DNA from: Mycobacteriales bacterium
GTDB taxonomy: Bacteria > Actinomycetota > Actinomycetes > Mycobacteriales > JACQDL01
Length of the DNA: 64,000 nucleotides
Assembly (NCBI GenBank): GCA_035476575.1
Contig: DATILL010000065.1
Span: forward strand, 49,149-113,148
Reading direction: 5' to 3'
Part shown: in pieces, positions 1 through 64,000 of the stretch
Layout of the letters: each line of letters begins with the position of its first letter
How positions within the stretch are numbered: position 1 is the stretch's first letter
Position numbers and translations under genes: made by a program
The notes under the pieces: model-generated
What the model was told of the DNA's origin: nothing
The model's database searches: none
What the model saw: only the letters and a program-made list of their open reading frames with translations

Positions 1-11
1 CGCTACCCGCG

Positions 12-143
12 TGTGGTGACCACAACGCCATGTGGGCACCTCTTGGGGTCGCCGGGCAACGACAGGTGACCACAACGCCGTGTGGTGACCACACGGGGTG
101 GGGCGAGCCCAACAGGTCACCACACGGCGCAGAGGTGACCACA
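12..143. repeat. Array of palindromic TGTGGT(G/C)ACCACA-type sites. GGTSACCACA cores lie at 15, 65, 84, 115 and 134, as 19-bp doublets on a 50-bp period.
   Basis: Read directly from the sequence. Full 13-bp palindromes lie at 12-24 and 81-93. Half-palindromic cores lie at 65-74, 115-124 and 134-143. The region has no credible coding frame. The same units recur at 44089-44117 and 52925-53003. The array may continue upstream of the window. Confidence 0.7.
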
Positions 144-193
144 AGGGCTTCCGGTACGGCGCCTGATGGGTCGGCCAGGCTAGGTTATGCCCC

Positions 194-877
194 GTGCATC
201 CGATCCCCGGGCTGGCTGGTGCGGCCCTCGGCGTTCTGCTCGGGCCGTTTCTGGCCGGGCTGACGGTTCGGGTGCCGGCTGCCGAGTCGTGTTTCCCGGC
301 TGGCTGGTGGCAGGGCGCGGGCACCGGCCCACGGCGTCGGGCAGCGCTGGCCCTCGGCGCGGCGCTGGCGCTCGGGCTGGTCGCGGCCGGCGTCGGCTTC
401 TCCGCCGGGCTGCCGGCGTACCTGTGGTTCGGGGCGGCCGGGGCCGTGCTGGTGGTCACCGACCTCGAGCACTACCGGCTGCCCAACCGGATCACCTACC
501 CGACCTGCGTGGCCGGTCTGGCCCTGCTCGGCGGCGCGGCCGTGGTCCGGCGGGACGGCGCGGCGTACGGGCGGGCGCTCATCGCGATGGTCGTTCTGCT
601 GGCGGCGTTCCTTCTGGTGGCGCTCAGCGCCCCGGCCGCGTTCGGGCTGGGCGACGTCAAGCTCGCCGGCCTGCTCGGGCTGTACCTGGGCTGGCTCGGC
701 ACCGGGCACCTGCTGCTCGGCCTGCTCGCCGGCATCGTCGCCGGGGCGCTGCACGCGGTGGGACTGCTGGCCACTCGCCGGACAAGCTGGACGGGCGAGT
801 TCGCCTATGGTCCGGCGCTGATCGTCGGTGCCCTGCTGGCCATCGGGCTCGGTGACCTCGTGCTAGGCCCGCGCTGA
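194..877 (+). CDS. Type IV prepilin peptidase (A24 family), polytopic membrane protein
   Basis: 227-aa hydrophobic ORF. Both catalytic-Asp motifs of A24 peptidases are present (VVTDLEHYRLP and GLGDVKLAG). Confidence 0.8.
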   Translation: MHPIPGLAGAALGVLLGPFLAGLTVRVPAAESCFPAGWWQGAGTGPRRRAALALGAALALGLVAAGVGFSAGLPAYLWFGAAGAVLVVTDLEHYRLPNRITYPTCVAGLALLGGAAVVRRDGAAYGRALIAMVVLLAAFLLVALSAPAAFGLGDVKLAGLLGLYLGWLGTGHLLLGLLAGIVAGALHAVGLLATRRTSWTGEFAYGPALIVGALLAIGLGDLVLGPR

Positions 878-1061
878 GCCGGACATACCGATCCCACGAT
901 CCCAGCTCGCGTTGGCGCTCGCGGGTCCTGTTGAGAGGTCTCTCCGCGGACGCCGACTGCCCGTTCGGAGGACACTGGGTGGTGACTGGGCGCCGTTCGG
1001 CTGGGCCGGCGGTGATCAGCCAACGTTCGCCCAAGCGACCTGGCAGCCACCGGAGGTGATC

Positions 1062-1840
1062 ATGTCGCACCCACGCGGGAGCGACCCCACCGGCACGGAA
1101 GAGCCCGGCAGCCCGCCGGCACGACGTACCGAAACCGGGCTTGAGCGGTCGCCGCGCGGCGGTCGCGACCATCCGGAATGGCCGCCGACGAGCCTGCTCG
1201 GCCGGTTGTCAGAACCGGCCCGCACCGCGCTGCTCAATCTGGGTACCGCGGTAACGTTTCCTCGCGGCAGGCGGATTCTGCGCCAAGGCGCGGCGGGCAC
1301 GAATGCGTACCTGCTGCTGGCCGGGTGTGTAAAGGTGACCGGGAATGGCGGCGACCGGGAGCCGCTGCTCGCGGTCCGGGTAGGCGGTGACCTGGTCGGC
1401 GAGATGTCCGTGCTCTCGGGAAGACCCGCTCGGCGACGGTGTCGACGTGCGTGGCCACCTCGGTGCGGGTGATTCCGGGCGCCGTGTTGCGCGGGTTCTT
1501 CCTCGGTTACCCTGACGCGGCGCTGGAGCTGGCGTGCATGATCAGCGAGCGGCTGCGGTGGGCGAACGAGCGGCGGGTCGACTTCGCCGCCCTCGATGCC
1601 AGGACGCGGGTTGTCCGCGCCCTGCTCGCGCTGGCCGAAACGTATGGTCGGGACACCGCTGGGGGCCTGGATCTCGGCGTGTCGCTGACGCAGGAGGAGA
1701 TCGCCTCGCTGGCGGGGGTGCGGCTGCCCACCGCCGAGAAGATCCTTCGCGCGCTGCAGAGCGCTGGGGTGGTGCGGCTTGGGTACCGCAGAATTGTCGT
1801 CACCGACCTGACCGCGTTGCACGCCGTCGAGGCTCATTGA
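1062..1840 (+). pseudogene. Crp/Fnr-family cNMP-binding transcriptional regulator, frameshifted
   Basis: ATG 1062 is preceded by GGAGG. The phosphate-binding cassette GEMSVLSGRP/RSATV is split between ORFs 912-1472 and 1439-1840. One extra C in the CCC run at 1435-1437 would restore the frame. A C-terminal Crp-type HTH is present (LTQEEIASLAGVRLPTAEKILR). Confidence 0.75.
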
Positions 1841-2012
1841 CGGCAAACCCGTATCGGTAGTGGTTCTGAAGATTGCGCTGGCGGCAACCTATAGTGGCAG
1901 CGGTGCTGGAGGGTTACTCTCGGCGTCTGGCTCATGAGATTTCCCAAGATCACGCTCTTCGGCCGGAGGGGTCCGCTGCCATGACCGGGACTGGTTCTTT
2001 CGCGCGCTACCT

Positions 2013-2750
2013 GTGTCTCTCGGTGGACGTACAGGGTATGGCTGCGGCAACGATCGAGTGCAGTCGGCTGTTCAGGATGAGCTGCTGAGCCTGCTGGCGA
2101 CCGCGGCGCGGGCCGCCGGGCTGGCCCGCGAGTCGTGGGTTCGGCAGGGCAGCGGGGACGGCGAGCTGGCGATAATTCCGCCCGGTGAGTCCGAGCCCGC
2201 CGTGGTGGACGGCTTTGTCGGTGAGCTGGCGGGGTTGCTGTATCGCCGTAACCGCGACAGGGCTCCGGCCGACCGCCTGCTGCTGCGGCTGGCCGTCGAC
2301 CATGGCCTGGCGGGGCCGACGTCCAACGGGTTCTCCGGCCGGCCTGTGCTCGCGGTCAGCCGCCTGGTCAACGCCGCCGTGGTCAAGCAGGCCTTGGTGG
2401 CCGCAGCGGACGCCAGCCTGGCGGTGATCGTGTCGCAGCAGGTCTACACCGACCTGATCATCAGCGGCCACACCAGCCTGGAGCCCAGCTTGTTCCGCCG
2501 GGTGCGGGTGCGGGAGAAGGAGCTCGACGAGCACGCGTGGCTGCGGGTGCCCGGCGTCGACGTACACCGGCTTGTCCTCACCCCCGATCCGGCGGCGCCG
2601 GACGGTGGCCCGCCAGACGCTGACCTCAGCCCGCGCGCCCCCGGCGCCGAGGAGGACCGCGGCCCCGCCCCCCGGGTGACCGCCGAGCACAGCAACGTCG
2701 CGATGGGCGACGGCAACGTCGTCGGCACCGGCAACGTCGTACGGCGGTGA
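2013..2750 (+). CDS. Cyclase-fold-like protein (possible class III nucleotidyl-cyclase homology domain) with a C-terminal G/N/V-rich motif; its 5' end is probably frameshifted
   Basis: The motif order YLCLSVDVQG(Y)G .. GDGELAI .. LRLAVDHG .. GFSG .. SRLVNAA .. LAVIVS matches the cyclase homology fold by eye only. The best start is ATG 1981 (RBS GGAGGGG). It encodes MTGTGSFARYLCLSVDVQG in another frame. That frame joins this ORF only if 1 nt is added in the GGG run at 2034-2036. The stop overlaps the next gene's start (GTGA at 2747-2750). Confidence 0.55.
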   Translation: MSLGGRTGYGCGNDRVQSAVQDELLSLLATAARAAGLARESWVRQGSGDGELAIIPPGESEPAVVDGFVGELAGLLYRRNRDRAPADRLLLRLAVDHGLAGPTSNGFSGRPVLAVSRLVNAAVVKQALVAAADASLAVIVSQQVYTDLIISGHTSLEPSLFRRVRVREKELDEHAWLRVPGVDVHRLVLTPDPAAPDGGPPDADLSPRAPGAEEDRGPAPRVTAEHSNVAMGDGNVVGTGNVVRR

Positions 2751-5700
2751 CCGGTCCGCGGGGGAGCGATCCCGGCCCGGCGTCCAGCCTGGTGATCAGC
2801 GGCAGCCAGGTCGCGGTGGGCGACCGCAACGTCGTGGGCGACGGCAACGTCGTCGTGGACAGGTTCGTCTTCGAGGGATGGGCACACGTCTCCGAGCCCA
2901 CGACCCGGGACGAGGCCGCCGGCATGCTGCTGTGCCCGCCGCCGCGGCCAGCGAGCGATGCGCTGCCGGGCGGGTGGTTACGGCCGGAGGCGGGGGTCAT
3001 CACGCCGTGGCGCCGCCCTGAGGCCGAGGATCTGGTCCAGTGGTGCGTGGGCAAGCCGACCGGGCTGCTGCGGCTGGTGCACGGGCTGGGCGGGCAGGGA
3101 AAGACGCAGCTTGCCGGGCAGGTCTGTGCCGAGCTGCGGCAACGCGGCTGGCTCGCCGGGTTCGTCGAGCTGCCCGCGCCAGGCGGCGGCGAGGTCCCGG
3201 CCGTCGGCCGCGGTGCGGGCCTGCCGATCTCAGCCTGGTCGCACCGGCAGTCAGAGATCATGACGGCGGTCCGGGCGCTGCCGAAGCTCGGCGTGTCCGC
3301 ACTGCTGGTGGTGGACTACGCCGAGAACCACGCCGCCGCGGTCGGCATGCTGCTGCGGGAGGCGGTACGGGCCGCGACCGCGCCGACCGCATCGACTCCA
3401 CCGCGGATCCTGCTGCTCAGCCGCGGTGAGGTGGACTGGCTGGACGACCATCCGTGCCGGGGCTGGGTCCATCCGGAGCCGATCCTGCTGGGACCGCTGC
3501 CGGGCTCGTTGTGGGAGGCGGGCGGGGAGTTCGCCGAGCTCGACGCGGCAGAGGTGGTCGCGCAGGTCTGGACCAAGGCGGTCACCCAGTTTGCTGCCCA
3601 TGTGGAGAGCGGCCCGCTCACGACCACGGCGGAGCCTGGGGCGCTTGCCGCGGCGGCACTGGCGACCGGCACGCCGACCAGCTTCCTGACCACGTTGGAC
3701 CTGTACGCCGACGCGCTGCTGCGTGTCCTTGACCGTGCGCAGCAGCTCGCCGGCCCCGCCGAGGCTGGCGCGTCCAGGCCCGGTGGCGACCCGATCAGCG
3801 GGATCCTGGCTCACGAACGGCGGGTCGTCGCGCAGGCGTTCGCGGCGGCTGGGGTGGACCTCGACGGGTACGAGCGTGACCGGGCGGTCTGCGTGGCCTT
3901 CCTGCGGCCGGCCGCTGACAGCACCTCTGCCGCGGATGCGCTGGCCACGTTGCCGGGGCTGCGCGCCTTGCCTGCCGGCCAGCGTGACCGGGTGGTCGGC
4001 GTGCTGGCCAGGTTGTTCCCGTCGGACGGCGGCGAGAACGTGTGGGAGGCGCCGAGGCCGGACCGGCTCACCGACACCCACCTGCTGCGCGTGGCCCAGG
4101 CAGCGCGGTCCGGCAAGGACTTCGACGACTACGTGGTGGCGGTCTGCGGCGGCGATGACCGGCAGCTCGCCGGCCACACGGCCCGGACCCTCCTCCGCGC
4201 CCTGTCCACGCCGGGGGCGGCCGTGTGGTACCCGGTTGGGCTGCGGCGGGTCGAGGGCTCGATCACCGCCCTGGCCCGCGCTCACCCCGGTGGGTACGTC
4301 CCGGCGCTGGTCGCGCTGGACCCCGTCCGGTTCGAAGACGAGATCCTGGACACGCTCGACGTACGGCGTACGGCGGCGGGGAGCCAGCCGCTGCCCATCG
4401 AGCCGGTGGAGGACATCGACTCCGAGCTGCGCCGGATCGGGGCCACGACCTCCCGGCTGCGGATCGCGGTCGCGGTGTCCCGGCGCCTGGTCGAGGCCAC
4501 CCGCCCGGCGGGCACCGCCGAGGACGACCCGGTGGAGGTCGCCCGGCACGCCGACCAACTGGTCGGGCTGAGCCGGCGGCTGGCCGAGGCGGGCTCGCTC
4601 GGTGAGGCGGTCGGCCCGGCGCGGGAGGCGGTCAAGTGGTACCGCCCGCTCTTCGACGGCGACCCCGAGACATACCGCCAGGCTCTGGCGGCGGCGGTGA
4701 CCAACCTGGGCAGCCGGCTGGCCGACGACGGCGCGCCGGCTGCCGCGCTGGCCGCGGCCGAGGAGGCCGTGACGTTGCGCCGGGAGCTGGCCGAGACCGG
4801 CAGCCACGAGCATCAGGTCGACCTGGCCTCGGCGCTGCACAACCTCGGCCTGCGGCTGTGGGACGCCGAGGAGGTCGACCGCGCCGTCGCCCCGGCCGGG
4901 GAGGCAGTCACGCTGCTGCGCGCGCTGGCCGCGGCCGACCCGGCTGAGCAAGCCCGGCTGGCAGTCGTACTGACCAGCCTGGCCCAGATCCACGCGGCCA
5001 CCGGGTCGCCAGTCCAGGCCGTGGCGGCGGCGCGGGAGGCTGTTGCGATCATGCGGCGGCTGGCCGAGGCCAACCCCGACGGCTACCTCCCCGGGCTGGC
5101 CGCGGCGCTGGTTGCCCTGTCCGCGCACCTGAGCCCGCCCGCCGGTCGACCGAGGATGTCCAGGCCCGTCCGGGAGGCGGTCCGGCTGGCCGCCGAAGCC
5201 GTCGAGACCTGCCGCCAGCTCGCCGTCGTCAACCCGCTTGCCTACGAGCCCGACCTCGCCGCCGCCCTGACCAACCTCGGCCTGCGATACGCCACCGCGG
5301 GGCAGGCCACGGAGGCGGTCACCGCCACCGAGCAGGCGGTCGACATCCGTCGGCGGCTGGCCGGGCACGACTCGAACCGCCACCGCGCCGACCTGGCCGC
5401 GTCGCTGAGCAACGTCGCCCTGCAGGTGGGCTCGACCCGGCGCCGCGCCGACGCGCTGGCGCCGGCACGCGAGGCGGTGGAGGTCTACGGGCAGCTCCAG
5501 GAGGAGCTTCCCTCGGCCCGCTCAGATCTCGCCGCGGCCCTGACCAACCTCGGCTACCTGTTGGCCGCCACGGGGCGAGACGATGAGGCGATCGCACCGA
5601 CCGCCCAGGCCGTCGCTACGTACCAGCAGCTCCTCGCCGACCAGCCCCAGCTTGTGCAGCGCATCTACCTCGCCGAGGCTCAGTACAACCTTGGCCTGCA

Positions 5701-8005
5701 CTACACCCATACTCGACACCCCCAGGACGCCGTCGAGGCGCTGACCGCCGCCGTCGACGGCTACCGCCAGATCGCCGAGACACACCCGCACGCCGTCCAT
5801 GCCGGCCTGCGCGCGGCCACCGCGGCACTCGACCACGCCCAGGCGCCCGGCACCGGCGCAACCGCCCACCCGGACCGCGCCCGAACGCAGGTCCGCTACG
5901 CCCGCCGCTGGCACGAAGAGGCCATCCGCTACCCGCTGCCCGGCATCATCATCGTTCTCGGCTGGCGGACCGACCTGGCCGCGCGCCAGCCCCGCCAGCG
6001 CACGGTCCGCGACGATCTCGTCGCGCTGGTCTTCGATCGCAAGCGTGCCGCCACAGCCGCCGAGGCCACCAGCACTGAAGAAGCCGCCACCGGCGTACCG
6101 GCCGCGCCGGCCAGCGCAGCCACCGGGGCGCTGTCCGGCATCGCCAACCGCGTCTCCCAGCTCACCGGAACCCTGACGGCCCGCGTCGCCAGCTCTCGCC
6201 TCCTGTCCCCACTGGTTGCCAACAGCAACATCACCCAGCTTGGCAAGGTCGTCGGCCTCGCCACCGCCCTCACCGCCCTGGTCGCCGGCGTCATCGTCGT
6301 GGCACCCGGCCACCATCCGGCGCCCGCGCCATCCACCGACGTGGCCCAGTCGACCCCAAATCCCACCTTCCCCCCCGGCCCGGGTCAGACCGGCGGGCCG
6401 CTCGTCCCCGGCTCTACGTCGAGCAACGGCTCCACGTCTGGGACCGGCTCTACGTCGAGCAACGGCCCTGGTGTTACGTCGAGCAATGGGGCCGGCTCCA
6501 GCCCCTCAAGCGGCTCTAGCGTTTCAAACCCCGATATTATTAATACACCCTGCGGGCAGAACCAGCACGCCGTTGCCGTTCCCCATGACCCTAGTCCGGC
6601 GACGATGTCCCTATCGAACCCGAACGTCGTGTCGCCCTCGAACCACGGCGTCTCGACGTGGGCAATGTCCCGCGTTGCTCGTATGGAAGCTGTCAGTTTG
6701 ACTGCCCCGACATTCGCCATCCGCATCGACGCCACGCGTCTAGTCTACCGACGCTTCTTCATCCCTGGGGTGACCTCCCACGTGTGGGTGGATTCCCGAT
6801 TGGTACAAACATTACAGCTTGCGCCCGGCTCATATCCGTTCCAGTTTGCTTCTGGCTACTTCGCCGACTTCAGGTTCACGGTGACCCAGGCTGGAAAGAT
6901 CGACTACGACTCCCGTTTCAATAGTTTCCTGTCCGGAACGGGTACCTCCACACTCACTATCTCGGGCTTCTTGGTGACCCTGGATGCCCGTCATCTGTCG
7001 GGCCTTGGCGTCCTGCTCGCTCACATGCCAGCCCAGGGCTGGATCACCTACACGCAGGTTCGCATGGTTCCCGCCTCGCACTACGATGTGCAGAGCCCAG
7101 GTGGCATCGCGAGCTTTTCATTCAAGCTGGGACTCGACGGGCGGTTCTCGTACGGCTCTTCTCTGGACGTGAGAAGCGGTGGAGTCCTTAAAGGAAACGG
7201 GACCTCCTCGTTGGAAATCGTCGGTTATCCTATCCGTATCGACGCCTCACGCCTATCTTATCGGTACTTCCTTATCCCTAACATAACGCTCAAATTCATA
7301 GACGCTCAGACGATACCCACCCTGCAGGTCCTGCCAGGCTCATACGCGTTTCAGTTTGCTTCCGGCTACTTCGCCGACTTCAGGTTCACGGTGACCCAGG
7401 CCGGACTGATTGACTACGACTCCCGCTTCGCGGGTTTCCTCAGTGCGTATAGGTCCACACTTACTGTCACCGGCTTATCGGTGACCCTGGACGCTCGGCG
7501 CCTGTCGGGCCTTGGCATTCTGCTCGCTCACATGCCAGCCCAGGGCTGGATCACCTACGAGCAGGTTCGCATGCTCCCCGCCTCGCACTACTCTGTCCAG
7601 CAAGGCTCGGGCGAGGTCACGAGCTTTATCTTCAAGTTGGGGCTTGATGGAAGGTTCTCGTACGACTCTTCTCTGGACGCCAACAGCGGCGGGTTCCTCA
7701 AAGGAAACGGAACCTCCACCCTAGAATTTCTCGGCTACCCGCTATGTGTTGACGCACGGTCCGCCGGAGGAGCAGGGGTCACCGTCGAGCCAATCCGGGG
7801 AATGCCGTTCAGTACCACGCACGTCCAGCTTGCCTACCTGCTCCCTGCGCCGTACTTCAGACTCAGGTTCAATCCTGGCCATGCTCCGTTCTCCCTCGCA
7901 CCGAATGGCACCTTCAGCTTCGATAGCGCTCTGTCACCCTACTTGCGTCTGGAGAAGCGCGGCGGCATAACTGTGCTCACGGTTCTCGCGCCACCCCCTG
8001 CTTGA
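2747..8005 (+). CDS. NLR-like STAND NTPase (P-loop NOD) with TPR array, one TM helix, Ser/Gly/Thr linker and C-terminal tandem beta-rich repeats (1752 aa)
   Basis: The N-terminal motif SQVAVGDRNVVGDGNVV spans 2804-2854. Walker A is GLGGQGKTQLAG (about 3085-3110) and Walker B-like is LLVVDYAEN. About ten TPR_10/12-like units carry a recurring AAALTNLG..L...GR..EA pattern (about 4500-5800). A hydrophobic helix LGKVVGLATALTALVAGVIVVAP lies at about 6240-6305. An S/G/T-rich linker spans 6400-6530, and five roughly 85-aa repeat units run from 6712 to 8005. Confidence 0.85.
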   Translation: MTGPRGSDPGPASSLVISGSQVAVGDRNVVGDGNVVVDRFVFEGWAHVSEPTTRDEAAGMLLCPPPRPASDALPGGWLRPEAGVITPWRRPEAEDLVQWCVGKPTGLLRLVHGLGGQGKTQLAGQVCAELRQRGWLAGFVELPAPGGGEVPAVGRGAGLPISAWSHRQSEIMTAVRALPKLGVSALLVVDYAENHAAAVGMLLREAVRAATAPTASTPPRILLLSRGEVDWLDDHPCRGWVHPEPILLGPLPGSLWEAGGEFAELDAAEVVAQVWTKAVTQFAAHVESGPLTTTAEPGALAAAALATGTPTSFLTTLDLYADALLRVLDRAQQLAGPAEAGASRPGGDPISGILAHERRVVAQAFAAAGVDLDGYERDRAVCVAFLRPAADSTSAADALATLPGLRALPAGQRDRVVGVLARLFPSDGGENVWEAPRPDRLTDTHLLRVAQAARSGKDFDDYVVAVCGGDDRQLAGHTARTLLRALSTPGAAVWYPVGLRRVEGSITALARAHPGGYVPALVALDPVRFEDEILDTLDVRRTAAGSQPLPIEPVEDIDSELRRIGATTSRLRIAVAVSRRLVEATRPAGTAEDDPVEVARHADQLVGLSRRLAEAGSLGEAVGPAREAVKWYRPLFDGDPETYRQALAAAVTNLGSRLADDGAPAAALAAAEEAVTLRRELAETGSHEHQVDLASALHNLGLRLWDAEEVDRAVAPAGEAVTLLRALAAADPAEQARLAVVLTSLAQIHAATGSPVQAVAAAREAVAIMRRLAEANPDGYLPGLAAALVALSAHLSPPAGRPRMSRPVREAVRLAAEAVETCRQLAVVNPLAYEPDLAAALTNLGLRYATAGQATEAVTATEQAVDIRRRLAGHDSNRHRADLAASLSNVALQVGSTRRRADALAPAREAVEVYGQLQEELPSARSDLAAALTNLGYLLAATGRDDEAIAPTAQAVATYQQLLADQPQLVQRIYLAEAQYNLGLHYTHTRHPQDAVEALTAAVDGYRQIAETHPHAVHAGLRAATAALDHAQAPGTGATAHPDRARTQVRYARRWHEEAIRYPLPGIIIVLGWRTDLAARQPRQRTVRDDLVALVFDRKRAATAAEATSTEEAATGVPAAPASAATGALSGIANRVSQLTGTLTARVASSRLLSPLVANSNITQLGKVVGLATALTALVAGVIVVAPGHHPAPAPSTDVAQSTPNPTFPPGPGQTGGPLVPGSTSSNGSTSGTGSTSSNGPGVTSSNGAGSSPSSGSSVSNPDIINTPCGQNQHAVAVPHDPSPATMSLSNPNVVSPSNHGVSTWAMSRVARMEAVSLTAPTFAIRIDATRLVYRRFFIPGVTSHVWVDSRLVQTLQLAPGSYPFQFASGYFADFRFTVTQAGKIDYDSRFNSFLSGTGTSTLTISGFLVTLDARHLSGLGVLLAHMPAQGWITYTQVRMVPASHYDVQSPGGIASFSFKLGLDGRFSYGSSLDVRSGGVLKGNGTSSLEIVGYPIRIDASRLSYRYFLIPNITLKFIDAQTIPTLQVLPGSYAFQFASGYFADFRFTVTQAGLIDYDSRFAGFLSAYRSTLTVTGLSVTLDARRLSGLGILLAHMPAQGWITYEQVRMLPASHYSVQQGSGEVTSFIFKLGLDGRFSYDSSLDANSGGFLKGNGTSTLEFLGYPLCVDARSAGGAGVTVEPIRGMPFSTTHVQLAYLLPAPYFRLRFNPGHAPFSLAPNGTFSFDSALSPYLRLEKRGGITVLTVLAPPPA
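6712..7745 (+). repeat. Intragenic tandem duplication (about 510 bp / 170 aa, two copies, each made of two roughly 85-aa sub-units; a fifth divergent unit follows to 8005)
   Basis: The string cagtttgcttc(t/c)ggctacttcgccgacttcaggttcacggtgacccagg occurs at 6842 and at 7352, an offset of 510. The protein blocks FAIRIDATRL..TLTISG/FLVTLDARHLSG..SLEIVG repeat as YPIRIDASRL..TLTVTG/LSVTLDARRLSG..TLEFLG. The region is visibly AT-richer than its surroundings. Confidence 0.9.
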
Positions 8006-8339
8006 CCCAGGCCGGTCCAACTCTCAGCCCCGATTCTGCGGTAGCGTCAAAGTTAGTATTCGCATTATTAGATAATCTCGCGGCGAGGTTAGCTCTATGT
8101 GGCAAGTCAGATCCCGCTGGTGGCGAGTTCGGGTGTTCCGGGTGCGCGGTATCTGTGGGGGAGTGATGGTCAAGGCACGGTGGCAGGCACCCCGCGGATC
8201 AACAGCCGGATCCGCAGACCCGCAGTTCGAGCAGTAGGAAGCTGCCGGTTCATTCATTGGAGCTGGCTGCGACGTGGTAACTTCGTCGGCGGTCCCTCTA
8301 AACCGGCCAGGAGCTGTGCGCCAGACCCCACTATGTGGT

Positions 8340-9452
8340 CTACGCGGCGGGTAGCTGCCAAATGTGGTCAGTGTCGAGCCGGACGAGCTGCTGGTCGTGG
8401 CGGATAGTGAGCAGGTAGGCGTCGTAGCTGGGTTTGCCGAGGTGCTCCCATTCGGAGTGGGCGGCCTCGACCTCGTCCCAGAGCCGGCGTGGGCCGTTCT
8501 GGGTGACGGTGCCGGCGGGGGTGATATGGGCGCGCGAACCGTCAGGGTGGCTGAGGTACAGGTCGGCCAGGTCGTTTCCGCCGTTGGCGTAGCTCAGGCT
8601 GGGCAGCGCGATCGAGAGGTGGAAGCGAAACGGTCCGTCGTACACGGCGGTGCTGGGCAGGTTCGCCTGACGGGATGGGCCGGCGGGCTCGGCCGGCGAG
8701 TGAGGGGCCGGCCCGGGCCGAGTGGCCGCCGTCCCGCGCAGTGGCATGAAGTATGCCCCGGACAGGAACCGGCCGGCGGCGCGGTCACCGTCGACCTCCA
8801 GCAGGGCCAGGCCGCTGGCGATGGGCGCGAGTATCTTCCCGCCGGGCCGAGTCTGCGCGAGCCATGCGGGCGGGACGCGGGTCAGGCCGCAGGTGGCGAG
8901 GATCCGGTCGTACGGCGCGCGAGCTGGGTAGCCGTTGGCGCCGTTGCCGCTGCCAATGAGCGGGTGGTAGCCAGCCGCTGCTAGCCGCTTTCGCGCAGCG
9001 GTGCAGAGGCCGGGGTCGATGTCGATGCTGGTGACGAGGTGGTCGCCGAGGCGATGGCAGAGCAGCGCGGCGGTGTAGCCGGTACCGGTGCCGACCTGCA
9101 GCACCCGGTGCCCGTCGGCTACGTCCAGGTCGTGCAGCATCGCGGCGACCAGGGATGGCATGGTGCCGGAGGAGGTGACGCTGGCGGGGGTGATCTGGGT
9201 GATCAGCGTGCTGTCGCGGTAGACCGCGGCCAGCCACTCCTGCCGATCCTCCACTCGCGTGCTGTCGACCAGACGATAGCCGGGCTGAGCGTAGAATCGC
9301 GGGACAAGCAGGTGCCGTGGTACCGCGGTGAAGGCCGCCTGCCACGCGGGGTCGGGCAGCGACCCATCAGCGACGAGCTCGGTGACCAGCGCCTTCCTCA
9401 GTTCTGCCGCCAGCTCTGTCGCGTCACGCGGTTGTGCGGCTGGACCGTTCAC
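8340..9452 (-). CDS. RiPP-associated O-methyltransferase, protein-L-isoaspartate O-methyltransferase (PIMT) homologue with a C-terminal extension
   Basis: A PIMT-like N-terminal half (AFTAVPRHLLVPRFY) and a SAM-binding GxGxG motif (VLQVGTGTGYTAALL) are present. The preferred start, GTG 9452, overlaps the ATP-grasp stop (GTGA). The tracked ORF begins further upstream, at 9524. Confidence 0.8.
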   Translation of the reverse strand: MNGPAAQPRDATELAAELRKALVTELVADGSLPDPAWQAAFTAVPRHLLVPRFYAQPGYRLVDSTRVEDRQEWLAAVYRDSTLITQITPASVTSSGTMPSLVAAMLHDLDVADGHRVLQVGTGTGYTAALLCHRLGDHLVTSIDIDPGLCTAARKRLAAAGYHPLIGSGNGANGYPARAPYDRILATCGLTRVPPAWLAQTRPGGKILAPIASGLALLEVDGDRAAGRFLSGAYFMPLRGTAATRPGPAPHSPAEPAGPSRQANLPSTAVYDGPFRFHLSIALPSLSYANGGNDLADLYLSHPDGSRAHITPAGTVTQNGPRRLWDEVEAAHSEWEHLGKPSYDAYLLTIRHDQQLVRLDTDHIWQLPAA

Positions 9453-10444
9453 GGCTGTTCCATGAGCAGGTCGGCGATCGACGCGGAGATCGGTATGCCA
9501 GTCCGGTATTCCAACCAGGCCCACTGCCCGGCCGGGTTCACGTCCACCAGCAGATGCCGGCCGGTGCCTTTCTCGACCACAAAGTCCAGTGTGGCGAAGT
9601 GCAGCCCGAGGTGCTTGAGCAGCCGTGCGACGCCGAGCGACTCCGGCTCGGGCAGCTCGCCGATGCGGTAGTCCAGGTCGGCGTAGTGAGCTCGCCAGTC
9701 CAACAGGTCCCGACCGGTGGCCGAGCGGATCTCAACCGCGAACATCTGCCGACCGACGACGGTCACCCGCAGGTCATGGTCTTTGTCGATGAGCTGCTGG
9801 AAGCAATGCCCGGTAGCTCGTATTCCGGGATCTTCCCAGCGCCCGGTAGGGACCTCGGTGACGTACACGACTCTGCTCGGCCGCCCGTGCTTGTCACGGA
9901 GACCGCGTCCGTCCAACGGCTTGTACACGATCCGGCCGCCCACCTCCGCGGCAAACGGCGGCACATCCTCGGGCCGGTTGGTGATCAAAGTGGGCGGCAC
10001 GACCAGACCGCAAGCGCGAGCGGCCGCCAGGTTGACCGGCTTGGACTCAGCCCCTTCCACCGCGGCAGGGTCGTTGACCAGGCGAACAGGTAACGACCGC
10101 AGGACTCCCCACAGCGCGTGACGACCCTGCCGCGCGCACCATTGTCGCTGCTCGGCGGGCAGCGCCTCGGCCGGCCGGACGTCACCGGCTCGGCGCCAGT
10201 ACACCGATCGGAGTCGGGTCAGGTCGACCTCCCGGAGGCCCCACATCGACCCAGACCAACCCTCACCCTTCTCGGCGGCGCCCAAGGTGGCGGTCAGGGA
10301 CAGCCCTGCTGGGAAGTGCGCGCCGTCGATGCGTGCGAAGCTCACCCCCCGCTCCAACAGATGCCGGATGACGTGGTCTGCGGTCGGGTCGACATCGGCG
10401 GTGACAACCAGGACGCGAGGGCTGTCGGGCATGGGTGACGTCAC
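9449..10444 (-). CDS. ATP-grasp ribosomal peptide maturase (graspetide omega-ester/amide ligase)
   Basis: 331-aa ORF with ATP-grasp-type motifs (IVYKPL, FQQLIDKDHDLRVTVVG, LDFVVEKGTGRHLLVDVNPAGQW). It lies between a small precursor ORF and the methyltransferase. The start could be GTG 10444 or ATG 10432. Confidence 0.8.
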   Translation of the reverse strand: MTSPMPDSPRVLVVTADVDPTADHVIRHLLERGVSFARIDGAHFPAGLSLTATLGAAEKGEGWSGSMWGLREVDLTRLRSVYWRRAGDVRPAEALPAEQRQWCARQGRHALWGVLRSLPVRLVNDPAAVEGAESKPVNLAAARACGLVVPPTLITNRPEDVPPFAAEVGGRIVYKPLDGRGLRDKHGRPSRVVYVTEVPTGRWEDPGIRATGHCFQQLIDKDHDLRVTVVGRQMFAVEIRSATGRDLLDWRAHYADLDYRIGELPEPESLGVARLLKHLGLHFATLDFVVEKGTGRHLLVDVNPAGQWAWLEYRTGIPISASIADLLMEQP

Positions 10445-10450
10445 GTTGCC

Positions 10451-10699
10451 TTAGTCGTGCGCGGGGTCGGTGTCGACGGCGAGTGGGTCCTTGCCGTCGG
10501 GGTTGGTTTGCGCGGTGCAGGTCGCCACCATCGGCGCGACCTCGTGTAGCGGCCGACCATCCGGCAACACCGCGATCTGCTGGTCCGGGCAGAGGAAGGC
10601 GGCGGACAACACGGACCCATCAGGGTCGGCTGGGACCGGCAGCGCGAACACCAACCCCAACGGCGGACAAGGCTGCACATCGACGGTTATCGGATCCAT
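10451..10699 (-). CDS. Graspetide precursor peptide (82 aa); predicted core ..ATCTAQTNPDGKDPLAVDTDPAHD
   Basis: ATG 10699 is preceded by GGAGAGGAG. The Thr- and Asp-rich C-terminus surrounds an Asp-Gly dipeptide. The gene sits 6 nt upstream of the ATP-grasp gene. The 268-aa tracked ORF (to 11257) is treated as an upstream read-through artefact. Confidence 0.7.
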   Translation of the reverse strand: MDPITVDVQPCPPLGLVFALPVPADPDGSVLSAAFLCPDQQIAVLPDGRPLHEVAPMVATCTAQTNPDGKDPLAVDTDPAHD

Positions 10700-10949
10700 G
10701 GAGTCTCCTCTCCTGCGGCCAGATCTTATCCGGACGAGGCATGGTTTCTCACCACCTGGTCGGCACGGAAGTGGCTCGCCGTCCTCACGCGGCCGTTTAG
10801 CTACGACGAGCAACCGGCCGATAGGGCAGTTTCTTGAAGACCGAGACCGATATTGTCCGCGGTGCCGTGCGTCAGCCCGTGTTCGATGAAGGGTATGGGT
10901 GCAGAGCCGATCGAGATAGTTGGTCTGCTGGTGTCCGGTCTGTCTGCCG

Positions 10950-11253
10950 CGGGCGTGCGCCGGGGGCGGGTCGCGGCGTGGCAGACTCCACCTCATGTTG
11001 CGCTGGATAACCGCGGGGGAGTCGCACGGCCCCGCGCTGGTCGCCGTACTCGAGGGGCTGCCGGCCGCGGTGCCCGGATGAGCTTCGAGCGGGACGAGGT
11101 CGAGCTGACCGGCGGGGTCCGGCACGGGGTCACGATGGGCGGCCCGGTCGCGATCCGGGTCATGGCCGTCGACCCGGTCGACCCGGACGAGCTCGCCAGC
11201 CTGGCCCGCAACGCCCCCCTGACCCGGCCCCGCCCCGGCCACGCCGACCTGGA
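10950..11253 (+). pseudogene. aroC: Decayed duplicate of the aroC 5' end plus about 40 nt of upstream leader
   Basis: The nucleotide sequence is near-identical to 12072-12470, apart from two internal deletions. Read from ATG 10995 it gives [28 protein letters not shown] and then a stop. Confidence 0.85.
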
Positions 11254-11454
11254 ACATGTGGGCGCGGGCCTATCCGCCCCGGCCGGCAGGAGATCCCGTG
11301 CCTGGTCCGGGACGGCGACGTCGTCCCGGACTGCACCACCTCGTTTCCGCAGGTCAACGGGGGGTGGGACGGTGGGACAGTTCTTGTAGGTCGGCGCTGT
11401 CCCACCTCCGCTACGGACATGCGACACTGGCCAGGGACAAGGAACGGAGGTGCG

Positions 11455-11640
11455 ATGACGACCAGCAACCCCGATCACACCGCGCTGCCTGAGCCGCTCA
11501 CCGTCGAGGAGCTGTTCCGGCACGTCCAGCCCATCCGGTCGGCCGACGACCTCGCCTGCGAGGGCATCTTCGAGACCGACGCCGAGCTGGACGAGTTCCT
11601 TGCGCACGTGGTGACAGCGCGACACTCCGATCTTGCATGA
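11455..11640 (+). CDS. Putative type II antitoxin (VapB-like, 61 aa)
   Basis: ATG 11455 follows a GGAACGGAGG RBS. The protein is small and acidic. Its stop overlaps the PIN-toxin start (ATGA at 11637-11640). Confidence 0.55.
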   Translation: MTTSNPDHTALPEPLTVEELFRHVQPIRSADDLACEGIFETDAELDEFLAHVVTARHSDLA

Positions 11641-12028
11641 AGCGCATCGTCCTCGACACCGACGTTGCCTCTCTCAGTCTCAAGCATCGGCTGCCGCCGA
11701 CCACAGCGGCCCGCCTCGTGGGCTGGCAGCCAAGCGTTACCTTGGGCGAGCTGACACAATGGGCGGAGCTACGCCAGTGGGGACAACGAAACCGCGGGCT
11801 TCTCGACAGTGGCTTTCCGGGGTAGCCGTGCTCCCCTGCACCAGCGAGGTGGCACGGACCTGGGGACGGATTTCCGCCTCGGCAGTACGGCGCGGCCGGC
11901 CACGTCCACAGAACGACACGTGGATCGCAGCCTGCTGCCTCACCTACGGCTTCCCGTTGGCAACGCTGAACCTGAAGGACTTCGCCGACTTTGCCGAACA
12001 CGAAGGTCTGAGGTTGCTCGGCAGTTGA
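11637..12028 (+). pseudogene. vapC: PIN-domain toxin VapC, frameshifted
   Basis: The N-terminus MKRIVLDTDVAS (PIN Asp) is in frame 11637-11825. The rest (WLSGVAVLPCTSEVARTWGRI..NDTWIAACCLTYGFPLATLNLKDFADF) is in the frame of ORF 11633-12028. The frame changes near 11800-11815. Confidence 0.7.
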
Positions 12029-12115
12029 CCCGAGCCCCGACTTCACTGTGACATGGCGCGGTGAACGTCGTAGGGGTGCGCTGGGGCGGGGTCGCGGCGT
12101 GGCAGACTCCACCTC

Positions 12116-15349
<3,234 letters not shown>

Positions 15350-16039
15350 CCCACCCGCACGGCTCAGCCGCCACCGGCAGTCCGGGGCGGCACGGGGTGA
15401 GAAACCCTGGCCGCCTATCTCTCCTACCGCAACTCGATGAAGGTTGGTCCGCGTCGACGCGGGCGCGGCGGCGTAGGGACGCAGCCGAGACGGCTGTACG
15501 GCGTAGCCTCGACGGGCCAAAAGACTAGGCTTCTACGAACCGAGGACACAGCTTCTGCCAAGATTTCCCAATGCGCACCGCGACGGCCGCAGATCGTGCT
15601 TGCCGCGCGGCTTCCGCACCGGCGGTGACGCCAGCCTCCGTCTCGCAGCCCATGCCTGGGCGCCGACCGCTAGAGCCGGTAGGCCTGCACCTGCACCCGT
15701 GCCCTTGGCGATTACAGCCGTCGCCACGCTCGTCTCCAGGCACGGCGAGCTGACCCGTGTCGGTCACGCCGGTCTGGTGGGTCTTGCCCATGTCGGTCCC
15801 CTTCCTCCTGGTCTTCCTGACCTTCTTGGCGGATCACCCGATAACCGCCATACGGCAGGTTGCCGGTGGGGAACCGCTGCCTCATTTCCGAAAGTCCGGA
15901 CAACCTCCATGGCGTGCCCGCCACGGGGGCATCGCCACCTGGCGCCTGGTGGCTCCTTTCTTGGCGGCAGCGGAGAGAACTAAATTTCAGAAAACGTGGT
16001 TCTCAACGACAACCGACCGCCACCCTAGGGGGAGACGGC

Positions 16040-16774
16040 ATGGCGGCGCGACAGGAGATAAGACTTGAACTACTGGGTGTCTTTCGGCTTCGGTACGCAC
16101 AGACCGCCGTTGTCCTGCGCCCAAGCTCGCGCCGTCTTATCGCGCTGCTGGCCGTTACCGGAACTCAGGCACGGTTGGACGCCGCCGCGCGGCTGTGGCC
16201 GGACCTGCTGCAGGCCCGAGCCGCGTCCAACTTGCGCACGGCGGCCTGGCGGATCCGGCAGGACGCGTGTGGGCTCCTGGTCAGCGAGGGCGACGTGCTG
16301 CGGCTTGAGGAGCTGAGCTGCGACCTCACGGAGGTACGGGACTGGGCGCGCCGCACGGTGGCCGGTGAGCAGCTTAGCCACCTCCCTGAGCACGCGGCGG
16401 CGGAGCTGCTGCCCCGGTGGAGCGACGAGTGGCTTATCGAGCCCCGCGAAGAGCTCCGGCTCCTGCAGCTGCACGCGCTTGAAGCATTAGCGCAGCGACT
16501 CCTCATGGCTGGTCGGCTCGCTGAGGCATGCACTCACGCGCTGACCGCCGTGATGATGGACCCACTACGCGAAAGCGCTACCCGGCTGCTTATCGAGATT
16601 CATTTGCGCGAGGGCAACACTCTGGACGCCGTCCGGAGGTTCCACCGCTTTGAGGAGCTGCTCGACCAAGAGCTCGACGTTGCGCCCAGCCCCGCGATCA
16701 CCTCTCTGGTGGCTCCCCTTATTACGTCGAAGCGTGCGGCGGGGGTTGACCCGCGAAGGCTCCGCCGGACCTGA
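16040..16774 (+). CDS. SARP-family regulator (OmpR-type winged helix plus bacterial transcriptional activation domain)
   Basis: The protein starts at ATG 16040 (MAARQEIRLELLGVFRL..). A BTAD-like helical region is present (LLIEIHLREGNTLDAVRRFHRFEELLDQELDVAPSP). It lies immediately upstream of the lanthipeptide genes. Confidence 0.75.
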   Translation: MAARQEIRLELLGVFRLRYAQTAVVLRPSSRRLIALLAVTGTQARLDAAARLWPDLLQARAASNLRTAAWRIRQDACGLLVSEGDVLRLEELSCDLTEVRDWARRTVAGEQLSHLPEHAAAELLPRWSDEWLIEPREELRLLQLHALEALAQRLLMAGRLAEACTHALTAVMMDPLRESATRLLIEIHLREGNTLDAVRRFHRFEELLDQELDVAPSPAITSLVAPLITSKRAAGVDPRRLRRT

Positions 16775-17009
16775 GGCTCAGCCACCCTCCGTGGCCGCCG
16801 ACCGCACCATGTGCCCGATAACTCCGTTCTCCGGCAACCCGTTCATCAACGCGTCGACCACTCGGCGTCGGCGCGGCTGCGACGGCATCGAGGCATCGCC
16901 GCGGCGCCCGCGCGGTGAGCTCCCGGCGCGCGAGGAGCCAGTCGACCCACGGGTGGGGAACGTAGCCCGTGCCATGGTCCTGGTGACGCACTCGCAAGGG
17001 AGGGGTCGA

Positions 17010-17372
17010 ATGGCCGACGGCGTGGACCTCGCGCATTTGCAGGAGCTCGAGCAGCGGCTCGCCACGCTCGAGGCACAGTCAGGCCAGCCATCAGGCGGCA
17101 GTGAACAAGGATCCGGAGGTGTCGGAATGACCAGCGGTCAAGGCCAAGCCCCAAGCCCAGAGCAACAAGGGCTTATGCAGGCGTTCTTGCAAGGGGCCAT
17201 GGCGGCCCAGGCGCTCGCCCAAGCGGCGGCACAGCAGGCGGGCCAAGCGGGCCAGGCGGTCGTCGGCGCGCAGGGCGGTGCAGCTCCAGCGGGGTTCACG
17301 AGCTACGACTCCATCTTCTGGTGCAGGAGCCGGTTCATGTGCAACCCGCAGTCAATCTCCTGCTTCTGCTGA
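17010..17372 (+). CDS. Lanthipeptide precursor (120 aa); C-terminal core ..FTSYDSIFWCRSRFMCNPQSISCFC
   Basis: ATG 17010 follows a GGGAGGGG RBS. The leader opens with an amphipathic HLQELEQRLATLEA segment and continues as a long Q/A/G-rich stretch. The last 25 residues contain 6 Ser/Thr and 4 Cys. The kinase and LanC genes lie directly downstream. Confidence 0.75.
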   Translation: MADGVDLAHLQELEQRLATLEAQSGQPSGGSEQGSGGVGMTSGQGQAPSPEQQGLMQAFLQGAMAAQALAQAAAQQAGQAGQAVVGAQGGAAPAGFTSYDSIFWCRSRFMCNPQSISCFC

Positions 17373-17539
17373 GGACGAGAAGAGGCACCTGAGCCGGGCG
17401 GGGCGTCGCGGCCCACGCCATGCCCTGCGCATGCCGTGTGCGGCGCTCCCCTGGCTTGGTCCTTGCGCGCAGCCGGCGAGGAGTGCGGCCCAGTGCGGAA
17501 TGCGGCCAGTGCGGAATGCGGCCCAGTGAGGAGTGGACG

Positions 17540-18700
17540 GTGACGGACAAGCTGCTGACCGAAGCTCACGGAACCCTGACCGAGACTGAGGTCATCCCAT
17601 ACCTGCGCGAACGCGGTCTCGTCGACGGCGCCAGCGTCGTCGACGGCGACATCCGCGTTCTCGACGTGTCGCGACGGAACCGGAACTTCCGCGTGCTCCG
17701 CTCCGCGGGACCGTCGTTCCTGCTCAAGCAGGGCGTCGCGCGGGACAGCTTCAGCGCTGTTGCCCGGGAGGCACGTGCTTATGAGCTGTTCGGCCCGTTG
17801 CCCCACAGCGTCGGGGCGGGATCGTCGCCAGCGTTTCGGCACGCGCCAACCGCGTACGCATACGACGACGAGCGCGACGTGCTGGTCCTGGAGCTCGTGA
17901 CCGGCGTGGAGAACCTGCGCGTCCGGCACCGGCGCGCGCGCCGCCCGCCGCGAGACGCCGCTCGTGCCGTCGGGCGGGCGCTTGCCGCGCTGCACCAGCT
18001 TGTGCCGGCGACGGTCGACCTGGCCACGGCGCAGCGGCTGCTGGGGGCCGGCGAGCCTGGTGTCTTGTCGGTGCAGCGTCCGGGGCTGAGCATGCTGCGC
18101 GACTTCAGCAGCGCGTGCGTTGACCTGGTGCGGATGGTCCAGGCGGCGCCCGACGTCCCCGAGCTGCTCGCCGGCCTGCGGCAGGACTGGCGCACTGACA
18201 CGCTGATTCACCATGACGTCCGCTGGGACAACTTCCTGCTGCCCCTTCCGCGCGCGCGAAATGGCGCACGCGGCCGGCGTGAGGTCATGCTCGTCGACTG
18301 GGAGACCGCCGCCCTGGGCGACCCCTGCTGGGATGTCGGCGCGGTGTTTGGTGAATATCTCGGCGACTGGCTCAGCTCCGTCCCGGGTGTGGCAGGAGAG
18401 CCGCCAGAGCGGTTCCTGCATTTGGCGCGCTGCCCGCTGGAGTCGGTGCAGCCAGCCGTCCGGTCGTTCTGGTCGGCCTATGTCGGGCAGGCCGGCCTGG
18501 CAGCGGGACAGGCCAGCGAGCATCTTCTCCGGTCAGTCCGGTACTCCGGGCTCAAGCTGGTTCAGTCTGGCCTGGAGCAGGTGCAACGGTCCGCCCGGTG
18601 GACCGTCTGCACCGTGTCCTTCCTGCAGGTCGGGGTCAACATCCTGACCAGGCCGGAGGAGGCTGGCGCTGTGCTGCTCGGGTTGGGAGGCGTGGCGTGA
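17540..18700 (+). CDS. Aminoglycoside-phosphotransferase-like kinase (LanK-type dehydration kinase candidate)
   Basis: GTG 17540 follows a GAGGAG RBS. The catalytic loop is HHDVRWDNFLL and the metal-binding segment is LVDWETAALGDPCWDVG. Its stop overlaps the next gene's start. Confidence 0.75.
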   Translation: MTDKLLTEAHGTLTETEVIPYLRERGLVDGASVVDGDIRVLDVSRRNRNFRVLRSAGPSFLLKQGVARDSFSAVAREARAYELFGPLPHSVGAGSSPAFRHAPTAYAYDDERDVLVLELVTGVENLRVRHRRARRPPRDAARAVGRALAALHQLVPATVDLATAQRLLGAGEPGVLSVQRPGLSMLRDFSSACVDLVRMVQAAPDVPELLAGLRQDWRTDTLIHHDVRWDNFLLPLPRARNGARGRREVMLVDWETAALGDPCWDVGAVFGEYLGDWLSSVPGVAGEPPERFLHLARCPLESVQPAVRSFWSAYVGQAGLAAGQASEHLLRSVRYSGLKLVQSGLEQVQRSARWTVCTVSFLQVGVNILTRPEEAGAVLLGLGGVA

Positions 18701-21120
18701 CCAGCCATGTCGACCGCCTCGACGAGGCGGTGCGCGCGGTGCGGATCGTGTCGTCGACGTCCTTCACCTGGTTCGGCGTCCGGTCGCCCGCCCCACCGGC
18801 CCGGCTCCGGTCCATGTTTACCCCCGAGGTCGCTCGCGCCCACCTGCGCCTCGGCCTCCGTGACCGGCTTTACCAGGACTTTTACTGCGCGGGCACGGCA
18901 CGGCCCTCCCCGTCGCAAGACTGGCACGCCGGCCGGCCCAGTGACCGGATGGCCCTCGCGATGTCCCGCGCCAACGGCGGCCGCGGCACGTGGGAACCGG
19001 GCTGGGTGGTCCGCACCGTCGAAGAGGGGCTGTTCGCGGTGCGCCGCAACGGCCTGGAGCTGTGGGTACGGCCGCAGGACTGCCGCACCGACGCTGGGAC
19101 GCCGGCTTCCGGGCACGAGGTAGCGGTCCGCCTCCCCAAGGAGTCGTTCGAGCTGGCGCCCGGCTACTACTGCGCCCTCAGCGACGCGCCCTTTCCGTGG
19201 GATGGCGACGGCGTCCTGGTCCGGGTGTACCTCAACCTGCGACCCGACCAGGCGGTGCGTGGCGTCGGGGCGCTCACCGGCCGGCTCAACGCCGCTGACG
19301 TGCCGTACCGGTTGAAGGTGCTCAACGACGAGCAGAGCTACGCCCGGTGTGACACCGCGGTGCTCTACCTGCGGCAGCAGGATGTTGCCGTCGCCGTTGA
19401 GCCCCTTGCCCACGCCGTCAACGACCTCCGCGCGGCGTTGCGGCCGGCAGTGCCGGCGATGACCAAGGCGCTGGTGCCGGGGGTGGGGCTGGCCGAGGAC
19501 CCGGGATCCGCCGGTGACAGCTTCGGGCAGCACCGCTGCGCGCTGGTCGCCGACGGGTTGCTGCAGGCGCACGAGGTGGGCAGCAGGTCTCCGCGGGCCC
19601 AGTTGGAGGCAGTCCTGGACGTCTTCCGCGCCGCGGGCGTCGATCCGGAACGGCCTTACCTGAACCCCGGCTCGCTCGACCGCTACGCGCTTCCCGCCCA
19701 GCCCCGCCTCGCCATCCCTGGGTGGAGGCCGGTCCGCGCCGACGGTGCCGGGAGCCCCGACCTCCGGGTGGCCCCCTTGAGCGCTGTCGCGCTCATCGAC
19801 GTCGCGCGCCGGATCGGCTGCCGGCTGACCGCCGACGCCGTCTGGCACGAGGACCGCTGCACCTGGCTCGGGCCTGTTCCAGCGCTGGACGAGCATGGCG
19901 GGCCGGCGCTGGCGCACGGCACCATTGGCAGCGGGCTGTATGACGGCACCAGCGGCGTCGCTGTTTTCCTCGCCGCGCTCGCCGCCACGACGGGCGACCA
20001 GGATGCGGCCCGGACCGCGTCGGCCGCGGTCCGGCAGGCGCTGGGCGCCGCCGGGCACGGCCGCGACGCCCCTGGCCTGTACAACGGCACGGTGGGCGTG
20101 TGCCTCGCCGCCGCGGTCGTGGCCAGGCTCACCAGCGACGGCGCCCTGGCCACGGCTGCCCGAAAGCTCGTAGACGAAGCGCTGTCGCGCCAGCAGGAGG
20201 CGTTCGGGTTCGACGTCCTGTCCGGCTTGGCCGGTGCGGTCGCGGGCGTGCTGACGCTCTCGGCGCTGCTTGCGGACAGCAGCCTGGTCGAGGACGCGGT
20301 CCGGCTCGGAGAGGCGCTGGTCGGCGCCGCCGTTCGCGCTGACGAGGGCTGGTCGTGGCGGCCCGGGACCGGGTTGCGCCATCCCGATCTGACCGGCCTG
20401 TCGCACGGTGCCGCTGGCGCGGGCTACGCGTTGCTGGAGCTCTTCCGGGTCACTGGCGACAGCCGGTGGGCGTCGGCGGGCCGGGAGGCTTTCCGGTACG
20501 AGCGGGCCTGGTTCTCGCCGGACGCGGGCAACTGGCCGGACTTTCGCGACGAGAAGGGGCGGCCGTCGCGGCGGCGCCCCTTGGCGTTCCGCACCCAGTG
20601 GTGCCACGGCGCACCAGGGATCGCCCTCACCCGGCTCAGGGCCGCCGAGCTCCTGGGCGACACAGCGCTGGGCGAGGAGGCGGTCGTGGCGCTGTCAACC
20701 ACCATCGAGAACACTCGGGCGGCCCTGCTCGATGGGACTTTGGGCTTCAGCCTGTGCCACGGGCTGGCCGGCAACGCGGACGTGCTGCTCGACGGCCTGC
20801 CGCTGGCGGAGGAGCGGGACCTTCCCGCCCGGGCGTTGGTGGCGGAGATTGCCGCGGCCGGACATGCCCGGCACGCCGTCGGCGAGCAGCCGTGGCCCTG
20901 CGGGCTGTCTACGCACGGAGGCGAGAGCCCCGGCCTCATGCTTGGGCTCGCGGGTATCGGCTACCACTACCTCCGCCTCGCCTGTCCCGACGTCGTCCCG
21001 TCCGTGCTGCTGCTGCGGCCGGAGCGCACGGCCGAAGGCATCGCCGCGCTCGCGGGCGAGCGGGCCAGCCGCGCTGCCACCACCAGCCGCGCTGCCACCA
21101 CCAGCCTTGCGGGCACGTAA
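18697..21120 (+). CDS. Fusion protein: about 400-aa N-terminal domain (candidate HopA1-like phospho-Ser/Thr lyase) plus a C-terminal LanC-like cyclase
   Basis: The GTG start overlaps the kinase stop (GTGA). The C-terminal half has the LanC signatures GLSHGAAGAGYALLELF, TQWCHGAPGIALTRL and FSLCHGLAGNADVLL, so the Zn ligands are present. The N-terminal assignment is inferred from three-component (class V) systems and was not recognised directly. Confidence 0.7.
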   Translation: MTSHVDRLDEAVRAVRIVSSTSFTWFGVRSPAPPARLRSMFTPEVARAHLRLGLRDRLYQDFYCAGTARPSPSQDWHAGRPSDRMALAMSRANGGRGTWEPGWVVRTVEEGLFAVRRNGLELWVRPQDCRTDAGTPASGHEVAVRLPKESFELAPGYYCALSDAPFPWDGDGVLVRVYLNLRPDQAVRGVGALTGRLNAADVPYRLKVLNDEQSYARCDTAVLYLRQQDVAVAVEPLAHAVNDLRAALRPAVPAMTKALVPGVGLAEDPGSAGDSFGQHRCALVADGLLQAHEVGSRSPRAQLEAVLDVFRAAGVDPERPYLNPGSLDRYALPAQPRLAIPGWRPVRADGAGSPDLRVAPLSAVALIDVARRIGCRLTADAVWHEDRCTWLGPVPALDEHGGPALAHGTIGSGLYDGTSGVAVFLAALAATTGDQDAARTASAAVRQALGAAGHGRDAPGLYNGTVGVCLAAAVVARLTSDGALATAARKLVDEALSRQQEAFGFDVLSGLAGAVAGVLTLSALLADSSLVEDAVRLGEALVGAAVRADEGWSWRPGTGLRHPDLTGLSHGAAGAGYALLELFRVTGDSRWASAGREAFRYERAWFSPDAGNWPDFRDEKGRPSRRRPLAFRTQWCHGAPGIALTRLRAAELLGDTALGEEAVVALSTTIENTRAALLDGTLGFSLCHGLAGNADVLLDGLPLAEERDLPARALVAEIAAAGHARHAVGEQPWPCGLSTHGGESPGLMLGLAGIGYHYLRLACPDVVPSVLLLRPERTAEGIAALAGERASRAATTSRAATTSLAGT

Positions 21121-21166
21121 CCAGCCGCCTCGGCGGCACCCGTCTAGCATCACCTTGGGGAGCGTC

Positions 21167-22609
21167 ATGTACAGCGAGGTCCTAGCCGGGGCACTGCCCA
21201 CCACCCACCGCGCGATGGTGATCGTCCGGCTCCGTGCGGGGTCGGCGGCAGGCCAGGCCGCCGCGGAGGCCGAGCCTACGGGCGGCCTGTCCATCCTCGA
21301 TGAGCTCGACCGGGCCGGCCGGGTGAGGGCGGTCCTGCCGTTGACCCCCGCCGCGGCAGGGCCGGAGGGCGCCGGCGGTGCGATCGCCGCGCTGTCCACC
21401 ACTGCGCAGCAGGGGGACCTGGGCGCGGCGAGCATCATCCGCCTCACCGACGACGAGGACGTGGCCCGGCTGCTTCCGGCCCTCAACGACCACCGCGACG
21501 TTGAGTACGCCAGCCGCGTCCCGGCCCGCTGGTTCGCCTCCGCGACACCGCCGGCTCAGGCCGTCGAGCACCGGATCGCCGGCCTGGAGTCCCGCATCGC
21601 GGGCCTTGAGGCAGCCCCCCAGCCTTCTCCGGTGTGGAACCTACAGAAGGTCCTGTGGGACCAGGCGGTCCGCGAGCTCGGGACCGAGGAGGTCGGGAAC
21701 GTGCGCGTCGGCGTCCTCGACACCGGCGTCGACGACCAGCACCCTGACCTGGCCGACCGGCTGGCCCGCTACGTCCACGCTGGCCCGTCCACCTCCGGGC
21801 AGGTGGTGTCCGACCAGGACGTCGTCGGGCACGGCACGCACGTCGCCGGCACCATCGCCGCCCGGTTCAACCAGGCGATCGGGACACGCGGGATCTGCGC
21901 CACCCGGCTGTCAGTATGGAAGATCTTCGACGATGTCCCCGACTACATCGAGACACGGGGCGTGTACTGGTATCTCGTTGACCCGGTCCTGTACCGGCGG
22001 GCGCTCGCCGACTGCGCCGAGCAGGTCGACGTCGTCAACCTCAGCATTGGCGGCACCGAGCCGCCCGACCCGCAGGAGAGTGCGCTGTTCCGCGTGCTCG
22101 GCGAGCGCGGTGTCACGGTCGTGGCGGCGATGGGCAACGAGCGCGGCCTGGGCAGCCCGACGTCGTACCCGGCCGCCATCCCGGGTGTGGTCGCCGTCGG
22201 GGCCACCGCGCCCGACGACAGCGTGGCCTCCTTCTCCAACGCCGGCGACTACATCAGCGTGTCCGCGCCTGGGGTCGCTATCTGGTCCACGGTGCCCCAC
22301 TATCCTGGGCAGGTCGGGTTCCATGCCGACGTCCGCGCCGACGGCCAGCCCGAGCGCGGCGCGCCGGTGCCGCGCGAGGTGAACTACGCGGCATTGAGCG
22401 GTACGTCCATGTCCGCGCCGCATGTGACGGCGGCGACCACCCTCCTGCTGGCGAGCAGCCGCCAGAAGCGCGATCCGGAGTCGGTCCGCTACCTGCTCAT
22501 GGCCAGTGCTGATCATGTGGGGAGCATGCAGGGCCAGGTGTGGAACCGGGACATCGGCGCTGGTCGGCTCAACCTGCGCCGGCTGATCCTCGCCGGCCGG
22601 CACCTGTAG
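21167..22609 (+). CDS. Subtilisin-like S8 serine protease (candidate leader peptidase)
   Basis: The catalytic triad motifs VGVLDTGVDDQHPDL, GHGTHVAGTIAA and SGTSMSAPHVTAA are present. ATG 21167 follows GGGGAG. Confidence 0.85.
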   Translation: MYSEVLAGALPTTHRAMVIVRLRAGSAAGQAAAEAEPTGGLSILDELDRAGRVRAVLPLTPAAAGPEGAGGAIAALSTTAQQGDLGAASIIRLTDDEDVARLLPALNDHRDVEYASRVPARWFASATPPAQAVEHRIAGLESRIAGLEAAPQPSPVWNLQKVLWDQAVRELGTEEVGNVRVGVLDTGVDDQHPDLADRLARYVHAGPSTSGQVVSDQDVVGHGTHVAGTIAARFNQAIGTRGICATRLSVWKIFDDVPDYIETRGVYWYLVDPVLYRRALADCAEQVDVVNLSIGGTEPPDPQESALFRVLGERGVTVVAAMGNERGLGSPTSYPAAIPGVVAVGATAPDDSVASFSNAGDYISVSAPGVAIWSTVPHYPGQVGFHADVRADGQPERGAPVPREVNYAALSGTSMSAPHVTAATTLLLASSRQKRDPESVRYLLMASADHVGSMQGQVWNRDIGAGRLNLRRLILAGRHL

Positions 22610-22616
22610 CACCGGC

Positions 22617-22874
22617 ATGGCAGCGCCAGTTGTCGCGTTCACCATCGCGGCGGATGTCCCCGCGGAGGCGCAGGGTGCGGTGATCGCGGCGGTCAGGTCC
22701 GTTGACGGGGTGGTGGACGCCTACCGCCTCTCCCCGGAGTCGAGCATTCCGGAGGTACGGCGCATGTGCGCCGCGGCCCTCGCCAACGGTGCCGATCCGC
22801 GCGCGGTGGCCGCACGCGTGCGGGGCGTCCCCGGCGTCGAAAGCGCCGACGTGCCGCCTGCCCGCGGGATCTGA
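22617..22874 (+). CDS. Hypothetical 85-aa protein at the end of the lanthipeptide island
   Basis: The ORF has GC-biased third positions. It starts 8 nt after the protease stop. No motif was recognised. Confidence 0.4.
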   Translation: MAAPVVAFTIAADVPAEAQGAVIAAVRSVDGVVDAYRLSPESSIPEVRRMCAAALANGADPRAVAARVRGVPGVESADVPPARGI

Positions 22875-22920
22875 CCTGTGGACAACCGGCCTTGCTGGCC
22901 GGGCGGATACCGTGGCAGCC

Positions 22921-24018
22921 ATGCCTGCCACCCACATCGCCCGGCGGGACCGGCTGCGGGAGATCCTCCGCGAACGCGGGCTGGACGCCGCCCTGGTCAC
23001 CAACCTGGTCAACGTCCGCTACCTCACCGGTTTCACCGGCACCAACGCCGCCCTCCTGGTGTACGCCGACGGCCCGGGCGCCGACCCGGGCGTGTTCGGC
23101 ACCGACGGCCGGTATGACGCCCAGTCGGCCGAGCAGGTGCCGGAGCTGCCCCGGGTGCTCCAGCGGGCCACCGACCAGGCCATGGCCGCCCGAGCCGCCG
23201 CCGACGGCCACCACACGGTCGGCTACGAGTCGCACCACGTCACCGTGGACGGCCTCGCCGAGCTGCGGGCCGCCGCCGAGCAGCTCCGGCTCGCCACCCT
23301 CAACCAAGCGGTCGAGCAGCTCCGGCTGACCAAGGACAACGCCGAGATCGAGCTGCTCCGGCGGGCCTGCGCGATCGCCGACCAGGCCCTGGCCGGGCTC
23401 ATCGAGGCCGGCGGGCTGCGGCCCGGCCGGACGGAGCGCCAGGTCGGCCGCGACCTGGACGGCCGGATGCTGGACCTCGGCGCGCACGCCGTCAGCTTCG
23501 AGACGATCGTGGCCACCGGGCCGAGCTCCGCCATCCCGCACCACCGCCCGGACGACCGTGAGCTGGCCGCGGGCGACCTCGTCAAGCTGGACTTCGGCGC
23601 GCAGTACGGTGGCTACCACTCCGACATGACCCGCACGATGGTCCTCGGCGAGCCGGCCGGCTGGCAGCGCGAGATCTACGAGCTGGTGGCCGCGGCGCAG
23701 CGGGCCGGCAGCGCCGCCGTGGCCGTCGGTGCGGACGTGCGGGAGGTGGACCGGGCCGCCCGCGAGGTGATCGAGCGGGCCGGGTACGGCGAGCGGTTCA
23801 GCCACGGGCTGGGGCACGGGGTGGGGCTGGAGATCCACGAGGCACCGGCGTTGTCCCCTCTCGGCGCCGGTACACTCGCCGAGGCGACGCCGCTCACCGT
23901 CGAGCCCGGTGTGTACCTGCCCGGCCGCGGCGGCGTCCGCATTGAGGACACGCTCGTGGTCCGCGCCGACGGGCCCGAGCTGCTCACCCTCACCACCAAG
24001 GATCTCGTCAGCCTGTAA
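22921..24018 (+). CDS. pepP: Xaa-Pro aminopeptidase (M24 family)
   Basis: The protein starts MPATHIARRDRLREIL. The metal-ligand block SHGLGHGVGLEIHEAP is present. It sits in conserved synteny with efp and nusB. Confidence 0.85.
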   Translation: MPATHIARRDRLREILRERGLDAALVTNLVNVRYLTGFTGTNAALLVYADGPGADPGVFGTDGRYDAQSAEQVPELPRVLQRATDQAMAARAAADGHHTVGYESHHVTVDGLAELRAAAEQLRLATLNQAVEQLRLTKDNAEIELLRRACAIADQALAGLIEAGGLRPGRTERQVGRDLDGRMLDLGAHAVSFETIVATGPSSAIPHHRPDDRELAAGDLVKLDFGAQYGGYHSDMTRTMVLGEPAGWQREIYELVAAAQRAGSAAVAVGADVREVDRAAREVIERAGYGERFSHGLGHGVGLEIHEAPALSPLGAGTLAEATPLTVEPGVYLPGRGGVRIEDTLVVRADGPELLTLTTKDLVSL

Positions 24019-24033
24019 CAGCGAAGGACACCC

Positions 24034-24597
24034 GTGGCCACCACGAACGACCTGAAGAACGGCCTGGTGCTCAACCTCGACGGCAACCTGTGGTCCGTCG
24101 TGGGGTTCCAGCACGTCAAGCCCGGCAAGGGCGGCGCCTTCGTCCGGACCACCCTGAAGAACGTGCTGACCGGCAAGGTCGTGGACCGCACCTTCAACGC
24201 CGGGGTCAAGGTCGACACCGCCACCGTGGACAAGCGCAACATGACGTACCTGTACCGCGAGGGTACCGACTTCGTGCTCATGGACGCCGAGACCTATGAC
24301 CAGATCCACGTCCCGGTCGAGACGGTGGGCACCGCGGCCGACTACCTGCTGGAGAACGCCGACGCCGTGGTCGGCCTGCACGAGGGTGTCCCGCTCTACG
24401 TCGAGCTGCCCACCAGCGTGGAGCTGGTCGTCGAGTACACCGAGCCCGGCCTGCAGGGTGACCGGTCCACCGGCGGCACCAAGCCGGCCCGGCTGGAGAC
24501 CGGCGCGGAGATCGCCGTCCCGCTGTTCATCACCACCGGCGAGAAGGTGAAGGTCGACACCCGCGATGGCCGCTATCTCGGCCGTATCTCGCAGTGA
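24034..24597 (+). CDS. efp: Elongation factor P
   Basis: [33 protein letters not shown]; 187 aa. Confidence 0.95.
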
Positions 24598-25001
24598 CGG
24601 CGCGGAGCACGGCACGCAAACGGGCGCTGGACGTCCTGTACGAGACCGACCTGCGCGGCACCAGCGCGGTGGACACGGTAGCCGAGCGGATCGCCGTCGC
24701 CGACCCGCCGGTGCCGGAGTACGCCGTGACCCTGGTCGAGGGCGTCGCCGGCCACCGGGCCCGCATCGACGAGATCATCGCGTCCTACGCTGAGGGCTGG
24801 ACGATCGACCGGATGCCCACGGTGGACCGCAACATCCTGCGGATCGGGGTGTACGAGCTGCTCTGGTGCGACGACGTGCCGGACGCGGTGGCCGTGGACG
24901 AGGCAATCGAGCTGGCCAAGGCGCTGTCCACCGGCGACTCGCCCCGGTTTGTCAACGGCCTGCTCGGTCGCATCATCCGTAGTCGCCCGGTGGTCAGCTA
25001 G
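24594..25001 (+). CDS. nusB: Transcription antitermination factor NusB
   Basis: 135-aa ORF with [10 protein letters not shown] and [20 protein letters not shown] motifs. Its start overlaps the efp stop. Confidence 0.9.
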
Positions 25002-25010
25002 CCCTCCCAG

Positions 25011-25080
25011 CTCCGACGATCATCGACCTGTGGTCGCTTGTTGATCTCCAGCCGCGACCACAGCTCGATGATCGTCGGAG
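25011..25080. repeat. Dispersed hairpin element, copy A (70 nt)
   Basis: CTCCGACGATCATCGAcCTGTGGTCGC-ttGTTGATCTCCAgcc-GCGACCACAGcTCGATGATCGTCGGAG. The 27-bp arms have one mismatch. It lies in the intergenic region between nusB and bldD. Confidence 0.85.
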
Positions 25081-25135
25081 AGGGGCGCGGCGGAGAGGGG
25101 CGCGGTCAGGCCGGAGGGCAGCTACCGGAGGGCAG

Positions 25136-25636
25136 CTAGGAGAGGCTGTCGCTGCCGACGGTCCGGGCGTCGGGGGAGAGCACCCCCCACTCGATCAGCC
25201 GGTCGGTCAGCTCGCCGGCCGACTGGTCGTAGATGATCGCCAGCGAGCGCAGGTCCTCGGCCCGGATGGACAGCACCTTCCCGTTGTAGTCGCCGCGCTG
25301 GCTCTGGATGGCGGCCGCGTAGCGGGCCAGCGGGCCGACCTGCTCGGCCGGCAGCCGGCCCAGGGTCTCCAGGTCGAGCACGATCCGGGTGGCTGGCTCG
25401 CCCCCGGCCGGTGGCCGGCCCTCGGGCAGCAGCTCGCTGACCGGCACGCCGTAGAACTCGGCGAGCTCGGCCAGCTTCTGGACGGTGACCGCGCGGTCGC
25501 CCCGTTCGTAGGATCCGACGACGACCGCCTTCCACCGGCCCTGAGATTTCTTCTCCACGCCGTGCAAGGACAGTCCCTGCTGGGTGCGGATCGCCCGTAG
25601 GCGCGCGCCTAGGGCCTTGGCGTAGTCGCTCGTCAT
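25136..25636 (-). CDS. bldD: Developmental master regulator BldD (XRE-type HTH, c-di-GMP-binding C-terminal domain)
   Basis: The N-terminus MTSDYAKALGARLRAIRTQQGLSLHGVEKKSQGRWKAVVVGSYERGDRAVTV closely matches Streptomyces BldD. The bipartite RGD-x8-RAED motif (QRGDYNGKVLSIRAED) is present. Confidence 0.9.
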   Translation of the reverse strand: MTSDYAKALGARLRAIRTQQGLSLHGVEKKSQGRWKAVVVGSYERGDRAVTVQKLAELAEFYGVPVSELLPEGRPPAGGEPATRIVLDLETLGRLPAEQVGPLARYAAAIQSQRGDYNGKVLSIRAEDLRSLAIIYDQSAGELTDRLIEWGVLSPDARTVGSDSLS

Positions 25637-25825
25637 GTAGCTCGCTCCGTTGCTCCCGTGTCCGGCCCAGGGCCGGTGCTGACCCCATCAGTCACCGGGT
25701 TTGTGTAGGTGACTACAGAGAGTAACCGTATACAGAGAGTGAACTCCAGGTCAAGCAAAACCACCCAACTTGGGTAGTGGCGTTGCCCGAAGGCGCATCT
25801 TGCTACCGTAGTGCCCGCGAAAGAC

Positions 25826-25861
25826 GTCCTTTAAGCCCGTCCCGTGAGGCGGGGAAGGGAG
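25826..25861 (+). promoter_or_regulatory. Candidate PyrR-binding RNA hairpin overlapping the pyrR ribosome-binding site
   Basis: The sequence is GUCCUUUAAGCCCGUCCCGUGAGGCGGGGAAGGGAG. Outer pairing is CCUUU/AAGGG and inner pairing is CCCG/CGGG. The loop UCCCGUGAGG resembles the UCC.G.GAGG PyrR loop. The 3' arm contains the RBS, 8 nt before ATG 25869. Confidence 0.55.
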
Positions 25862-25868
25862 TCACAAT

Positions 25869-26507
25869 ATGACACTGCCGCCGTACGCCGCAGCAAATCG
25901 GCATGACCCAGCGGCGCGGACGCTACTCGATGCATCCGGCCTGGCGCGTGTCGTCGACCGGATCGCGCACCAGGTCCTGGAGAAGACCGAAGGTGCCGGC
26001 GACACGGTCCTGCTCGGGGTCCCGACCCGCGGCGTCCCGCTGGCCGGCCGGCTCGCTGCCCGGATCGCGGCGTTCGAGGGCCTGGCCATCCCGACCGGCT
26101 CGCTCGACATCACCCTGTACCGCGACGACCTGCGGCTGCGCGGGGTCCGGGCGCTGGAGGAGACCGCGGTGCCGCCCGGCGGCGTCGACGGCAAGCTGGT
26201 CGTGCTGGTCGACGACGTGCTCTGCTCCGGCCGCACCGTGCGGGCCGCGCTGGACGCGCTGCGGGACCTGGGGCGGCCACGGGCGGTGCAGCTCGCCGTG
26301 CTGGTCGATCGGGGCCACCGGGAGCTGCCGATCCGGGCCGACTACGTCGGCAAGAACGTTCCCACCGCCACCTACGAGAAGGTCTGGGTCCGGCTGTCCG
26401 AGGTGGACGGCGCCGACGCCGTGCTGATCGGGTCCATCAGACCTGCCGGTCCGGCCAGGTCGGCTAGGCCGGCCAGGCCGGCTAGGCCCGACGGAGAGAC
26501 CAGGTGA
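25869..26507 (+). CDS. pyrR: Bifunctional pyrimidine operon regulator / uracil phosphoribosyltransferase PyrR
   Basis: The PRTase motif [13 protein letters not shown] is present. The C-terminal tail contains an ARPARPARP repeat from a 2 x 18-bp tandem duplication at 26461-26496. Confidence 0.9.
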
Positions 26508-27436
26508 ACCGGCACCTGCTCTCCGCCGCGGACCTGTCCCGGGCCGACGCCCTGCTGGTGCTCGACACCGCGGAGCAGATGGACCACGCGCTGGCCGGCC
26601 GCGAGGTGAAGAAGCTGCCGACGCTGCGCGGCCGGACCGTGGTCAACCTCTTCCTGGAGGACTCCACCCGTACCCGCACCTCCTTCGAGCTGGCCGCCAA
26701 GCGGCTGTCCGCGGACGTCATCAACTTCTCCACCAAGGGCTCCAGCGTCTCCAAGGGCGAGTCGCTGAAGGACACGGCGCTGACCCTGGAGGCGATGGGT
26801 GCGGACGCGGTGGTGATCCGGCACGGGCTGTCCGGTGCGCCACACCGGCTGGCGGGCTGGGTGGCCGGCAGCGTGCTGAACGCCGGGGACGGCACCCACG
26901 AGCACCCCACCCAGGCGCTGCTGGACGCGTTCACCATGCGCCGGCGGCTCGGCCGTATGGACGGCCTGCGGGTAGCCATCGTCGGTGACGTGCTGCACTC
27001 CCGGGTGGCCCGGTCCAACGTGCTGCTGCTGGCCACGCTGGGCGCCGAGGTGACCCTGGTGGCGCCACCTACGCTGCTCCCGGTCGGGGTGGAGGCCTGG
27101 TCGGCCAGCGTCTCCTACGAGCTGGACGCCGTGTTGCCCAAGGTGGATGTGTGCATGATGCTGCGGGTGCAGCGGGAGCGGATGAGCTCCTCGTACTTTC
27201 CCAGCGCGCGCGAGTACAGCCGGCGGTACGGGCTCGACGCACACCGGATGGCGCTGCTGCCCGAGCACGCCGTGGTGATGCACCCCGGTCCGATGAACCG
27301 CGGCATGGAGATCGCCGCCGAGGTCGCCGACCACCTGACCCGGTCCACCGTTGTCGAGCAGGTCAGCAACGGCGTGAGCGTCCGGATGGCCGTCCTCTAC
27401 CTGCTGCTGGCCGGACGGTCGGAGGAGCTGGCATGA
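26504..27436 (+). CDS. pyrB: Aspartate carbamoyltransferase catalytic subunit
   Basis: [17 protein letters not shown] and HPGPMNRG motifs are present. The GTG start overlaps the pyrR stop. Confidence 0.95.
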
Positions 27437-28731
27437 CCCGCCAGCCGGTGTGGCTGGTCACCGGGGTTCGCCCGTACGGTGAGGCGCCGGTCGACCTGGT
27501 GCTGCGCGGCGGCGTGATCGCCGAGGCCGGGCCGGGCCTGTCCGCGGCCGGCGCGACCGTCCTGGCCGCCGACGGGCTGATCGCCCTGCCCGGCCTGGTC
27601 GACCTGCACACCCACCTGCGCGAGCCCGGCCGGGAGGACGCCGAGACCGTCGAGACCGGCACCCGGGCGGCTGCCCTCGGCGGGTACACGGCCGTGTTCG
27701 CGATGGCCAACACCGAGCCGGTCGCCGACACCGCGGGCGTGGTGGAGCAGGTCTGGCGGCTCGGGCGGCAGGCCGGGCTGGCCGACGTGCAGCCGGTCGG
27801 CGCGGTCACCGTCGGGCTGGCCGGCGCGCGGCTGGCCGAGCTGGGCGCGATGGCCGACTCCGCGGCCCGGGTGCGGGTCTTCTCCGACGACGGGCACTGC
27901 GTGGCCGACCCGGCCCTGATGCGGCGGGCGCTGGAGTACGTCAAGGCGTTCGGCGGGGTGGTCGCCCAGCACGCCGAGGAGCCGCGGCTGACCGAAGGCG
28001 CCCAGCTCAACGAGGGGGTGATGTCCGCCCAGCTCGGCCTGGTCGGCTGGCCGGCCGCGGCGGAGGAGGCGATCATCGCCCGGGACGCGCTGCTGGCTGG
28101 GCACGTCGGCTCCCGGCTGCACGTCTGCCATGTGTCCACCGCCGGCTCGGTGGAGATCCTGCGCTGGGCCAAGGCAAAGGGCGTACGGGTCACCGCCGAG
28201 GTCACCCCGCACCACCTGCTGCTCACCGATGACCTGGCCGCCGGCTACGACCCGGTCTTCAAGGTCAACCCGCCGCTGCGCACCGCCGAGGACGTGGCCG
28301 CGCTGCGCGCCGGGCTGGCCGACGGCACCATCGACTGCGTCGCGACCGACCACGCCCCGCACGCACTGGAGGACAAGGAGACCGAGTGGGGCGCTGCCCG
28401 GCCGGGCATGCTTGGCCTGGAGACGGCGCTGTCGGTGCTGGTCGAGACGATGGTGGAGCCTGGCCTGCTGGGCTGGCGCGGCCTGGCGCAACGGATGAGC
28501 ACGGTGCCGGCTCGGCTCGGCGGTCTCGACGGGCATGGCCACGAGCTGGTCGAGGGGGCGGCGGCAAACCTGGTGCTGCTCGACCCGGCCGCCCGCCGGG
28601 TGGTCGACCCGGCCGGGCTGGCCAGCCGCAGCCGGAACACGCCCTACGCTGGCCGTGAGCTGCCCGCTCGGGTGCTGGCCACGTTCCTGCGTGGCGAGCC
28701 GACGGTCCTCGACGGCAAGGCCCAGAGATGA
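27433..28731 (+). CDS. pyrC: Dihydroorotase
   Basis: The ATGA overlap with pyrB is present. Motifs are [13 protein letters not shown] and ATDHAPH. Confidence 0.9.
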
Positions 28732-28786
28732 CCGGCCCAGAGATGACCGGCCCAGAAGTGACTCGCACGCACGTGACGGAGGCCTG

Positions 28787-29938
28787 ATGGCGCTGCTGGT
28801 GCTGGAAGACGGCCGCACCTTCCGCGGCACGGCGTACGGCGTGGTGGGCGAGACGTTCGGCGAGGCGGTCTTCGCCACCGGCATGACCGGGTACCAGGAG
28901 ACGCTGACCGACCCGTCGTACCACCGGCAGGTGGTGGTGCAGACCGCGCCGCACATCGGCAACACCGGTGTCAACGACGAGGACCCGGAGTCGGCCCGGA
29001 TCTGGGTGGCCGGCTACGTGGTCCGCGACCCGGCCCGCCGGGCGTCGTCCTGGCGGGCGGTCCGGTCGCTGGCGGAGGAGCTTGCCACCTACGGCGTGGT
29101 CGGCATCGCCGGCGTCGACACCCGAGCGCTGACCCGGCACCTGCGCGAGCGCGGCGCGATGCGGGTCGGGCTGGCCAGCGATGCCGAGACGGAGTCCGAC
29201 GCCGCGGCGCTGCGTGAGCGGGTGCTGGCCAGCCCGCCGATGGAGGGTGCCGACCTGACCGGTGAGGTCACCACCGCGGCGCCGTACGTCGTGCCGGCGG
29301 TGGGGCAGCGGCGGCACCGGGTGGCCGCGCTGGACCTCGGCATCAAGGCGATGACACCGCGCCGGATGGCCGAGCGCGGCATCGAGGTGCACGTGCTGCC
29401 GGCGTCGTCCACGGTGGACGACCTGCTCGCGGTTGACCCGGACGGCGTGTTCCTGTCCAACGGCCCGGGCGACCCGGCCACCGCGGGCCGCGCGGTCGGG
29501 CTGACCCGGGCGGTGCTGGACCGGGGCATCCCGCTGTTCGGCATCTGCTTCGGCAACCAGGTGCTCGGCCGGGCGCTCGGCTTCGGCACCTACAAGCTGA
29601 GGTACGGCCACCGCGGCATCAACCAGCCGGTCCAGGACCGCGCCACCGGCCGGGTCGAGGTGACCGCGCACAACCACGGCTTCGCCGTCGACGCGCCGAC
29701 CGGTGGCGGCGGTGTCGGTGGCGGCGGCGGTGTCGGCGGCGACGGCGGCCCCACCGACACGCCGTACGGCCGGGTTGAGGTCAGCCATGTCTGCCTGAAC
29801 GACGGCGTGGTCGAGGGCCTGCGCTGCTTGGACCGGCCGGCGTTCTCGGTCCAGTACCATCCCGAGGCGGCGGCCGGCCCACACGACGCCGCCCACCTGT
29901 TCGACCGCTTCGCCGACCTCATGGCGGCCAGCCGATGA
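28787..29938 (+). CDS. carA: Carbamoyl-phosphate synthase small (glutaminase) subunit
   Basis: The protein starts [14 protein letters not shown]. GATase motifs GICFGNQ and HNHGF are present. A Gly-rich low-complexity insert ([16 protein letters not shown]) lies at about 29702-29750. Confidence 0.9.
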
Positions 29939-31162
29939 CCACCCAGACACCCACCCGGCTGCACCAGCTCCGCGTCCGAAACTTCCGGGTCCTGCGCGAC
30001 GTCGAGCTCCGGCTGTCCCCGCTGAGCGTCTTCCTCGGGCCGAACGGCAGCGGGAAGTCCACGCTGCTCGACGTGTTCGCCCTCATCCAGGATGCGGCCA
30101 GCAGCAACCTGGAGGACGCATGGTACCGCGCCGGCCGGATGGCGAACCTGCGAAGTCGCCAGTCCTCCGGACCGGTCGAGATCGACCTCACCTACAGCGA
30201 CGAAGGCACGGCTGGCAGACCGGTCCGCTACCACCTGGCCGTTGACGAGGTCGACGGCGCACCGAGGGTCGCGCGGGAGCTCCTGCAGTGGTTCCACGAC
30301 GGCACCACTCCCGAGCATGTGCTCGACTTCCGTGACGGCAAAGGCATCGCGCGGGACGACGAGACCATGTTGCCTCGGAAAGAGGCTCTCTCGGCCGGCA
30401 GTCTCGCGTTGTCGGTCTTCGGCCAGCAAGACCGCTATGGCAGCGTGCAACGCACCATGCATTCGCTGCGCGACTGGCATGTGTCGCTGTTCAGCGCGGA
30501 GCGAGCGCGGGAGACGGCGACGGCGGGACCACAGCGCCGGCTCGCTTCCGACGGCCGCAACCTGTCGAATGTGCTCCAGCACCTGGCCGAGCGGCACCCT
30601 GACGACCTCCGCGAGATCGTTGCCGCACTGCGTCGGCAGGTTCCGCGGACCGCGGGGACCGACACAGAGGTGCTGCCCGACGACCGGCTGCTCCTCCACC
30701 TCCAGGATGAGCCGTTCGACAGCCCGGTTCTCTCGCGGTTCGTCTCCGAAGGCACCGTGAAGCTGCTGGCCTACCTCATCCTCCTGCACGGCAACCCGCC
30801 GCCCGGACTGCTCGGCATCGAGGAGCCCGACAACCAGCTTCACTCCCGGCTGATCTACGGCCTCGCCGAAGAGATGCGCATCGCGGCGGGCCGCAGCCAG
30901 CTCGTCGTCACCACGCATTCGCCGTACCTGGTCGACGCGTTGCGCCCGGAAGAGCTGTGGACTCTCTACCGCGCTGACGACGGGTACGCACGTGCGGTAC
31001 GGGCGGCGGACGTCCCCCGGCTCATGGCGCAGCTCAGGGCCGGGGGCTCTCTCGGCGACCTGTGGATGGCGGGCTACTTCGACGTCGGCGACCCGCTGAC
31101 GCGGGGTGGGCGACCGCGGGGTCGAGTCGACGGGCTGCGTCGCCTCGTGGGTGAGGAGTCCA

Positions 31163-31170
<8 letters not shown>
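29935..31170 (+). CDS. ABC/SMC-like AAA_21-type ATPase of unknown function, inserted between carA and carB
   Basis: Walker A is GPNGSGKST. An [10 protein letters not shown] segment and a signature-like [14 protein letters not shown] are present. Walker B is [12 protein letters not shown] and the H-loop is [11 protein letters not shown]. The ATG overlaps the carA stop (ATGA), and the 3' end overlaps the carB ATG by 8 nt. Confidence 0.8.
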
Positions 31171-34530
<3,360 letters not shown>

Positions 34531-34531
<1 letters not shown>

Positions 34532-35586
34532 TGCTCTACCGGCGGGTGCTGCGGCCGGCACTGTTCCGGCTCGGCGGCGGGGACGCGGAGACGGCGCACG
34601 AGTGGACGCTGCGCGGGCTGGCCTGGCTGGACCGGCAGCCGACGGCGCTGGCGGCGCTGCGGCGGCGGTACGGCGGTACGGCGCCGCGCACGGTGTTCGG
34701 GGTGCGGTTCGCCAACCCCGTCGGGCTGGCCGCCGGGATGGACAAGGACGGCCGGGCGCTGCGGGCCTGGCCGGCGCTGGGCTTCGGCTTCGTCGAGGTG
34801 GGCACCGTAACGGCCTGGCCGCAGCCGGGCAACCCGCGGCCGCGGGTGTTTCGGCTGCCGGCCAGCGAGGCGGTCATCAACCGGATGGGCTTCAACAACG
34901 CCGGCGCCGCGGCGCTGGCGGACCGGCTCGCGGGGTACGGGCGGCTGCCGGTGCCGCTCGGGATCAGCCTGGGCAAGTCCAGGGTCACCCCGCTGGACCA
35001 AGCGGTGGAGGACTACCTGGGCTCACTGGCCCGGCTCTACCCGTACGGCGACTACTTCGCGGTGAACGTCAGCTCGCCGAACACGCCCGGGCTGCGGGCG
35101 TTGCAGGGCGCCGGCCACCTCGCCGAGCTGCTGGGGGCGCTGCGCGCGCACGGGCCGAAGCCGCTGCTGGTGAAGATCGCGCCGGACCTGGCCGAGCCGG
35201 ACCTGGCCGAGCTGCTCGCAGCCTGCGCGGCGCATGGCGTGGACGGCGTTATCGCGACGAACACGACCACCAGCAGGCCGGGCCGGCTGGGCCTGCTGGC
35301 GGGCGGGCCGGCGAGCGAGGCGGGCGGGCTGTCCGGCCGGCCGCTGCGGGCGCTGGCCCTGGACGTGGTGCGGTTCGTCGCCCGGGAGACGGGCGGCTCG
35401 CTGCCGATCATCGCGGTGGGCGGCATCCTCGACCCGGACGACGCCGCCCGGATGTTCGACGCGGGCGCCAGCCTGGTCCAGCTCTACACCGGCCTGGTGT
35501 ATCGCGGGCCGGGGCTGGTCCGGGCCATCAACCAGTCGGCGGCCAGCCGCCGCCCGTCCCGACGATCATCGACTTTTGGGGGTTAG
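34531..35586 (+). CDS. pyrD: Dihydroorotate dehydrogenase (quinone), class 2
   Basis: [10 protein letters not shown] and IAVGGI motifs are present. The start overlaps the carB stop. The last codons and the stop lie inside hairpin element copy B. Confidence 0.9.
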
Positions 35587-35625
35587 TTGATCTCCAATCA
35601 CCCCAACAACTCGATGATCGACGGG
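35558..35625. repeat. Dispersed hairpin element, copy B
   Basis: CCCGaCGATCATCGAcTTTTGGGGG-TTAGTTGATCTCCAAT-CACCCCAACAAcTCGATGATCGaCGGG. The ends and loop match copy A, but the inner stem differs while remaining complementary. Confidence 0.8.
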
Positions 35626-36465
35626 AGCTTTGGGGCCAGTTTTGGGGCCAGGCTGCTGGGCCGGCTGGCCGAGCGCGGAGCGCTGTGCGTGGGCATCGAC
35701 CCGCATCCCGGCCTGCTGCGCGACTGGGGGCTGGCCGACGACCTTGCCGGGCTAGCGGCGTTCACCCGTACGGCGGTCGACGCGCTGGCCGACCGGGTCG
35801 CCGTGCTCAAGCCCCAGTCGGCCTTCTTCGAACGGCACGGCTCCCGCGGCATCGCCGTGCTGGAGCGGGTCATCGCCGACGCCCGGGCCGCCGGCGCGCT
35901 GGTGCTCCTCGACGCCAAGCGCGGCGACATCGGCAGCACCGTCGCGGCCTACGCCGCTGCCTACCTCGACCCGGCCAGCCCGCTGTGCGCCGACGCGGTG
36001 ACCGCCAGCCCCTACCTCGGCTTCGGCTCGCTGGCGCCCATGGTGGACGCCGCGCTGGCCGGCGGCGGCGGCGTGTTCGTGCTCGCGCTGACCTCCAACC
36101 CAGAGGGCGGCGCGGTGCAGCGGGCTGTCGGCGGCGACGGCCGGACGGTCGCCCAGTCCATGGTGGACGGTGCCGCGGCGGTGAACGCGGGCGCCGACCC
36201 GATCGGCTCGGTCGGCGTGGTGGTCGGCGCGACGGTGGGGGAGCACGGGCTCGACCTGGCCAGGCTGCACGGCCCAGTGCTGGTACCCGGGCTCGGCGCC
36301 CAGGGCGGTACGGCGGCCGACGTGGGCCGGCTGTTCGGCCCGACGGCCCGCGCCGTCGTACCCAGCATGTCGCGGGAGATCCTCCGGCATGGGCCCGACC
36401 CCGCCGCGCTGCGCGCCGCGGCCACCCGGGCCACCGACGAGCTCCGCACCGTGCTGGCCGGCTGA
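35614..36465 (+). CDS. pyrF: Orotidine 5'-phosphate decarboxylase (type 2)
   Basis: The LDAKRGDIGST motif is present. ATG 35614 is preferred over the tracked TTG 35587, which lies in the hairpin loop. Confidence 0.85.
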   Translation: MIDGSFGASFGARLLGRLAERGALCVGIDPHPGLLRDWGLADDLAGLAAFTRTAVDALADRVAVLKPQSAFFERHGSRGIAVLERVIADARAAGALVLLDAKRGDIGSTVAAYAAAYLDPASPLCADAVTASPYLGFGSLAPMVDAALAGGGGVFVLALTSNPEGGAVQRAVGGDGRTVAQSMVDGAAAVNAGADPIGSVGVVVGATVGEHGLDLARLHGPVLVPGLGAQGGTAADVGRLFGPTARAVVPSMSREILRHGPDPAALRAAATRATDELRTVLAG

Positions 36466-36497
36466 CGGCGGCGGGGCTAGCCAGCACAGCGGGCCGC

Positions 36498-37292
36498 TCA
36501 GGCCGCCAGGCTGACCAGCGCCGACCAGCCGAACGCCAGGACGGTGAACGCCACCGCCATGCCGGCCGCCGCCAGCCCGGCCGCGCGCCAGCCCACCCTG
36601 GCCTGCCCGCCCGGCGCCTGCTCCGGTGGCATGACGTGCAGCACCAAGGCGATTCCGCCGCCGTACACCGGCACCGCGTAGCAGAACAGCAGCAGCGCGG
36701 TCAGCCAGTGCTGCTGCCACAGCGCCACCGGCAGCGCGAACCGCTGCGCCGCGACGGAGCCGAGCCCGCCGAGCAGCCAGAAGACGTGCGGCGGGGTTAG
36801 CGCGTAGTGCCGCCAGGCAAACCAGACCGCGACCAGCAGGCCGAGCCACGGGCCCAGCTCACGGGCGACGGTGAGCCGCGGGTCGTCCGGCCCGAACAGC
36901 CCGAACCCGCTCCCGGCGGCCACCGCCAGGGTGACCAGCGGCACCCCGGCCACCAGGTAGGTGACCGGCGCCGGCAGCCGCGGCCAGCGCAGCGCCCGGC
37001 GCAGCGGCTCACGGCGCCGGAGCACGGCGAACCACAGCCCGGCCAGCAGCAGCGGCGAGAGCGCCAGCCGCAGGGGACCGGGCAGCCAGCCGGGCACCCG
37101 ACCGACCCGCCGGTCGTCCAGCCAGAGCACCACCGTGGCCAGCACGAACGCCGTCCAGAACATCCGGTGCGCGATGAGCTGGCCCCTGGTCACCGGCCGG
37201 GTGACCCGCCCAGAGCCGTCGCCGCCGGCGATCGTCGCCAGGATGCCCGGTAACCGCGCCCCCGCCAGCCTTGGCCGCCGCCTGTCGTCCAC
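36498..37292 (-). CDS. Polytopic integral membrane protein, function unknown
   Basis: 264-aa ORF with about seven hydrophobic segments. No motif was recognised. Confidence 0.5.
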   Translation of the reverse strand: MDDRRRPRLAGARLPGILATIAGGDGSGRVTRPVTRGQLIAHRMFWTAFVLATVVLWLDDRRVGRVPGWLPGPLRLALSPLLLAGLWFAVLRRREPLRRALRWPRLPAPVTYLVAGVPLVTLAVAAGSGFGLFGPDDPRLTVARELGPWLGLLVAVWFAWRHYALTPPHVFWLLGGLGSVAAQRFALPVALWQQHWLTALLLFCYAVPVYGGGIALVLHVMPPEQAPGGQARVGWRAAGLAAAGMAVAFTVLAFGWSALVSLAA

Positions 37293-37594
37293 CCGGCCAG
37301 TCTGCCCGATCAGCCTGCCCGATCAGGTCATCCAACTTTTCGCTGTGGACGTTGTGGAGACCCACTGAATCTCACGGTGCGGATGGCCGGTTCCGGGGGG
37401 TCTGGGTGGGATCGCCTCGGTGGCTGGGACCGACGGCGGTCGGGTGACGCCGTGGCGAACCGGTGGGCACGTTGCCGTTGCCTGGCGGACTCGCTAGGTT
37501 CCCCTGCGTGTGGGGTGTTTCGGGCCCTGCCCCGGCCCGTTCGACCTCCGATCCTTCGACCCTCCGTCCCTTCGACCAAGCTGAGGTGACTCGC

Positions 37595-37927
37595 GTGGCG
37601 TTGCCGCCCCTGACGCCAGAGCAGCGAGCCGCTGCACTTGAGAAGGCCGCCGCGGCGCGAAAGGCGCGTGCCGAGCTCAAGGAGCGGCTCAAGCGGAACG
37701 GTACCTCCCTGTCGGACGTGCTCAACGCCGGCGACACCGACGACGTGATCGGCAAGATGCGTGTCTCGGCGGTCCTCGAGGCACTGCCGGGCGTAGGCAA
37801 GGTCCGCGCCGCCAAGATCATGGAGCGGCTCGACATCTCCCCGACCCGGCGGGTGCGCGGCCTCGGCGCCAAGCAGCGCAGCGCCCTGGAGCACGAGTTC
37901 GGGGCCGGTGACCGAGCTGGCGACTGA
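37595..37927 (+). CDS. mihF: Actinobacterial integration host factor (MihF/sIHF)
   Basis: The sequence [54 protein letters not shown] is typical of the family. Synteny with gmk and rpoZ is conserved. Confidence 0.8.
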
Positions 37928-38516
37928 GGCCGGGCCCGGTCAGCGTGGACCGGGCCGGCTGACCGTCCTGTCCGGCCCGTCCGGCGTGGGCAAGGGTACG
38001 GTGATCGCTGCCGTGCGCCGCCGCCATCCCGAGGTGTGGGTGTCGGTGTCGTGCACCACGCGCACGCCCCGGCCCGGCGAGACCGAGGGTGTGCAGTACC
38101 ACTTCGCCGGCCTCGACGAGTTCCACAAGATGGTCGAGCACGGTGAGTTCCTGGAGTGGGCGCGCTATGCCGGCAACCTCTACGGCACGCCCCGCCAGCC
38201 GCTGCTGGACCGGCTGGCCAGCGGGGTGCCCGCGGTGCTGGAGATCGAGCTGCAGGGCGCCCGCCAGGTCAGGCAGGCGATGCCCGAGGCGCAGTTCGTC
38301 TTCCTCGCCCCGCCGTCCTGGACCGAGCTCGAACGCCGCCTGATCGGCCGCGGCACCGAGCCCGTCGACCTACGCTGGGCCCGGTTGGACCAGGCGAAGG
38401 TCGAGCTCTCCGCCGAGTCCGAGTTCGACGTGACGATCGTCAACGACGATGTCGGGCGGGCTGCGGACGGCTTGGTAGAGTTGATCCGTTTCCCCACCCC
38501 ACATCGAGAAGGTTGA
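37908..38516 (+). CDS. gmk: Guanylate kinase
   Basis: [10 protein letters not shown]-loop and TTRTPRPGE motifs are present. Confidence 0.9.
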
Positions 38517-38521
38517 CCCGC

Positions 38522-38785
38522 GTGTCCGGTACCACCGCCACACCTGAGGGAATCACCAACCCACCGATCGACGAGCTGCTGGAGAAGACCACCTCCAAGT
38601 ACGGTCTCGTCATCTACGCCGCCAAGCGGGCCCGCCAGATCAACGCCTACTACAGCCAGCTCGGCGAGGGCCTGCTGGAGTACGTCGGCCCGCTGGTGGA
38701 GACCTCGCCGCAGGAGAAGCCGCTGTCCATCGCGCTGCGCGAGATCAACGAGGGCATGCTGACCTGCGAACCGACCGAGGGCTGA
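38522..38785 (+). CDS. rpoZ: DNA-directed RNA polymerase subunit omega
   Basis: The sequence is [34 protein letters not shown]. The start is GTG 38522. Confidence 0.9.
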
Positions 38786-38794
38786 GAGGGGACC

Positions 38795-40015
38795 TTGCCG
38801 CGGGTTCTGCTCGGCGTCGCCGGGGGTGTCGCGGCGTACAAGTCCTGCGAGCTGCTCCGCGCGTTCACCGAGGCCGGGCACGACGTCACGGTGGTGCCCA
38901 CCGAGTCGGCGTTGAGGTTCGTCGGGACGGCGACCTTCGAGGCGCTGTCCGGCCAGCCGGTGGCCACCGACGTGTGGACCGGGGTGCCGCGGGTGCGGCA
39001 CGTCCGGCTCGGCCAGGCCGCGGAGCTGGTCGTGGTCGCGCCGGCCACCGCCGACCTGCTGGCCCGCGCCGCCGCCGGCCGGGCCGACGACCTGCTCACC
39101 GCCTCCCTGCTGGTGGCCCGCTGCCCGGTGCTGATGGCGCCGGCCATGCACACCGAGATGTGGGAGCACCCAGCCACCCAGGCCAACGTCGCGACGCTGC
39201 GCGGGCGCGGTGTGGTCGTGCTAGAGCCCGCGGTGGGCCGGCTGACCGGGCCGGACACCGGCCGGGGCCGGCTGCCCGAGCCGGCGGAGATCTTCGCGGT
39301 GGCCCGGCGGCTGCTGGCCCGGGGCGGTCCGGCCGGGCCCGACCTGGCCGGCCGGCACGTCCTGGTGACCGCCGGCGGCACCCGCGAGTACCTGGACCCG
39401 GTCCGGTTCCTCGGCAACGCCTCCTCGGGCAAGCAGGGCTACGCCTTCGCGGTCACCGCCGCGGCCCGTGGCGCCCGGGTCACCCTGGTTGCGGCCAACA
39501 CCGCGCTGCCCGACCCGGCTGGGGTGGACGTCGTCCGGGTGGTCACCACCGGGGAGCTGCGCGACGCCGTGCTGGCGGCCTCGCCAGCCGCCGCCGCGGT
39601 GGTGATGGCCGCGGCGCCGGCCGACTTCCGGCCCACGGCGTACTCGGCGTACAAGATCAAGAAGACCGACGACGGGGGCGCGCCGGCCATCGAGCTGACC
39701 CGCACCCCGGACATCGCCGCCGAGCTGGGCGGGCGCAAGCCGGCCGGGCAGGTGCTGGTGGCGTTCGCCGCCGAGACCCACGACGCGCTGCCCAACGCGC
39801 GGGCCAAGCTGGCCCGCAAGAAGGCCGACCTGATCGTGGTGAACGACGTCTCGGCGGGCCGCGTGTTCGGATCCGACGAGAGTTCCGCTACGGTGTTGTC
39901 CGCCGATGGCACGGTAGCTGATATTCCGCAATGTCCCAAAGAGGACCTAGCAGACCGGGTCTGGGACGAAGTGGTCAAGATTCTCGGTGACCGGCCGTCG
40001 CTACACTCGGCATAA
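38795..40015 (+). CDS. coaBC: Bifunctional phosphopantothenoylcysteine decarboxylase / phosphopantothenate-cysteine ligase
   Basis: 406-aa ORF. The flavoprotein N-terminus is [19 protein letters not shown], and PATADLLA and NASSGKQG motifs are present. Confidence 0.9.
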
Positions 40016-40040
40016 TGCCGCCTCACCCTTCAGGAGAGCC

Positions 40041-41246
40041 GTGTCTCGGCGATTGTTCACCTCCGAGTCCGTGACGGAGGGCCATCCGGACAAGATCGCT
40101 GACCAGATCAGCGACTCGATCCTCGACGCCCTGCTGGCGCAGGACCGCAAGAGCAGGGTCGCCGTCGAAACGCTGATCACCACCGGTCAGGTGCACGTGG
40201 CCGGCGAGGTGACGACGGAGGCCTACGCCGACATCCCGACCATCGTGCGGGACCGTGTCCTGCAGATCGGCTACGACTCGTCCAAGAAGGGCTTCGACGG
40301 CGCGTCCTGTGGCGTCTCGGTGTCGATTGGCTCGCAGTCGCCGGACATCGCCCAGGGGGTGGACGCCGCCTACGAGTCGCGGCTGGCGGGAGCCGCGGCC
40401 GACCCGACCGACGAGATCGCCCGGCAGGGCGCGGGCGACCAGGGCATGATGTTCGGCTTCGCCTGCGACGAGACACCGGAGCTGATGCCGCTTCCGATCG
40501 CGCTGGCGCACCGGCTGGCCCGGCGGCTCTCGGCGGTGCGCAAGGACGGCACCATCCCGTACCTGCGGCCAGACGGCAAGACCCAGGTCACCATCGAGTA
40601 CGTGGACGGCCGGCCGGTCCGGCTGGACACCGTGGTCATCTCCAGCCAGCACGCCGAGGACATCTCGCTGGACACCCTGCTCACCCCGGACGTGGCCGAG
40701 CACGTGGTGGCCCCGGAGCTGGACCAGCTCGGCATCGACTACGCCGGCCACCGGCTGCTGGTCAACCCCACCGGCAAGTTCGTCGTCGGCGGCCCGATGG
40801 GCGACGCCGGGCTGACCGGGCGCAAGATCATCGTGGACACCTACGGCGGGTACGCCCGGCACGGCGGCGGCGCCTTCTCCGGCAAGGACCCGTCCAAGGT
40901 GGACCGTTCGGGGGCGTACGCGATGCGCTGGGTGGCGAAGAACGTCGTCGCCGCCGGGCTGGCCACCAAGTGCGAGATGCAGGTGGCCTACGCGATCGGC
41001 AAGGCCGAGCCGGTGGGCCTGTTCGTGGAGACCTTCGGCACCGAGGCAGCCCCGGTGGACATCATCTCCGCCGCCGTGACCGAGGTGTTCGACCTGCGCC
41101 CGGCCGCCATCATCCGGGATCTGGACCTGCTCCGCCCGGTCTACGCGCAGACCGCGTCGTACGGGCACTTCGGCCGTGAGCTGGCGGACTTCACCTGGGA
41201 GCGCACCGACCGCGCCGACCTGCTGAAGAAGCTCGTCCTCGGCTGA
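40041..41246 (+). CDS. metK: S-adenosylmethionine synthase
   Basis: GTG 40041 follows CAGGAGAG. Motifs are [25 protein letters not shown] and [16 protein letters not shown]. Confidence 0.95.
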
Positions 41247-41264
41247 CCGACCCACCGCACGGCT

Positions 41265-41286
41265 CCGCCCGACCCCGGTCGGGCGG
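41265..41286 (+). terminator. Candidate intrinsic terminator hairpin after metK
   Basis: CCGCCCGAC-cccg-GTCGGGCGG forms a perfect 9-bp stem 19 nt after the metK stop, followed by GATT. There is no strong U-tract, which is common in high-GC actinomycetes. Confidence 0.45.
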
Positions 41287-41301
41287 GATTCCGTCGCTGG
41301 T

Positions 41302-41706
41302 CAGCTTGCCCGGGTTGGCCACGATGTACACCGTGTCGATCAGGCCGTCCACGTCGCCACCGGTGGACGCCGCCAGGAACCGTTCGGTGACCCGCGCGCG
41401 GTGGTCGCCCGGTCGGCCGGGTAGCGCGGCGCGCCGCCCCGCACGTGCTCGCGGGCGCGGCTGGCAAGCTGGCGCACCGCGGCCTCAGAGCGGCCGAGCA
41501 GCTCGGCGATCTCCCGGTGCGGGAACCCGAACGCCTCGCGTAGCACGAACACCGCCCGCTCGGCGGGGGACAGGGTCTCCAACACCGCCAGCATCGCCAT
41601 CGAGACGGTCGAGGCGAGCTCCGCCTGGTCGGCCACGTCGGCGGTGGTGAGCAGCGGCTCCGGCAGCCACGGGCCGACGTAGGACTCGCGGCCGGCCTGT
41701 ACCCGG
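41302..41706 (-). pseudogene. Remnant of a SigJ-like ECF sigma factor (sigma-4 region plus fragments of the C-terminal domain)
   Basis: ESYVGPWLPEPLLTTADVADQAEL..LSPAERAVFVLREAFGFPHREIAELLGRSEAAVRQLASRAREHV is followed by a frameshift into VTERFLAASTGGDVDGLIDTV|YIVANPGKL. The N-terminal sigma-2 region is missing, with a stop at about 41707. Confidence 0.65.
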
Positions 41707-41719
41707 CGCAGCCGGCGCG

Positions 41720-41870
41720 CTCAGCCGGCGCGCCCGACCGCCACGAACACGCACAGTGCCAGGATCGCGAGGTTTATCACGCTGTTGCGCGGCTCGCCCA
41801 GCCGGGCGTGCACGACGGACGCCAGCGGCGAGCACACCCTGCGCGATCCACAGTGCGGCGTCCATCCGAA
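41720..41870 (-). pseudogene. Possible DoxX-like membrane protein remnant
   Basis: The fragments MDAALWIAQGVLA and NLAILALCVFVAVGRAG lie in different frames. Most of the gene is absent. The call is weak. Confidence 0.3.
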
Positions 41871-42031
41871 GCCCCTTCCGATCGGGTCTGCCTGTACAAT
41901 AGACGGGCCTGTACACCAGACGGGCCTGGGCGCCGCGGGTGTGACATCGCCGGCCGGGCGGGCCGTGTTGCCGGGCGCGCGGGAGCCGCCGCGCGGGCGG
42001 GCCGTCGTACTCCTCTGGTAGACCACGTGCC

Positions 42032-44020
42032 GTGACCCGGAGCAGCCGACGTCCCCAGCAGCGCGAGCCGGCGCCGGCGCTGCCGGTGGCCCGGGTCTGC
42101 GTGGACCTGCCGCTGCCGCACCTGGACCGGCCGTTCGACTACCTGGTCCCGGCCGAGGCGGCGAGCTCGGTGTGCCGGGGCTCGCGGGTGCGGGTGCGGT
42201 TCGCCGGGAAGCTGGTGGACGCGATCGTGCTGGACCGGGTGGCGGAGTCCGAACATCCCGGCACGCTGGCCTTCATCGAGCGGGCCATCTCGGCCGAGCC
42301 GGTGCTGGCCGAGGAGATCGCCCGGCTGGCCCGGGCGGTCGCAGACCGGTGGGCCGGCCCGCTGTCGGACGTGCTCCGGCTGGCCATCCCGCCCCGGCAC
42401 GCCCGGGTCGAGGCCGGTCCGGCGGGCGAGCCGGCCCGGCCGGTCGCCCCGCCGCCGGGTGAGGGCTGGGCGCGGTACCGGGCCGGCGGCACCTTCCTGG
42501 CCGCGGTCGGGGCCGGCCGGGTGGCCCGCGCGGTCTGGCAGGCGCTGCCCGGCGAGGACTGGCCGGCCCGGCTGGCCGAGGCGGCCCAGGCCGCCCTGGC
42601 CGCGGGCCGCGGTGCGGTCGTGGTGGTGCCCGACCGCCGTGACCTGGACCGGGTGGACGCCGCGCTCGGTGCCGCGCTGGGCCCCGGGCGGCACGTCGCG
42701 CTGTCCGCCGACCTCGGTCCGGCCGAGCGGTACCGGCGCTGGCTGGCGGTCCGTCGGGGCGAGGTCCGGGTGGCGGCCGGTACCCGGGCGGCGGCGTTCG
42801 CCCCGGTGGCCGACCTCGGCCTGGTAGCCATCTGGGACGACGGCGACGACCTGCACGCCGAGCCGCGGGCGCCGTACCCGCACACCCGCGACCTGCTCGT
42901 GCTGCGCGCCCACCTGGCCGGTGCCGCGCTGCTGGCCGGCGGCTTCGCCCGGACCGCTGAGGCCGAGCTGCTGGTCCAGTCCGGCTGGGCCAGGCAGGTC
43001 GTGGCCGAGCGGGCGGAGGTGCGGCGGGCGGCCCCGCGGGTGGTCCCGGTGGGCGACGACACCCAGCAGCGGCGGGACCCGGCGGCGACGGCGGCCCGGC
43101 TGCCGTCGCTGGCGTTTCAGGCCGGCCGGGAGGCGCTGGCCGCCGGCCGGCCGGTGCTGGTGCAGGTCCCGCGGCGCGGCTACCTGCCGGTGCTGGCGTG
43201 CAACCGCTGCCGGGCGGTGGCGCGCTGCGGACACTGCGCCGGGCCGCTCGGCGTCGCCTCCGGCCATGCCATGCCGGCCTGCCGGTGGTGTGGCCGACCG
43301 GCTGGTGACTGGCACTGCCCGGTGTGCGGTGACCGGCGCTTCCGGGCCGTCGTGGTCGGGTCGAGCCGGACGGCGGAGGAGCTCGGCCGGGCCTTTCCCG
43401 GCGTGCCGCTGCGGGTGTCGGGGGGCGACCGGGTGCTCGCGGCGGTGCCGGCCGAGGCCGCGCTGGTGGTCGCCACACCGGGGGCCGAGCCGGTCGCCGC
43501 CGGTGGGTACGGCGCCGCGCTGCTGCTGGACGGCTGGGCGCTGCTCACCCGTCCGGACCTGCGGGCCGCCGAGGAGACGCTGCGCCGGTGGTGTGCCGCG
43601 GCCGCACTGGTCCGCCCGGCGGCCGACGGCGGCACGGTGGTGGTCGGCGCGGACTCTGGGCTGGCCGTGGTGCAGGCGTTGGTGCGGTGGGATCCGGCCT
43701 GGCACGCCGGCCGCGAGCTGGCCGAGCGCACCGGGCTGGGCTTCCCGCCAGCGTGCCGGATGGCCTCGCTGACCGGGCCGGCGGACGCGGTCGCCGAGCT
43801 GGCCGCCCTGGCCCGGCTGCCGGCGTCGGCCGAGCTGCTCGGCCCGGTGCCAGCCGGGCATCCCGGCGTGGAGGCCGATGCCGAGCGGCTGCTGGTCCGG
43901 GTGCCAAGGAGCGAGGGTGCTGCCCTGGCCGGCGTACTGTTCGAGGCGACCGCCGTGCGCAGCGCGCGCAAGGCGCCCGGCCCGGTGCGGGTGCAGCTCG
44001 ACCCCGCCGAGCTCTTCTGA
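42032..44020 (+). CDS. priA: Primosomal protein N' (replication restart helicase PriA)
   Basis: 662-aa ORF. The N-terminus is VARVCVDLPLPHLDRPFDYLVP. The Cys-rich zinc region is CNRCRAVARCGHCAGPL..CRWCG..CPVCG. Confidence 0.85.
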   Translation: MTRSSRRPQQREPAPALPVARVCVDLPLPHLDRPFDYLVPAEAASSVCRGSRVRVRFAGKLVDAIVLDRVAESEHPGTLAFIERAISAEPVLAEEIARLARAVADRWAGPLSDVLRLAIPPRHARVEAGPAGEPARPVAPPPGEGWARYRAGGTFLAAVGAGRVARAVWQALPGEDWPARLAEAAQAALAAGRGAVVVVPDRRDLDRVDAALGAALGPGRHVALSADLGPAERYRRWLAVRRGEVRVAAGTRAAAFAPVADLGLVAIWDDGDDLHAEPRAPYPHTRDLLVLRAHLAGAALLAGGFARTAEAELLVQSGWARQVVAERAEVRRAAPRVVPVGDDTQQRRDPAATAARLPSLAFQAGREALAAGRPVLVQVPRRGYLPVLACNRCRAVARCGHCAGPLGVASGHAMPACRWCGRPAGDWHCPVCGDRRFRAVVVGSSRTAEELGRAFPGVPLRVSGGDRVLAAVPAEAALVVATPGAEPVAAGGYGAALLLDGWALLTRPDLRAAEETLRRWCAAAALVRPAADGGTVVVGADSGLAVVQALVRWDPAWHAGRELAERTGLGFPPACRMASLTGPADAVAELAALARLPASAELLGPVPAGHPGVEADAERLLVRVPRSEGAALAGVLFEATAVRSARKAPGPVRVQLDPAELF

Positions 44021-44088
44021 GCCGGCCTTTCTCAGCCGGGAAGCCGGGGCCGTAAACCAGGCGGTACGCCCCACCGTCATGACAACAG

Positions 44089-44117
44089 TGGTCACCACAA
44101 CGCCGAGTGGTCACCTC
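44089..44117. repeat. Isolated doublet of the GGTSACCACA site (19-bp spacing)
   Basis: GGTCACCACAACGCC lies at 44089-44103, and the degenerate GGTCACCTCA lies at 44108-44117. The region is intergenic between priA and the DUF4232 gene. Confidence 0.6.
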
Positions 44118-44188
44118 AATGAATGTCCAGCGACAGTGGACCGACGGCAGCGCGCCGGGTCCCGACAACCACGATCTAGGTGATCTCC

Positions 44189-44806
44189 ATGACGACACGA
44201 GCCGTCCTGCCCCTGCTGCTCACCGCCACCGTCGTCGCGCTGGCGGGCTGCGCGCGGGAGGCCACCCCAGCCAGCCAGCCCGGTCCGGGAGGTACAACGA
44301 CCGGGCCGGCGACCAGCACGACCGCGGGCCCGACCCCGACCGGCACGCCCACGGCAGCGCCCACGACGCCGGCCGCCGGAACCCGCTGCCACACCGGTGA
44401 CCTGGCCATTCGGCTGGTGGCCGGCTCGCCCGGCGCCGGCCAGCGGTACGCCTCGATCGTGCTGACCAACACCACCGCGCGCACCTGCACGATCTACGGC
44501 TACGGCGGCCTGGTGCTGCTCGACCCGGCCAGGCATGAGCTGCCGACCAGGGTGCTCCGCGACCCGACCGCCCCGCCCCGGACCGTCGTCCTGCGGTCGG
44601 GCCAGCAGGCCGCGTCGCAGTTGCACTGGACCGTGGTGCCCGATGCCCACGAGCCGACCACCGGCCCGTGCGAGCCGACCCCAGCGTACCTGCGGGTGAT
44701 CCCGCCGGACGAGCGGACCAGCCTGACCACGCCCTGGCCGTACGGCCCGGTCTGCCAGCACGGCAAGATCACCCAGGGGGCCTACCGCCCCGGCTCGGGC
44801 GAGTAA
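44189..44806 (+). CDS. DUF4232-like secreted lipoprotein
   Basis: A signal peptide with lipobox LLLTATVVALAGC is followed by a Pro/Thr/Gly linker. The conserved Cys pattern is CHTGDL..TNTTARTCTIYGYGG..GPCEP..GPVC. Confidence 0.65.
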   Translation: MTTRAVLPLLLTATVVALAGCAREATPASQPGPGGTTTGPATSTTAGPTPTGTPTAAPTTPAAGTRCHTGDLAIRLVAGSPGAGQRYASIVLTNTTARTCTIYGYGGLVLLDPARHELPTRVLRDPTAPPRTVVLRSGQQAASQLHWTVVPDAHEPTTGPCEPTPAYLRVIPPDERTSLTTPWPYGPVCQHGKITQGAYRPGSGE

Positions 44807-44918
44807 CGGAGGCCTGGAGATCCCCGCGAGGGTGTCTGGTCGACGGCGTTCATTCACCTCCCGGACAGGTGAACCGAGCAGGGTGGCCCGCAACGTGGCC
44901 ACCACCGGGGAGTGCAAG

Positions 44919-46322
44919 ATGCCGCTGTCTCGTCGTGACTTTCTGAACCGCTCCGCCGTCGGCGCTGGCGTGCTGCTGGTCGGCAGCACCGCGATGCTCG
45001 GCACCGCGCCCAACTCGGCCGGTGCCGGGCTCGCAGCCGGCGCGGGGGATGGCGGCCCGCTTGGCTACGGACCGCTGGTGGACGACCCAGCCGGCCGGCT
45101 CGCACTGCCGAGCGGGTTCAGCTACTCGATCGTCACCCAGGCGGGCGTGACGACGTTGGAGTCCGGCGAGCCCACCCCGTCCAACCACGACGGGGCCGGA
45201 GCGTTCCGGTCTCCGCACGGCGGCACCGTGCTGGTCTACAACCACGAGCTCCGGGAGCCGCTGGGCGCCGTGCCGTTCCCGGTCCCGCACCTGGACGGCC
45301 TGGTCTACGACCCGGGCGCGGCGGGCGGCTGCACCGTCGTGGAGACCGACCACCACGGGCACCGGATCCGCGAGCACGTCGGCGTGGCCGGCACCTCGAC
45401 CAACTGCGCCGGCGGGGTCACGCCGTGGGGCACCTGGCTGACCTGCGAGGAGACCGAGGCGCTGGCCGGGCAGGGCGGCATGACCAAGGACCACGGGTAC
45501 GTCTTCGAGGTCCACCCGCACGACCGGCGGGCCAACCGCGACCCCAAGCCGATCAAGGCACTGGGCCGCTACGCGCACGAGGCCCTCGCCATCGACCCGG
45601 TGCGCGGGCACTTCTACCTCACCGAGGACGCCGCCGGGCCGAACGGCCTGCTCTACCGGTGGACGCCGCCGCGTGGGCTGCGGGCCGGTGCCGGCGGGCT
45701 ACGGCACCTGGCCGACGACGCCGGCGTCCTGGCCGCGATGAAGGCGCACGACGGCAGCGGCGCGCACGTGGACGACCTGGCCCGCGCCACCGAGGTCGGC
45801 ACGACCTACGGCGTCGAGTGGGTGCCGGTCCCGGAGCGGGACGCCCGGACCGCGTCCACCCGCAAGCAGTTCGCCGACTCCGGCATCACCCGCGGCCGCA
45901 AGCTGGAGGGCATCTGGTGGGGTGACCACGGCGCGTACGTGGTGACCAGCTTCGCCCGCTCCGAGAGCCCGGTCCCGCACGACGGCCAGGTGTGGTTCTA
46001 CGACCCGCGCCGGGCCACGCTGACGCTGCGGCTGCGGTTCGGCGTGAACCCCACGCCCGCCGTCGACGGCCCCTTCGACGGTCCCGACAACATCACCGTG
46101 TCGCCGTACGGCGGGGTTCTGCTGGCCGAGGACGGCGTGGGCGTGCAGCACCTGGTCGGGGTCACCGACGGCGGCGAGCCCTACCCGCTGGCGCGCAACG
46201 ACGTCGACGACAACGAGTTCGCCGGGCCGGTGTTCTCGCCGAGCAAGCGGATCCTGTTCGTCAGCCTGCAGACCCCGGGCACCCTGTTCGCGATCACCGG
46301 ACCCTGGCGGCACCACCCGTAG
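44919..46322 (+). CDS. PhoX-like (DUF839) secreted phosphatase with a Tat signal
   Basis: The twin-arginine signal is MPLSRRDFLNRSAVGAGVLLVGS. The NCAGGVTPWGTWLTCEE block is typical of the PhoX/DUF839 family. Confidence 0.7.
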   Translation: MPLSRRDFLNRSAVGAGVLLVGSTAMLGTAPNSAGAGLAAGAGDGGPLGYGPLVDDPAGRLALPSGFSYSIVTQAGVTTLESGEPTPSNHDGAGAFRSPHGGTVLVYNHELREPLGAVPFPVPHLDGLVYDPGAAGGCTVVETDHHGHRIREHVGVAGTSTNCAGGVTPWGTWLTCEETEALAGQGGMTKDHGYVFEVHPHDRRANRDPKPIKALGRYAHEALAIDPVRGHFYLTEDAAGPNGLLYRWTPPRGLRAGAGGLRHLADDAGVLAAMKAHDGSGAHVDDLARATEVGTTYGVEWVPVPERDARTASTRKQFADSGITRGRKLEGIWWGDHGAYVVTSFARSESPVPHDGQVWFYDPRRATLTLRLRFGVNPTPAVDGPFDGPDNITVSPYGGVLLAEDGVGVQHLVGVTDGGEPYPLARNDVDDNEFAGPVFSPSKRILFVSLQTPGTLFAITGPWRHHP

Positions 46323-46426
46323 AGCCGGATGCCGACCGGCCGGCATCCGGCCCGACCGGCGGTTACCATCCCTGCGGCGTCCTTAGACTGGCATGGCCTA
46401 CCGTTGCCGCCGAAGGAGTCGACCAC

Positions 46427-46978
46427 GTGGCCGTCCAGACCATCCGCACGTTCGGCGATCCGGTGCTGCGCATCCCCGCCGAGCCGGTCCGCGACTTCGA
46501 CAAGGAGCTGCGGGTCCTGGTCGACGACCTGTTCGAGACCATGATCGAGGCACCCGGTGCCGGGCTGGCCGCGCCCCAGATCGGCGTCAGCCTGCGGGTG
46601 TTCACCTACGCCCTGGACGACGAGGAGTACGGTCACCTGATCAACCCGGTCCTGTCCTTCCCTGATGCCGAGGAGCAGTACGGGCCGGAGGGCTGCCTGT
46701 CGCTGCCGGGGCTGAGCTTCGACTGCGTCCGCCGGATGAACGTCATCGCCACCGGCTTCACCATGTACGGGGAGCCGATCACGGTCACCGGCAGCGACCT
46801 GCTGGCCCGCTGCATCCAGCACGAGACCGACCACCTGGACGGCGTGCTGTTCATCGACCGGCTGGACGCGGAGACGAAGAAGGCGGCGATGCGGGCCATC
46901 CGCGAGGCGGAGTGGGCCGGGGAGCCACCGCCGGTGGTCAAGCCGAGCCCGCACCGGCTGTTCGGGCGGCCGCTCTGA
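46427..46978 (+). CDS. def: Peptide deformylase
   Basis: GTG 46427 follows GAAGGAG. Motifs are [16 protein letters not shown] and QHETDHLDG. Confidence 0.9.
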
Positions 46979-47910
46979 GACTCGTCTTCGCCGGTACGCC
47001 GCGGGTCGCTCTCGCCTCGCTCACGGCACTGCTTGGCTCCCGGCACGAGGTGGTCGCGGTGGTGACCCGCCCGGACGCGCCTGCTGGCCGGGGGCGGCGG
47101 GTGGCCGCGTCCCCGGTCGCCGCACTGGCCCGGGCCAACGGCATCGAGGTGCTCAGCCCGGTCCGGCCGCGCGAGCCGGAGTTCCTCGCGAGGCTGGCCG
47201 AGCTGGCGCCGGACTGCTGCCCGGTGGTCGCATACGGCGCGCTGCTGCCCAAGGCCGCGCTGGGCATCCCACCGCACGGCTGGGTCAACCTGCACTTCAG
47301 CCTGCTCCCGGCGTGGCGTGGCGCGGCCCCGGTGCCGGCTGCCATCTGGCACGGCGACGAGATCACCGGGGCGACCACGTTCGAGATCGAGGAGAGCCTC
47401 GACTCCGGCCCGGTGTACGGCGTCGTGACCGAGCCGATCCGGCCCACCGACACCGCGGGCGACCTGCTTGACCGGCTGTCGGCTGCCGGGGCCGGCCTGC
47501 TCGCGGCCACCATGAACGGCATCGCCGACGGCATCCTCACGCCACGCCCGCAGCCGGCCGCGGGCGTGTCGCTGGCCCCCAAGATCACCGTCGAGGACGC
47601 CCGGGTGGACTTCGCCCTGCCGGCGTTCGCGGTGGACCGCCGGATCCGGGCCTGCACGCCGAGCCCGGGAGCCTGGACGACGTTCCGCGGTGACCGGCTC
47701 AAGCTCGGCCCGGTGCGGCCGGTCGCGGACCCGGGCTTGGACGTGGACCTGCCGCCCGGCACGATCCTGGTCGAACGGCGCCGGGTGCTGGCCGGCACCG
47801 CGGCCGGCGCGGTCGAGCTGGGCCAGGTGCAGCCACCGGGTCGCCGGCCGGCGCCGGCCCCCGACTGGGCCCGCGGGGCACGGCCGGAGCCGGGGGAGCG
47901 CCTTGGCTGA
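46912..47910 (+). CDS. fmt: Methionyl-tRNA formyltransferase
   Basis: RLVFAGTP and [16 protein letters not shown] motifs are present. The start is uncertain. ATG 46912 overlaps def by 67 nt, and the conserved core begins at about 46972, where only a CTG codon is available. Confidence 0.85.
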
Positions 47911-47917
47911 GGGCCGG

Positions 47918-49300
47918 ATGCCCGCGGGCCGGGTGGTCGTGGACCCGGCCCGGGGCGCCGCCGTCGACGTGCTGCGCGCGGTGACCGACCGGGGCGCGTA
48001 CGCCAACCTGCTGCTGCCCAGCCTGCTCGCCGAGCGCCGGATCGCCGGCCGGGACGCCGACTTCGCCACCGAGCTGACCTACGGCACGCTCCGGGTCCGG
48101 GGCACTCTGGACGCGGTCATCGAGGCCTGCGCCGGCCGCCCGCTAGCCGCCGTCGACCCACCGGTGCTGGACCTGCTCCGGCTCGGCGCCTACCAGATCC
48201 TGTACCTGCGCACCCCCGACTACGCCGCGGTGTCCGCCACGGTGGACGACGCCAAGAGCCGGGTCGGCGCCCGGGTCGGCGGGTTCGTCAACGCCGTGCT
48301 GCGCCGGGTCGCCGGCCAGGACCTGGCGGGCTGGGTCGCCGAGATCGGCCCGCCGTACGACGCTGACCCGGTTGGGCAGCTCGCGCTGCGGCACGCCCAC
48401 CCGGAGTGGGTGGTGGCGGCGTTCCGCGAGGCGCTCGGTGGCGACCTGGCCGAGACCGCCGCCGCGCTGGCGGCCGACAACGAGCGGCCGCTGGTGCACC
48501 TGGCCGCCCGGCCCGGCCGGATCACCCGGGACGAGCTGGTCACCGAGGCGGGCGGGGAGCCGGGGCCGTGGTCGCCGTACGCGGTCCGGCTGCCGCAGGG
48601 CGATCCCGGCAAGCTGCCGGCGATCCGCCGCGGGCTCGCCCACGTGCAGGACGAGGGCAGCCAGGTGGTCGCGCTGGCGCTGGCCGCTGTACCGCTGGAC
48701 CGGCCGAGCGGGCCAGGCGGGCCGGACCGGCCGGGCGAGACCTGGCTGGACCTGTGCGCCGGTCCGGGGGGCAAGGCCGCGCTGCTCGGCGCGCTGGCCG
48801 CCCCGCGGGGCGCCCGGCTGCTGGCGGTGGAACGCAACCCGCGGCGGACCGGGCTGGTGGCCGGGGCGGTCCGCGGCCTGCCGGTCCTCGCGGTGACCGC
48901 GGACGGGCTGGCCGCCCCGGTCCGGCCGGGGTCGGTCGACCGGGTGCTGGTGGACGCGCCGTGTACCGGGCTGGGCGCGCTGCGGCGCCGGCCGGAGGCG
49001 CGCTGGCGGCGGCAGCCGGCCGACATCCCGGCGCTGACCCGGCTGCAGCGCGGGCTGCTCACCGCCGCGCTGGCCGCGGTCCGGCCGGGCGGCGTGGTGG
49101 CCTACGTGACCTGCTCGCCGCACGTGGCCGAGACTCGTGCGGTGGTGGCCGAGGTGCTGCACCGCTCCGGCGGCGAGCAGCTCGACGCCCGCCCGTACCT
49201 GCCGCCGGATCTGCCCGACCTCGGCCCCGGCCCGGCCGTCCAGCTGTGGCCGCACCGGCACGGCACCGACGCGATGTTCCTCGCCCTGCTCCGCCGGTAG
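47918..49300 (+). CDS. rsmB: 16S rRNA (cytosine967-C5)-methyltransferase RsmB/Sun
   Basis: The NusB-like N-terminus is followed by DLCAGPGGK, VDAPCTGLGALRRRPE and VYVTCS motifs. Confidence 0.85.
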   Translation: MPAGRVVVDPARGAAVDVLRAVTDRGAYANLLLPSLLAERRIAGRDADFATELTYGTLRVRGTLDAVIEACAGRPLAAVDPPVLDLLRLGAYQILYLRTPDYAAVSATVDDAKSRVGARVGGFVNAVLRRVAGQDLAGWVAEIGPPYDADPVGQLALRHAHPEWVVAAFREALGGDLAETAAALAADNERPLVHLAARPGRITRDELVTEAGGEPGPWSPYAVRLPQGDPGKLPAIRRGLAHVQDEGSQVVALALAAVPLDRPSGPGGPDRPGETWLDLCAGPGGKAALLGALAAPRGARLLAVERNPRRTGLVAGAVRGLPVLAVTADGLAAPVRPGSVDRVLVDAPCTGLGALRRRPEARWRRQPADIPALTRLQRGLLTAALAAVRPGGVVAYVTCSPHVAETRAVVAEVLHRSGGEQLDARPYLPPDLPDLGPGPAVQLWPHRHGTDAMFLALLRR

Positions 49301-49344
49301 GCCGGGGACGCCGCCACGGTGGCCACGTCCCCGACCCGAGGGGG

Positions 49345-51084
49345 TCAGCGCCGGAACAGACCGCTGAAGTCTGCCACCGCGGCGTCCCGCGTGCCCAGCG
49401 GCGCCAGCCCGAACCGGTGCTCGATGGTCGCCAGGACCGACGTGGTGTCGTGAGCGATGTCATCGACGGTGAACGGCCGCGCCAACCGCGGCGAGATCAC
49501 CAGGCCCGGCACCCGGGTGCCGGGGCCCCACCGGTCGCTGATCCCCGGCACGTGCGACGGCGGCGGGACGTGGTCCCATGACCCGCCGAACTCGTCGTAG
49601 GTCACCACGATCATCGTGTCGGCGGCGTCCGGGCCTTCCTCGATGGCCTTGATCAGGTCCACCAGGTGGTCGCTGCCCAGGTGCTCGCTGGCGTAGCCGG
49701 GGTGCTCGTTCTCCAGCCCGATCGGCTTGACGATGCTCACCGGCCTGAGCTCGCCAGCCCGCGCGGCTGTGATGAGCTCGGCCTCGTCGCGCAGGTGGGC
49801 GGCGCGGGCCGCGGTGCCCGGTGCGTAGTTGGCGTAGTAGTTGAACGCCTGGTGGTGGTACTGGAACGTCGCGTTGGGGCAGTTCGGCCACACCGCGCCG
49901 GTCGCCGTCCGCGGGTCGCTGCAGGCGCCCGGCGTGCTGCCGTTCGTCCAGCCGGGCCCGCCCACGTCGCCGTCGGCGTTGGACCAGCCGCCGGAGTACC
50001 ATGCCCAGTCCACGCCGGCGGCGGACAGCCGGTCACCGATGGTGGGGGTGGTCAGCGGCGGGAGCCTGCGGGCTGCCGAGGTACCGGGCGCGTACGGCTG
50101 GTAGGGCGGCTGGATGGTGTTGACCGCGTAGTCGCCGCAGGTCGTGCGCGGCGGCGGGGTTGGCCCGTTGGCCGGTACGGCGCAGGACCCGTCTGGGTTG
50201 GCCGCCTGGGTCAGCGCCGCGTCCTTGGTGCCGGGCGTGGCCGGGTGCAGCGGGGTGCCGGCCGGGAGGCCGTCCGGTCCGACCACCGAGTGCAGGTCGT
50301 TCGGCCCGCCGTCGTGGACGGCGTTGGCGAAGACCGGCGGCTGCGCGGAGATCAGCCACTGGTGGTTCAGGAACGACCCACCGAACGTCCCCTGGAAGAG
50401 GTAGTCCGACACGGCGTAGTGGGGTGCGCCGGGTGAGTGCAGGTACCGGTAGATCGGCAGCGCGCGGGTGTCGTAGTACCCCATGGCCAGGCCGGCGGCG
50501 TCGCTGCCGGCGACGTAGCGGTCCATCCGGCCGCCGTGGATCTGGTACTGCTCGTTGTAGTAGCGGTGCACCATGTCACGGGTGCAGCCGCCCGGCTGGC
50601 CCTGGCCCTTGGCCATGCCGTTGGGGGCGAACACGCCGGGCGCCGGGCAGGTGGTGTCGGTGGGCGCGATGTGGTCGTCGATCCGGAACGGCACGTTTCG
50701 GAACGCCGACGACACCGGCTGGCCGGCGTTGGTGCCGGTGCACGTCACGGCCAGCGGCGGCGCGGTCAGGTTGACGTCGTTCTGCGGCAGGCAGGAGAGC
50801 GTGCTGCCGTCCGGCGCACGCTGCGTGTGCCGGGGGGTGTTGTCCGGGCCCGGCTCGTTGGCCAGCCCGTCGGTGGACTCCCACAGCCCGAACAGGTTGT
50901 CGTAGCTGTGGTTCTCCTCGTAGATCATCACGATGTGGTTGATGCCGGCGAGGCCAGCCGCGTGCCCGCCGGCTGTCTCGCGCGGGCTGGCTGCCGCACG
51001 GTGGTCACCTCCGGCGACCACCGTGGCGATCCCGAGCGCGGCGGCGGCAGCACCGGCCACCCGACGACGCAGCTGCACGTCCAC
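49345..51084 (-). CDS. Phosphoesterase-family protein (phospholipase C / acid phosphatase AcpA type), secreted
   Basis: GTG 51084 follows GGGAGGA. The signal VDVQLRRRVAGAAAAALGIATVVAGG is followed by INHIVMIYEENHSYDNLFG. The tracked ORF extends to 51423, but that extension lacks support. Confidence 0.75.
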   Translation of the reverse strand: MDVQLRRRVAGAAAAALGIATVVAGGDHRAAASPRETAGGHAAGLAGINHIVMIYEENHSYDNLFGLWESTDGLANEPGPDNTPRHTQRAPDGSTLSCLPQNDVNLTAPPLAVTCTGTNAGQPVSSAFRNVPFRIDDHIAPTDTTCPAPGVFAPNGMAKGQGQPGGCTRDMVHRYYNEQYQIHGGRMDRYVAGSDAAGLAMGYYDTRALPIYRYLHSPGAPHYAVSDYLFQGTFGGSFLNHQWLISAQPPVFANAVHDGGPNDLHSVVGPDGLPAGTPLHPATPGTKDAALTQAANPDGSCAVPANGPTPPPRTTCGDYAVNTIQPPYQPYAPGTSAARRLPPLTTPTIGDRLSAAGVDWAWYSGGWSNADGDVGGPGWTNGSTPGACSDPRTATGAVWPNCPNATFQYHHQAFNYYANYAPGTAARAAHLRDEAELITAARAGELRPVSIVKPIGLENEHPGYASEHLGSDHLVDLIKAIEEGPDAADTMIVVTYDEFGGSWDHVPPPSHVPGISDRWGPGTRVPGLVISPRLARPFTVDDIAHDTTSVLATIEHRFGLAPLGTRDAAVADFSGLFRR

Positions 51085-51247
51085 AGATCCTCCCGATCCT
51101 TCTGGTGCCGCGGCATGTCTCCGCGTTGTCGCAGCCTGGCCCCGACGGGGTGCCCTTGGGGAGCCCCCAAAGAACCGAATCGGAGAATTTCCGGTTACAG
51201 GCTGGTGAGTTCTCGAGGGCGGATAGTCCGATCGGACTACTAGACTG

Positions 51248-51575
51248 CGCGGGTGCAGGCACGCATCGCGCCCGCATCCTGGCCGCCGACTTCGCCTGTC
51301 TCGGCGCGCGGGCCGAGGCGGTGGCGAACGCCGACTGGCTGCATATCGACGTGATAGATCAACGATCCGGACCGGTGGGCGCCGCCATACGCCGAGCAGG
51401 GCGCCTGCAATGTCAGCTTCCACGTCGAGGCGGCGGCCGACCCGGTGCGGACGGCCAGGGCGATCCGCTCGGGCGATGCGCTGGCCGGCCTGGCGATCAA
51501 GCCGAAGACGCCGCTCGACCCCTATCTGGAACGGGTGTCGACATGTTCGTCGTCACTTCCATGATCGGGAGTTAG
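51248..51575 (+). pseudogene. rpe: Ribulose-phosphate 3-epimerase remnant (multiple frameshifts, internal deletions, 3' truncation)
   Basis: Fragments in three frames read RIAP / ILAADFACLGARAEAVANADWLHIDV.D / [43 protein letters not shown] / [12 protein letters not shown]. They are colinear with Rpe but cover only about 110 of about 220 residues. Confidence 0.7.
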
Positions 51576-51585
51576 ACCGAACGTC

Positions 51586-51996
51586 TTACAGTCCCGCCGA
51601 GTCGGAAAGGTCGAGTAGTTCGCGGCGCACTCGCCCGCTGGGCGTAGTCTCGCGTTCGTTCCACCCGACGACACCGAGCGTATCGCCGGCCTGATACAAC
51701 CCAATTCCCGCCACCGTATACGGCACGGTATTCTCCGGCAGCATGTCGAGCGGACACCATCCAATCTTCGCGCATTTGTGCGGCTCGGCGTTGACCGGCT
51801 CGCCCTGGCCGGCCGGGTTGCTGACGACGTGGAAGAAGAACCCGATACGGGCCTCCTCCGCTGGGTTGCGGTAGTGGACGGTGGACGTGAGCCGGACATC
51901 GGCGTAGCCGGTGCCCTCCCGCAGGGCCAGCAGCACTTGGTCGCCCCGGGTGAGGATGAGCAGGACATCGACAACGCTGGCGTAGGGCTCCAGCAT
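51586..51996 (-). pseudogene. Nudix-hydrolase-like gene lacking the Nudix box (degenerate)
   Basis: The flanking Nudix-fold segments VVDVLLILTRGDQVLLALREGTGYADV and EPVNAEPHKCAKIGWCPLDMLPENTVPY are present. The GX5EX7REUXEEXGU box between them is absent. Confidence 0.45.
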
Positions 51997-52149
51997 GGCC
52001 GCGCAGCCTAGCCGCTGGCTGCCTCCAGTCGCGGACTAACCCGCCGGGCTACCCAGGCAACCCGGCGCCCAGGCGCGGCAGCACTGCGCCATAGCGTCAA
52101 GGACGGGTCCGGTTTGGGGGTCGGCTGAGGGGTCGAGGACGAGCCGGGC

Positions 52150-52900
52150 ACGCCAGCCGAGCATCACCCGGCCCGTCGAGCTGGGCGTGTTCGAGGACGG
52201 CGAACCAGCCCGGGTGCTGCTGCTGCGCCGGCACACCCTGATCGGTGGGGCGACCGAGGCCGGCAAGTCCGGCGTCCTCAACGTCATCCTGGCTGCCCTG
52301 ACCCGGCTGCCCGGATGTGGTGGTGTGGGGCATCGACCTCAAAGCAGGGATGGAGCTACGCCCCTGGGCCGGCTGCCTGCAACGGCTGGCCACCACCCCC
52401 GACCAAGCCCAGAGCCTCCTCGCCCAAGCCGTGACCGAGCTCGACCGCCGTGCCGCACTGCTGGCCGAGACCGGCCACCGGCAGTGGACCCCGACCCCGG
52501 ACACGCCCGCGCTGGTCATCCTCATCGACGAGTACGCCGAGCTCGGCGAGCCCGCCCGCCAGCACGCCGACTCCCTCGCCCGACGCGGCCGAGCCGTCGC
52601 CGTGACCCTGCTGGCCGCGACCCAACGCCCGACACAGGCCGCGATGGGCCACGGCGCCACCCGCTCCCAGATGGACGCCCGGATCTGCCTACGCGTCCGA
52701 GAACGCAGAGACACCGACCTGATCCTCGGCCAAGGCGCGCACACCGCAGGCTGGCACGCCGTCCACGCCGCCGTCGAGGCACTGCCACCCCTCACCGACG
52801 AACACAACCTGACCCGACACCACCACCCGGGTGCCCGCATCCCAACAGGAGCGCGGGCACCCGCACATCACCTCTACACCACCTATCACTGCACCTAATT
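52150..52900 (+). pseudogene. FtsK/SpoIIIE-family (TraB/TraSA-like) conjugative DNA translocase remnant
   Basis: Walker A is LIGGATEAGKSGVLN and Walker B is ALVILIDEYAEL. The LLAATQRP motif is present. A frameshift lies at about 52305-52312 (extra C in ctgcccggatg). The N-terminal membrane part and the C-terminus are missing. Confidence 0.75.
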
Positions 52901-52924
52901 CGACACTTAACGCAGGCAACATGA

Positions 52925-53003
52925 GGTGACCACAGCGCCGACAGGTCACCACACGGGCGCTGCGGGCAACGACAGGTGACCACAACGCCGAGAGGTGACC
53001 ACA
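52925..53003. repeat. Array of four GGTSACCACA sites (two 19-bp doublets, 50 bp apart), directly downstream of the TraB-like remnant
   Basis: The cores lie at 52925, 52944, 52975 and 52994. The string gggcaacgacaGGTGACCACAACGCCg is identical to 54-80 at the left end of the window. Confidence 0.75.
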
Positions 53004-53016
53004 GGGGAGGGCGGAG

Positions 53017-54588
53017 TTGTCGGTGCCCGGGCGGATGATGCGTCTCGTGCTGCTACACGACGTCGCCGCGACCTCGGAGTCGGTCGCCGCATCGAGCTCC
53101 AGGCTGGCCAAGATCGATGCGCTGGCGGCCTGCCTGCGCCGGCTGGCACCGGGCGAGATCGCTCCCGCGGTGGCTTACCTGGCTGGCGAGCTCCGGCAGC
53201 GGCAGATCGGCGTCGGCTGGGCGGCGTTGCGTGACCTGCCTGGGCCGGCGGCCGAGCCGGGCCTGACGGTCGCCGAGGTGGATGCGGCCTGCGGGGTCAT
53301 CGGCGCGCTGGCCGGCCCCGGCTCGCAGGCCGAACGGCGGCGCGGGCTGGCCGAGCTGTTCGGCCGGGCCACCGAGAGGGAGCAGCGGTTCCTGCGCGCC
53401 CTGCTAACCGGCGAGCTGCGGCAGGGCGCGCTGGAGGGGGTGATGGCGGACGCGGTAGCTCGGGCGGCCGACCTGCCGGCTGCCGCGGTCCGCCGGGCGG
53501 TGCTGCTACGCGGCGACCTGCACGCGGTGGCCGAAGCGGCGCTGACCGGAGGCGCGGCCGGGCTGGCGGCGTTCCGGCCGCGGATCGGGCAGCCGCTGCG
53601 GCCGATGCTGGCCCAGCCGGCCGACGACGTCGACGCCGCGCTGGCCCGGGCTGGCGGTGGTGCGGCCGGCGTGGAGCAGAAGCTGGACGGCGTGCGGATC
53701 CAGGTGCACCGGTCGGGGGCGGACGCGGCGGTGTTCACCCGCAGCCTGGACGACATCACCGACCGGGTGCCGGAGGTGGTCGAGGCCACGCTGGCGCTGC
53801 CGGCCGGCGCGCTGATCCTGGACGGCGAGGCAATCGCGCTGCGGGCCGACGGCCGGCCACTGCCGTTCCAGGTGACCGCCGGCCGGGTCGGCAGCCGCGG
53901 TGAGACCGACCGGCTGCGCGCGGCGGTGCCGCTGTCTCCGGTGTTCTTCGACATCCTGCACGCCGACGGTGCCGACCTGCTGGACGAGCCGGGCGAGCTC
54001 CGGGTGGCCGCGCTGGCCGGGATCGTGCCGGAGCCGCTGCGGATCGGCCGGATCGTGGCCAACGGCGTCGAGCCGGCCCGTGCGTTCCTTGCCGAGGCAC
54101 TGCGGCACGGGCACGAGGGGGTGGTGGTCAAGTCGCTGGCCACGCCGTACGAGGCAGGTCGGCGAGGCGGCGGCTGGCTCAAGGTCAAGCCGAGGCACAC
54201 GCTCGATCTCGTGGTGCTGGCCGCCGAGTGGGGGCACGGCCGGCGCCGCGGCTGGCTGTCCAACCTGCATCTGGGCGCGCGGGACACGGCCGGGCCAGGG
54301 TTCGTGATGCTGGGCAAGACGTTCAAGGGGCTGACCGACCAGATGCTGGCGTGGCAGACCGAGCGGCTGCGTGAGCTGGCCGTGACACCGCTCGACCAAT
54401 GGGTCGTCCAGGTCCGGCCGGAGCTGGTGGTGGAGATCGCCTTCGACGGCGTGCAGCGCTCGCCGAGGTACCCGGGCGGGCTGGCCCTGCGGTTCGCCCG
54501 GGTGAAGGGCTACCGCACTGACAAGTCAGCCGCCGACGCAGACACGATTGACATGGTGCGGGCCATCCATGCCGCCGGGCGTGCATGA
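53017..54588 (+). CDS. ATP-dependent DNA ligase (three-domain LigB type)
   Basis: The adenylation motif I is [28 protein letters not shown] and an OB-fold C-terminus are present. The start may be ATG 53035 or 53038. Confidence 0.85.
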
Positions 54589-54600
54589 CCGGCACGCAGC

Positions 54601-55458
54601 TCAGCCGTAGCGGGCGGTCATCACGCTGTCGCCGGAGTACGCCGGGTTGCCGTCGTCTTTCTCGTAGCTGATCTCGACCGTGGTGTAGCCGGAGACCAGC
54701 GAGTCGCTCAGCACATACTGGTTGGACGTGCTCGGCGTCAGCACTCCGACCGGCAGCAGCTTGGGCGTGCCGGCCCCGCCATTGATCAGCCACACCTCGT
54801 AAAAGCGGCCGCGCGGTGCCGCATTCAGGTTGTGTGCGTCGATGGTCATCGTCGAGCCGCGCATGGTCACGGTGCCGGTCGCGGTCCACGTGCCGACCGG
54901 CCGCATCGCGACCTCGCGGGCCGACCCGTCCGGGCCCGGCCGGTGGATCAGCGTGGCCGCTCCGATCCCGCCGACCAACAACACCGCGGCGGCCGCGGCC
55001 GACCACCAGCCACGCCGGCTCGGCTGCCGTGCGCCGGCCAGGCGCCGGTCGCGTGTCGGCGCCCGCGCGGTGGCCGCCCCTGTGGCCGGCGCGTTGCCCG
55101 GGGCGCTCTCGGAGGCGCCCTCGGCCCATCCGTCGAGCTCGCTCCGCTGGACAGGCACGCCCCATTGGTTGGCGTCCTCGGACCGGGTGAGCAGGCTGCC
55201 GGCCTCCGTACCGACCCCGCCGCCGGTGATCTCAGCGAGGAGTCGTGAAGGGTCCGGCAAGACCACCTCAGACTGGGTGATGACCTCCGGCGCGAACCGG
55301 GCAGCCGAGCGCACCGACGCGGACGCGACCGCGACCACGACCAGATCCTGCCGGCAGTCGTCGCAGCTCCGCAGGTGCGCGGCGAGCTGCGCCGTGGCCG
55401 ACCGGTCCAGCTCGCCAGCGAGCAGTCCCGGCAGGTCGTCGAAGACATGGTCGGTCAG
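54601..55458 (-). CDS. Anti-sigma factor (zf-HC2 N-terminus, one TM, RskA-like extracytoplasmic domain)
   Basis: The conserved N-terminus LTDHVFDDLPGLLAGELDRSATAQLAAHLRSCDDCRQDL lies upstream of the tracked GTG 55338. It contains no ATG, GTG or TTG codon. The only candidate start is CTG 55458, which overlaps the sigma gene stop. Confidence 0.7.
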   Translation of the reverse strand: MTDHVFDDLPGLLAGELDRSATAQLAAHLRSCDDCRQDLVVVAVASASVRSAARFAPEVITQSEVVLPDPSRLLAEITGGGVGTEAGSLLTRSEDANQWGVPVQRSELDGWAEGASESAPGNAPATGAATARAPTRDRRLAGARQPSRRGWWSAAAAAVLLVGGIGAATLIHRPGPDGSAREVAMRPVGTWTATGTVTMRGSTMTIDAHNLNAAPRGRFYEVWLINGGAGTPKLLPVGVLTPSTSNQYVLSDSLVSGYTTVEISYEKDDGNPAYSGDSVMTARYG

Positions 55459-55997
55459 GGCACGCCCCCTTTCTCCTCGAGCAGGCCAGCGAGCCGTTGC
55501 ATGCCGCGCGACATCCTGGTCTTCACCGTACCAATCGGGATGCCGAGCTTCCGGGCGATCTCGGCTTGAGTGTGCCGTTCGAAGTACGCGAGGACCAGCA
55601 CCTCCCGCTGCGGCGGCGGCAGCATGGCCAGCGCCCGGCGTACGTCGATCGCCCAGGCATAGCGTTCGGCGATCTCCCGACCGTCATCGCCGGTCAGCTC
55701 CCGCATCTCGTCCAGGGCTACGACGCCCTGCGGTCGCGCGCGCAGGTGGTCGATGGCCCGCTTGCGAGCGATGCCGAGGACCCACCCGTGCAGGCTCCTG
55801 CCGGGGTCGAAACGGTCCTGATGCCGCCAGACCTCGATGAAGACCCGCTGCAGCACGTCCTCGGCCTCGCTCGGTGAGACGTAGCGGCGCAGGTAGGACA
55901 GCACCAGCGGCCCGAGCTGCCGGTAGCAGTCCTCCAGGGCGGACAGCTCGCCGTGGGCGAGTCGCACGCCGATCGCATGCAGCACCGATGAGTCCAC
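55455..55997 (-). CDS. ECF-family RNA polymerase sigma factor (SigK-like by its partner)
   Basis: The sigma-2 region is VLQRVFIEVWRH and the sigma-4 region is QREVLVLAYFERHTQAEIARKLGIPIGTVKTRMSRGM. Confidence 0.85.
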   Translation of the reverse strand: MDSSVLHAIGVRLAHGELSALEDCYRQLGPLVLSYLRRYVSPSEAEDVLQRVFIEVWRHQDRFDPGRSLHGWVLGIARKRAIDHLRARPQGVVALDEMRELTGDDGREIAERYAWAIDVRRALAMLPPPQREVLVLAYFERHTQAEIARKLGIPIGTVKTRMSRGMQRLAGLLEEKGGVP

Positions 55998-56071
55998 GAC
56001 TCCCTATCGTGGCCGTTGCGCGGCCTGTGGGCCACCCGTGGCCGGGCGGTCGGCGGCTGGGCCGCCTGCGA

Positions 56072-56503
56072 TCAGGATGTGGACAGCTCCCGGTCCGCGG
56101 CCAGCCCGATGCCGAGCAGGACCAGCGCGCTGCCAAAGTGCAGGACGTTGTCGAACCCGTTCAGCGCCAGGATGTTCGCCGAGTTGTCCAGGATAAACAG
56201 ACCGATGACGCCAACGAACAGGTAGATGGCGCCCACCAGGGTGTTGACGGCGCGGGAGAGCCCCAGGCCGGCGTACGCGGCCCCGGCGAGCAGCACGCCG
56301 ACCAAGATGTGCACCAGGTTGTGGAGCGGGTTGATCTCAAACAGCCCGAGCAGCTTGTTGCCGTGGTGGGCGGCAAAGTCGGTGCCACCGGTGACGGTGA
56401 ACCCGACTAGGCCCACGAGCAGGTAGACCACGCCAAGAACCATGCCGACGAGGGTGTTGACGGACCGCGTTGCGGCGCCGCCCTTTGCGGTGCGGGTAGT
56501 CAT
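56072..56503 (-). CDS. DUF4383-like small membrane protein
   Basis: 143-aa ORF with four hydrophobic segments and the INPLHNLVH / DNVLHFG His motifs typical of the family. Confidence 0.6.
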   Translation of the reverse strand: MTTRTAKGGAATRSVNTLVGMVLGVVYLLVGLVGFTVTGGTDFAAHHGNKLLGLFEINPLHNLVHILVGVLLAGAAYAGLGLSRAVNTLVGAIYLFVGVIGLFILDNSANILALNGFDNVLHFGSALVLLGIGLAADRELSTS

Positions 56504-56699
56504 CTGGGCCTCCGCGGAGTTGGTTTCGCTACACCGACGTATTCGGTGTCGGGCTGGTGCCTGGTTCCCAGTTCGCCGACTTTTCCGCCGGATCGAAACC
56601 CTGGCAGCACCACGCCGTTCCCGAGCGCGGCCGCCGAGCGTGGCCCCCTCCGAGCATGGCCCCCCGAGCGCGGCATGGTGCTACCAGCTCCGCTCGGCA

Positions 56700-57593
56700 T
56701 CACTCGGTACGGCGGAACTCCAGGATGGCGACGCCGAGCATCGCCAGGCCGAGCATCGCGACGATCAGCACCTCCAGCGACGCCGGCACCGCCCAGCCGT
56801 TCCAGGTGACGCCCCGGCCGAGCGCCTCGTGCACCGCCGGGCTGACCGCGAGGTGGCCGAACACCGCGTGCCGCATGGGGTCGACGGCGTACGTCATCGG
56901 GTTGACCCGGGTCAGCACCGCCAGCCAGGTCGGCAGGTTGGCCAGCGGGAACAGCGCGCCGGACAGGAACATCATCGGCATCATGGCGATCTGCATCACG
57001 CCCATGAACGCCTGGATGCTCTTGATCCGGGCTGCCAGCACCACCCCGAACGCGGTCAGCATGAACGCCGCCAGGAACATCTCCCCGGCGAGGGTGAGCA
57101 GCAGCATGGGTGAGTAGGGCACCCCGGCCAGCCCGGCCAGGCCCAGGATGACCAACCCCTGCAGGGTGGCGATCAGCGCCCCGCCGAGCGTCTTGCCGAC
57201 CACGATCGTGGCCCGGCTGATCGGCGCCACCAGCATCTCGCGCAGGAAGCCGAACTCACGATCCCAGACGATCGAGGCGGCCGAGAACAGCGCGGTGAAC
57301 ATCGTCGACATGGCCACCACGCCGGGGAAGATGAAGGTGCGCAGGTTCAGCCCGCCGGAGCCGCGGGCGACCAGCGCGGACAGCCCGGTGCCGAGCACCA
57401 GCAGCCACAACAGCGGCTGGACCAGGCTGGTGACCAGCCTGGTCCGGTCCCACCAGAACCGGATCAGCTCGCGCTGGACCAGGATCTTCACCCCGCGCAG
57501 GTCATGCCGCAGGCTGCGCTCCGGGACGCTGACCCGGACCACCGTCCCGCTGCTGAGCTCCTCGTTCACAAGCTGGCTGACCATCTCACTCAC
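56700..57593 (-). CDS. ABC-2 type transporter permease
   Basis: 297-aa ORF with six TM segments. Its start overlaps the stop of the upstream ATPase gene. Confidence 0.8.
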   Translation of the reverse strand: MSEMVSQLVNEELSSGTVVRVSVPERSLRHDLRGVKILVQRELIRFWWDRTRLVTSLVQPLLWLLVLGTGLSALVARGSGGLNLRTFIFPGVVAMSTMFTALFSAASIVWDREFGFLREMLVAPISRATIVVGKTLGGALIATLQGLVILGLAGLAGVPYSPMLLLTLAGEMFLAAFMLTAFGVVLAARIKSIQAFMGVMQIAMMPMMFLSGALFPLANLPTWLAVLTRVNPMTYAVDPMRHAVFGHLAVSPAVHEALGRGVTWNGWAVPASLEVLIVAMLGLAMLGVAILEFRRTE

Positions 57594-58624
57594 CTCCGCG
57601 CGAAGTGGCGCATGATGTCCCTGCCGGACGCGGCCTCGGCGTCGCGGATGGTGTTGCCGGTGTAGGACATGAACACGTCGTCCAGCGATGGCCGGGCCAC
57701 GCTCACCGACCTGATCGGTACGCCGAGCTCGGCGAACAGCTTCGGTACGAACTCCTCCCCGGAGGCCACCGAGAAGGTCACCGCGCCCTCGTGCACGGCC
57801 GCCGGCAACCCGAAGTGGTCGGCCAGCGCGGTGATGGCGGCGGCGTCGTCCACGGTGCTGATCTGCACCCGGTCCTTGCCGACCGAGGCCTTCAGTGCCT
57901 CCGGGGTGTCCAGCACCACGATCTGACCCTGGTCGATGATCGCGATCCGGTCGCAGTACTCGGCCTCGTCCATGTAGTGCGTGGTGAGGAAGATGGTGAT
58001 GTCCTCGGTCGCCTTCAGCTCGTTGATGTAGCCCCAGATCGCCGAGCGGGTCTGCGGGTCGAGGCCGACCGTCGGCTCGTCCAGGAACAGCACCCGGGGC
58101 GAGTGCAGCAGGCCGCGGGCGATCTCCAGCCGCCGCTTCATGCCGCCGGAGAAGGTCTCCACCCGGTCGGTGCGGCGGTCCCAGAGGTTGACCATCGTCA
58201 GCACCTGGCGCAGCCGGTCGGGCACCACCTCGCGCGGGACGCCGTACAGCTCGGCGTGGAAGCGCAGGTTCAGCTCGGCGGTGAGGTAGGTGTCGACGGT
58301 CGGGTCCTGGAAGACCAGCCCGATGTTGCGCCGGACGTCGTCCCGCTCGGTCACCACGTCATAGCCGGCCACGGTGGCGGACCCGGCGGTGGGCATCGCG
58401 AGCGTACAGAGGATCTTGATGGTGGTGGACTTGCCGGCGCCGTTCGGCCCGAGAAAGCCGAACGTCTCGCCCGGCGTGACATCGAAGTCGATGCCGCGTA
58501 CCGCCTCGATCTCGCCGTACCGCTTGACCAGCCCGCGGACCGACACTGCTGTGAGCGGTTGAGCCGGCGGCGCGGTCGGCGTCCCGGCTGTGTTGGTGGC
58601 GGCTATGGCGGCTGCCTCCGTCAT
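57590..58624 (-). CDS. ABC transporter ATP-binding protein (DrrA-like exporter ATPase)
   Basis: Walker A is GPNGAGKST, the signature is FSGGMKRRLEIA and Walker B is LFLDEPTVGLD. Confidence 0.9.
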   Translation of the reverse strand: MTEAAAIAATNTAGTPTAPPAQPLTAVSVRGLVKRYGEIEAVRGIDFDVTPGETFGFLGPNGAGKSTTIKILCTLAMPTAGSATVAGYDVVTERDDVRRNIGLVFQDPTVDTYLTAELNLRFHAELYGVPREVVPDRLRQVLTMVNLWDRRTDRVETFSGGMKRRLEIARGLLHSPRVLFLDEPTVGLDPQTRSAIWGYINELKATEDITIFLTTHYMDEAEYCDRIAIIDQGQIVVLDTPEALKASVGKDRVQISTVDDAAAITALADHFGLPAAVHEGAVTFSVASGEEFVPKLFAELGVPIRSVSVARPSLDDVFMSYTGNTIRDAEAASGRDIMRHFARR

Positions 58625-58760
58625 GCTTTCCCTCCCCAGAATGATGGGATGCTCCCACGGTAGAAATGACGCCGTCGGCGGGTCAAGGGATTTGGCGACT
58701 ATCGGACAGATATTCGTGGGTGACTCCCATCATCGCGCCGGCTCGCCTATCATTGGCGGT

Positions 58761-59276
58761 ATGGAGCCAGCGGAGGTGTTGGCGTGCGCGGCAGCGCCCG
58801 AGCGCCTGCTGCGGAACCCCGTCTTCCTGATGGCGCAGATCGTCCGGCTGGCCCGGCGGCGCGCCGCCACCGGCCACGAGGCCGTGCATCGGCTGCCGCG
58901 CTACGCCGTGCTCGCCGTGCTCGCCGAGTTCGGCCCGTGCTCGCAGCGTGGGGTCAGCGACCGGCTGCGGATCGACCCGAGCGACCTGGTGGACGTGATC
59001 GACGCGATCGAGCGGGACGGTCACCTGGTGCGCGAGCGTGACCCCCGGGACCGGCGGCGCTACACGGTGCGGATCACCCCGGCCGGCCGGCGCGCGCTGC
59101 GGGCTACCGACGAGCGCTCGCGGGACTGGCAGCAGAAGTTCTTCGAGCCGCTGTCCACGGCCGAGCTGGAGACCCTGCGCGACCTGCTGGCCAGGCTGTA
59201 CGCCCACCACTCCTGCTGTGACGATCATCGAGCCGCTGGGACTGTTGGAGATCAACAAGGCACAATGACCCGGTGA
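58761..59276 (+). CDS. MarR-family transcriptional regulator
   Basis: The winged-helix block is YAVLAVLAEFGPCSQRGVSDRLRIDPSDLVDVIDAIERDGHLVRERDPRDRRRYTVRITPAGR. The gene is divergent from the ABC exporter. Its C-terminal codons run through the degenerate hairpin-element copy D. Confidence 0.8.
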   Translation: MEPAEVLACAAAPERLLRNPVFLMAQIVRLARRRAATGHEAVHRLPRYAVLAVLAEFGPCSQRGVSDRLRIDPSDLVDVIDAIERDGHLVRERDPRDRRRYTVRITPAGRRALRATDERSRDWQQKFFEPLSTAELETLRDLLARLYAHHSCCDDHRAAGTVGDQQGTMTR

Positions 59277-62026
59277 TCGACAGCTCCGGGGACCGCGACC
59301 CGGCGGACGCCGACCCGGCCCGGTGGGTGGACCCTTTCATCGGCACCCGGCCGGGCGGGCTCGACTTCGGCCATGGCGGCGGCGCCGCGAACACGTTCCC
59401 CGGCGCGACCACGCCGTTCGGCATGGTGCAGTGGAGCCCGGACACCGAGACCTACCAGCACGGCGGGTACCACTACGACGACAACCGGATCAAGGGCTTC
59501 AGCCTGACCCACCTGTCCGGGCCAGGCTGTGGTGACCTGGGCAACCTGCCGTTCCTGCCGGTGCTGGGCCGGGTGGCGCCGTATCTGCGGTTCAGGCACG
59601 AGAACGAGCGGGCCGAGCCGGGCTACTACCGGGTCGCCCTGGACAACGGCGTCAGCGTGGAGCTGACCGCGACCACCCGGTCTGGCCTGGCCCGGATCCG
59701 GTACCCGGCCAGCCGGCCACGCCGGCAGCGGGCCGGGCTTGTGGTGGACGCCGGGGCCGCCGTCAACCCGGCGACCGGCCGGGTCGACATCCGCGGCCGC
59801 GAGCTGTCCGGGTGGACCGAGTCCGGCGGGTTCTGCGGCACCGGCAACCGGTACACGCTGTACTTCCACGCCGAGCTGGACACCGACTTCGCCAGCAGTG
59901 GAGACGGCGAGCCACGGGTCGAGCTGGACCTCGGCGCCGCCGAGACCGTGACCATGCGGGTCGGGCTGTCCTATGTGGACGCCGCCGCGGCTGGCCGAAA
60001 CCTCGCCGCCGAGCAAGGCGGCGACCCCGGGAGCCCCAACCCTGGGAGCCCCAACCCTGGAGGCCGTAGCGACTTCGCGGCGGTCCGGACCGCTGCCCGG
60101 CAGCGGTGGAACGAGCTGTTGTCCCGGATCGCCGTGGCCGGCGGCACCGACGAGCGGCGGACCGTCTTCTACACCGCGCTCTACCACGCCCTGCTGCACC
60201 CCAACGTGTTCAGCGACGTGGACGGGCGGTACATCGGCTTCGACGGGCAGGTCCACACCGTGCCGGCCGGCCACGCGCAGTACGCCAACTTCTCCGGCTG
60301 GGACGTCTACCGCTCCCAGGTGCAGCTCATCGCCCTGCTCGACCCGGCGCTGGCCGCCGACATCGCGCAGTCGGCGGTCAACCAGGCCGAGCACGGCGGC
60401 TACTGGGACCGCTGGACTATCGCCAACGGCGGCACCGGAGTGATGGTCGGCGACCCCATGCAGATCATCGTGGCCAGCATCTACGCCTTCGGCGGTACCG
60501 CGTTCGACGCGCCGCGGGCGCTGCGGCTGATGGAGCGCGGCAGCACCGACGAGCGGGAGCGGCCCGGCCAGGCCCGGTACGAGGCGATGGGCTACCTGCC
60601 GGCCGGCGCGGGCGGCGTGTGGGGCTCAGTGTCCACCGCGCTGGAGTACGGCGCCGCCGACCTCGCCGTCGCCCAGCTTGCCCGGCGGCTCGGCGAGCCG
60701 GCGACGGCCGAGCGGTTCCAGTGGCGGGCGCAGCGGTGGCGGCATCTGGTCCGGCCCGGCTCGGGCTACCTCCAGCCACGGGCGGCGGACACCTCGTGGC
60801 CGCCGTTCAGCCCGACCCAGACCGCTGACTACGTCGAGGGCAACGCCGCGCAGTACGCCTTCAGCGTGCCGTGGAACGTGCGCGGGCTGTTCGACGCGCT
60901 GGGTGGCGACGAGGTGGTGCTACCCCGGCTGGAGGCGTTCTTCACCGAGCTGAACGCCGGCCCGGGCAAGCCCTACGCCTATCTCGGCAACGAGCCGACC
61001 CTGCATGTGCCCTGGCTGTTCGGCTACGCCGGCGCGGCGCACCGCACCCAGGACGTCGTCCGGCGGGTGGTCAGCACGATCTTCCGGGCCGCCCCGGACG
61101 GGCTGGTCGGCAACGACGACCTCGGCCAGATGTCGTCCTGGGCGGTGTGGGCGATGCTCGGCATGTACCCGCTGCTGCCCGGGCGGGCCGAGCTGGTGCT
61201 GGCCAGCCCGGAGTTTGAGCGGGCCACCGTCCGGCGCGGCGACGGCACGGTGATCGACATCCGGGCGCCCGGCGCGTCGGTCACCTGCCGGTACGTGCGT
61301 GGGCTGCGGGTGAACGGCCGGGAGTGGTCGCGGCCGTGGCTGCCGGAGTCGTTCGTGCTGGCCGGGGGCACGCTGGAGTACGAGCTGTCCGAGTGTCCCG
61401 AGCCGGGGTGGGGGAGCGCGGCGGAGGACGCGCCGCCGTCGTTCGACCACGTGGGCACGCCGGCTCCGCTGGCGTCGTACGCCGACAACGACAGCCGTGA
61501 CCTGGACCTGTTCGGCTGTGGGTACGCCGTGGCGGCGTTGCGGGCCGCCGGGGTGCGGCCGGGCGGGCAGGTCAGCGTCGGTGGGCTGGTCTACCCGGTG
61601 CCGGCCGGTCTGGCGGCTGGCGGACCGGACGGCGCTGGCCCTGACAACGTGCTGGCCTTCGGGCAGGAGGTGGACCTGGTCTGGGTGCCGGCTGGCGCGA
61701 CCCGGCTGGGCTTCCTGGGCGCGGCCACGCACGGGCCGTCGGCCGGGACGGTGCTGCTGCGGTACGCCGACGGTGTGGTGCGTCGGGCGCTGCTCGGCTT
61801 CCCCGACTGGACCCTGAACGGTGCCACGGCGGACCTCGAGTACGGTGCGGCCGTGGCCGCCCGGATGCCGTACCGCAGCGTCGGCAGCGAACGGGACATG
61901 ATCGCCAGCTACCTGTTCGGCAGTGCGCCGATCGCGCTGGACCCAGGCCGGCGGCCGGTCTCCGTCCGGCTGCCCTGGACGGTCGGGTCGGGCCGGCTGC
62001 ACGTGTTCGCGGTCAGCGCCGGGTGA
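59273..62026 (+). CDS. Glycoside hydrolase family 92 (alpha-mannosidase-like)
   Basis: 917-aa ORF with the blocks [23 protein letters not shown] and [18 protein letters not shown], characteristic of GH92. Confidence 0.8.
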
Positions 62027-62433
62027 TCCGGCGAGGGCAGGGCTCGGTGCTGGCTGTGGTCGCGGCCGGCGGCGCGCTGGGCAGCGCGGCCCGGTACGGC
62101 GTGGCGGTGGCGTGGCCGCACCGGCCGGGCGGGTTCGCCTGGTCGACATTCTGCTGCAACGCGGTGGGCTGCCTGCTGATCGGCGTGCTGCTGGTGGCGG
62201 CGACCGAGGTGTGGTTGGCGCACCGGCTGATCCGGCCATTCCTCGGGGTGGGGGTGCTGGGCGGCTTCACGACGTTCTCCACCTATGTGGTCGACACCGC
62301 GGCGCTGGTGCGCGCCGGGCGGCCGGCGGTCGCGGCCGGCTACCTGCTGGGCACTGTGGTCACCGCCCTGGTCGGGGTGCAGGCTGGGGTGGTGCTCACG
62401 CGCCTCGCGGCGGGAAGGGGGCGGGCGGGATGA
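62023..62433 (+). CDS. crcB: Fluoride channel subunit CrcB/FluC (copy 1)
   Basis: 136-aa ORF with four TM segments and the GGFTTFSTY motif. Its start overlaps the GH92 stop. Confidence 0.85.
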
Positions 62434-62768
62434 GGCTGGCCGGGCGGGCGATCCGGTTGTCGATCTTCATCGGGGAGGACGACACCTGGCATCACACGCC
62501 GCTCCATCACGAGATCGTGCACCGGGCGCATGAAGCCGGGCTGGCCGGAGCGACCGTGCTGCGCGGCGTCGAGGGGTACGGCGCGTCCAGCCGCATCCAC
62601 ACCACCCGGCTCCTCAGCCTGTCCCAGAACCTGCCGCTGCTGATCGTGATCGTCGACGCCGAGGAGCGGGTCCGGGCCTTCCTGCCGCAGTTGGACGAGC
62701 TGGTCGGCGAGGGCATGGTGATCCTCGACGAGGTCGAGGTGATCCGCTACGTCGGCCGGGAGCGCTGA
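62430..62768 (+). CDS. DUF190 (PII-like) protein commonly linked to crcB
   Basis: The ATGA overlap with crcB is present. The sequence is [42 protein letters not shown]. Confidence 0.75.
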
Positions 62769-62819
62769 GTGGCCGGGGATGCTAAGTGGCCGGGGATGCT
62801 AAGTGGCCGGGGATGCTGA

Positions 62820-63185
62820 GTGAGCCTGCTGCTGGTGCTGCTCGGCGGTGCTCTCGGCGCGCCGGCCCGGTACCTCACCGACCGGGCGCTGGCGGCCCGG
62901 ACCAGGTCGGCGTTCCCGTGGGGGACGCTGGCGGTGAACGTGGTGGGGTCCGGGCTGCTCGGGCTGCTGGCCGGGCTGGGCGGTGCGCTGCCGTCGGCGG
63001 TGGGCACGCTGGTCGGCACCGGCTTCTGCGGCGCGCTGACGACGTACTCCACGTTCGGGTACGAGACGGTGCGGCTGGTCGAGGAGGGCGCGTCCTGGCT
63101 TGCCGCCCGCAACGTGCTGGCCAACGTCGTCCTGGGACTCATCGTCGGCGTGGCCGCCTACGTCGCCGGCATCGCCCTCGCCTGA
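62820..63185 (+). CDS. crcB: Fluoride channel subunit CrcB/FluC (copy 2)
   Basis: 121-aa ORF with the CGALTTYSTF motif. GTG 62820 is the last unit boundary of a 3 x 17-bp tandem repeat. Confidence 0.85.
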   Translation: MSLLLVLLGGALGAPARYLTDRALAARTRSAFPWGTLAVNVVGSGLLGLLAGLGGALPSAVGTLVGTGFCGALTTYSTFGYETVRLVEEGASWLAARNVLANVVLGLIVGVAAYVAGIALA

Positions 63186-63204
63186 GCTCCACCTGCCCCT
63201 CACT

Positions 63205-63271
63205 CCGAACGATCATCGAGTTGTTGTCGCTAGTTGATCTCTACCAGCGACAACAACTCGATGATCGGCGG
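63205..63271. repeat. Dispersed hairpin element, copy C
   Basis: CCGaaCGATCATCGAGTTGTTGTCGCT-AGTTGATCTCTACC-AGCGACAACAACTCGATGATCGgcGG. It lies in the intergenic region between crcB and the PAAR gene. Confidence 0.85.
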
Positions 63272-63293
63272 GTAGGGGGCGGGAAGGGCGGGC

Positions 63294-63686
63294 TCAGCCG
63301 CCGATCATGACGGTGCCGGCGGCCTGGACGGTGCCGACCGGGGCCGGCGCCGGGTCGTTGCAGGTGTTCGCCGTGTCGCCCATGCGCGCGGCCGGCTTGT
63401 TGTTGATGAGCACCGTCGCGCTGCCCTTGATGATGGTGCCCTGGTTGGTCGGCGGCACCTGGAACGGGCCGCCGGCCGGGATGTGCGGTGGGGTGTTCAT
63501 CGCGATGCTGCCCACCACCGCGGCCGGTTGCCCGCCGATCAGCACGTTGGTGCTGCACCCGCTGGTGATCGTGCCGTTGAACGGCATCGGGGTCGGCGTC
63601 GGCACCGGCCCGCCCGGCGTCGGCACCATGATGATGTGCGTGTCGGTGCCGATCACCTTGTCGCCCATCTTCGCCGCGGGTGGCAT
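63294..63686 (-). CDS. PAAR-domain protein (spike-tip protein of contractile injection systems)
   Basis: Three PAAR-type repeats are present (PPAAKMGD, GQPAAVVGS, NKPAARMGD). ATG 63686 overlaps the upstream gene's stop (ATGA). Confidence 0.8.
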   Translation of the reverse strand: MPPAAKMGDKVIGTDTHIIMVPTPGGPVPTPTPMPFNGTITSGCSTNVLIGGQPAAVVGSIAMNTPPHIPAGGPFQVPPTNQGTIIKGSATVLINNKPAARMGDTANTCNDPAPAPVGTVQAAGTVMIGG

Positions 63687-64000
63687 CAGCGTGGCTCCTC
63701 GACGTGCCGCTTGCGCCAGTGCTGGTCGGGGCGGGGCACCGGCATGCCGTTGGCCGCCGGCGGCTGCGGGCCGGGGTGCTTCGGCGGGTCGGGCGGGGTG
63801 GCGTCCCGGCCGACCCCCAGGTGCATGTCCTGCGCCGGCTTGGCCAGGTCGGTGACCAGGGCCGGTACCAGCGGCGCGCTGATGGCCAGGTCGACGGCCA
63901 GCCGCGGGGCCAGCCCGAGGGCCGCCCACAGCGTGCCGGGGTTGCTTGGCGGCGCCGGCCGGCTGACCGACAGCAGCACCGGCAGGTCGGTCTCGGCCAG
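63686..64000 (-). CDS. 3' end of an unidentified gene translationally coupled to the PAAR gene (5' part lies outside the window)
   Basis: The open frame runs to the window edge and ends ..PRPDQHWRKRHVEEPR. No motif was recognised. Confidence 0.35.
   Translation of the reverse strand: MAETDLPVLLSVSRPAPPSNPGTLWAALGLAPRLAVDLAISAPLVPALVTDLAKPAQDMHLGVGRDATPPDPPKHPGPQPPAANGMPVPRPDQHWRKRHVEEPR

Follow-up and report, generated by a model that had tools for sequence, protein, structure and literature searches.

A dispersed palindromic repeat with invariant arms at gene ends in uncultured high-GC actinomycetes

Four copies in a housekeeping region

The 64-kb stretch of DNA analysed here (the window) is a housekeeping region that carries aro genes, efp, nusB, bldD, pyr genes, gmk, coaBC, metK, priA and rsmB, and within it lie three full copies (A, B and C) and one decayed copy (D) of a palindromic element (Table 1). 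The full copies have in common the arms CGATCATCGA and TCGATGATCG, set exactly 58 nt end to end, and the centre GTTGATCTC. A covariance model built from these three and run without filters over the window gave 98 bits for A and 91 bits for B, with all three full copies at 91-98 bits (E ~1e-21), and 43 bits for D on the minus strand; there was no other convincing match in the window, and a second model, built from 38 copies, recovers the same four. An earlier note on this DNA had reported the copies at these places, as well as the arms and the loop shared by the full ones, and our analysis agrees with it on both counts. Both motifs exceed chance: 3.2 occurrences of the arm 10-mer (with at most one mismatch) would be expected and 18 are present, and for the loop 9-mer the corresponding figures are 6.1 and 21. 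Copy D retains the loop TTGTTGATCTCCAAC and one arm, and its inner stems no longer pair; since its loop reads on the minus strand, it is best described as an inverted, decayed copy.

Table 1. Positions of the four copies in the window and of two codons that lie inside copy B.
Feature	Position	Strand	Parts	Neighbouring genes	Basis
Copy A	25011..25080	+	outer arms CTCCGA/TCGGAG; core 25017-25074 = CGATCATCGA-CCTGTGGTCGC-TTGTTGATCTCCAGCC-GCGACCACAGC-TCGATGATCG	convergent nusB (stop 24999-25001) and bldD (stop 25136-25138)	fold, covariance model, Pfam of neighbours
Copy B	35557..35626	+	core 35563-35620	pyrD/pyrF junction, co-directional genes	
pyrD stop TAG	35584..35586	+	5' edge of copy B loop		
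ATG	35614..35616	+	copy B 3' arm (TCG ATG ATC)	in frame with pyrF	
Copy D	59216..59285	-	core 59222-59279		
Copy C	63203..63274	+	core 63210-63267	convergent crcB (stop 63183-63185) and PAAR-motif gene (stop 63294-63296)	

The palindrome reaches beyond the core, first as TCCCGA/TCGGGA and then as a C-rich 5' flank facing a G-rich 3' flank. Complementarity without gaps dies away some 10-12 nt out, and the bias of C over G continues for about 40 nt. Taken as the 58-nt core with some 6-12 nt of outer arm on each side, the element measures about 70-80 bp in total. It had been noted before that the hairpins lack U-tracts, and indeed no T-run follows any of the four copies in the window, where the sequence downstream is G-rich. 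Short tandem duplications were also seen beside two of the copies. Near copy A, a perfect 15-nt duplication (CGGAGAGGGGCGCGG twice; 25076..25105, plus strand) begins within the 3' outer arm, and a perfect 14-nt duplication (CCGGAGGGCAGCTA twice; 25111..25138, plus strand) doubles the bldD stop-codon region. Just 3' of copy B, a 12-nt duplication (TTTGGGGCCAGT, 1.9 units; 35629..35651, plus strand) falls inside the pyrF N-terminus (FGAS-FGAR).

Pfam domains confirm the neighbouring genes that the earlier note had named (NusB/BldD, DHO_dh/OMPdecase, CrcB/PAAR and MarR/GH92). The accompanying statement that every copy sits exactly at a gene end needs qualification, however, because copy D lies inside the 3' end of the MarR gene and the start of the GH92 gene, where there is no intergenic spacer. 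It encodes approximately the last 17 MarR residues, and the MarR stop TGA (59274-59276) as well as the GH92 start GTG (59273-59275) fall in its degenerate arm, GGTGATCG. At copy B, the loop does supply the pyrD stop codon, as had been proposed. Since pyrD reads through the 5' arm of this copy, the C-terminus of its product is unlike that of the syntenic relative described below. The 3' arm carries an ATG that, to judge from the reading frame, is the most plausible pyrF start: Pfam finds the OMPdecase domain in the frame 35614-36465, and the pyrF N-terminus is MVEAFGSRL in the relative versus MIDGSFGASFGARL in the window.

A family of about 40 copies

The earlier note had suggested a covariance-model scan and would have taken a lack of further copies as refuting its claim, but many exist. 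A metagenome scan with a pattern consisting of the arms and three flanking bases, in which the loop was not required, returned 51 loci, about 35 of them with true copies. Nearly all of the true copies lie on long contigs of metagenome Ga0307470 (~67-71% GC), from a related actinomycete. One divergent copy (L131) comes from a different organism of ~70% GC and has kept the arms and loop, while its inner stem is unrelated and partly paired. In total, about 40 copies were recovered, dispersed and in both orientations, and the family occupies core-chromosome regions in two or more related uncultured actinomycetes of high GC. It is a real dispersed palindromic repeat, previously uncatalogued, of a familiar kind rather than a new RNA class. 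When the 20 bases of the arms alone were searched against genome contigs, at least ~105 chance matches were returned, in coding sequence of many phyla, and the loop occurred in none of the matches listed.

Nearly every true copy shows the 58-nt spacing (four measure 55-59 nt), and the loop core G-A-T-C-T is found in all of them even though the search did not ask for it. The loop takes the forms GTTGATCTC, AATGATCTC, GCTGATCTC, CTTGATCTC and GTCGATCTC, a set of variants which indicates that TGATCT is close to a real constant. The 58-nt family consensus is CGATCATCGAGTTGTTGTCGCTAGTTGATCTCCAACAGCGACAACAACTCGATGATCG, which copy C matches except at two loop positions. We do not find the inner stems to be completely different from one another, as the earlier note had described them: between A and C there are 3 differences over the 12 positions of the 5' arm and 2 over the 11 of the 3' arm, B and C both contain CAACAAC, and the stems of 38 copies are variants of one consensus, GYTRTKGKSGY. 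No inner stem is identical between any two copies, whereas the arms are invariant. The metagenome sample was selected for perfect arms, but two observations indicate that the near-invariance of the arms is not merely an effect of the search. Searching 420 kb of loci with the first model gave a single clear extra copy (L149:10289, with one mismatch in the 3' arm) and a few weak matches that on inspection belong to a second repeat family or are unrelated palindromes. In addition, among the three window copies, which were not selected by pattern, arm columns are invariant in 20 of 20 cases and inner-stem columns in 11 of 24 (p = 5e-5).

This combination of invariant arms and varying stems is unlike a recent burst followed by neutral decay, and points to continuing constraint. 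Indeed, a picture of neutral repeats leaves the contrast between arms and loop on one side and stem on the other unexplained; something still reads those sequences. The three TGATC motifs, in the two arms (CGATCATCGAG) and in the loop core TGATCT, are obvious candidate determinants.

The placement of the copies is equally uneven. Flanking genes were called by the phase of codon-position GC, which is reliable at ~90-95% GC3, with about eight calls of low confidence. The gene context could be classified for 37 copies, of which about 22 have convergent neighbours, 15 have co-directional ones and none has divergent ones; the probability of 22 or more convergent contexts is at most 9e-6, and that of no divergent context is 2e-5 to 2e-3, depending on the background assumed. 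The family thus sits only where at least one gene ends. According to the frame calls, in-frame stops outside the core are mostly about 5-40 nt away from it. Several metagenome copies are entered by the upstream reading frame, which then terminates at the loop TAG or TGA, 24-28 nt into the core. Of the three possible frames into the 5' arm of the consensus, two meet a stop in the loop. As read from these frames, elements have been absorbed into gene termini, with stops TAG or TGA in the loop and TGA in the arm, and the arms probably also give start codons, either ATG or GTG.

The weak model matches also led to a second dispersed repeat, made of arrays of a ~50-nt unit with the form GTGTGGTSACC-N8-KTGTGGTSACC-TGTCGTTG and onward. 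Window positions 1-180 and 52925-53030 carry it, and the Ga0307470 loci contain at least 14 arrays; this shared second family shows the two organisms, that of the window and that of Ga0307470, to be related. Its arrays are bracketed by C-rich and G-rich flanks like those of the first family, and the two families share modules. For example, one locus (L155:8183-8246) reads GGTGACC-TGTTGGGGTC-TTGA-GACCCCAACA-GGTCACC, which is the "GGGG" inner stem of the first family with other flanks and a 4-nt loop. The second-family module GTTGTGGTCAC closely resembles the inner stem GTTGTGGTCGC, and at another locus (L110:1340-1470) the outer arms and 3' arm of the first family surround a second-family array, forming a chimera. 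By analogy, such module sharing and chimeric copies resemble mosaic BIME-type repeats.

The closest database relative of the window BldD (91% identity) comes from MAG GCA_016201065.1, in which a 20.5-kb locus (L158) is syntenic with the window and 77-81% identical to it in DNA sequence. With both models, no copy was found at nusB/bldD, at pyrD/pyrF or elsewhere in these 20.5 kb. The absence from both sites implies that the elements at A and B are lineage-specific gains or replacements. The absence may also reflect loss or replacement in the relative, because its nusB/bldD site holds a different palindrome: the spacer of 32 nt forms, together with both stop codons, a perfect 38-nt palindrome (GGTCGGTTGACCCGATGCC|GGCATCGGGTCAACCGACC) that contains CCCGA...TCGGG and scores 18 bits against the family model, through its stems. 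At ~80% identity this locus is too divergent to define a clean empty site, an element boundary or a target-site duplication. An exact search with the NusB protein gave one 1.2-kb Logan contig, which is 100% identical to the window where the two overlap, and exact searches with the BldD and CrcB proteins gave no matches.

Pairing and its maintenance

RNAfold predicts strong folds for the full copies, with -60.6, -36.7 and -51.6 kcal/mol for A, B and C (z = -10.5, -5.2 and -10.5), whereas copy D is barely better than shuffled sequences (z = -2.5). Base pairs were counted over an alignment of 38 copies in three helices. In the arms helix, 98.3% of cells are paired and 9 of 11 pairs never vary, so that the arms are uninformative on structure. 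The inner helix is paired in 83.6% of cells, and 8 of its 11 pairs are altered on both sides (for example, pair 25:60 is UA in 19 copies and CG in 11, 31:54 is UA in 22 and GC in 10, and 32:53 is CG in 19 and GC in 15). The outer helix is paired in 68.9% of cells, with 9 of 12 pairs altered on both sides. The earlier note described each inner stem as self-complementary, but copy B has three inner-stem mismatches. Both in cells paired and in covariation score, the structure outdoes 500 of 500 shuffles and every slid control, and the pairing is therefore maintained.

From covariation of this kind, the earlier note had concluded that the folded structure is under selection. The pairing does exceed the shuffled and slid controls, but selection on an RNA does not follow from it. 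Mutual information shows columns 31, 32, 53 and 54 to be linked to one another as a block of two bases (TC..GA or GG..CC) that marks subfamilies and accounts for most of the covariation signal; pair 25:60 is the only one whose variation is clearly independent. Some 16% of the inner-stem cells lack a partner, among them 21 cases of a recurrent T.C mismatch. G:U-type and A:C-type mismatches are about equally common in the inner helix (17 versus 26), and number 42 versus 47 in the outer helix. Because a mismatch of the A:C type becomes one of the G:U type when the opposite strand is read, the similar counts of the two offer no evidence that one transcribed strand is selected. Furthermore, the orientation of the loop bears no relation to transcription in co-directional contexts (5 versus 10, p = 0.30) and no association with local GC skew, used as a proxy for replication (17 versus 21). 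The linked block, the symmetry of mismatches and the independence of orientation together mean that selection at the level of RNA is not shown, and a DNA palindrome that is kept palindromic fits the data at least as well as a structure-selected RNA. Such upkeep might come from descent from palindromic masters, from hairpin-templated correction or from selection on the structure.

These results bear directly on the possibility that the element is a structured RNA evolved by the host, serving as a factor-dependent terminator, an RNase processing site or a protein-binding 3'UTR motif, whose conserved loop and arms would be contacted by an RNA-binding protein. Such an RNA would explain the very stable folds, the compensatory changes of the inner helix beyond both kinds of control, the invariance of a loop core that was not selected for and the strict placement at 3' ends. 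It fits poorly with a covariation that is mostly one linked block marking subfamilies, with the symmetric mismatches and with an asymmetric loop that faces either way relative to transcription in the 15 co-directional contexts. Orthologous sites in the syntenic relative are without copies, copies B and D overlap coding sequence, and there is no Rfam match. We therefore regard this explanation as unlikely.

A small chance remains, in our estimation, that the hairpin is the substrate of an undescribed protein specific for both sequence and structure, which would read the TGATC motif in each of the two duplex arms and in the single-stranded loop, and for which the inner stem would be an exchangeable module, also used by the second family. 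This protein could belong to a hairpin-recognising transposase or nuclease system that leaves no target-site duplication, or the hairpin could be a bidirectional terminator, sequence-specific and dependent on a factor, that the host uses throughout its genome after recruiting it.

It is very doubtful that the element is instead a binding site or cruciform in the DNA for a host chromosomal protein, such as a nucleoid-associated protein, a topoisomerase or a repair factor, with the TGATC motifs as the recognition sequence. A role of this sort, as a DNA site for a host protein, was once proposed for BIMEs. The double-stranded arms and the loop are invariant with TGATC in each, orientation is independent of transcription and palindromy is maintained without an RNA-specific signature, all of which speaks for such a site. 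However, restriction to 3' gene ends is not predicted by it, the distribution is narrow and patchy with the element absent from the relative, local GC skew shows no tie to replication direction, and no candidate protein was identified.

Just as improbable is a scheme in which the core was inserted into the centre of pre-existing palindromic terminators, with the middle of hairpins or short palindromes (GATC or CG, for instance) as its targets and the variable outer stems as target sequence; although the outer flanks are variable yet complementary, the nusB/bldD site of the relative, empty of the element, is itself the 38-nt perfect palindrome that scores 18 bits, and second-family arrays are bracketed by similar C-rich and G-rich flanks, the polarity of these flanks and the TCCCGA consensus are too uniform over ~37 sites for independent targets, and a single empty site is available for comparison.

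Origin, possible function and known systems

We consider it reasonably probable that the family is a lineage-specific REP/MITE-like repeat, probably of mobile origin, that is kept at 3' gene ends. The copies would have spread by non-autonomous transposition or a similar copy mechanism, with the invariant arms CGATCATCGAG and the loop core TGATCT as marks recognised by a mobilising or binding protein, and with an inner stem that need only pair. Retention would then have been limited to places that tolerate or benefit from a long hairpin, namely the 3' ends of genes. As for the mobilising factor, no transposase-like Pfam domain was found among the window ORFs scanned, no autonomous parent element, RAYT or multi-copy transposase in ~480 kb (the window and the loci), and no multi-copy protein family near the metagenome copies. 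A parent would be expected to end in CCCGACGATCATCGAG, and the window and loci contain no solitary arm pairs 1-2 kb apart. Plasmids and phages (by BLAST) and viral contigs gave no match. There is no target-site duplication, the flanks of the copies being complementary and not direct repeats; candidates for a hidden duplication are only the self-complementary CG, GATC and TCGA within the conserved arms, which are unreadable without empty sites.

Once in place, a hairpin of at least 25 bp transcribed from either side would be expected to behave like the REPs of E. coli, which act as 3'UTR terminators and stabilisers, REP325 being a partially Rho-dependent terminator as well as a stabiliser of upstream mRNA (bioRxiv 10.64898/2026.03.23.713779). 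By this analogy, the hairpin probably acts as a terminator or mRNA stabiliser that has no U-tract, either as a bidirectional terminator or as a block to 3' exonucleases. Either role would account for the survival of copies where convergent or co-directional genes end, and for their lack in divergent promoter regions. Both the mobility and the terminator function of the family are inferred.

Several copies shift gene stops and starts, as in pyrD/pyrF and MarR/GH92, which is a matter for annotation, and screens based on covariation would mistake the copies for structured RNAs. Termination signals are poorly defined in high-GC actinomycetes, and if the hairpins do terminate or stabilise transcripts, they would provide a ready-made, sequence-defined set of bidirectional terminators without U-tracts for these organisms. 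Moreover, invariant arms and loop, freely varying stems and shared modules make the family a reasonable system in which to study the copying of repeats and the upkeep of palindromy. To our knowledge, REP/MITE-like palindromic families have been little described in Actinobacteria. A full-text search of the literature gave no description of this family, and the arm sequences matched only primers and unrelated text.

Several known classes can be set aside. CRISPR repeats and IS200/IS605-type ends are excluded on sequence and arrangement. Integron attC sites have R''/R' core sites of the form RYYYAAC / GTTRRRY and form arrays of one orientation beside an integrase. The inner-stem GTTGTTG/CAACAAC does not fit GTTRRRY/RYYYAAC, the copies are dispersed in both orientations through housekeeping regions, and no integrase was found among the window ORFs scanned. 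The earlier note could name no Rfam family, and across the window we likewise find nothing above gathering thresholds; at E-value thresholds only generic long-hairpin miRNA models appear, far below their cut-offs. A canonical Rho-independent terminator is rejected on the G-rich 3' sequence and lack of a T-run, and a consensus scan made no full-hairpin call. Intrinsic terminators without a U-tract, called I-shaped, have been reported in high-GC Actinobacteria. Like these, the element is a strong GC-containing hairpin right after stop codons with no T-run, and is predicted, by analogy, to work in both directions between convergent genes. Ordinary terminators have site-specific sequences, in contrast to this repeated family with its invariant 11-nt arms and conserved loop.

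Small MITEs offer a closer parallel. The Correia elements of Neisseria and the enterobacterial ERIC/IRU elements are small, non-coding and essentially two inverted repeats, present in many dispersed copies; they are tolerated in 3' regions, they can be co-transcribed and fold into long hairpins, and they can supply stop and start codons, remodelling gene ends. The element described here is likewise an inverted repeat throughout, arranged around a 14-nt centre, with ~70-80 bp and no coding capacity. Typical MITEs, however, measure 100-300 bp and have a target-site duplication (TA for Correia) and a recognisable parent insertion sequence, whereas here there is no target-site duplication and no parent was found in ~480 kb. 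In addition, the most conserved parts are the subterminal arms and the loop, and not the extreme termini.

The REP/BIME repeats of Enterobacteria and Pseudomonas are alike in more respects. According to a survey, they are dispersed extragenic palindromes with variable stems in either orientation, concentrated after stop codons between convergent or co-directional genes and sometimes inside genes, and they occur alongside, and in combination with, other repeat modules (Di Nocera et al. 2013, PMC3733652); the text of the survey makes no mention of Actinobacteria or their main genera. Our ~40 copies, with their convergent and co-directional placement and the lack of divergent contexts, follow the same distribution, and the likely role at the 3'UTR as terminator or stabiliser is that of E. 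coli REP325 (bioRxiv 10.64898/2026.03.23.713779). The differences lie in size, loop and tag, which rule out membership of the CGTC and GTAG REPs. In the same survey, REPs measure 20-40 nt, stems in the CGTC families are 8-9 bp long with 4-5 nt in the loop, and the GTAG and CGTC superfamilies carry an unpaired tetranucleotide tag at one end (PMC3733652). Here the core is 58 nt, the stem 22-28 bp or longer (arms and inner stem making 22 bp) and the loop 14 nt with TGATCT, and there is neither an unpaired tag nor a GTAG; the CGTC in GATCGTCGG pairs with CCGACGATC on the other arm and is therefore symmetric, not a one-sided tag. The element is thus not a new kind, but one that works like REP/BIME repeats and small MITEs while belonging to neither.

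A second repeat family and composite copies

Besides the hairpin family, with its 58-nt core, invariant arms and TGATCT loop core, the window and the metagenome loci (numbered L; most are from metagenome Ga0307470) contain a second family of dispersed repeats. Its unit of about 50 nt, GTGTGGTSACC-N8-KTGTGGTSACC-TGTCGTTG.., forms arrays in both direct and inverted arrangement, and modules resembling inner stems are common to the two families (e.g., L155:8183-8246). One locus is chimeric: at L110:1340-1470 a second-family array replaces the usual hairpin core and is flanked by the outer arm GCTTTCCCGAC and the 3′ arm TTGATGATCGCCGGGAAAGGG of the hairpin family. At L132:3930-3960, the outer or 5′ arm is partly duplicated adjoining a full hairpin copy (CCCCGACGATCATC CCGCCCTCTGACGATCATCGAG).

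Sites of the second family (further sites exist beyond those listed) and tandem duplications near hairpin copies
Feature	Position	Remark
Second family	window 1-180	
Second family	window 52925-53030	
Second family	L109:11047-11230	
Second family	L110:1361-1440 and 6108-6220	
Second family	L126:1038-1170	
Second family	L129:2705-2840	
Second family	L156:181-310	
Tandem duplication	window 25076-25105	begins in outer arm of copy A
Tandem duplication	window 25111-25138	bldD stop region doubled
Tandem duplication	window 35629-35651	3′ of copy B; four pyrF codons doubled

Variation at and beside the hairpin copies

A divergent hairpin member from a different organism (L131:980-1038; Ga0126372 contig, ~70% GC) has the same arms, with the loop CGTTGATCTTCTG, and an unrelated inner stem in which TCATCC/GGATGA is paired and the remainder is mismatched. 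In the syntenic relative GCA_016201065.1, the nusB/bldD junction (L158:10501-10548) carries a 38-nt perfect palindrome, GGTCGGTTGACCCGATGCC|GGCATCGGGTCAACCGACC, which contains the stop codons of both genes and differs from copy A, the hairpin that holds the corresponding site in the window. Just 3′ of copies A (nusB/bldD) and B (pyrD/pyrF) lie perfect tandem duplications of 12-15 nt; three are within 60 nt of the copies, an excess over expectation given the ~33 short tandem duplications in the whole window (Poisson p ~0.001).

Segments between repeats or missing from the relative

Two near-identical hairpin copies in the same orientation (L149:7196-7253 and 10289-10346; 3 differences in 58 nt) enclose a 3-kb segment encoding a HipA-like kinase and a GmrSD/DUF262 endonuclease, with serS and the R subunit of a type I restriction system as neighbors. 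The two copies may delimit a defence cassette.

Two window segments are missing from the syntenic relative. The products of the first (828-11062, ~10 kb) are a Crp-like HTH protein, a TPR protein of 1793 residues and an ATP-grasp enzyme of the MvdD type. The second (15337-22938, ~7.6 kb) carries genes for an APH-type kinase, a HopA1-lyase/LanC-like fusion and an S8 subtilase, and appears to be a lanthipeptide-type cluster that has been inserted amid aro/pepQ/efp genes.

Follow-up and report, generated by a model that had tools for sequence, protein, structure and literature searches.

The window, by which we mean the whole 64-kb stretch of DNA analysed, carries on its forward strand the genes for carbamoyl-phosphate synthase's two subunits, small (carA, 28787-29938) and large (carB, 31163-34531), and between them an ORF with an ATG start which encodes an ATPase of 411 amino acids (29935-31170 in the ORF listing). 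carA was assigned from its ORF and from the CPSase_sm_chain and GATase Pfam matches of its homologues in related loci, and carB from its ORF, which starts inside that of the ATPase. Read directly from the sequence, the 3' end of carA (...AGC CGA TGA) shares four nucleotides with the ATPase gene, whose start is the ATG of cgATGA. At the opposite end, the ATPase stop codon TAG (31168-31170) and the carB ATG (31163-31165; ccaATGccTAGg) produce an overlap of 8 nt, and the carB Shine-Dalgarno sequence, GGTGAGGAG, lies at 31150-31158. Both overlaps agree with the translational coupling described in the first-pass annotation, though its phrase 'translationally spliced' was loose, as overlapping stop and start codons amount to coupling, not splicing. 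The slightly less GC-rich composition noted there is likewise reproduced: GC is 0.690 and GC3 0.862 in the ATPase gene, against 0.71-0.76 and 0.89-0.98 in the other genes of the operon. NCBI, JGI, ENA, and Logan each have a record of an identical protein of 411 aa.

The protein has an ABC head fold, along which the motifs expected of the ABC superfamily succeed one another in the proper order. Walker A, or P-loop (GPNGSGKST, residues 35-43; 30037-30063, forward strand as for all motifs here), occupies columns that are invariant in our alignment A2 and is followed by a Q-loop at residues 163-164. An ABC signature-like motif, S-E-G-T-V-K (residues 271-276; 30745-30762), has S271, G273, and K276 invariant in A2 and T274 nearly so. 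Walker B and the D-loop (residues 292-303; 30808-30843) include the invariant G294, E296, P298, N300, L302, and H303, and the H-loop TTHSP (residues 326-330; 30910-30924) the invariant T326, H328, S329, and P330; the C-terminus lies some 70 residues further on. The Pfam families suggested by the first-pass annotation all match, namely AAA_21 (5.5e-30) and AAA_15 (1.3e-18), as well as AAA_23 and DUF2813, which together with SMC_N cover the N-terminal part. The PADLOC search suggested at the same time returned the HEC-01A model PDLC04182 (E = 5.5e-119), with residues 8-386 aligned to profile positions 3-404 of 406. An AlphaFold2 model (pLDDT 84.9) has PtuA, Rad50, SMC heads, and OLD as its predicted nearest neighbours among solved folds, while no curated housekeeping family was matched. 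The ORF is an intact ABC-type (SMC/Rad50-head-like) ATPase of the family named HEC-01A by PADLOC. ORF, motifs, Pfam, and PADLOC uphold the original proposal of a defence-type ABC/AAA_21 ATPase between carA and carB, and profile and fold matches its kinship to the NTPases that form part of OLD, PARIS, Septu, and Gabija-type systems. A nucleotide-binding subunit of an ABC transporter was considered and rejected: ABC_tran reached 20.9 bits, below its Pfam cut-off of 25 and over the P-loop only, and no permease gene is adjacent.

To judge from the sequence, the pyr and car genes and the ATPase gene form a single operon. No promoter-like sites were found within 25000-37000, and the two terminator-like sites in that interval, no more than chance expectation, both lie upstream of pyrR. 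Sequence comparison identified a conserved leader directly upstream of pyrR (GTCCTTTAA..CCCGTCCCGTGAGGCGGGGAAGGGAG; 25822-25868, forward strand), with a hairpin adjoining the ribosome-binding site; this leader hardly varies across the window and six related loci. Mycobacterial PyrR acts by translational repression, and it is on account of this mechanism that we read the leader as a PyrR site, probably the PyrR-responsive control element of the operon. An Rfam scan of 24000-37000 returned no PyrR element or other RNA, its sole match being a chance miRNA, and the Bacillus-type PyrR box TCCAGAGAGG showed no enrichment in the window.

A homologue of the ATPase directly follows carA in 11/11 actinobacterial loci (Amycolatopsis, Pseudonocardia, and Pseudonocardiaceae-like metagenome contigs), a convenience sample of homologues picked from the match list, in part by the length of their contigs. 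The insertion is no one-off, but a lineage-wide resident at this position in Pseudonocardiaceae-type actinomycetes. The order carA-ATPase-DUF4276-carB is legible in seven of the 11 loci; a DUF4276 gene lies immediately downstream of the ATPase in L001, L003, L025-L027, L028, and L110. Among the matches listed from other phyla, eight of nine loci (L004-L008 and L010-L012) also have DUF4276 directly after the ATPase, the ninth being L009; these contexts derive from a contig search with the ATPase alignment, in which the generic P-loop pattern was matched, and the matches listed include no actinobacterial locus. Every other full-length member of the ATPase family examined, across phyla, has a DUF4276 protein (HEC-01B) of about 210 aa encoded immediately downstream. 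The partner proteins of the relatives match PADLOC HEC-01B at 1.5e-78 and 8.2e-85. DUF4276 has been described as a Toprim fold with a catalytic Glu and a DxD motif (PMC12065111; bioRxiv 10.1101/2024.01.29.577857), and EILVEE and VLVDRD can be recognised as motifs in the aligned car-embedded DUF4276 proteins. The genes of the car-embedded loci overlap by 1-17 nt, and the ribosome-binding site and start of carB lie inside the 3' end of DUF4276.

The carA of the window is 79-85% identical to that of L001 and 67-69% identical to that of L003 (tblastn or MAFFT alignment), the corresponding values for carB being 85% and 76%. The car-embedded ATPases formed one clan in 200/200 neighbour-joining bootstraps, and the groupings of ATPase, carA, and carB agree; a tree of DUF4276 proteins only recovered the actinobacterial clan in 44/200 bootstraps and did not resolve it. 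In every locus the GC3 of the module (0.66-0.86) falls below that of carA and carB (0.91-0.98). The homologues of other phyla occur, among the matches listed, in unrelated settings, including a dynamin-GTPase pair and an opp operon; on a Meiothermus plasmid, the ATPase-DUF4276 pair sits within a type I R-M operon, by DarT/DarG-like genes and a DUF262 gene. This plasmid setting, like the existence of TIR-fused homologues and the effect of mad3 and mad4 deletions described below, speaks for a link between the family and defence.

In the window there is no nuclease gene beside the ATPase, nor any DUF4276 elsewhere in the 64 kb apart from a tail of 13 codons. The earlier remark that no nuclease partner is present therefore stands for the 64 kb as a whole, but it missed a deletion and the DUF4276 codons which that deletion left behind. 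DNA alignment with L001, the translation of the L001 DUF4276 gene, and the computed size place the junction at 31128/31129 (forward strand), where ATPase codon 398 is joined in frame to the former codon 197 of the DUF4276/Toprim gene. Relative to L001, about 593 bp (L001 positions 9198-9790) are missing, and the DNA is collinear on either side of the gap. The deletion took DUF4276 codons 1-196 along with the last few ATPase codons, fusing the two frames; loss by deletion accounts for the missing partner. What survives of the DUF4276 (HEC-01B, Toprim) gene is the final 13 codons with the stop (31129-31170, forward strand), recognised by their match to the L001 tail, with 11/13 residues identical, and now forming the C-terminus of the ATPase. 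This remnant carries the Shine-Dalgarno sequence (31150-31158) and start codon of carB, and through the in-frame fusion carB retained its native initiation region. The tail in question, FRDGLRRL.., is kept in all car-embedded DUF4276 genes in the alignment. Elsewhere, an internal deletion in the DUF4276 gene of L109 takes out the DxD region, while in L009 one deletion spans the C-terminus of the ATPase and the N-terminus of DUF4276, leaving a DUF4276 fragment only. Comparison of these alleles shows that the Toprim gene of the module was disabled independently at least three times.

The module is found in 0/80 related carA loci; the junction could be measured in 66 of them, and in 62 of these the carA-carB spacing is below 140 nt. 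L041 lacks the module, though its carA shares 85% identity with the carA of the carrier L025. The module is an accessory component, not a universal one, at carA-carB. The first-pass annotation had raised the prospect that the insertion might prove universal in the family under a known housekeeping annotation; the synteny of these 80 loci, together with the want of any such annotation, disposes of it. In a search for deletion scars, mini-ORFs in the module-free carA-carB spacers of L052, L064, and L086 were suggestive but too short to call. Insertion mediated by a transposon or integrase was also considered and rejected, as the site features no repeats, tRNA genes, or recombinase.

Among known systems, the PADLOC candidate HEC-01 is matched most fully: the window ATPase corresponds to HEC-01A end to end, the partners of its relatives to HEC-01B, and in both cases the pair is embedded in another operon. 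Described HEC-01 loci are nested in Hma/MADS (Payne et al., bioRxiv 10.1101/2024.01.29.577857), and here the Meiothermus pair is nested in type I R-M. The window differs in keeping the A gene alone with 13 codons of B, there being no adjacent HEC-01B gene, and in a host operon which is housekeeping and biosynthetic rather than immune. HEC-01 protected E. coli from none of the phages tried (bioRxiv 10.1101/2024.01.29.577857), so a defensive function of the intact module is unproven. The MAD3/MAD4 genes of MADS, a methylation-associated defence system, also comprise an ATPase and DUF4276 pair nested in a larger operon, Mad4 being a DUF4276 homologue (PMC12065111), and deletion of mad3 or mad4 from the Pseudomonas aeruginosa MADS lowers phage resistance (bioRxiv 10.1101/2023.03.30.534895). 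mad3 is homologous to the window ATPase by profile match, at 1.8e-21 in PADLOC against 5.5e-119 for HEC-01A; the relationship is a distant one, since the NCBIfam MAD3 model (NF047739) scores 125 bits against a cut-off of 420, and the window has pyr and car neighbours with neither a methyltransferase nor other MADS genes.

PARIS similarly pairs an ABC ATPase (AriA) with a separate Toprim nuclease (AriB), and the AAA_15/21 ATPase tree of the PARIS paper includes DUF4276 among its annotated partner domains (PMC11464382). Its Toprim, however, is of DUF4435 rather than DUF4276, and the window ATPase is shorter, weakly similar to the solved AriA (1.7e-06), matched by PADLOC AriA in two partial stretches (3.9e-27 and 6.4e-22), and devoid of a partner gene. 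The best structural matches are Septu PtuA and retron-associated PtuA (Foldseek E about 1e-13, TM about 0.5), with the Thermus OLD nuclease 6p74 also among them. PtuA, OLD, and GajA have in common with the window ATPase an ABC head with Walker A, Q-loop, signature, Walker B, and H-loop, yet are 12-16% identical to it in sequence. To Septu the window ATPase bears only a structural likeness: the NCBIfam PtuA model gives it 30.8 bits where the cut-off is 500, and the window has no counterpart of PtuB, the HNH nuclease that partners PtuA. OLD (classes 1 and 2) and Gabija GajA hold their Toprim in the same chain, unlike the window ATPase, which has no Toprim Pfam match and which PADLOC GajA matches over no more than its 50 N-terminal residues. 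As to the arrangement itself, carA and carB had been supposed always adjacent, to which there are published exceptions: both Pseudomonas aeruginosa and Xanthomonas citri have carA-orf-carB operons, in which an additional co-transcribed ORF overlaps the carA stop; these ORFs are short (444 bp in Xanthomonas), have no known function, and are reportedly dissimilar between Pseudomonas and Xanthomonas (PMC4619228). These operons were the sole precedent for the arrangement returned by literature searches.

We consider it likely that the window ATPase is what is left, in disarmed form, of an OLD/PARIS/Septu-like module embedded in the operon, in which an ATPase was paired with a nuclease, since deleted, and which is a candidate anti-phage system. 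By analogy with other pairs of ABC ATPase and Toprim protein (OLD, PARIS AriA/AriB), an ATP-sandwich oligomer of the ATPase in the intact module would sense a trigger or restrain the nuclease; its Toprim partner would act as a toxic effector which cuts nucleic acid. Deprived of this effector, the window ATPase most likely has no defence activity of its own. It would nonetheless remain co-transcribed and co-translated with the pyr operon, since a ribosome coming off carA has to traverse it before reaching carB. That its ORF remains open may reflect a recent deletion, or the cost of a premature stop, which would uncouple translation of the essential carB.

An ATPase which still functions after loss of its nuclease, for instance as a sensor or binder of nucleic acid or of a phage protein, with a partner nuclease elsewhere in the genome, or as a decoy or regulator, seems to us rather unlikely, even though several observations are in its favour. 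Beyond being co-translated with an expressed operon, the ORF has a dN/dS of 0.21 against L001 and, on the window branch, 13 synonymous and 10 non-synonymous changes, far from the roughly three non-synonymous changes for each synonymous one taken here as the neutral expectation. Of 109 columns highly conserved in the family, it departs from 10, and the sister that retains its Toprim gene departs from equally many. These figures point to purifying selection, with no extra decay and no loss of motifs, and would fit a still-useful protein as well as a recent deletion. The signal, which rests on 23 substitutions, is undatable relative to the deletion, no partner was found within 64 kb, and the ORF could stay open merely for coupling to carB. 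Strict position after carA in 11/11 loci is open to another reading, namely a functional link with car. It is this position, the tight translational coupling, and the agreement of ATPase with carA and carB groupings that speak for a housekeeping accessory of carbamoyl-phosphate synthase or the pyrimidine operon, acting for example in mRNA processing or subunit stoichiometry, as might the L009 homologue, from another phylum, which adjoins an aspartate/ornithine carbamoyltransferase gene. We regard such a role as highly improbable given the 80 related carA loci without the module, one having a carA 85% identical to a carrier's, and the type I R-M, dynamin-GTPase, and opp settings among the matches listed from other phyla. 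The GC3 of the module moreover stays atypical, its Toprim gene is evidently dispensable, as it has been lost in the window and in L109, and no curated housekeeping family is matched. Least credible is a chimeric join in assembly or binning, to which ORF or deletion would be owed: the window does come from a metagenome-assembled genome and is known here from assembled sequence, but the identical protein is recorded from four sources, the junction keeps the frame and is flanked on each side by sequence collinear with L001, and more than 10 independent assemblies share the architecture.

A more speculative extension of the disarmed-remnant reading, and one we think improbable as matters stand, is that the ATPase-Toprim module is an operon-embedding element anchored in an essential operon, its dose following PyrR/pyrimidine-responsive control. 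As the ribosome-binding site and start of carB lie in the 3' end of the module, only deletions which spare carB expression could remove it; the window and L109 deletions are of this carB-sparing kind. Under such control, the drain on nucleotides induced by a phage would lead to more of an ATPase-nuclease that is itself nucleotide-regulated. If true, this would constitute a new route by which an immune or selfish module could attain both persistence and an infection-linked expression signal.

Defence genes are normally sought in islands or hotspots between core genes, while the candidate system described here lies inside an essential, coupled biosynthetic operon. In that operon it spans a whole group of antibiotic-producing actinomycetes, in which the nuclease is repeatedly lost as the ATPase ORF stays open. 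The carrier loci may serve as natural material for testing HEC-01-type modules as defences in native hosts, with the naturally disarmed alleles (the window, L109, and L009) as built-in controls, and offer a concrete case of embedded genes constraining, and constrained by, the expression of a downstream essential gene. For annotators there is a warning: an 'AAA family ATPase' here denotes a remnant, and defence finders which need both genes miss the window. Two further variants of the ATPase may be mentioned: the odd C-terminus of P0008 is possibly another fusion, and TIR-fused homologues are known at 47% identity.

The open reading frame lying between carA and carB (29935-31170, forward strand) begins with ATG and encodes 411 residues, as the first-pass annotation had proposed, and the Walker A (30037-30063), Walker B with D-loop (30808-30843) and H-loop TTHSP (30910-30924) motifs it had named are all in place on direct reading of the forward strand. 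Pfam assigns AAA_21 over the full length (5.5e-30) as well as AAA_15, with SMC_N, AAA_23 and DUF2813 matching at the N-terminus. In PADLOC, HEC-01A (PDLC04182) is matched end-to-end at 5.5e-119, AriA, AbiLi, mad3, PtuA and GajA following far more weakly, while no NCBIfam model reaches its cut-off for this protein (MAD3, 125 bits against 420). The AlphaFold2 model, built from 18 homologues, is confident (pLDDT 84.9), and its nearest solved folds are PtuA (Septu; retrons Ec78 and Ec83), Rad50, SMC heads and the Thermus OLD nuclease, with TM-scores of about 0.5 and 12-16% identity. These matches therefore place the protein among the ABC-type ATPases of the AAA_15/21 radiation associated with defence, and the solved structures include none close to it; it clearly belongs to a candidate family that has already been catalogued. 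The exact 411-residue protein is assigned to a metagenome-assembled genome labelled 'Mycobacteriales bacterium', and NCBI annotates it as 'AAA family ATPase'. In two PADLOC models the A and B labels are the reverse of those used in the other HEC-01 models: PDLC04143 (190 positions, labelled HEC-01A) matches DUF4276 proteins and PDLC04144 (395 positions, labelled HEC-01B) matches the ATPase at 4.7e-84.

The gene is tightly fitted into its surroundings. carA (28787-29938, forward strand) ends CGA TGA, and the ATPase starts at the ATG of cgATGA, a 4-nt overlap; its TAG stop (31168-31170) lies 8 nt inside carB (forward strand), whose ATG is at 31163, within the ATPase ORF, and whose Shine-Dalgarno sequence is GGTGAGGAG (31150-31158). 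Both overlaps had been claimed earlier and both were read directly from the sequence. pyrR/pyrB and pyrB/pyrC likewise overlap by 4 nt, carB/pyrD by 1 nt (TGATG, 34529-34533), and pyrD abuts pyrF. A scan of 25000-37000 found no promoter-like sites and only two terminator-like sites, both upstream of pyrR and no more numerous than chance would give. Because of this packing and the absence of internal promoter-like or terminator-like sites, pyrR-pyrB-pyrC-carA-ATPase-carB-pyrD-pyrF reads as one operon. The ATPase gene (GC 0.690) has a GC3 of 0.862 against 0.89-0.98 in the other operon genes, which bears out the earlier impression that it is less GC-rich than its neighbours.

Comparison with the closest carriers reveals what is missing. 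At L001 (ATPase 86% identical to that of the window) and at L003, from Amycolatopsis cihanbeyliensis (51%), the order is carA-ATPase-DUF4276-carB; L002 (75%) is a short contig ending inside the DUF4276 gene. In a DNA alignment the window and L001 run collinear as far as ATPase codon 398, after which the window picks up again at DUF4276 codon 197, a loss of 593 nt in L001 coordinates (9198-9790) that puts the DUF4276 tail into the ATPase frame; in translation, the C-terminal end of the window ATPase matches that of the L001 DUF4276 protein. The surviving 42 nt (31129-31170) contain the carB Shine-Dalgarno sequence and start codon, and the 64-kb window holds no other trace of DUF4276. The first-pass statement that no nuclease partner is present was thus correct, and the alignment supplies the reason, a deletion sparing the carB initiation region.

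Outside the car operon the two genes travel as a pair. Of nine full-length homologues retrieved from other phyla, eight have DUF4276 directly downstream (40-46% identity; cyanobacteria, Symbiobacteriaceae, Rhodothermales, Limisphaerales, Anaerolineae, Acetobacteraceae and Gammaproteobacteria), the ninth, L009, has a DUF4276 fragment only, and none has carA or carB nearby. The DUF4276 partners of L001 and L003 match PADLOC HEC-01B (1.5e-78 and 8.2e-85). HEC-01 pairs an ATPase of the ABC type with a TOPRIM protein whose metal site is OLD-like, was described nested inside Hma systems, and gave no protection in E. coli against the phages tested (bioRxiv 10.1101/2024.01.29.577857). DUF4276 is a Toprim-superfamily member with a catalytic Glu and DxD, homologous to Mad4 (PMC12065111), and our alignment shows EILVEE and VLVDRD as the matching motifs. 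In MADS, deletion of mad3 or mad4 lowers phage resistance (bioRxiv 10.1101/2023.03.30.534895). Further links to defence are a pair at 48% identity on plasmid pMtWR-220 of Meiothermus taiwanensis, nested in the order hsdM-DUF262-hsdS-DUF4433-macro-ATPase-DUF4276-hsdR, and homologues at 47% identity bearing an N-terminal TIR domain. Some copies are embedded in non-immune operons: between two dynamin-family GTPase genes in an Anaerolineae locus (L011, 4135-9626), behind oppA-oppB and ahead of oppD-oppF, oppC being apparently absent, in Acetobacteraceae (L010, 3453-10682), and adjoining an aspartate/ornithine carbamoyltransferase gene (L009, 4746-7404).

If the intact module works as OLD, PARIS and Septu do, its ATPase would form an ATP-sandwich oligomer, either sensing a trigger or holding the nuclease back, and the Toprim partner would cut nucleic acid. 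In the window the ATPase would be made alone, co-translated with the CPSase subunits from the pyr operon mRNA, and is most likely inert as defence because its effector is absent.

Among actinobacteria, a homologue directly follows carA in all 11 loci inspected, a convenience sample picked from the homologue match list, in part according to how long the contigs were. The full carA-ATPase-DUF4276-carB order is present at L001, L003, L025/L026 (Pseudonocardia metagenome-assembled genomes), L027, L028, L109 (with a shortened DUF4276) and L110; P0004, P0008 and P0011 count for placement after carA only, and L002 as far as the inside of DUF4276. All of 200 neighbour-joining bootstraps separate the car-embedded ATPases, as one clan, from every other-phylum homologue; the DUF4276-only tree did not recover this clan as a resolved group. 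The groupings of the window with L001 and of L003 with L027 recur in ATPase, carA and carB, and so fit one old insertion followed by inheritance, or by passage among relatives through recombination in the conserved car flanks.

The module is nonetheless accessory, given three observations. A metagenome scan with the window carA found neither gene in any of 80 carA loci (43-76% identity), and carA and carB lie less than 140 nt apart in 62 of the 66 module-free loci with a measurable junction. L041 lacks the module though its carA and that of module-bearing L025 are 85% identical, which makes L025 closer to L041 than to the other carriers. Finally, module GC3 is 0.66-0.86 against 0.91-0.98 for carA/carB in every locus. 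An outcome named beforehand as fatal to the first-pass reading, that the whole family would share the insertion under a housekeeping annotation, was not borne out.

Other observations concern the junction itself. In module-free L052 (5123-5238), L064 (2901-3013) and L086 (963-1054) the 80-115 nt carA-carB spacer is one open mini-ORF, whose start codon sits on the carA stop (as ATGA or GTGA) and whose own stop, TAG or TAA, falls 8 nt inside carB. In L052 the encoded peptide, MIRAGTRLAQQ...YDGLDLDGARHA*, shows a faint likeness to the N-terminus of the ATPase and to the tail of DUF4276; it could be what is left after almost the whole module was lost, or a coincidence of GC-rich sequence. L102, L103, L106 and L108 (carA about 44% identical to the window's) belong to distant lineages and carry unrelated inserts of about 0.5-1.2 kb with no match to ATPase or DUF4276, and carA-orf-carB is reported in Pseudomonas and Xanthomonas (PMC4619228); the junction may be a recurrent landing site.

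The orphan ATPase appears, from its substitution pattern, not to be decaying. dN/dS between the window and L001 ATPases is 0.21. With L002 as outgroup, synonymous and non-synonymous changes number 13 and 10 on the window branch and 32 and 11 on the L001 branch; the window branch is perhaps slightly relaxed, although far from the roughly 3:1 non-synonymous excess that we estimate for neutrality. The window departs at 10 of 109 columns conserved at ≥95% in 127 homologues; since its Toprim-retaining sister P0002 also departs at 10, these are clade traits rather than decay. Either the deletion is recent or the frame is held open, which could reflect residual function or the need for ribosomes to traverse it to reach carB. 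Similar losses occurred elsewhere. L109 (6212-6664) has lost about 64 residues in frame from within DUF4276, and with them the DxD region; what remains matches HEC-01B over profile positions 84-201 and a short piece at the N-terminus. In L009 (5971-7404) a deletion spans the ATPase C-terminus and DUF4276 residues 1-136. The Toprim gene has thus been disarmed three times independently (window, L109, L009) with the ATPase frame left standing, as would be expected if the Toprim protein is a costly or toxic effector. P0008 (417 residues) lacks 15 residues internally, and its C-terminus is extended by an unusual stretch (..SVRELLF..), perhaps a further fusion.

Other explanations deserve weighing against loss of defence. 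The selection data allow a stand-alone ATPase that is still useful, a reading we regard as unlikely given that no partner was found in the 64-kb window. Less credible still is a housekeeping accessory of the car genes: such a role would fit the conserved position after carA, but presence is patchy, contexts elsewhere are foreign, composition is atypical and the Toprim gene is dispensable. That the frame or its deletion is an assembly artefact is the most improbable of these, the identical protein having been recovered from four sources and more than 10 assemblies being concordant.

Three features were found undescribed in the searchable literature: that the module resides lineage-wide in an essential pyr/car operon, that its 3' end has captured the carB initiation region, and that its nuclease is lost repeatedly and under constraint. 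All three merit specialist attention; the window copy itself is a remnant.

Several minor features of the operon were also noted. The leader upstream of pyrR (25822-25868), GTCCTTTAA..CCCGTCC.G.GAGGCGGGGAAGGAG, forms a hairpin adjoining the pyrR ribosome-binding site, with a conserved CTGGTACCGT further upstream, and is nearly invariant in the window, L001, L003, L025, L027, L109 and L110; it escaped detection by Rfam and probably serves as the site of PyrR translational repression in actinobacteria. A bPH_11-domain gene lies between pyrC and carA in Amycolatopsis L003 (6375-6884) and L027 (4374-4883) and is missing from the window (28732-28786) and L001, while pyrD lies between carB and pyrF in the window and L001 and not in L003 or L027. 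Between pyrF and the mIHF/gmk genes, a 264-residue hydrophobic frame (36498-37292, reverse strand), with no gene at its place in syntenic L003 and L027, accounts for a strong AT-skew excursion at 36400-37200. Tandem repeats occur in carA (29701-29748; GGC-rich, 18 bp x 2.7, giving a Gly-rich insert in CarA), in the 55-nt pyrC-carA spacer (28719-28756; perfect, 15 bp x 2.5) and at the pyrR 3' end (26451-26488; 9 bp x 4.2), where the repeat encodes residues at the PyrR C-terminus.
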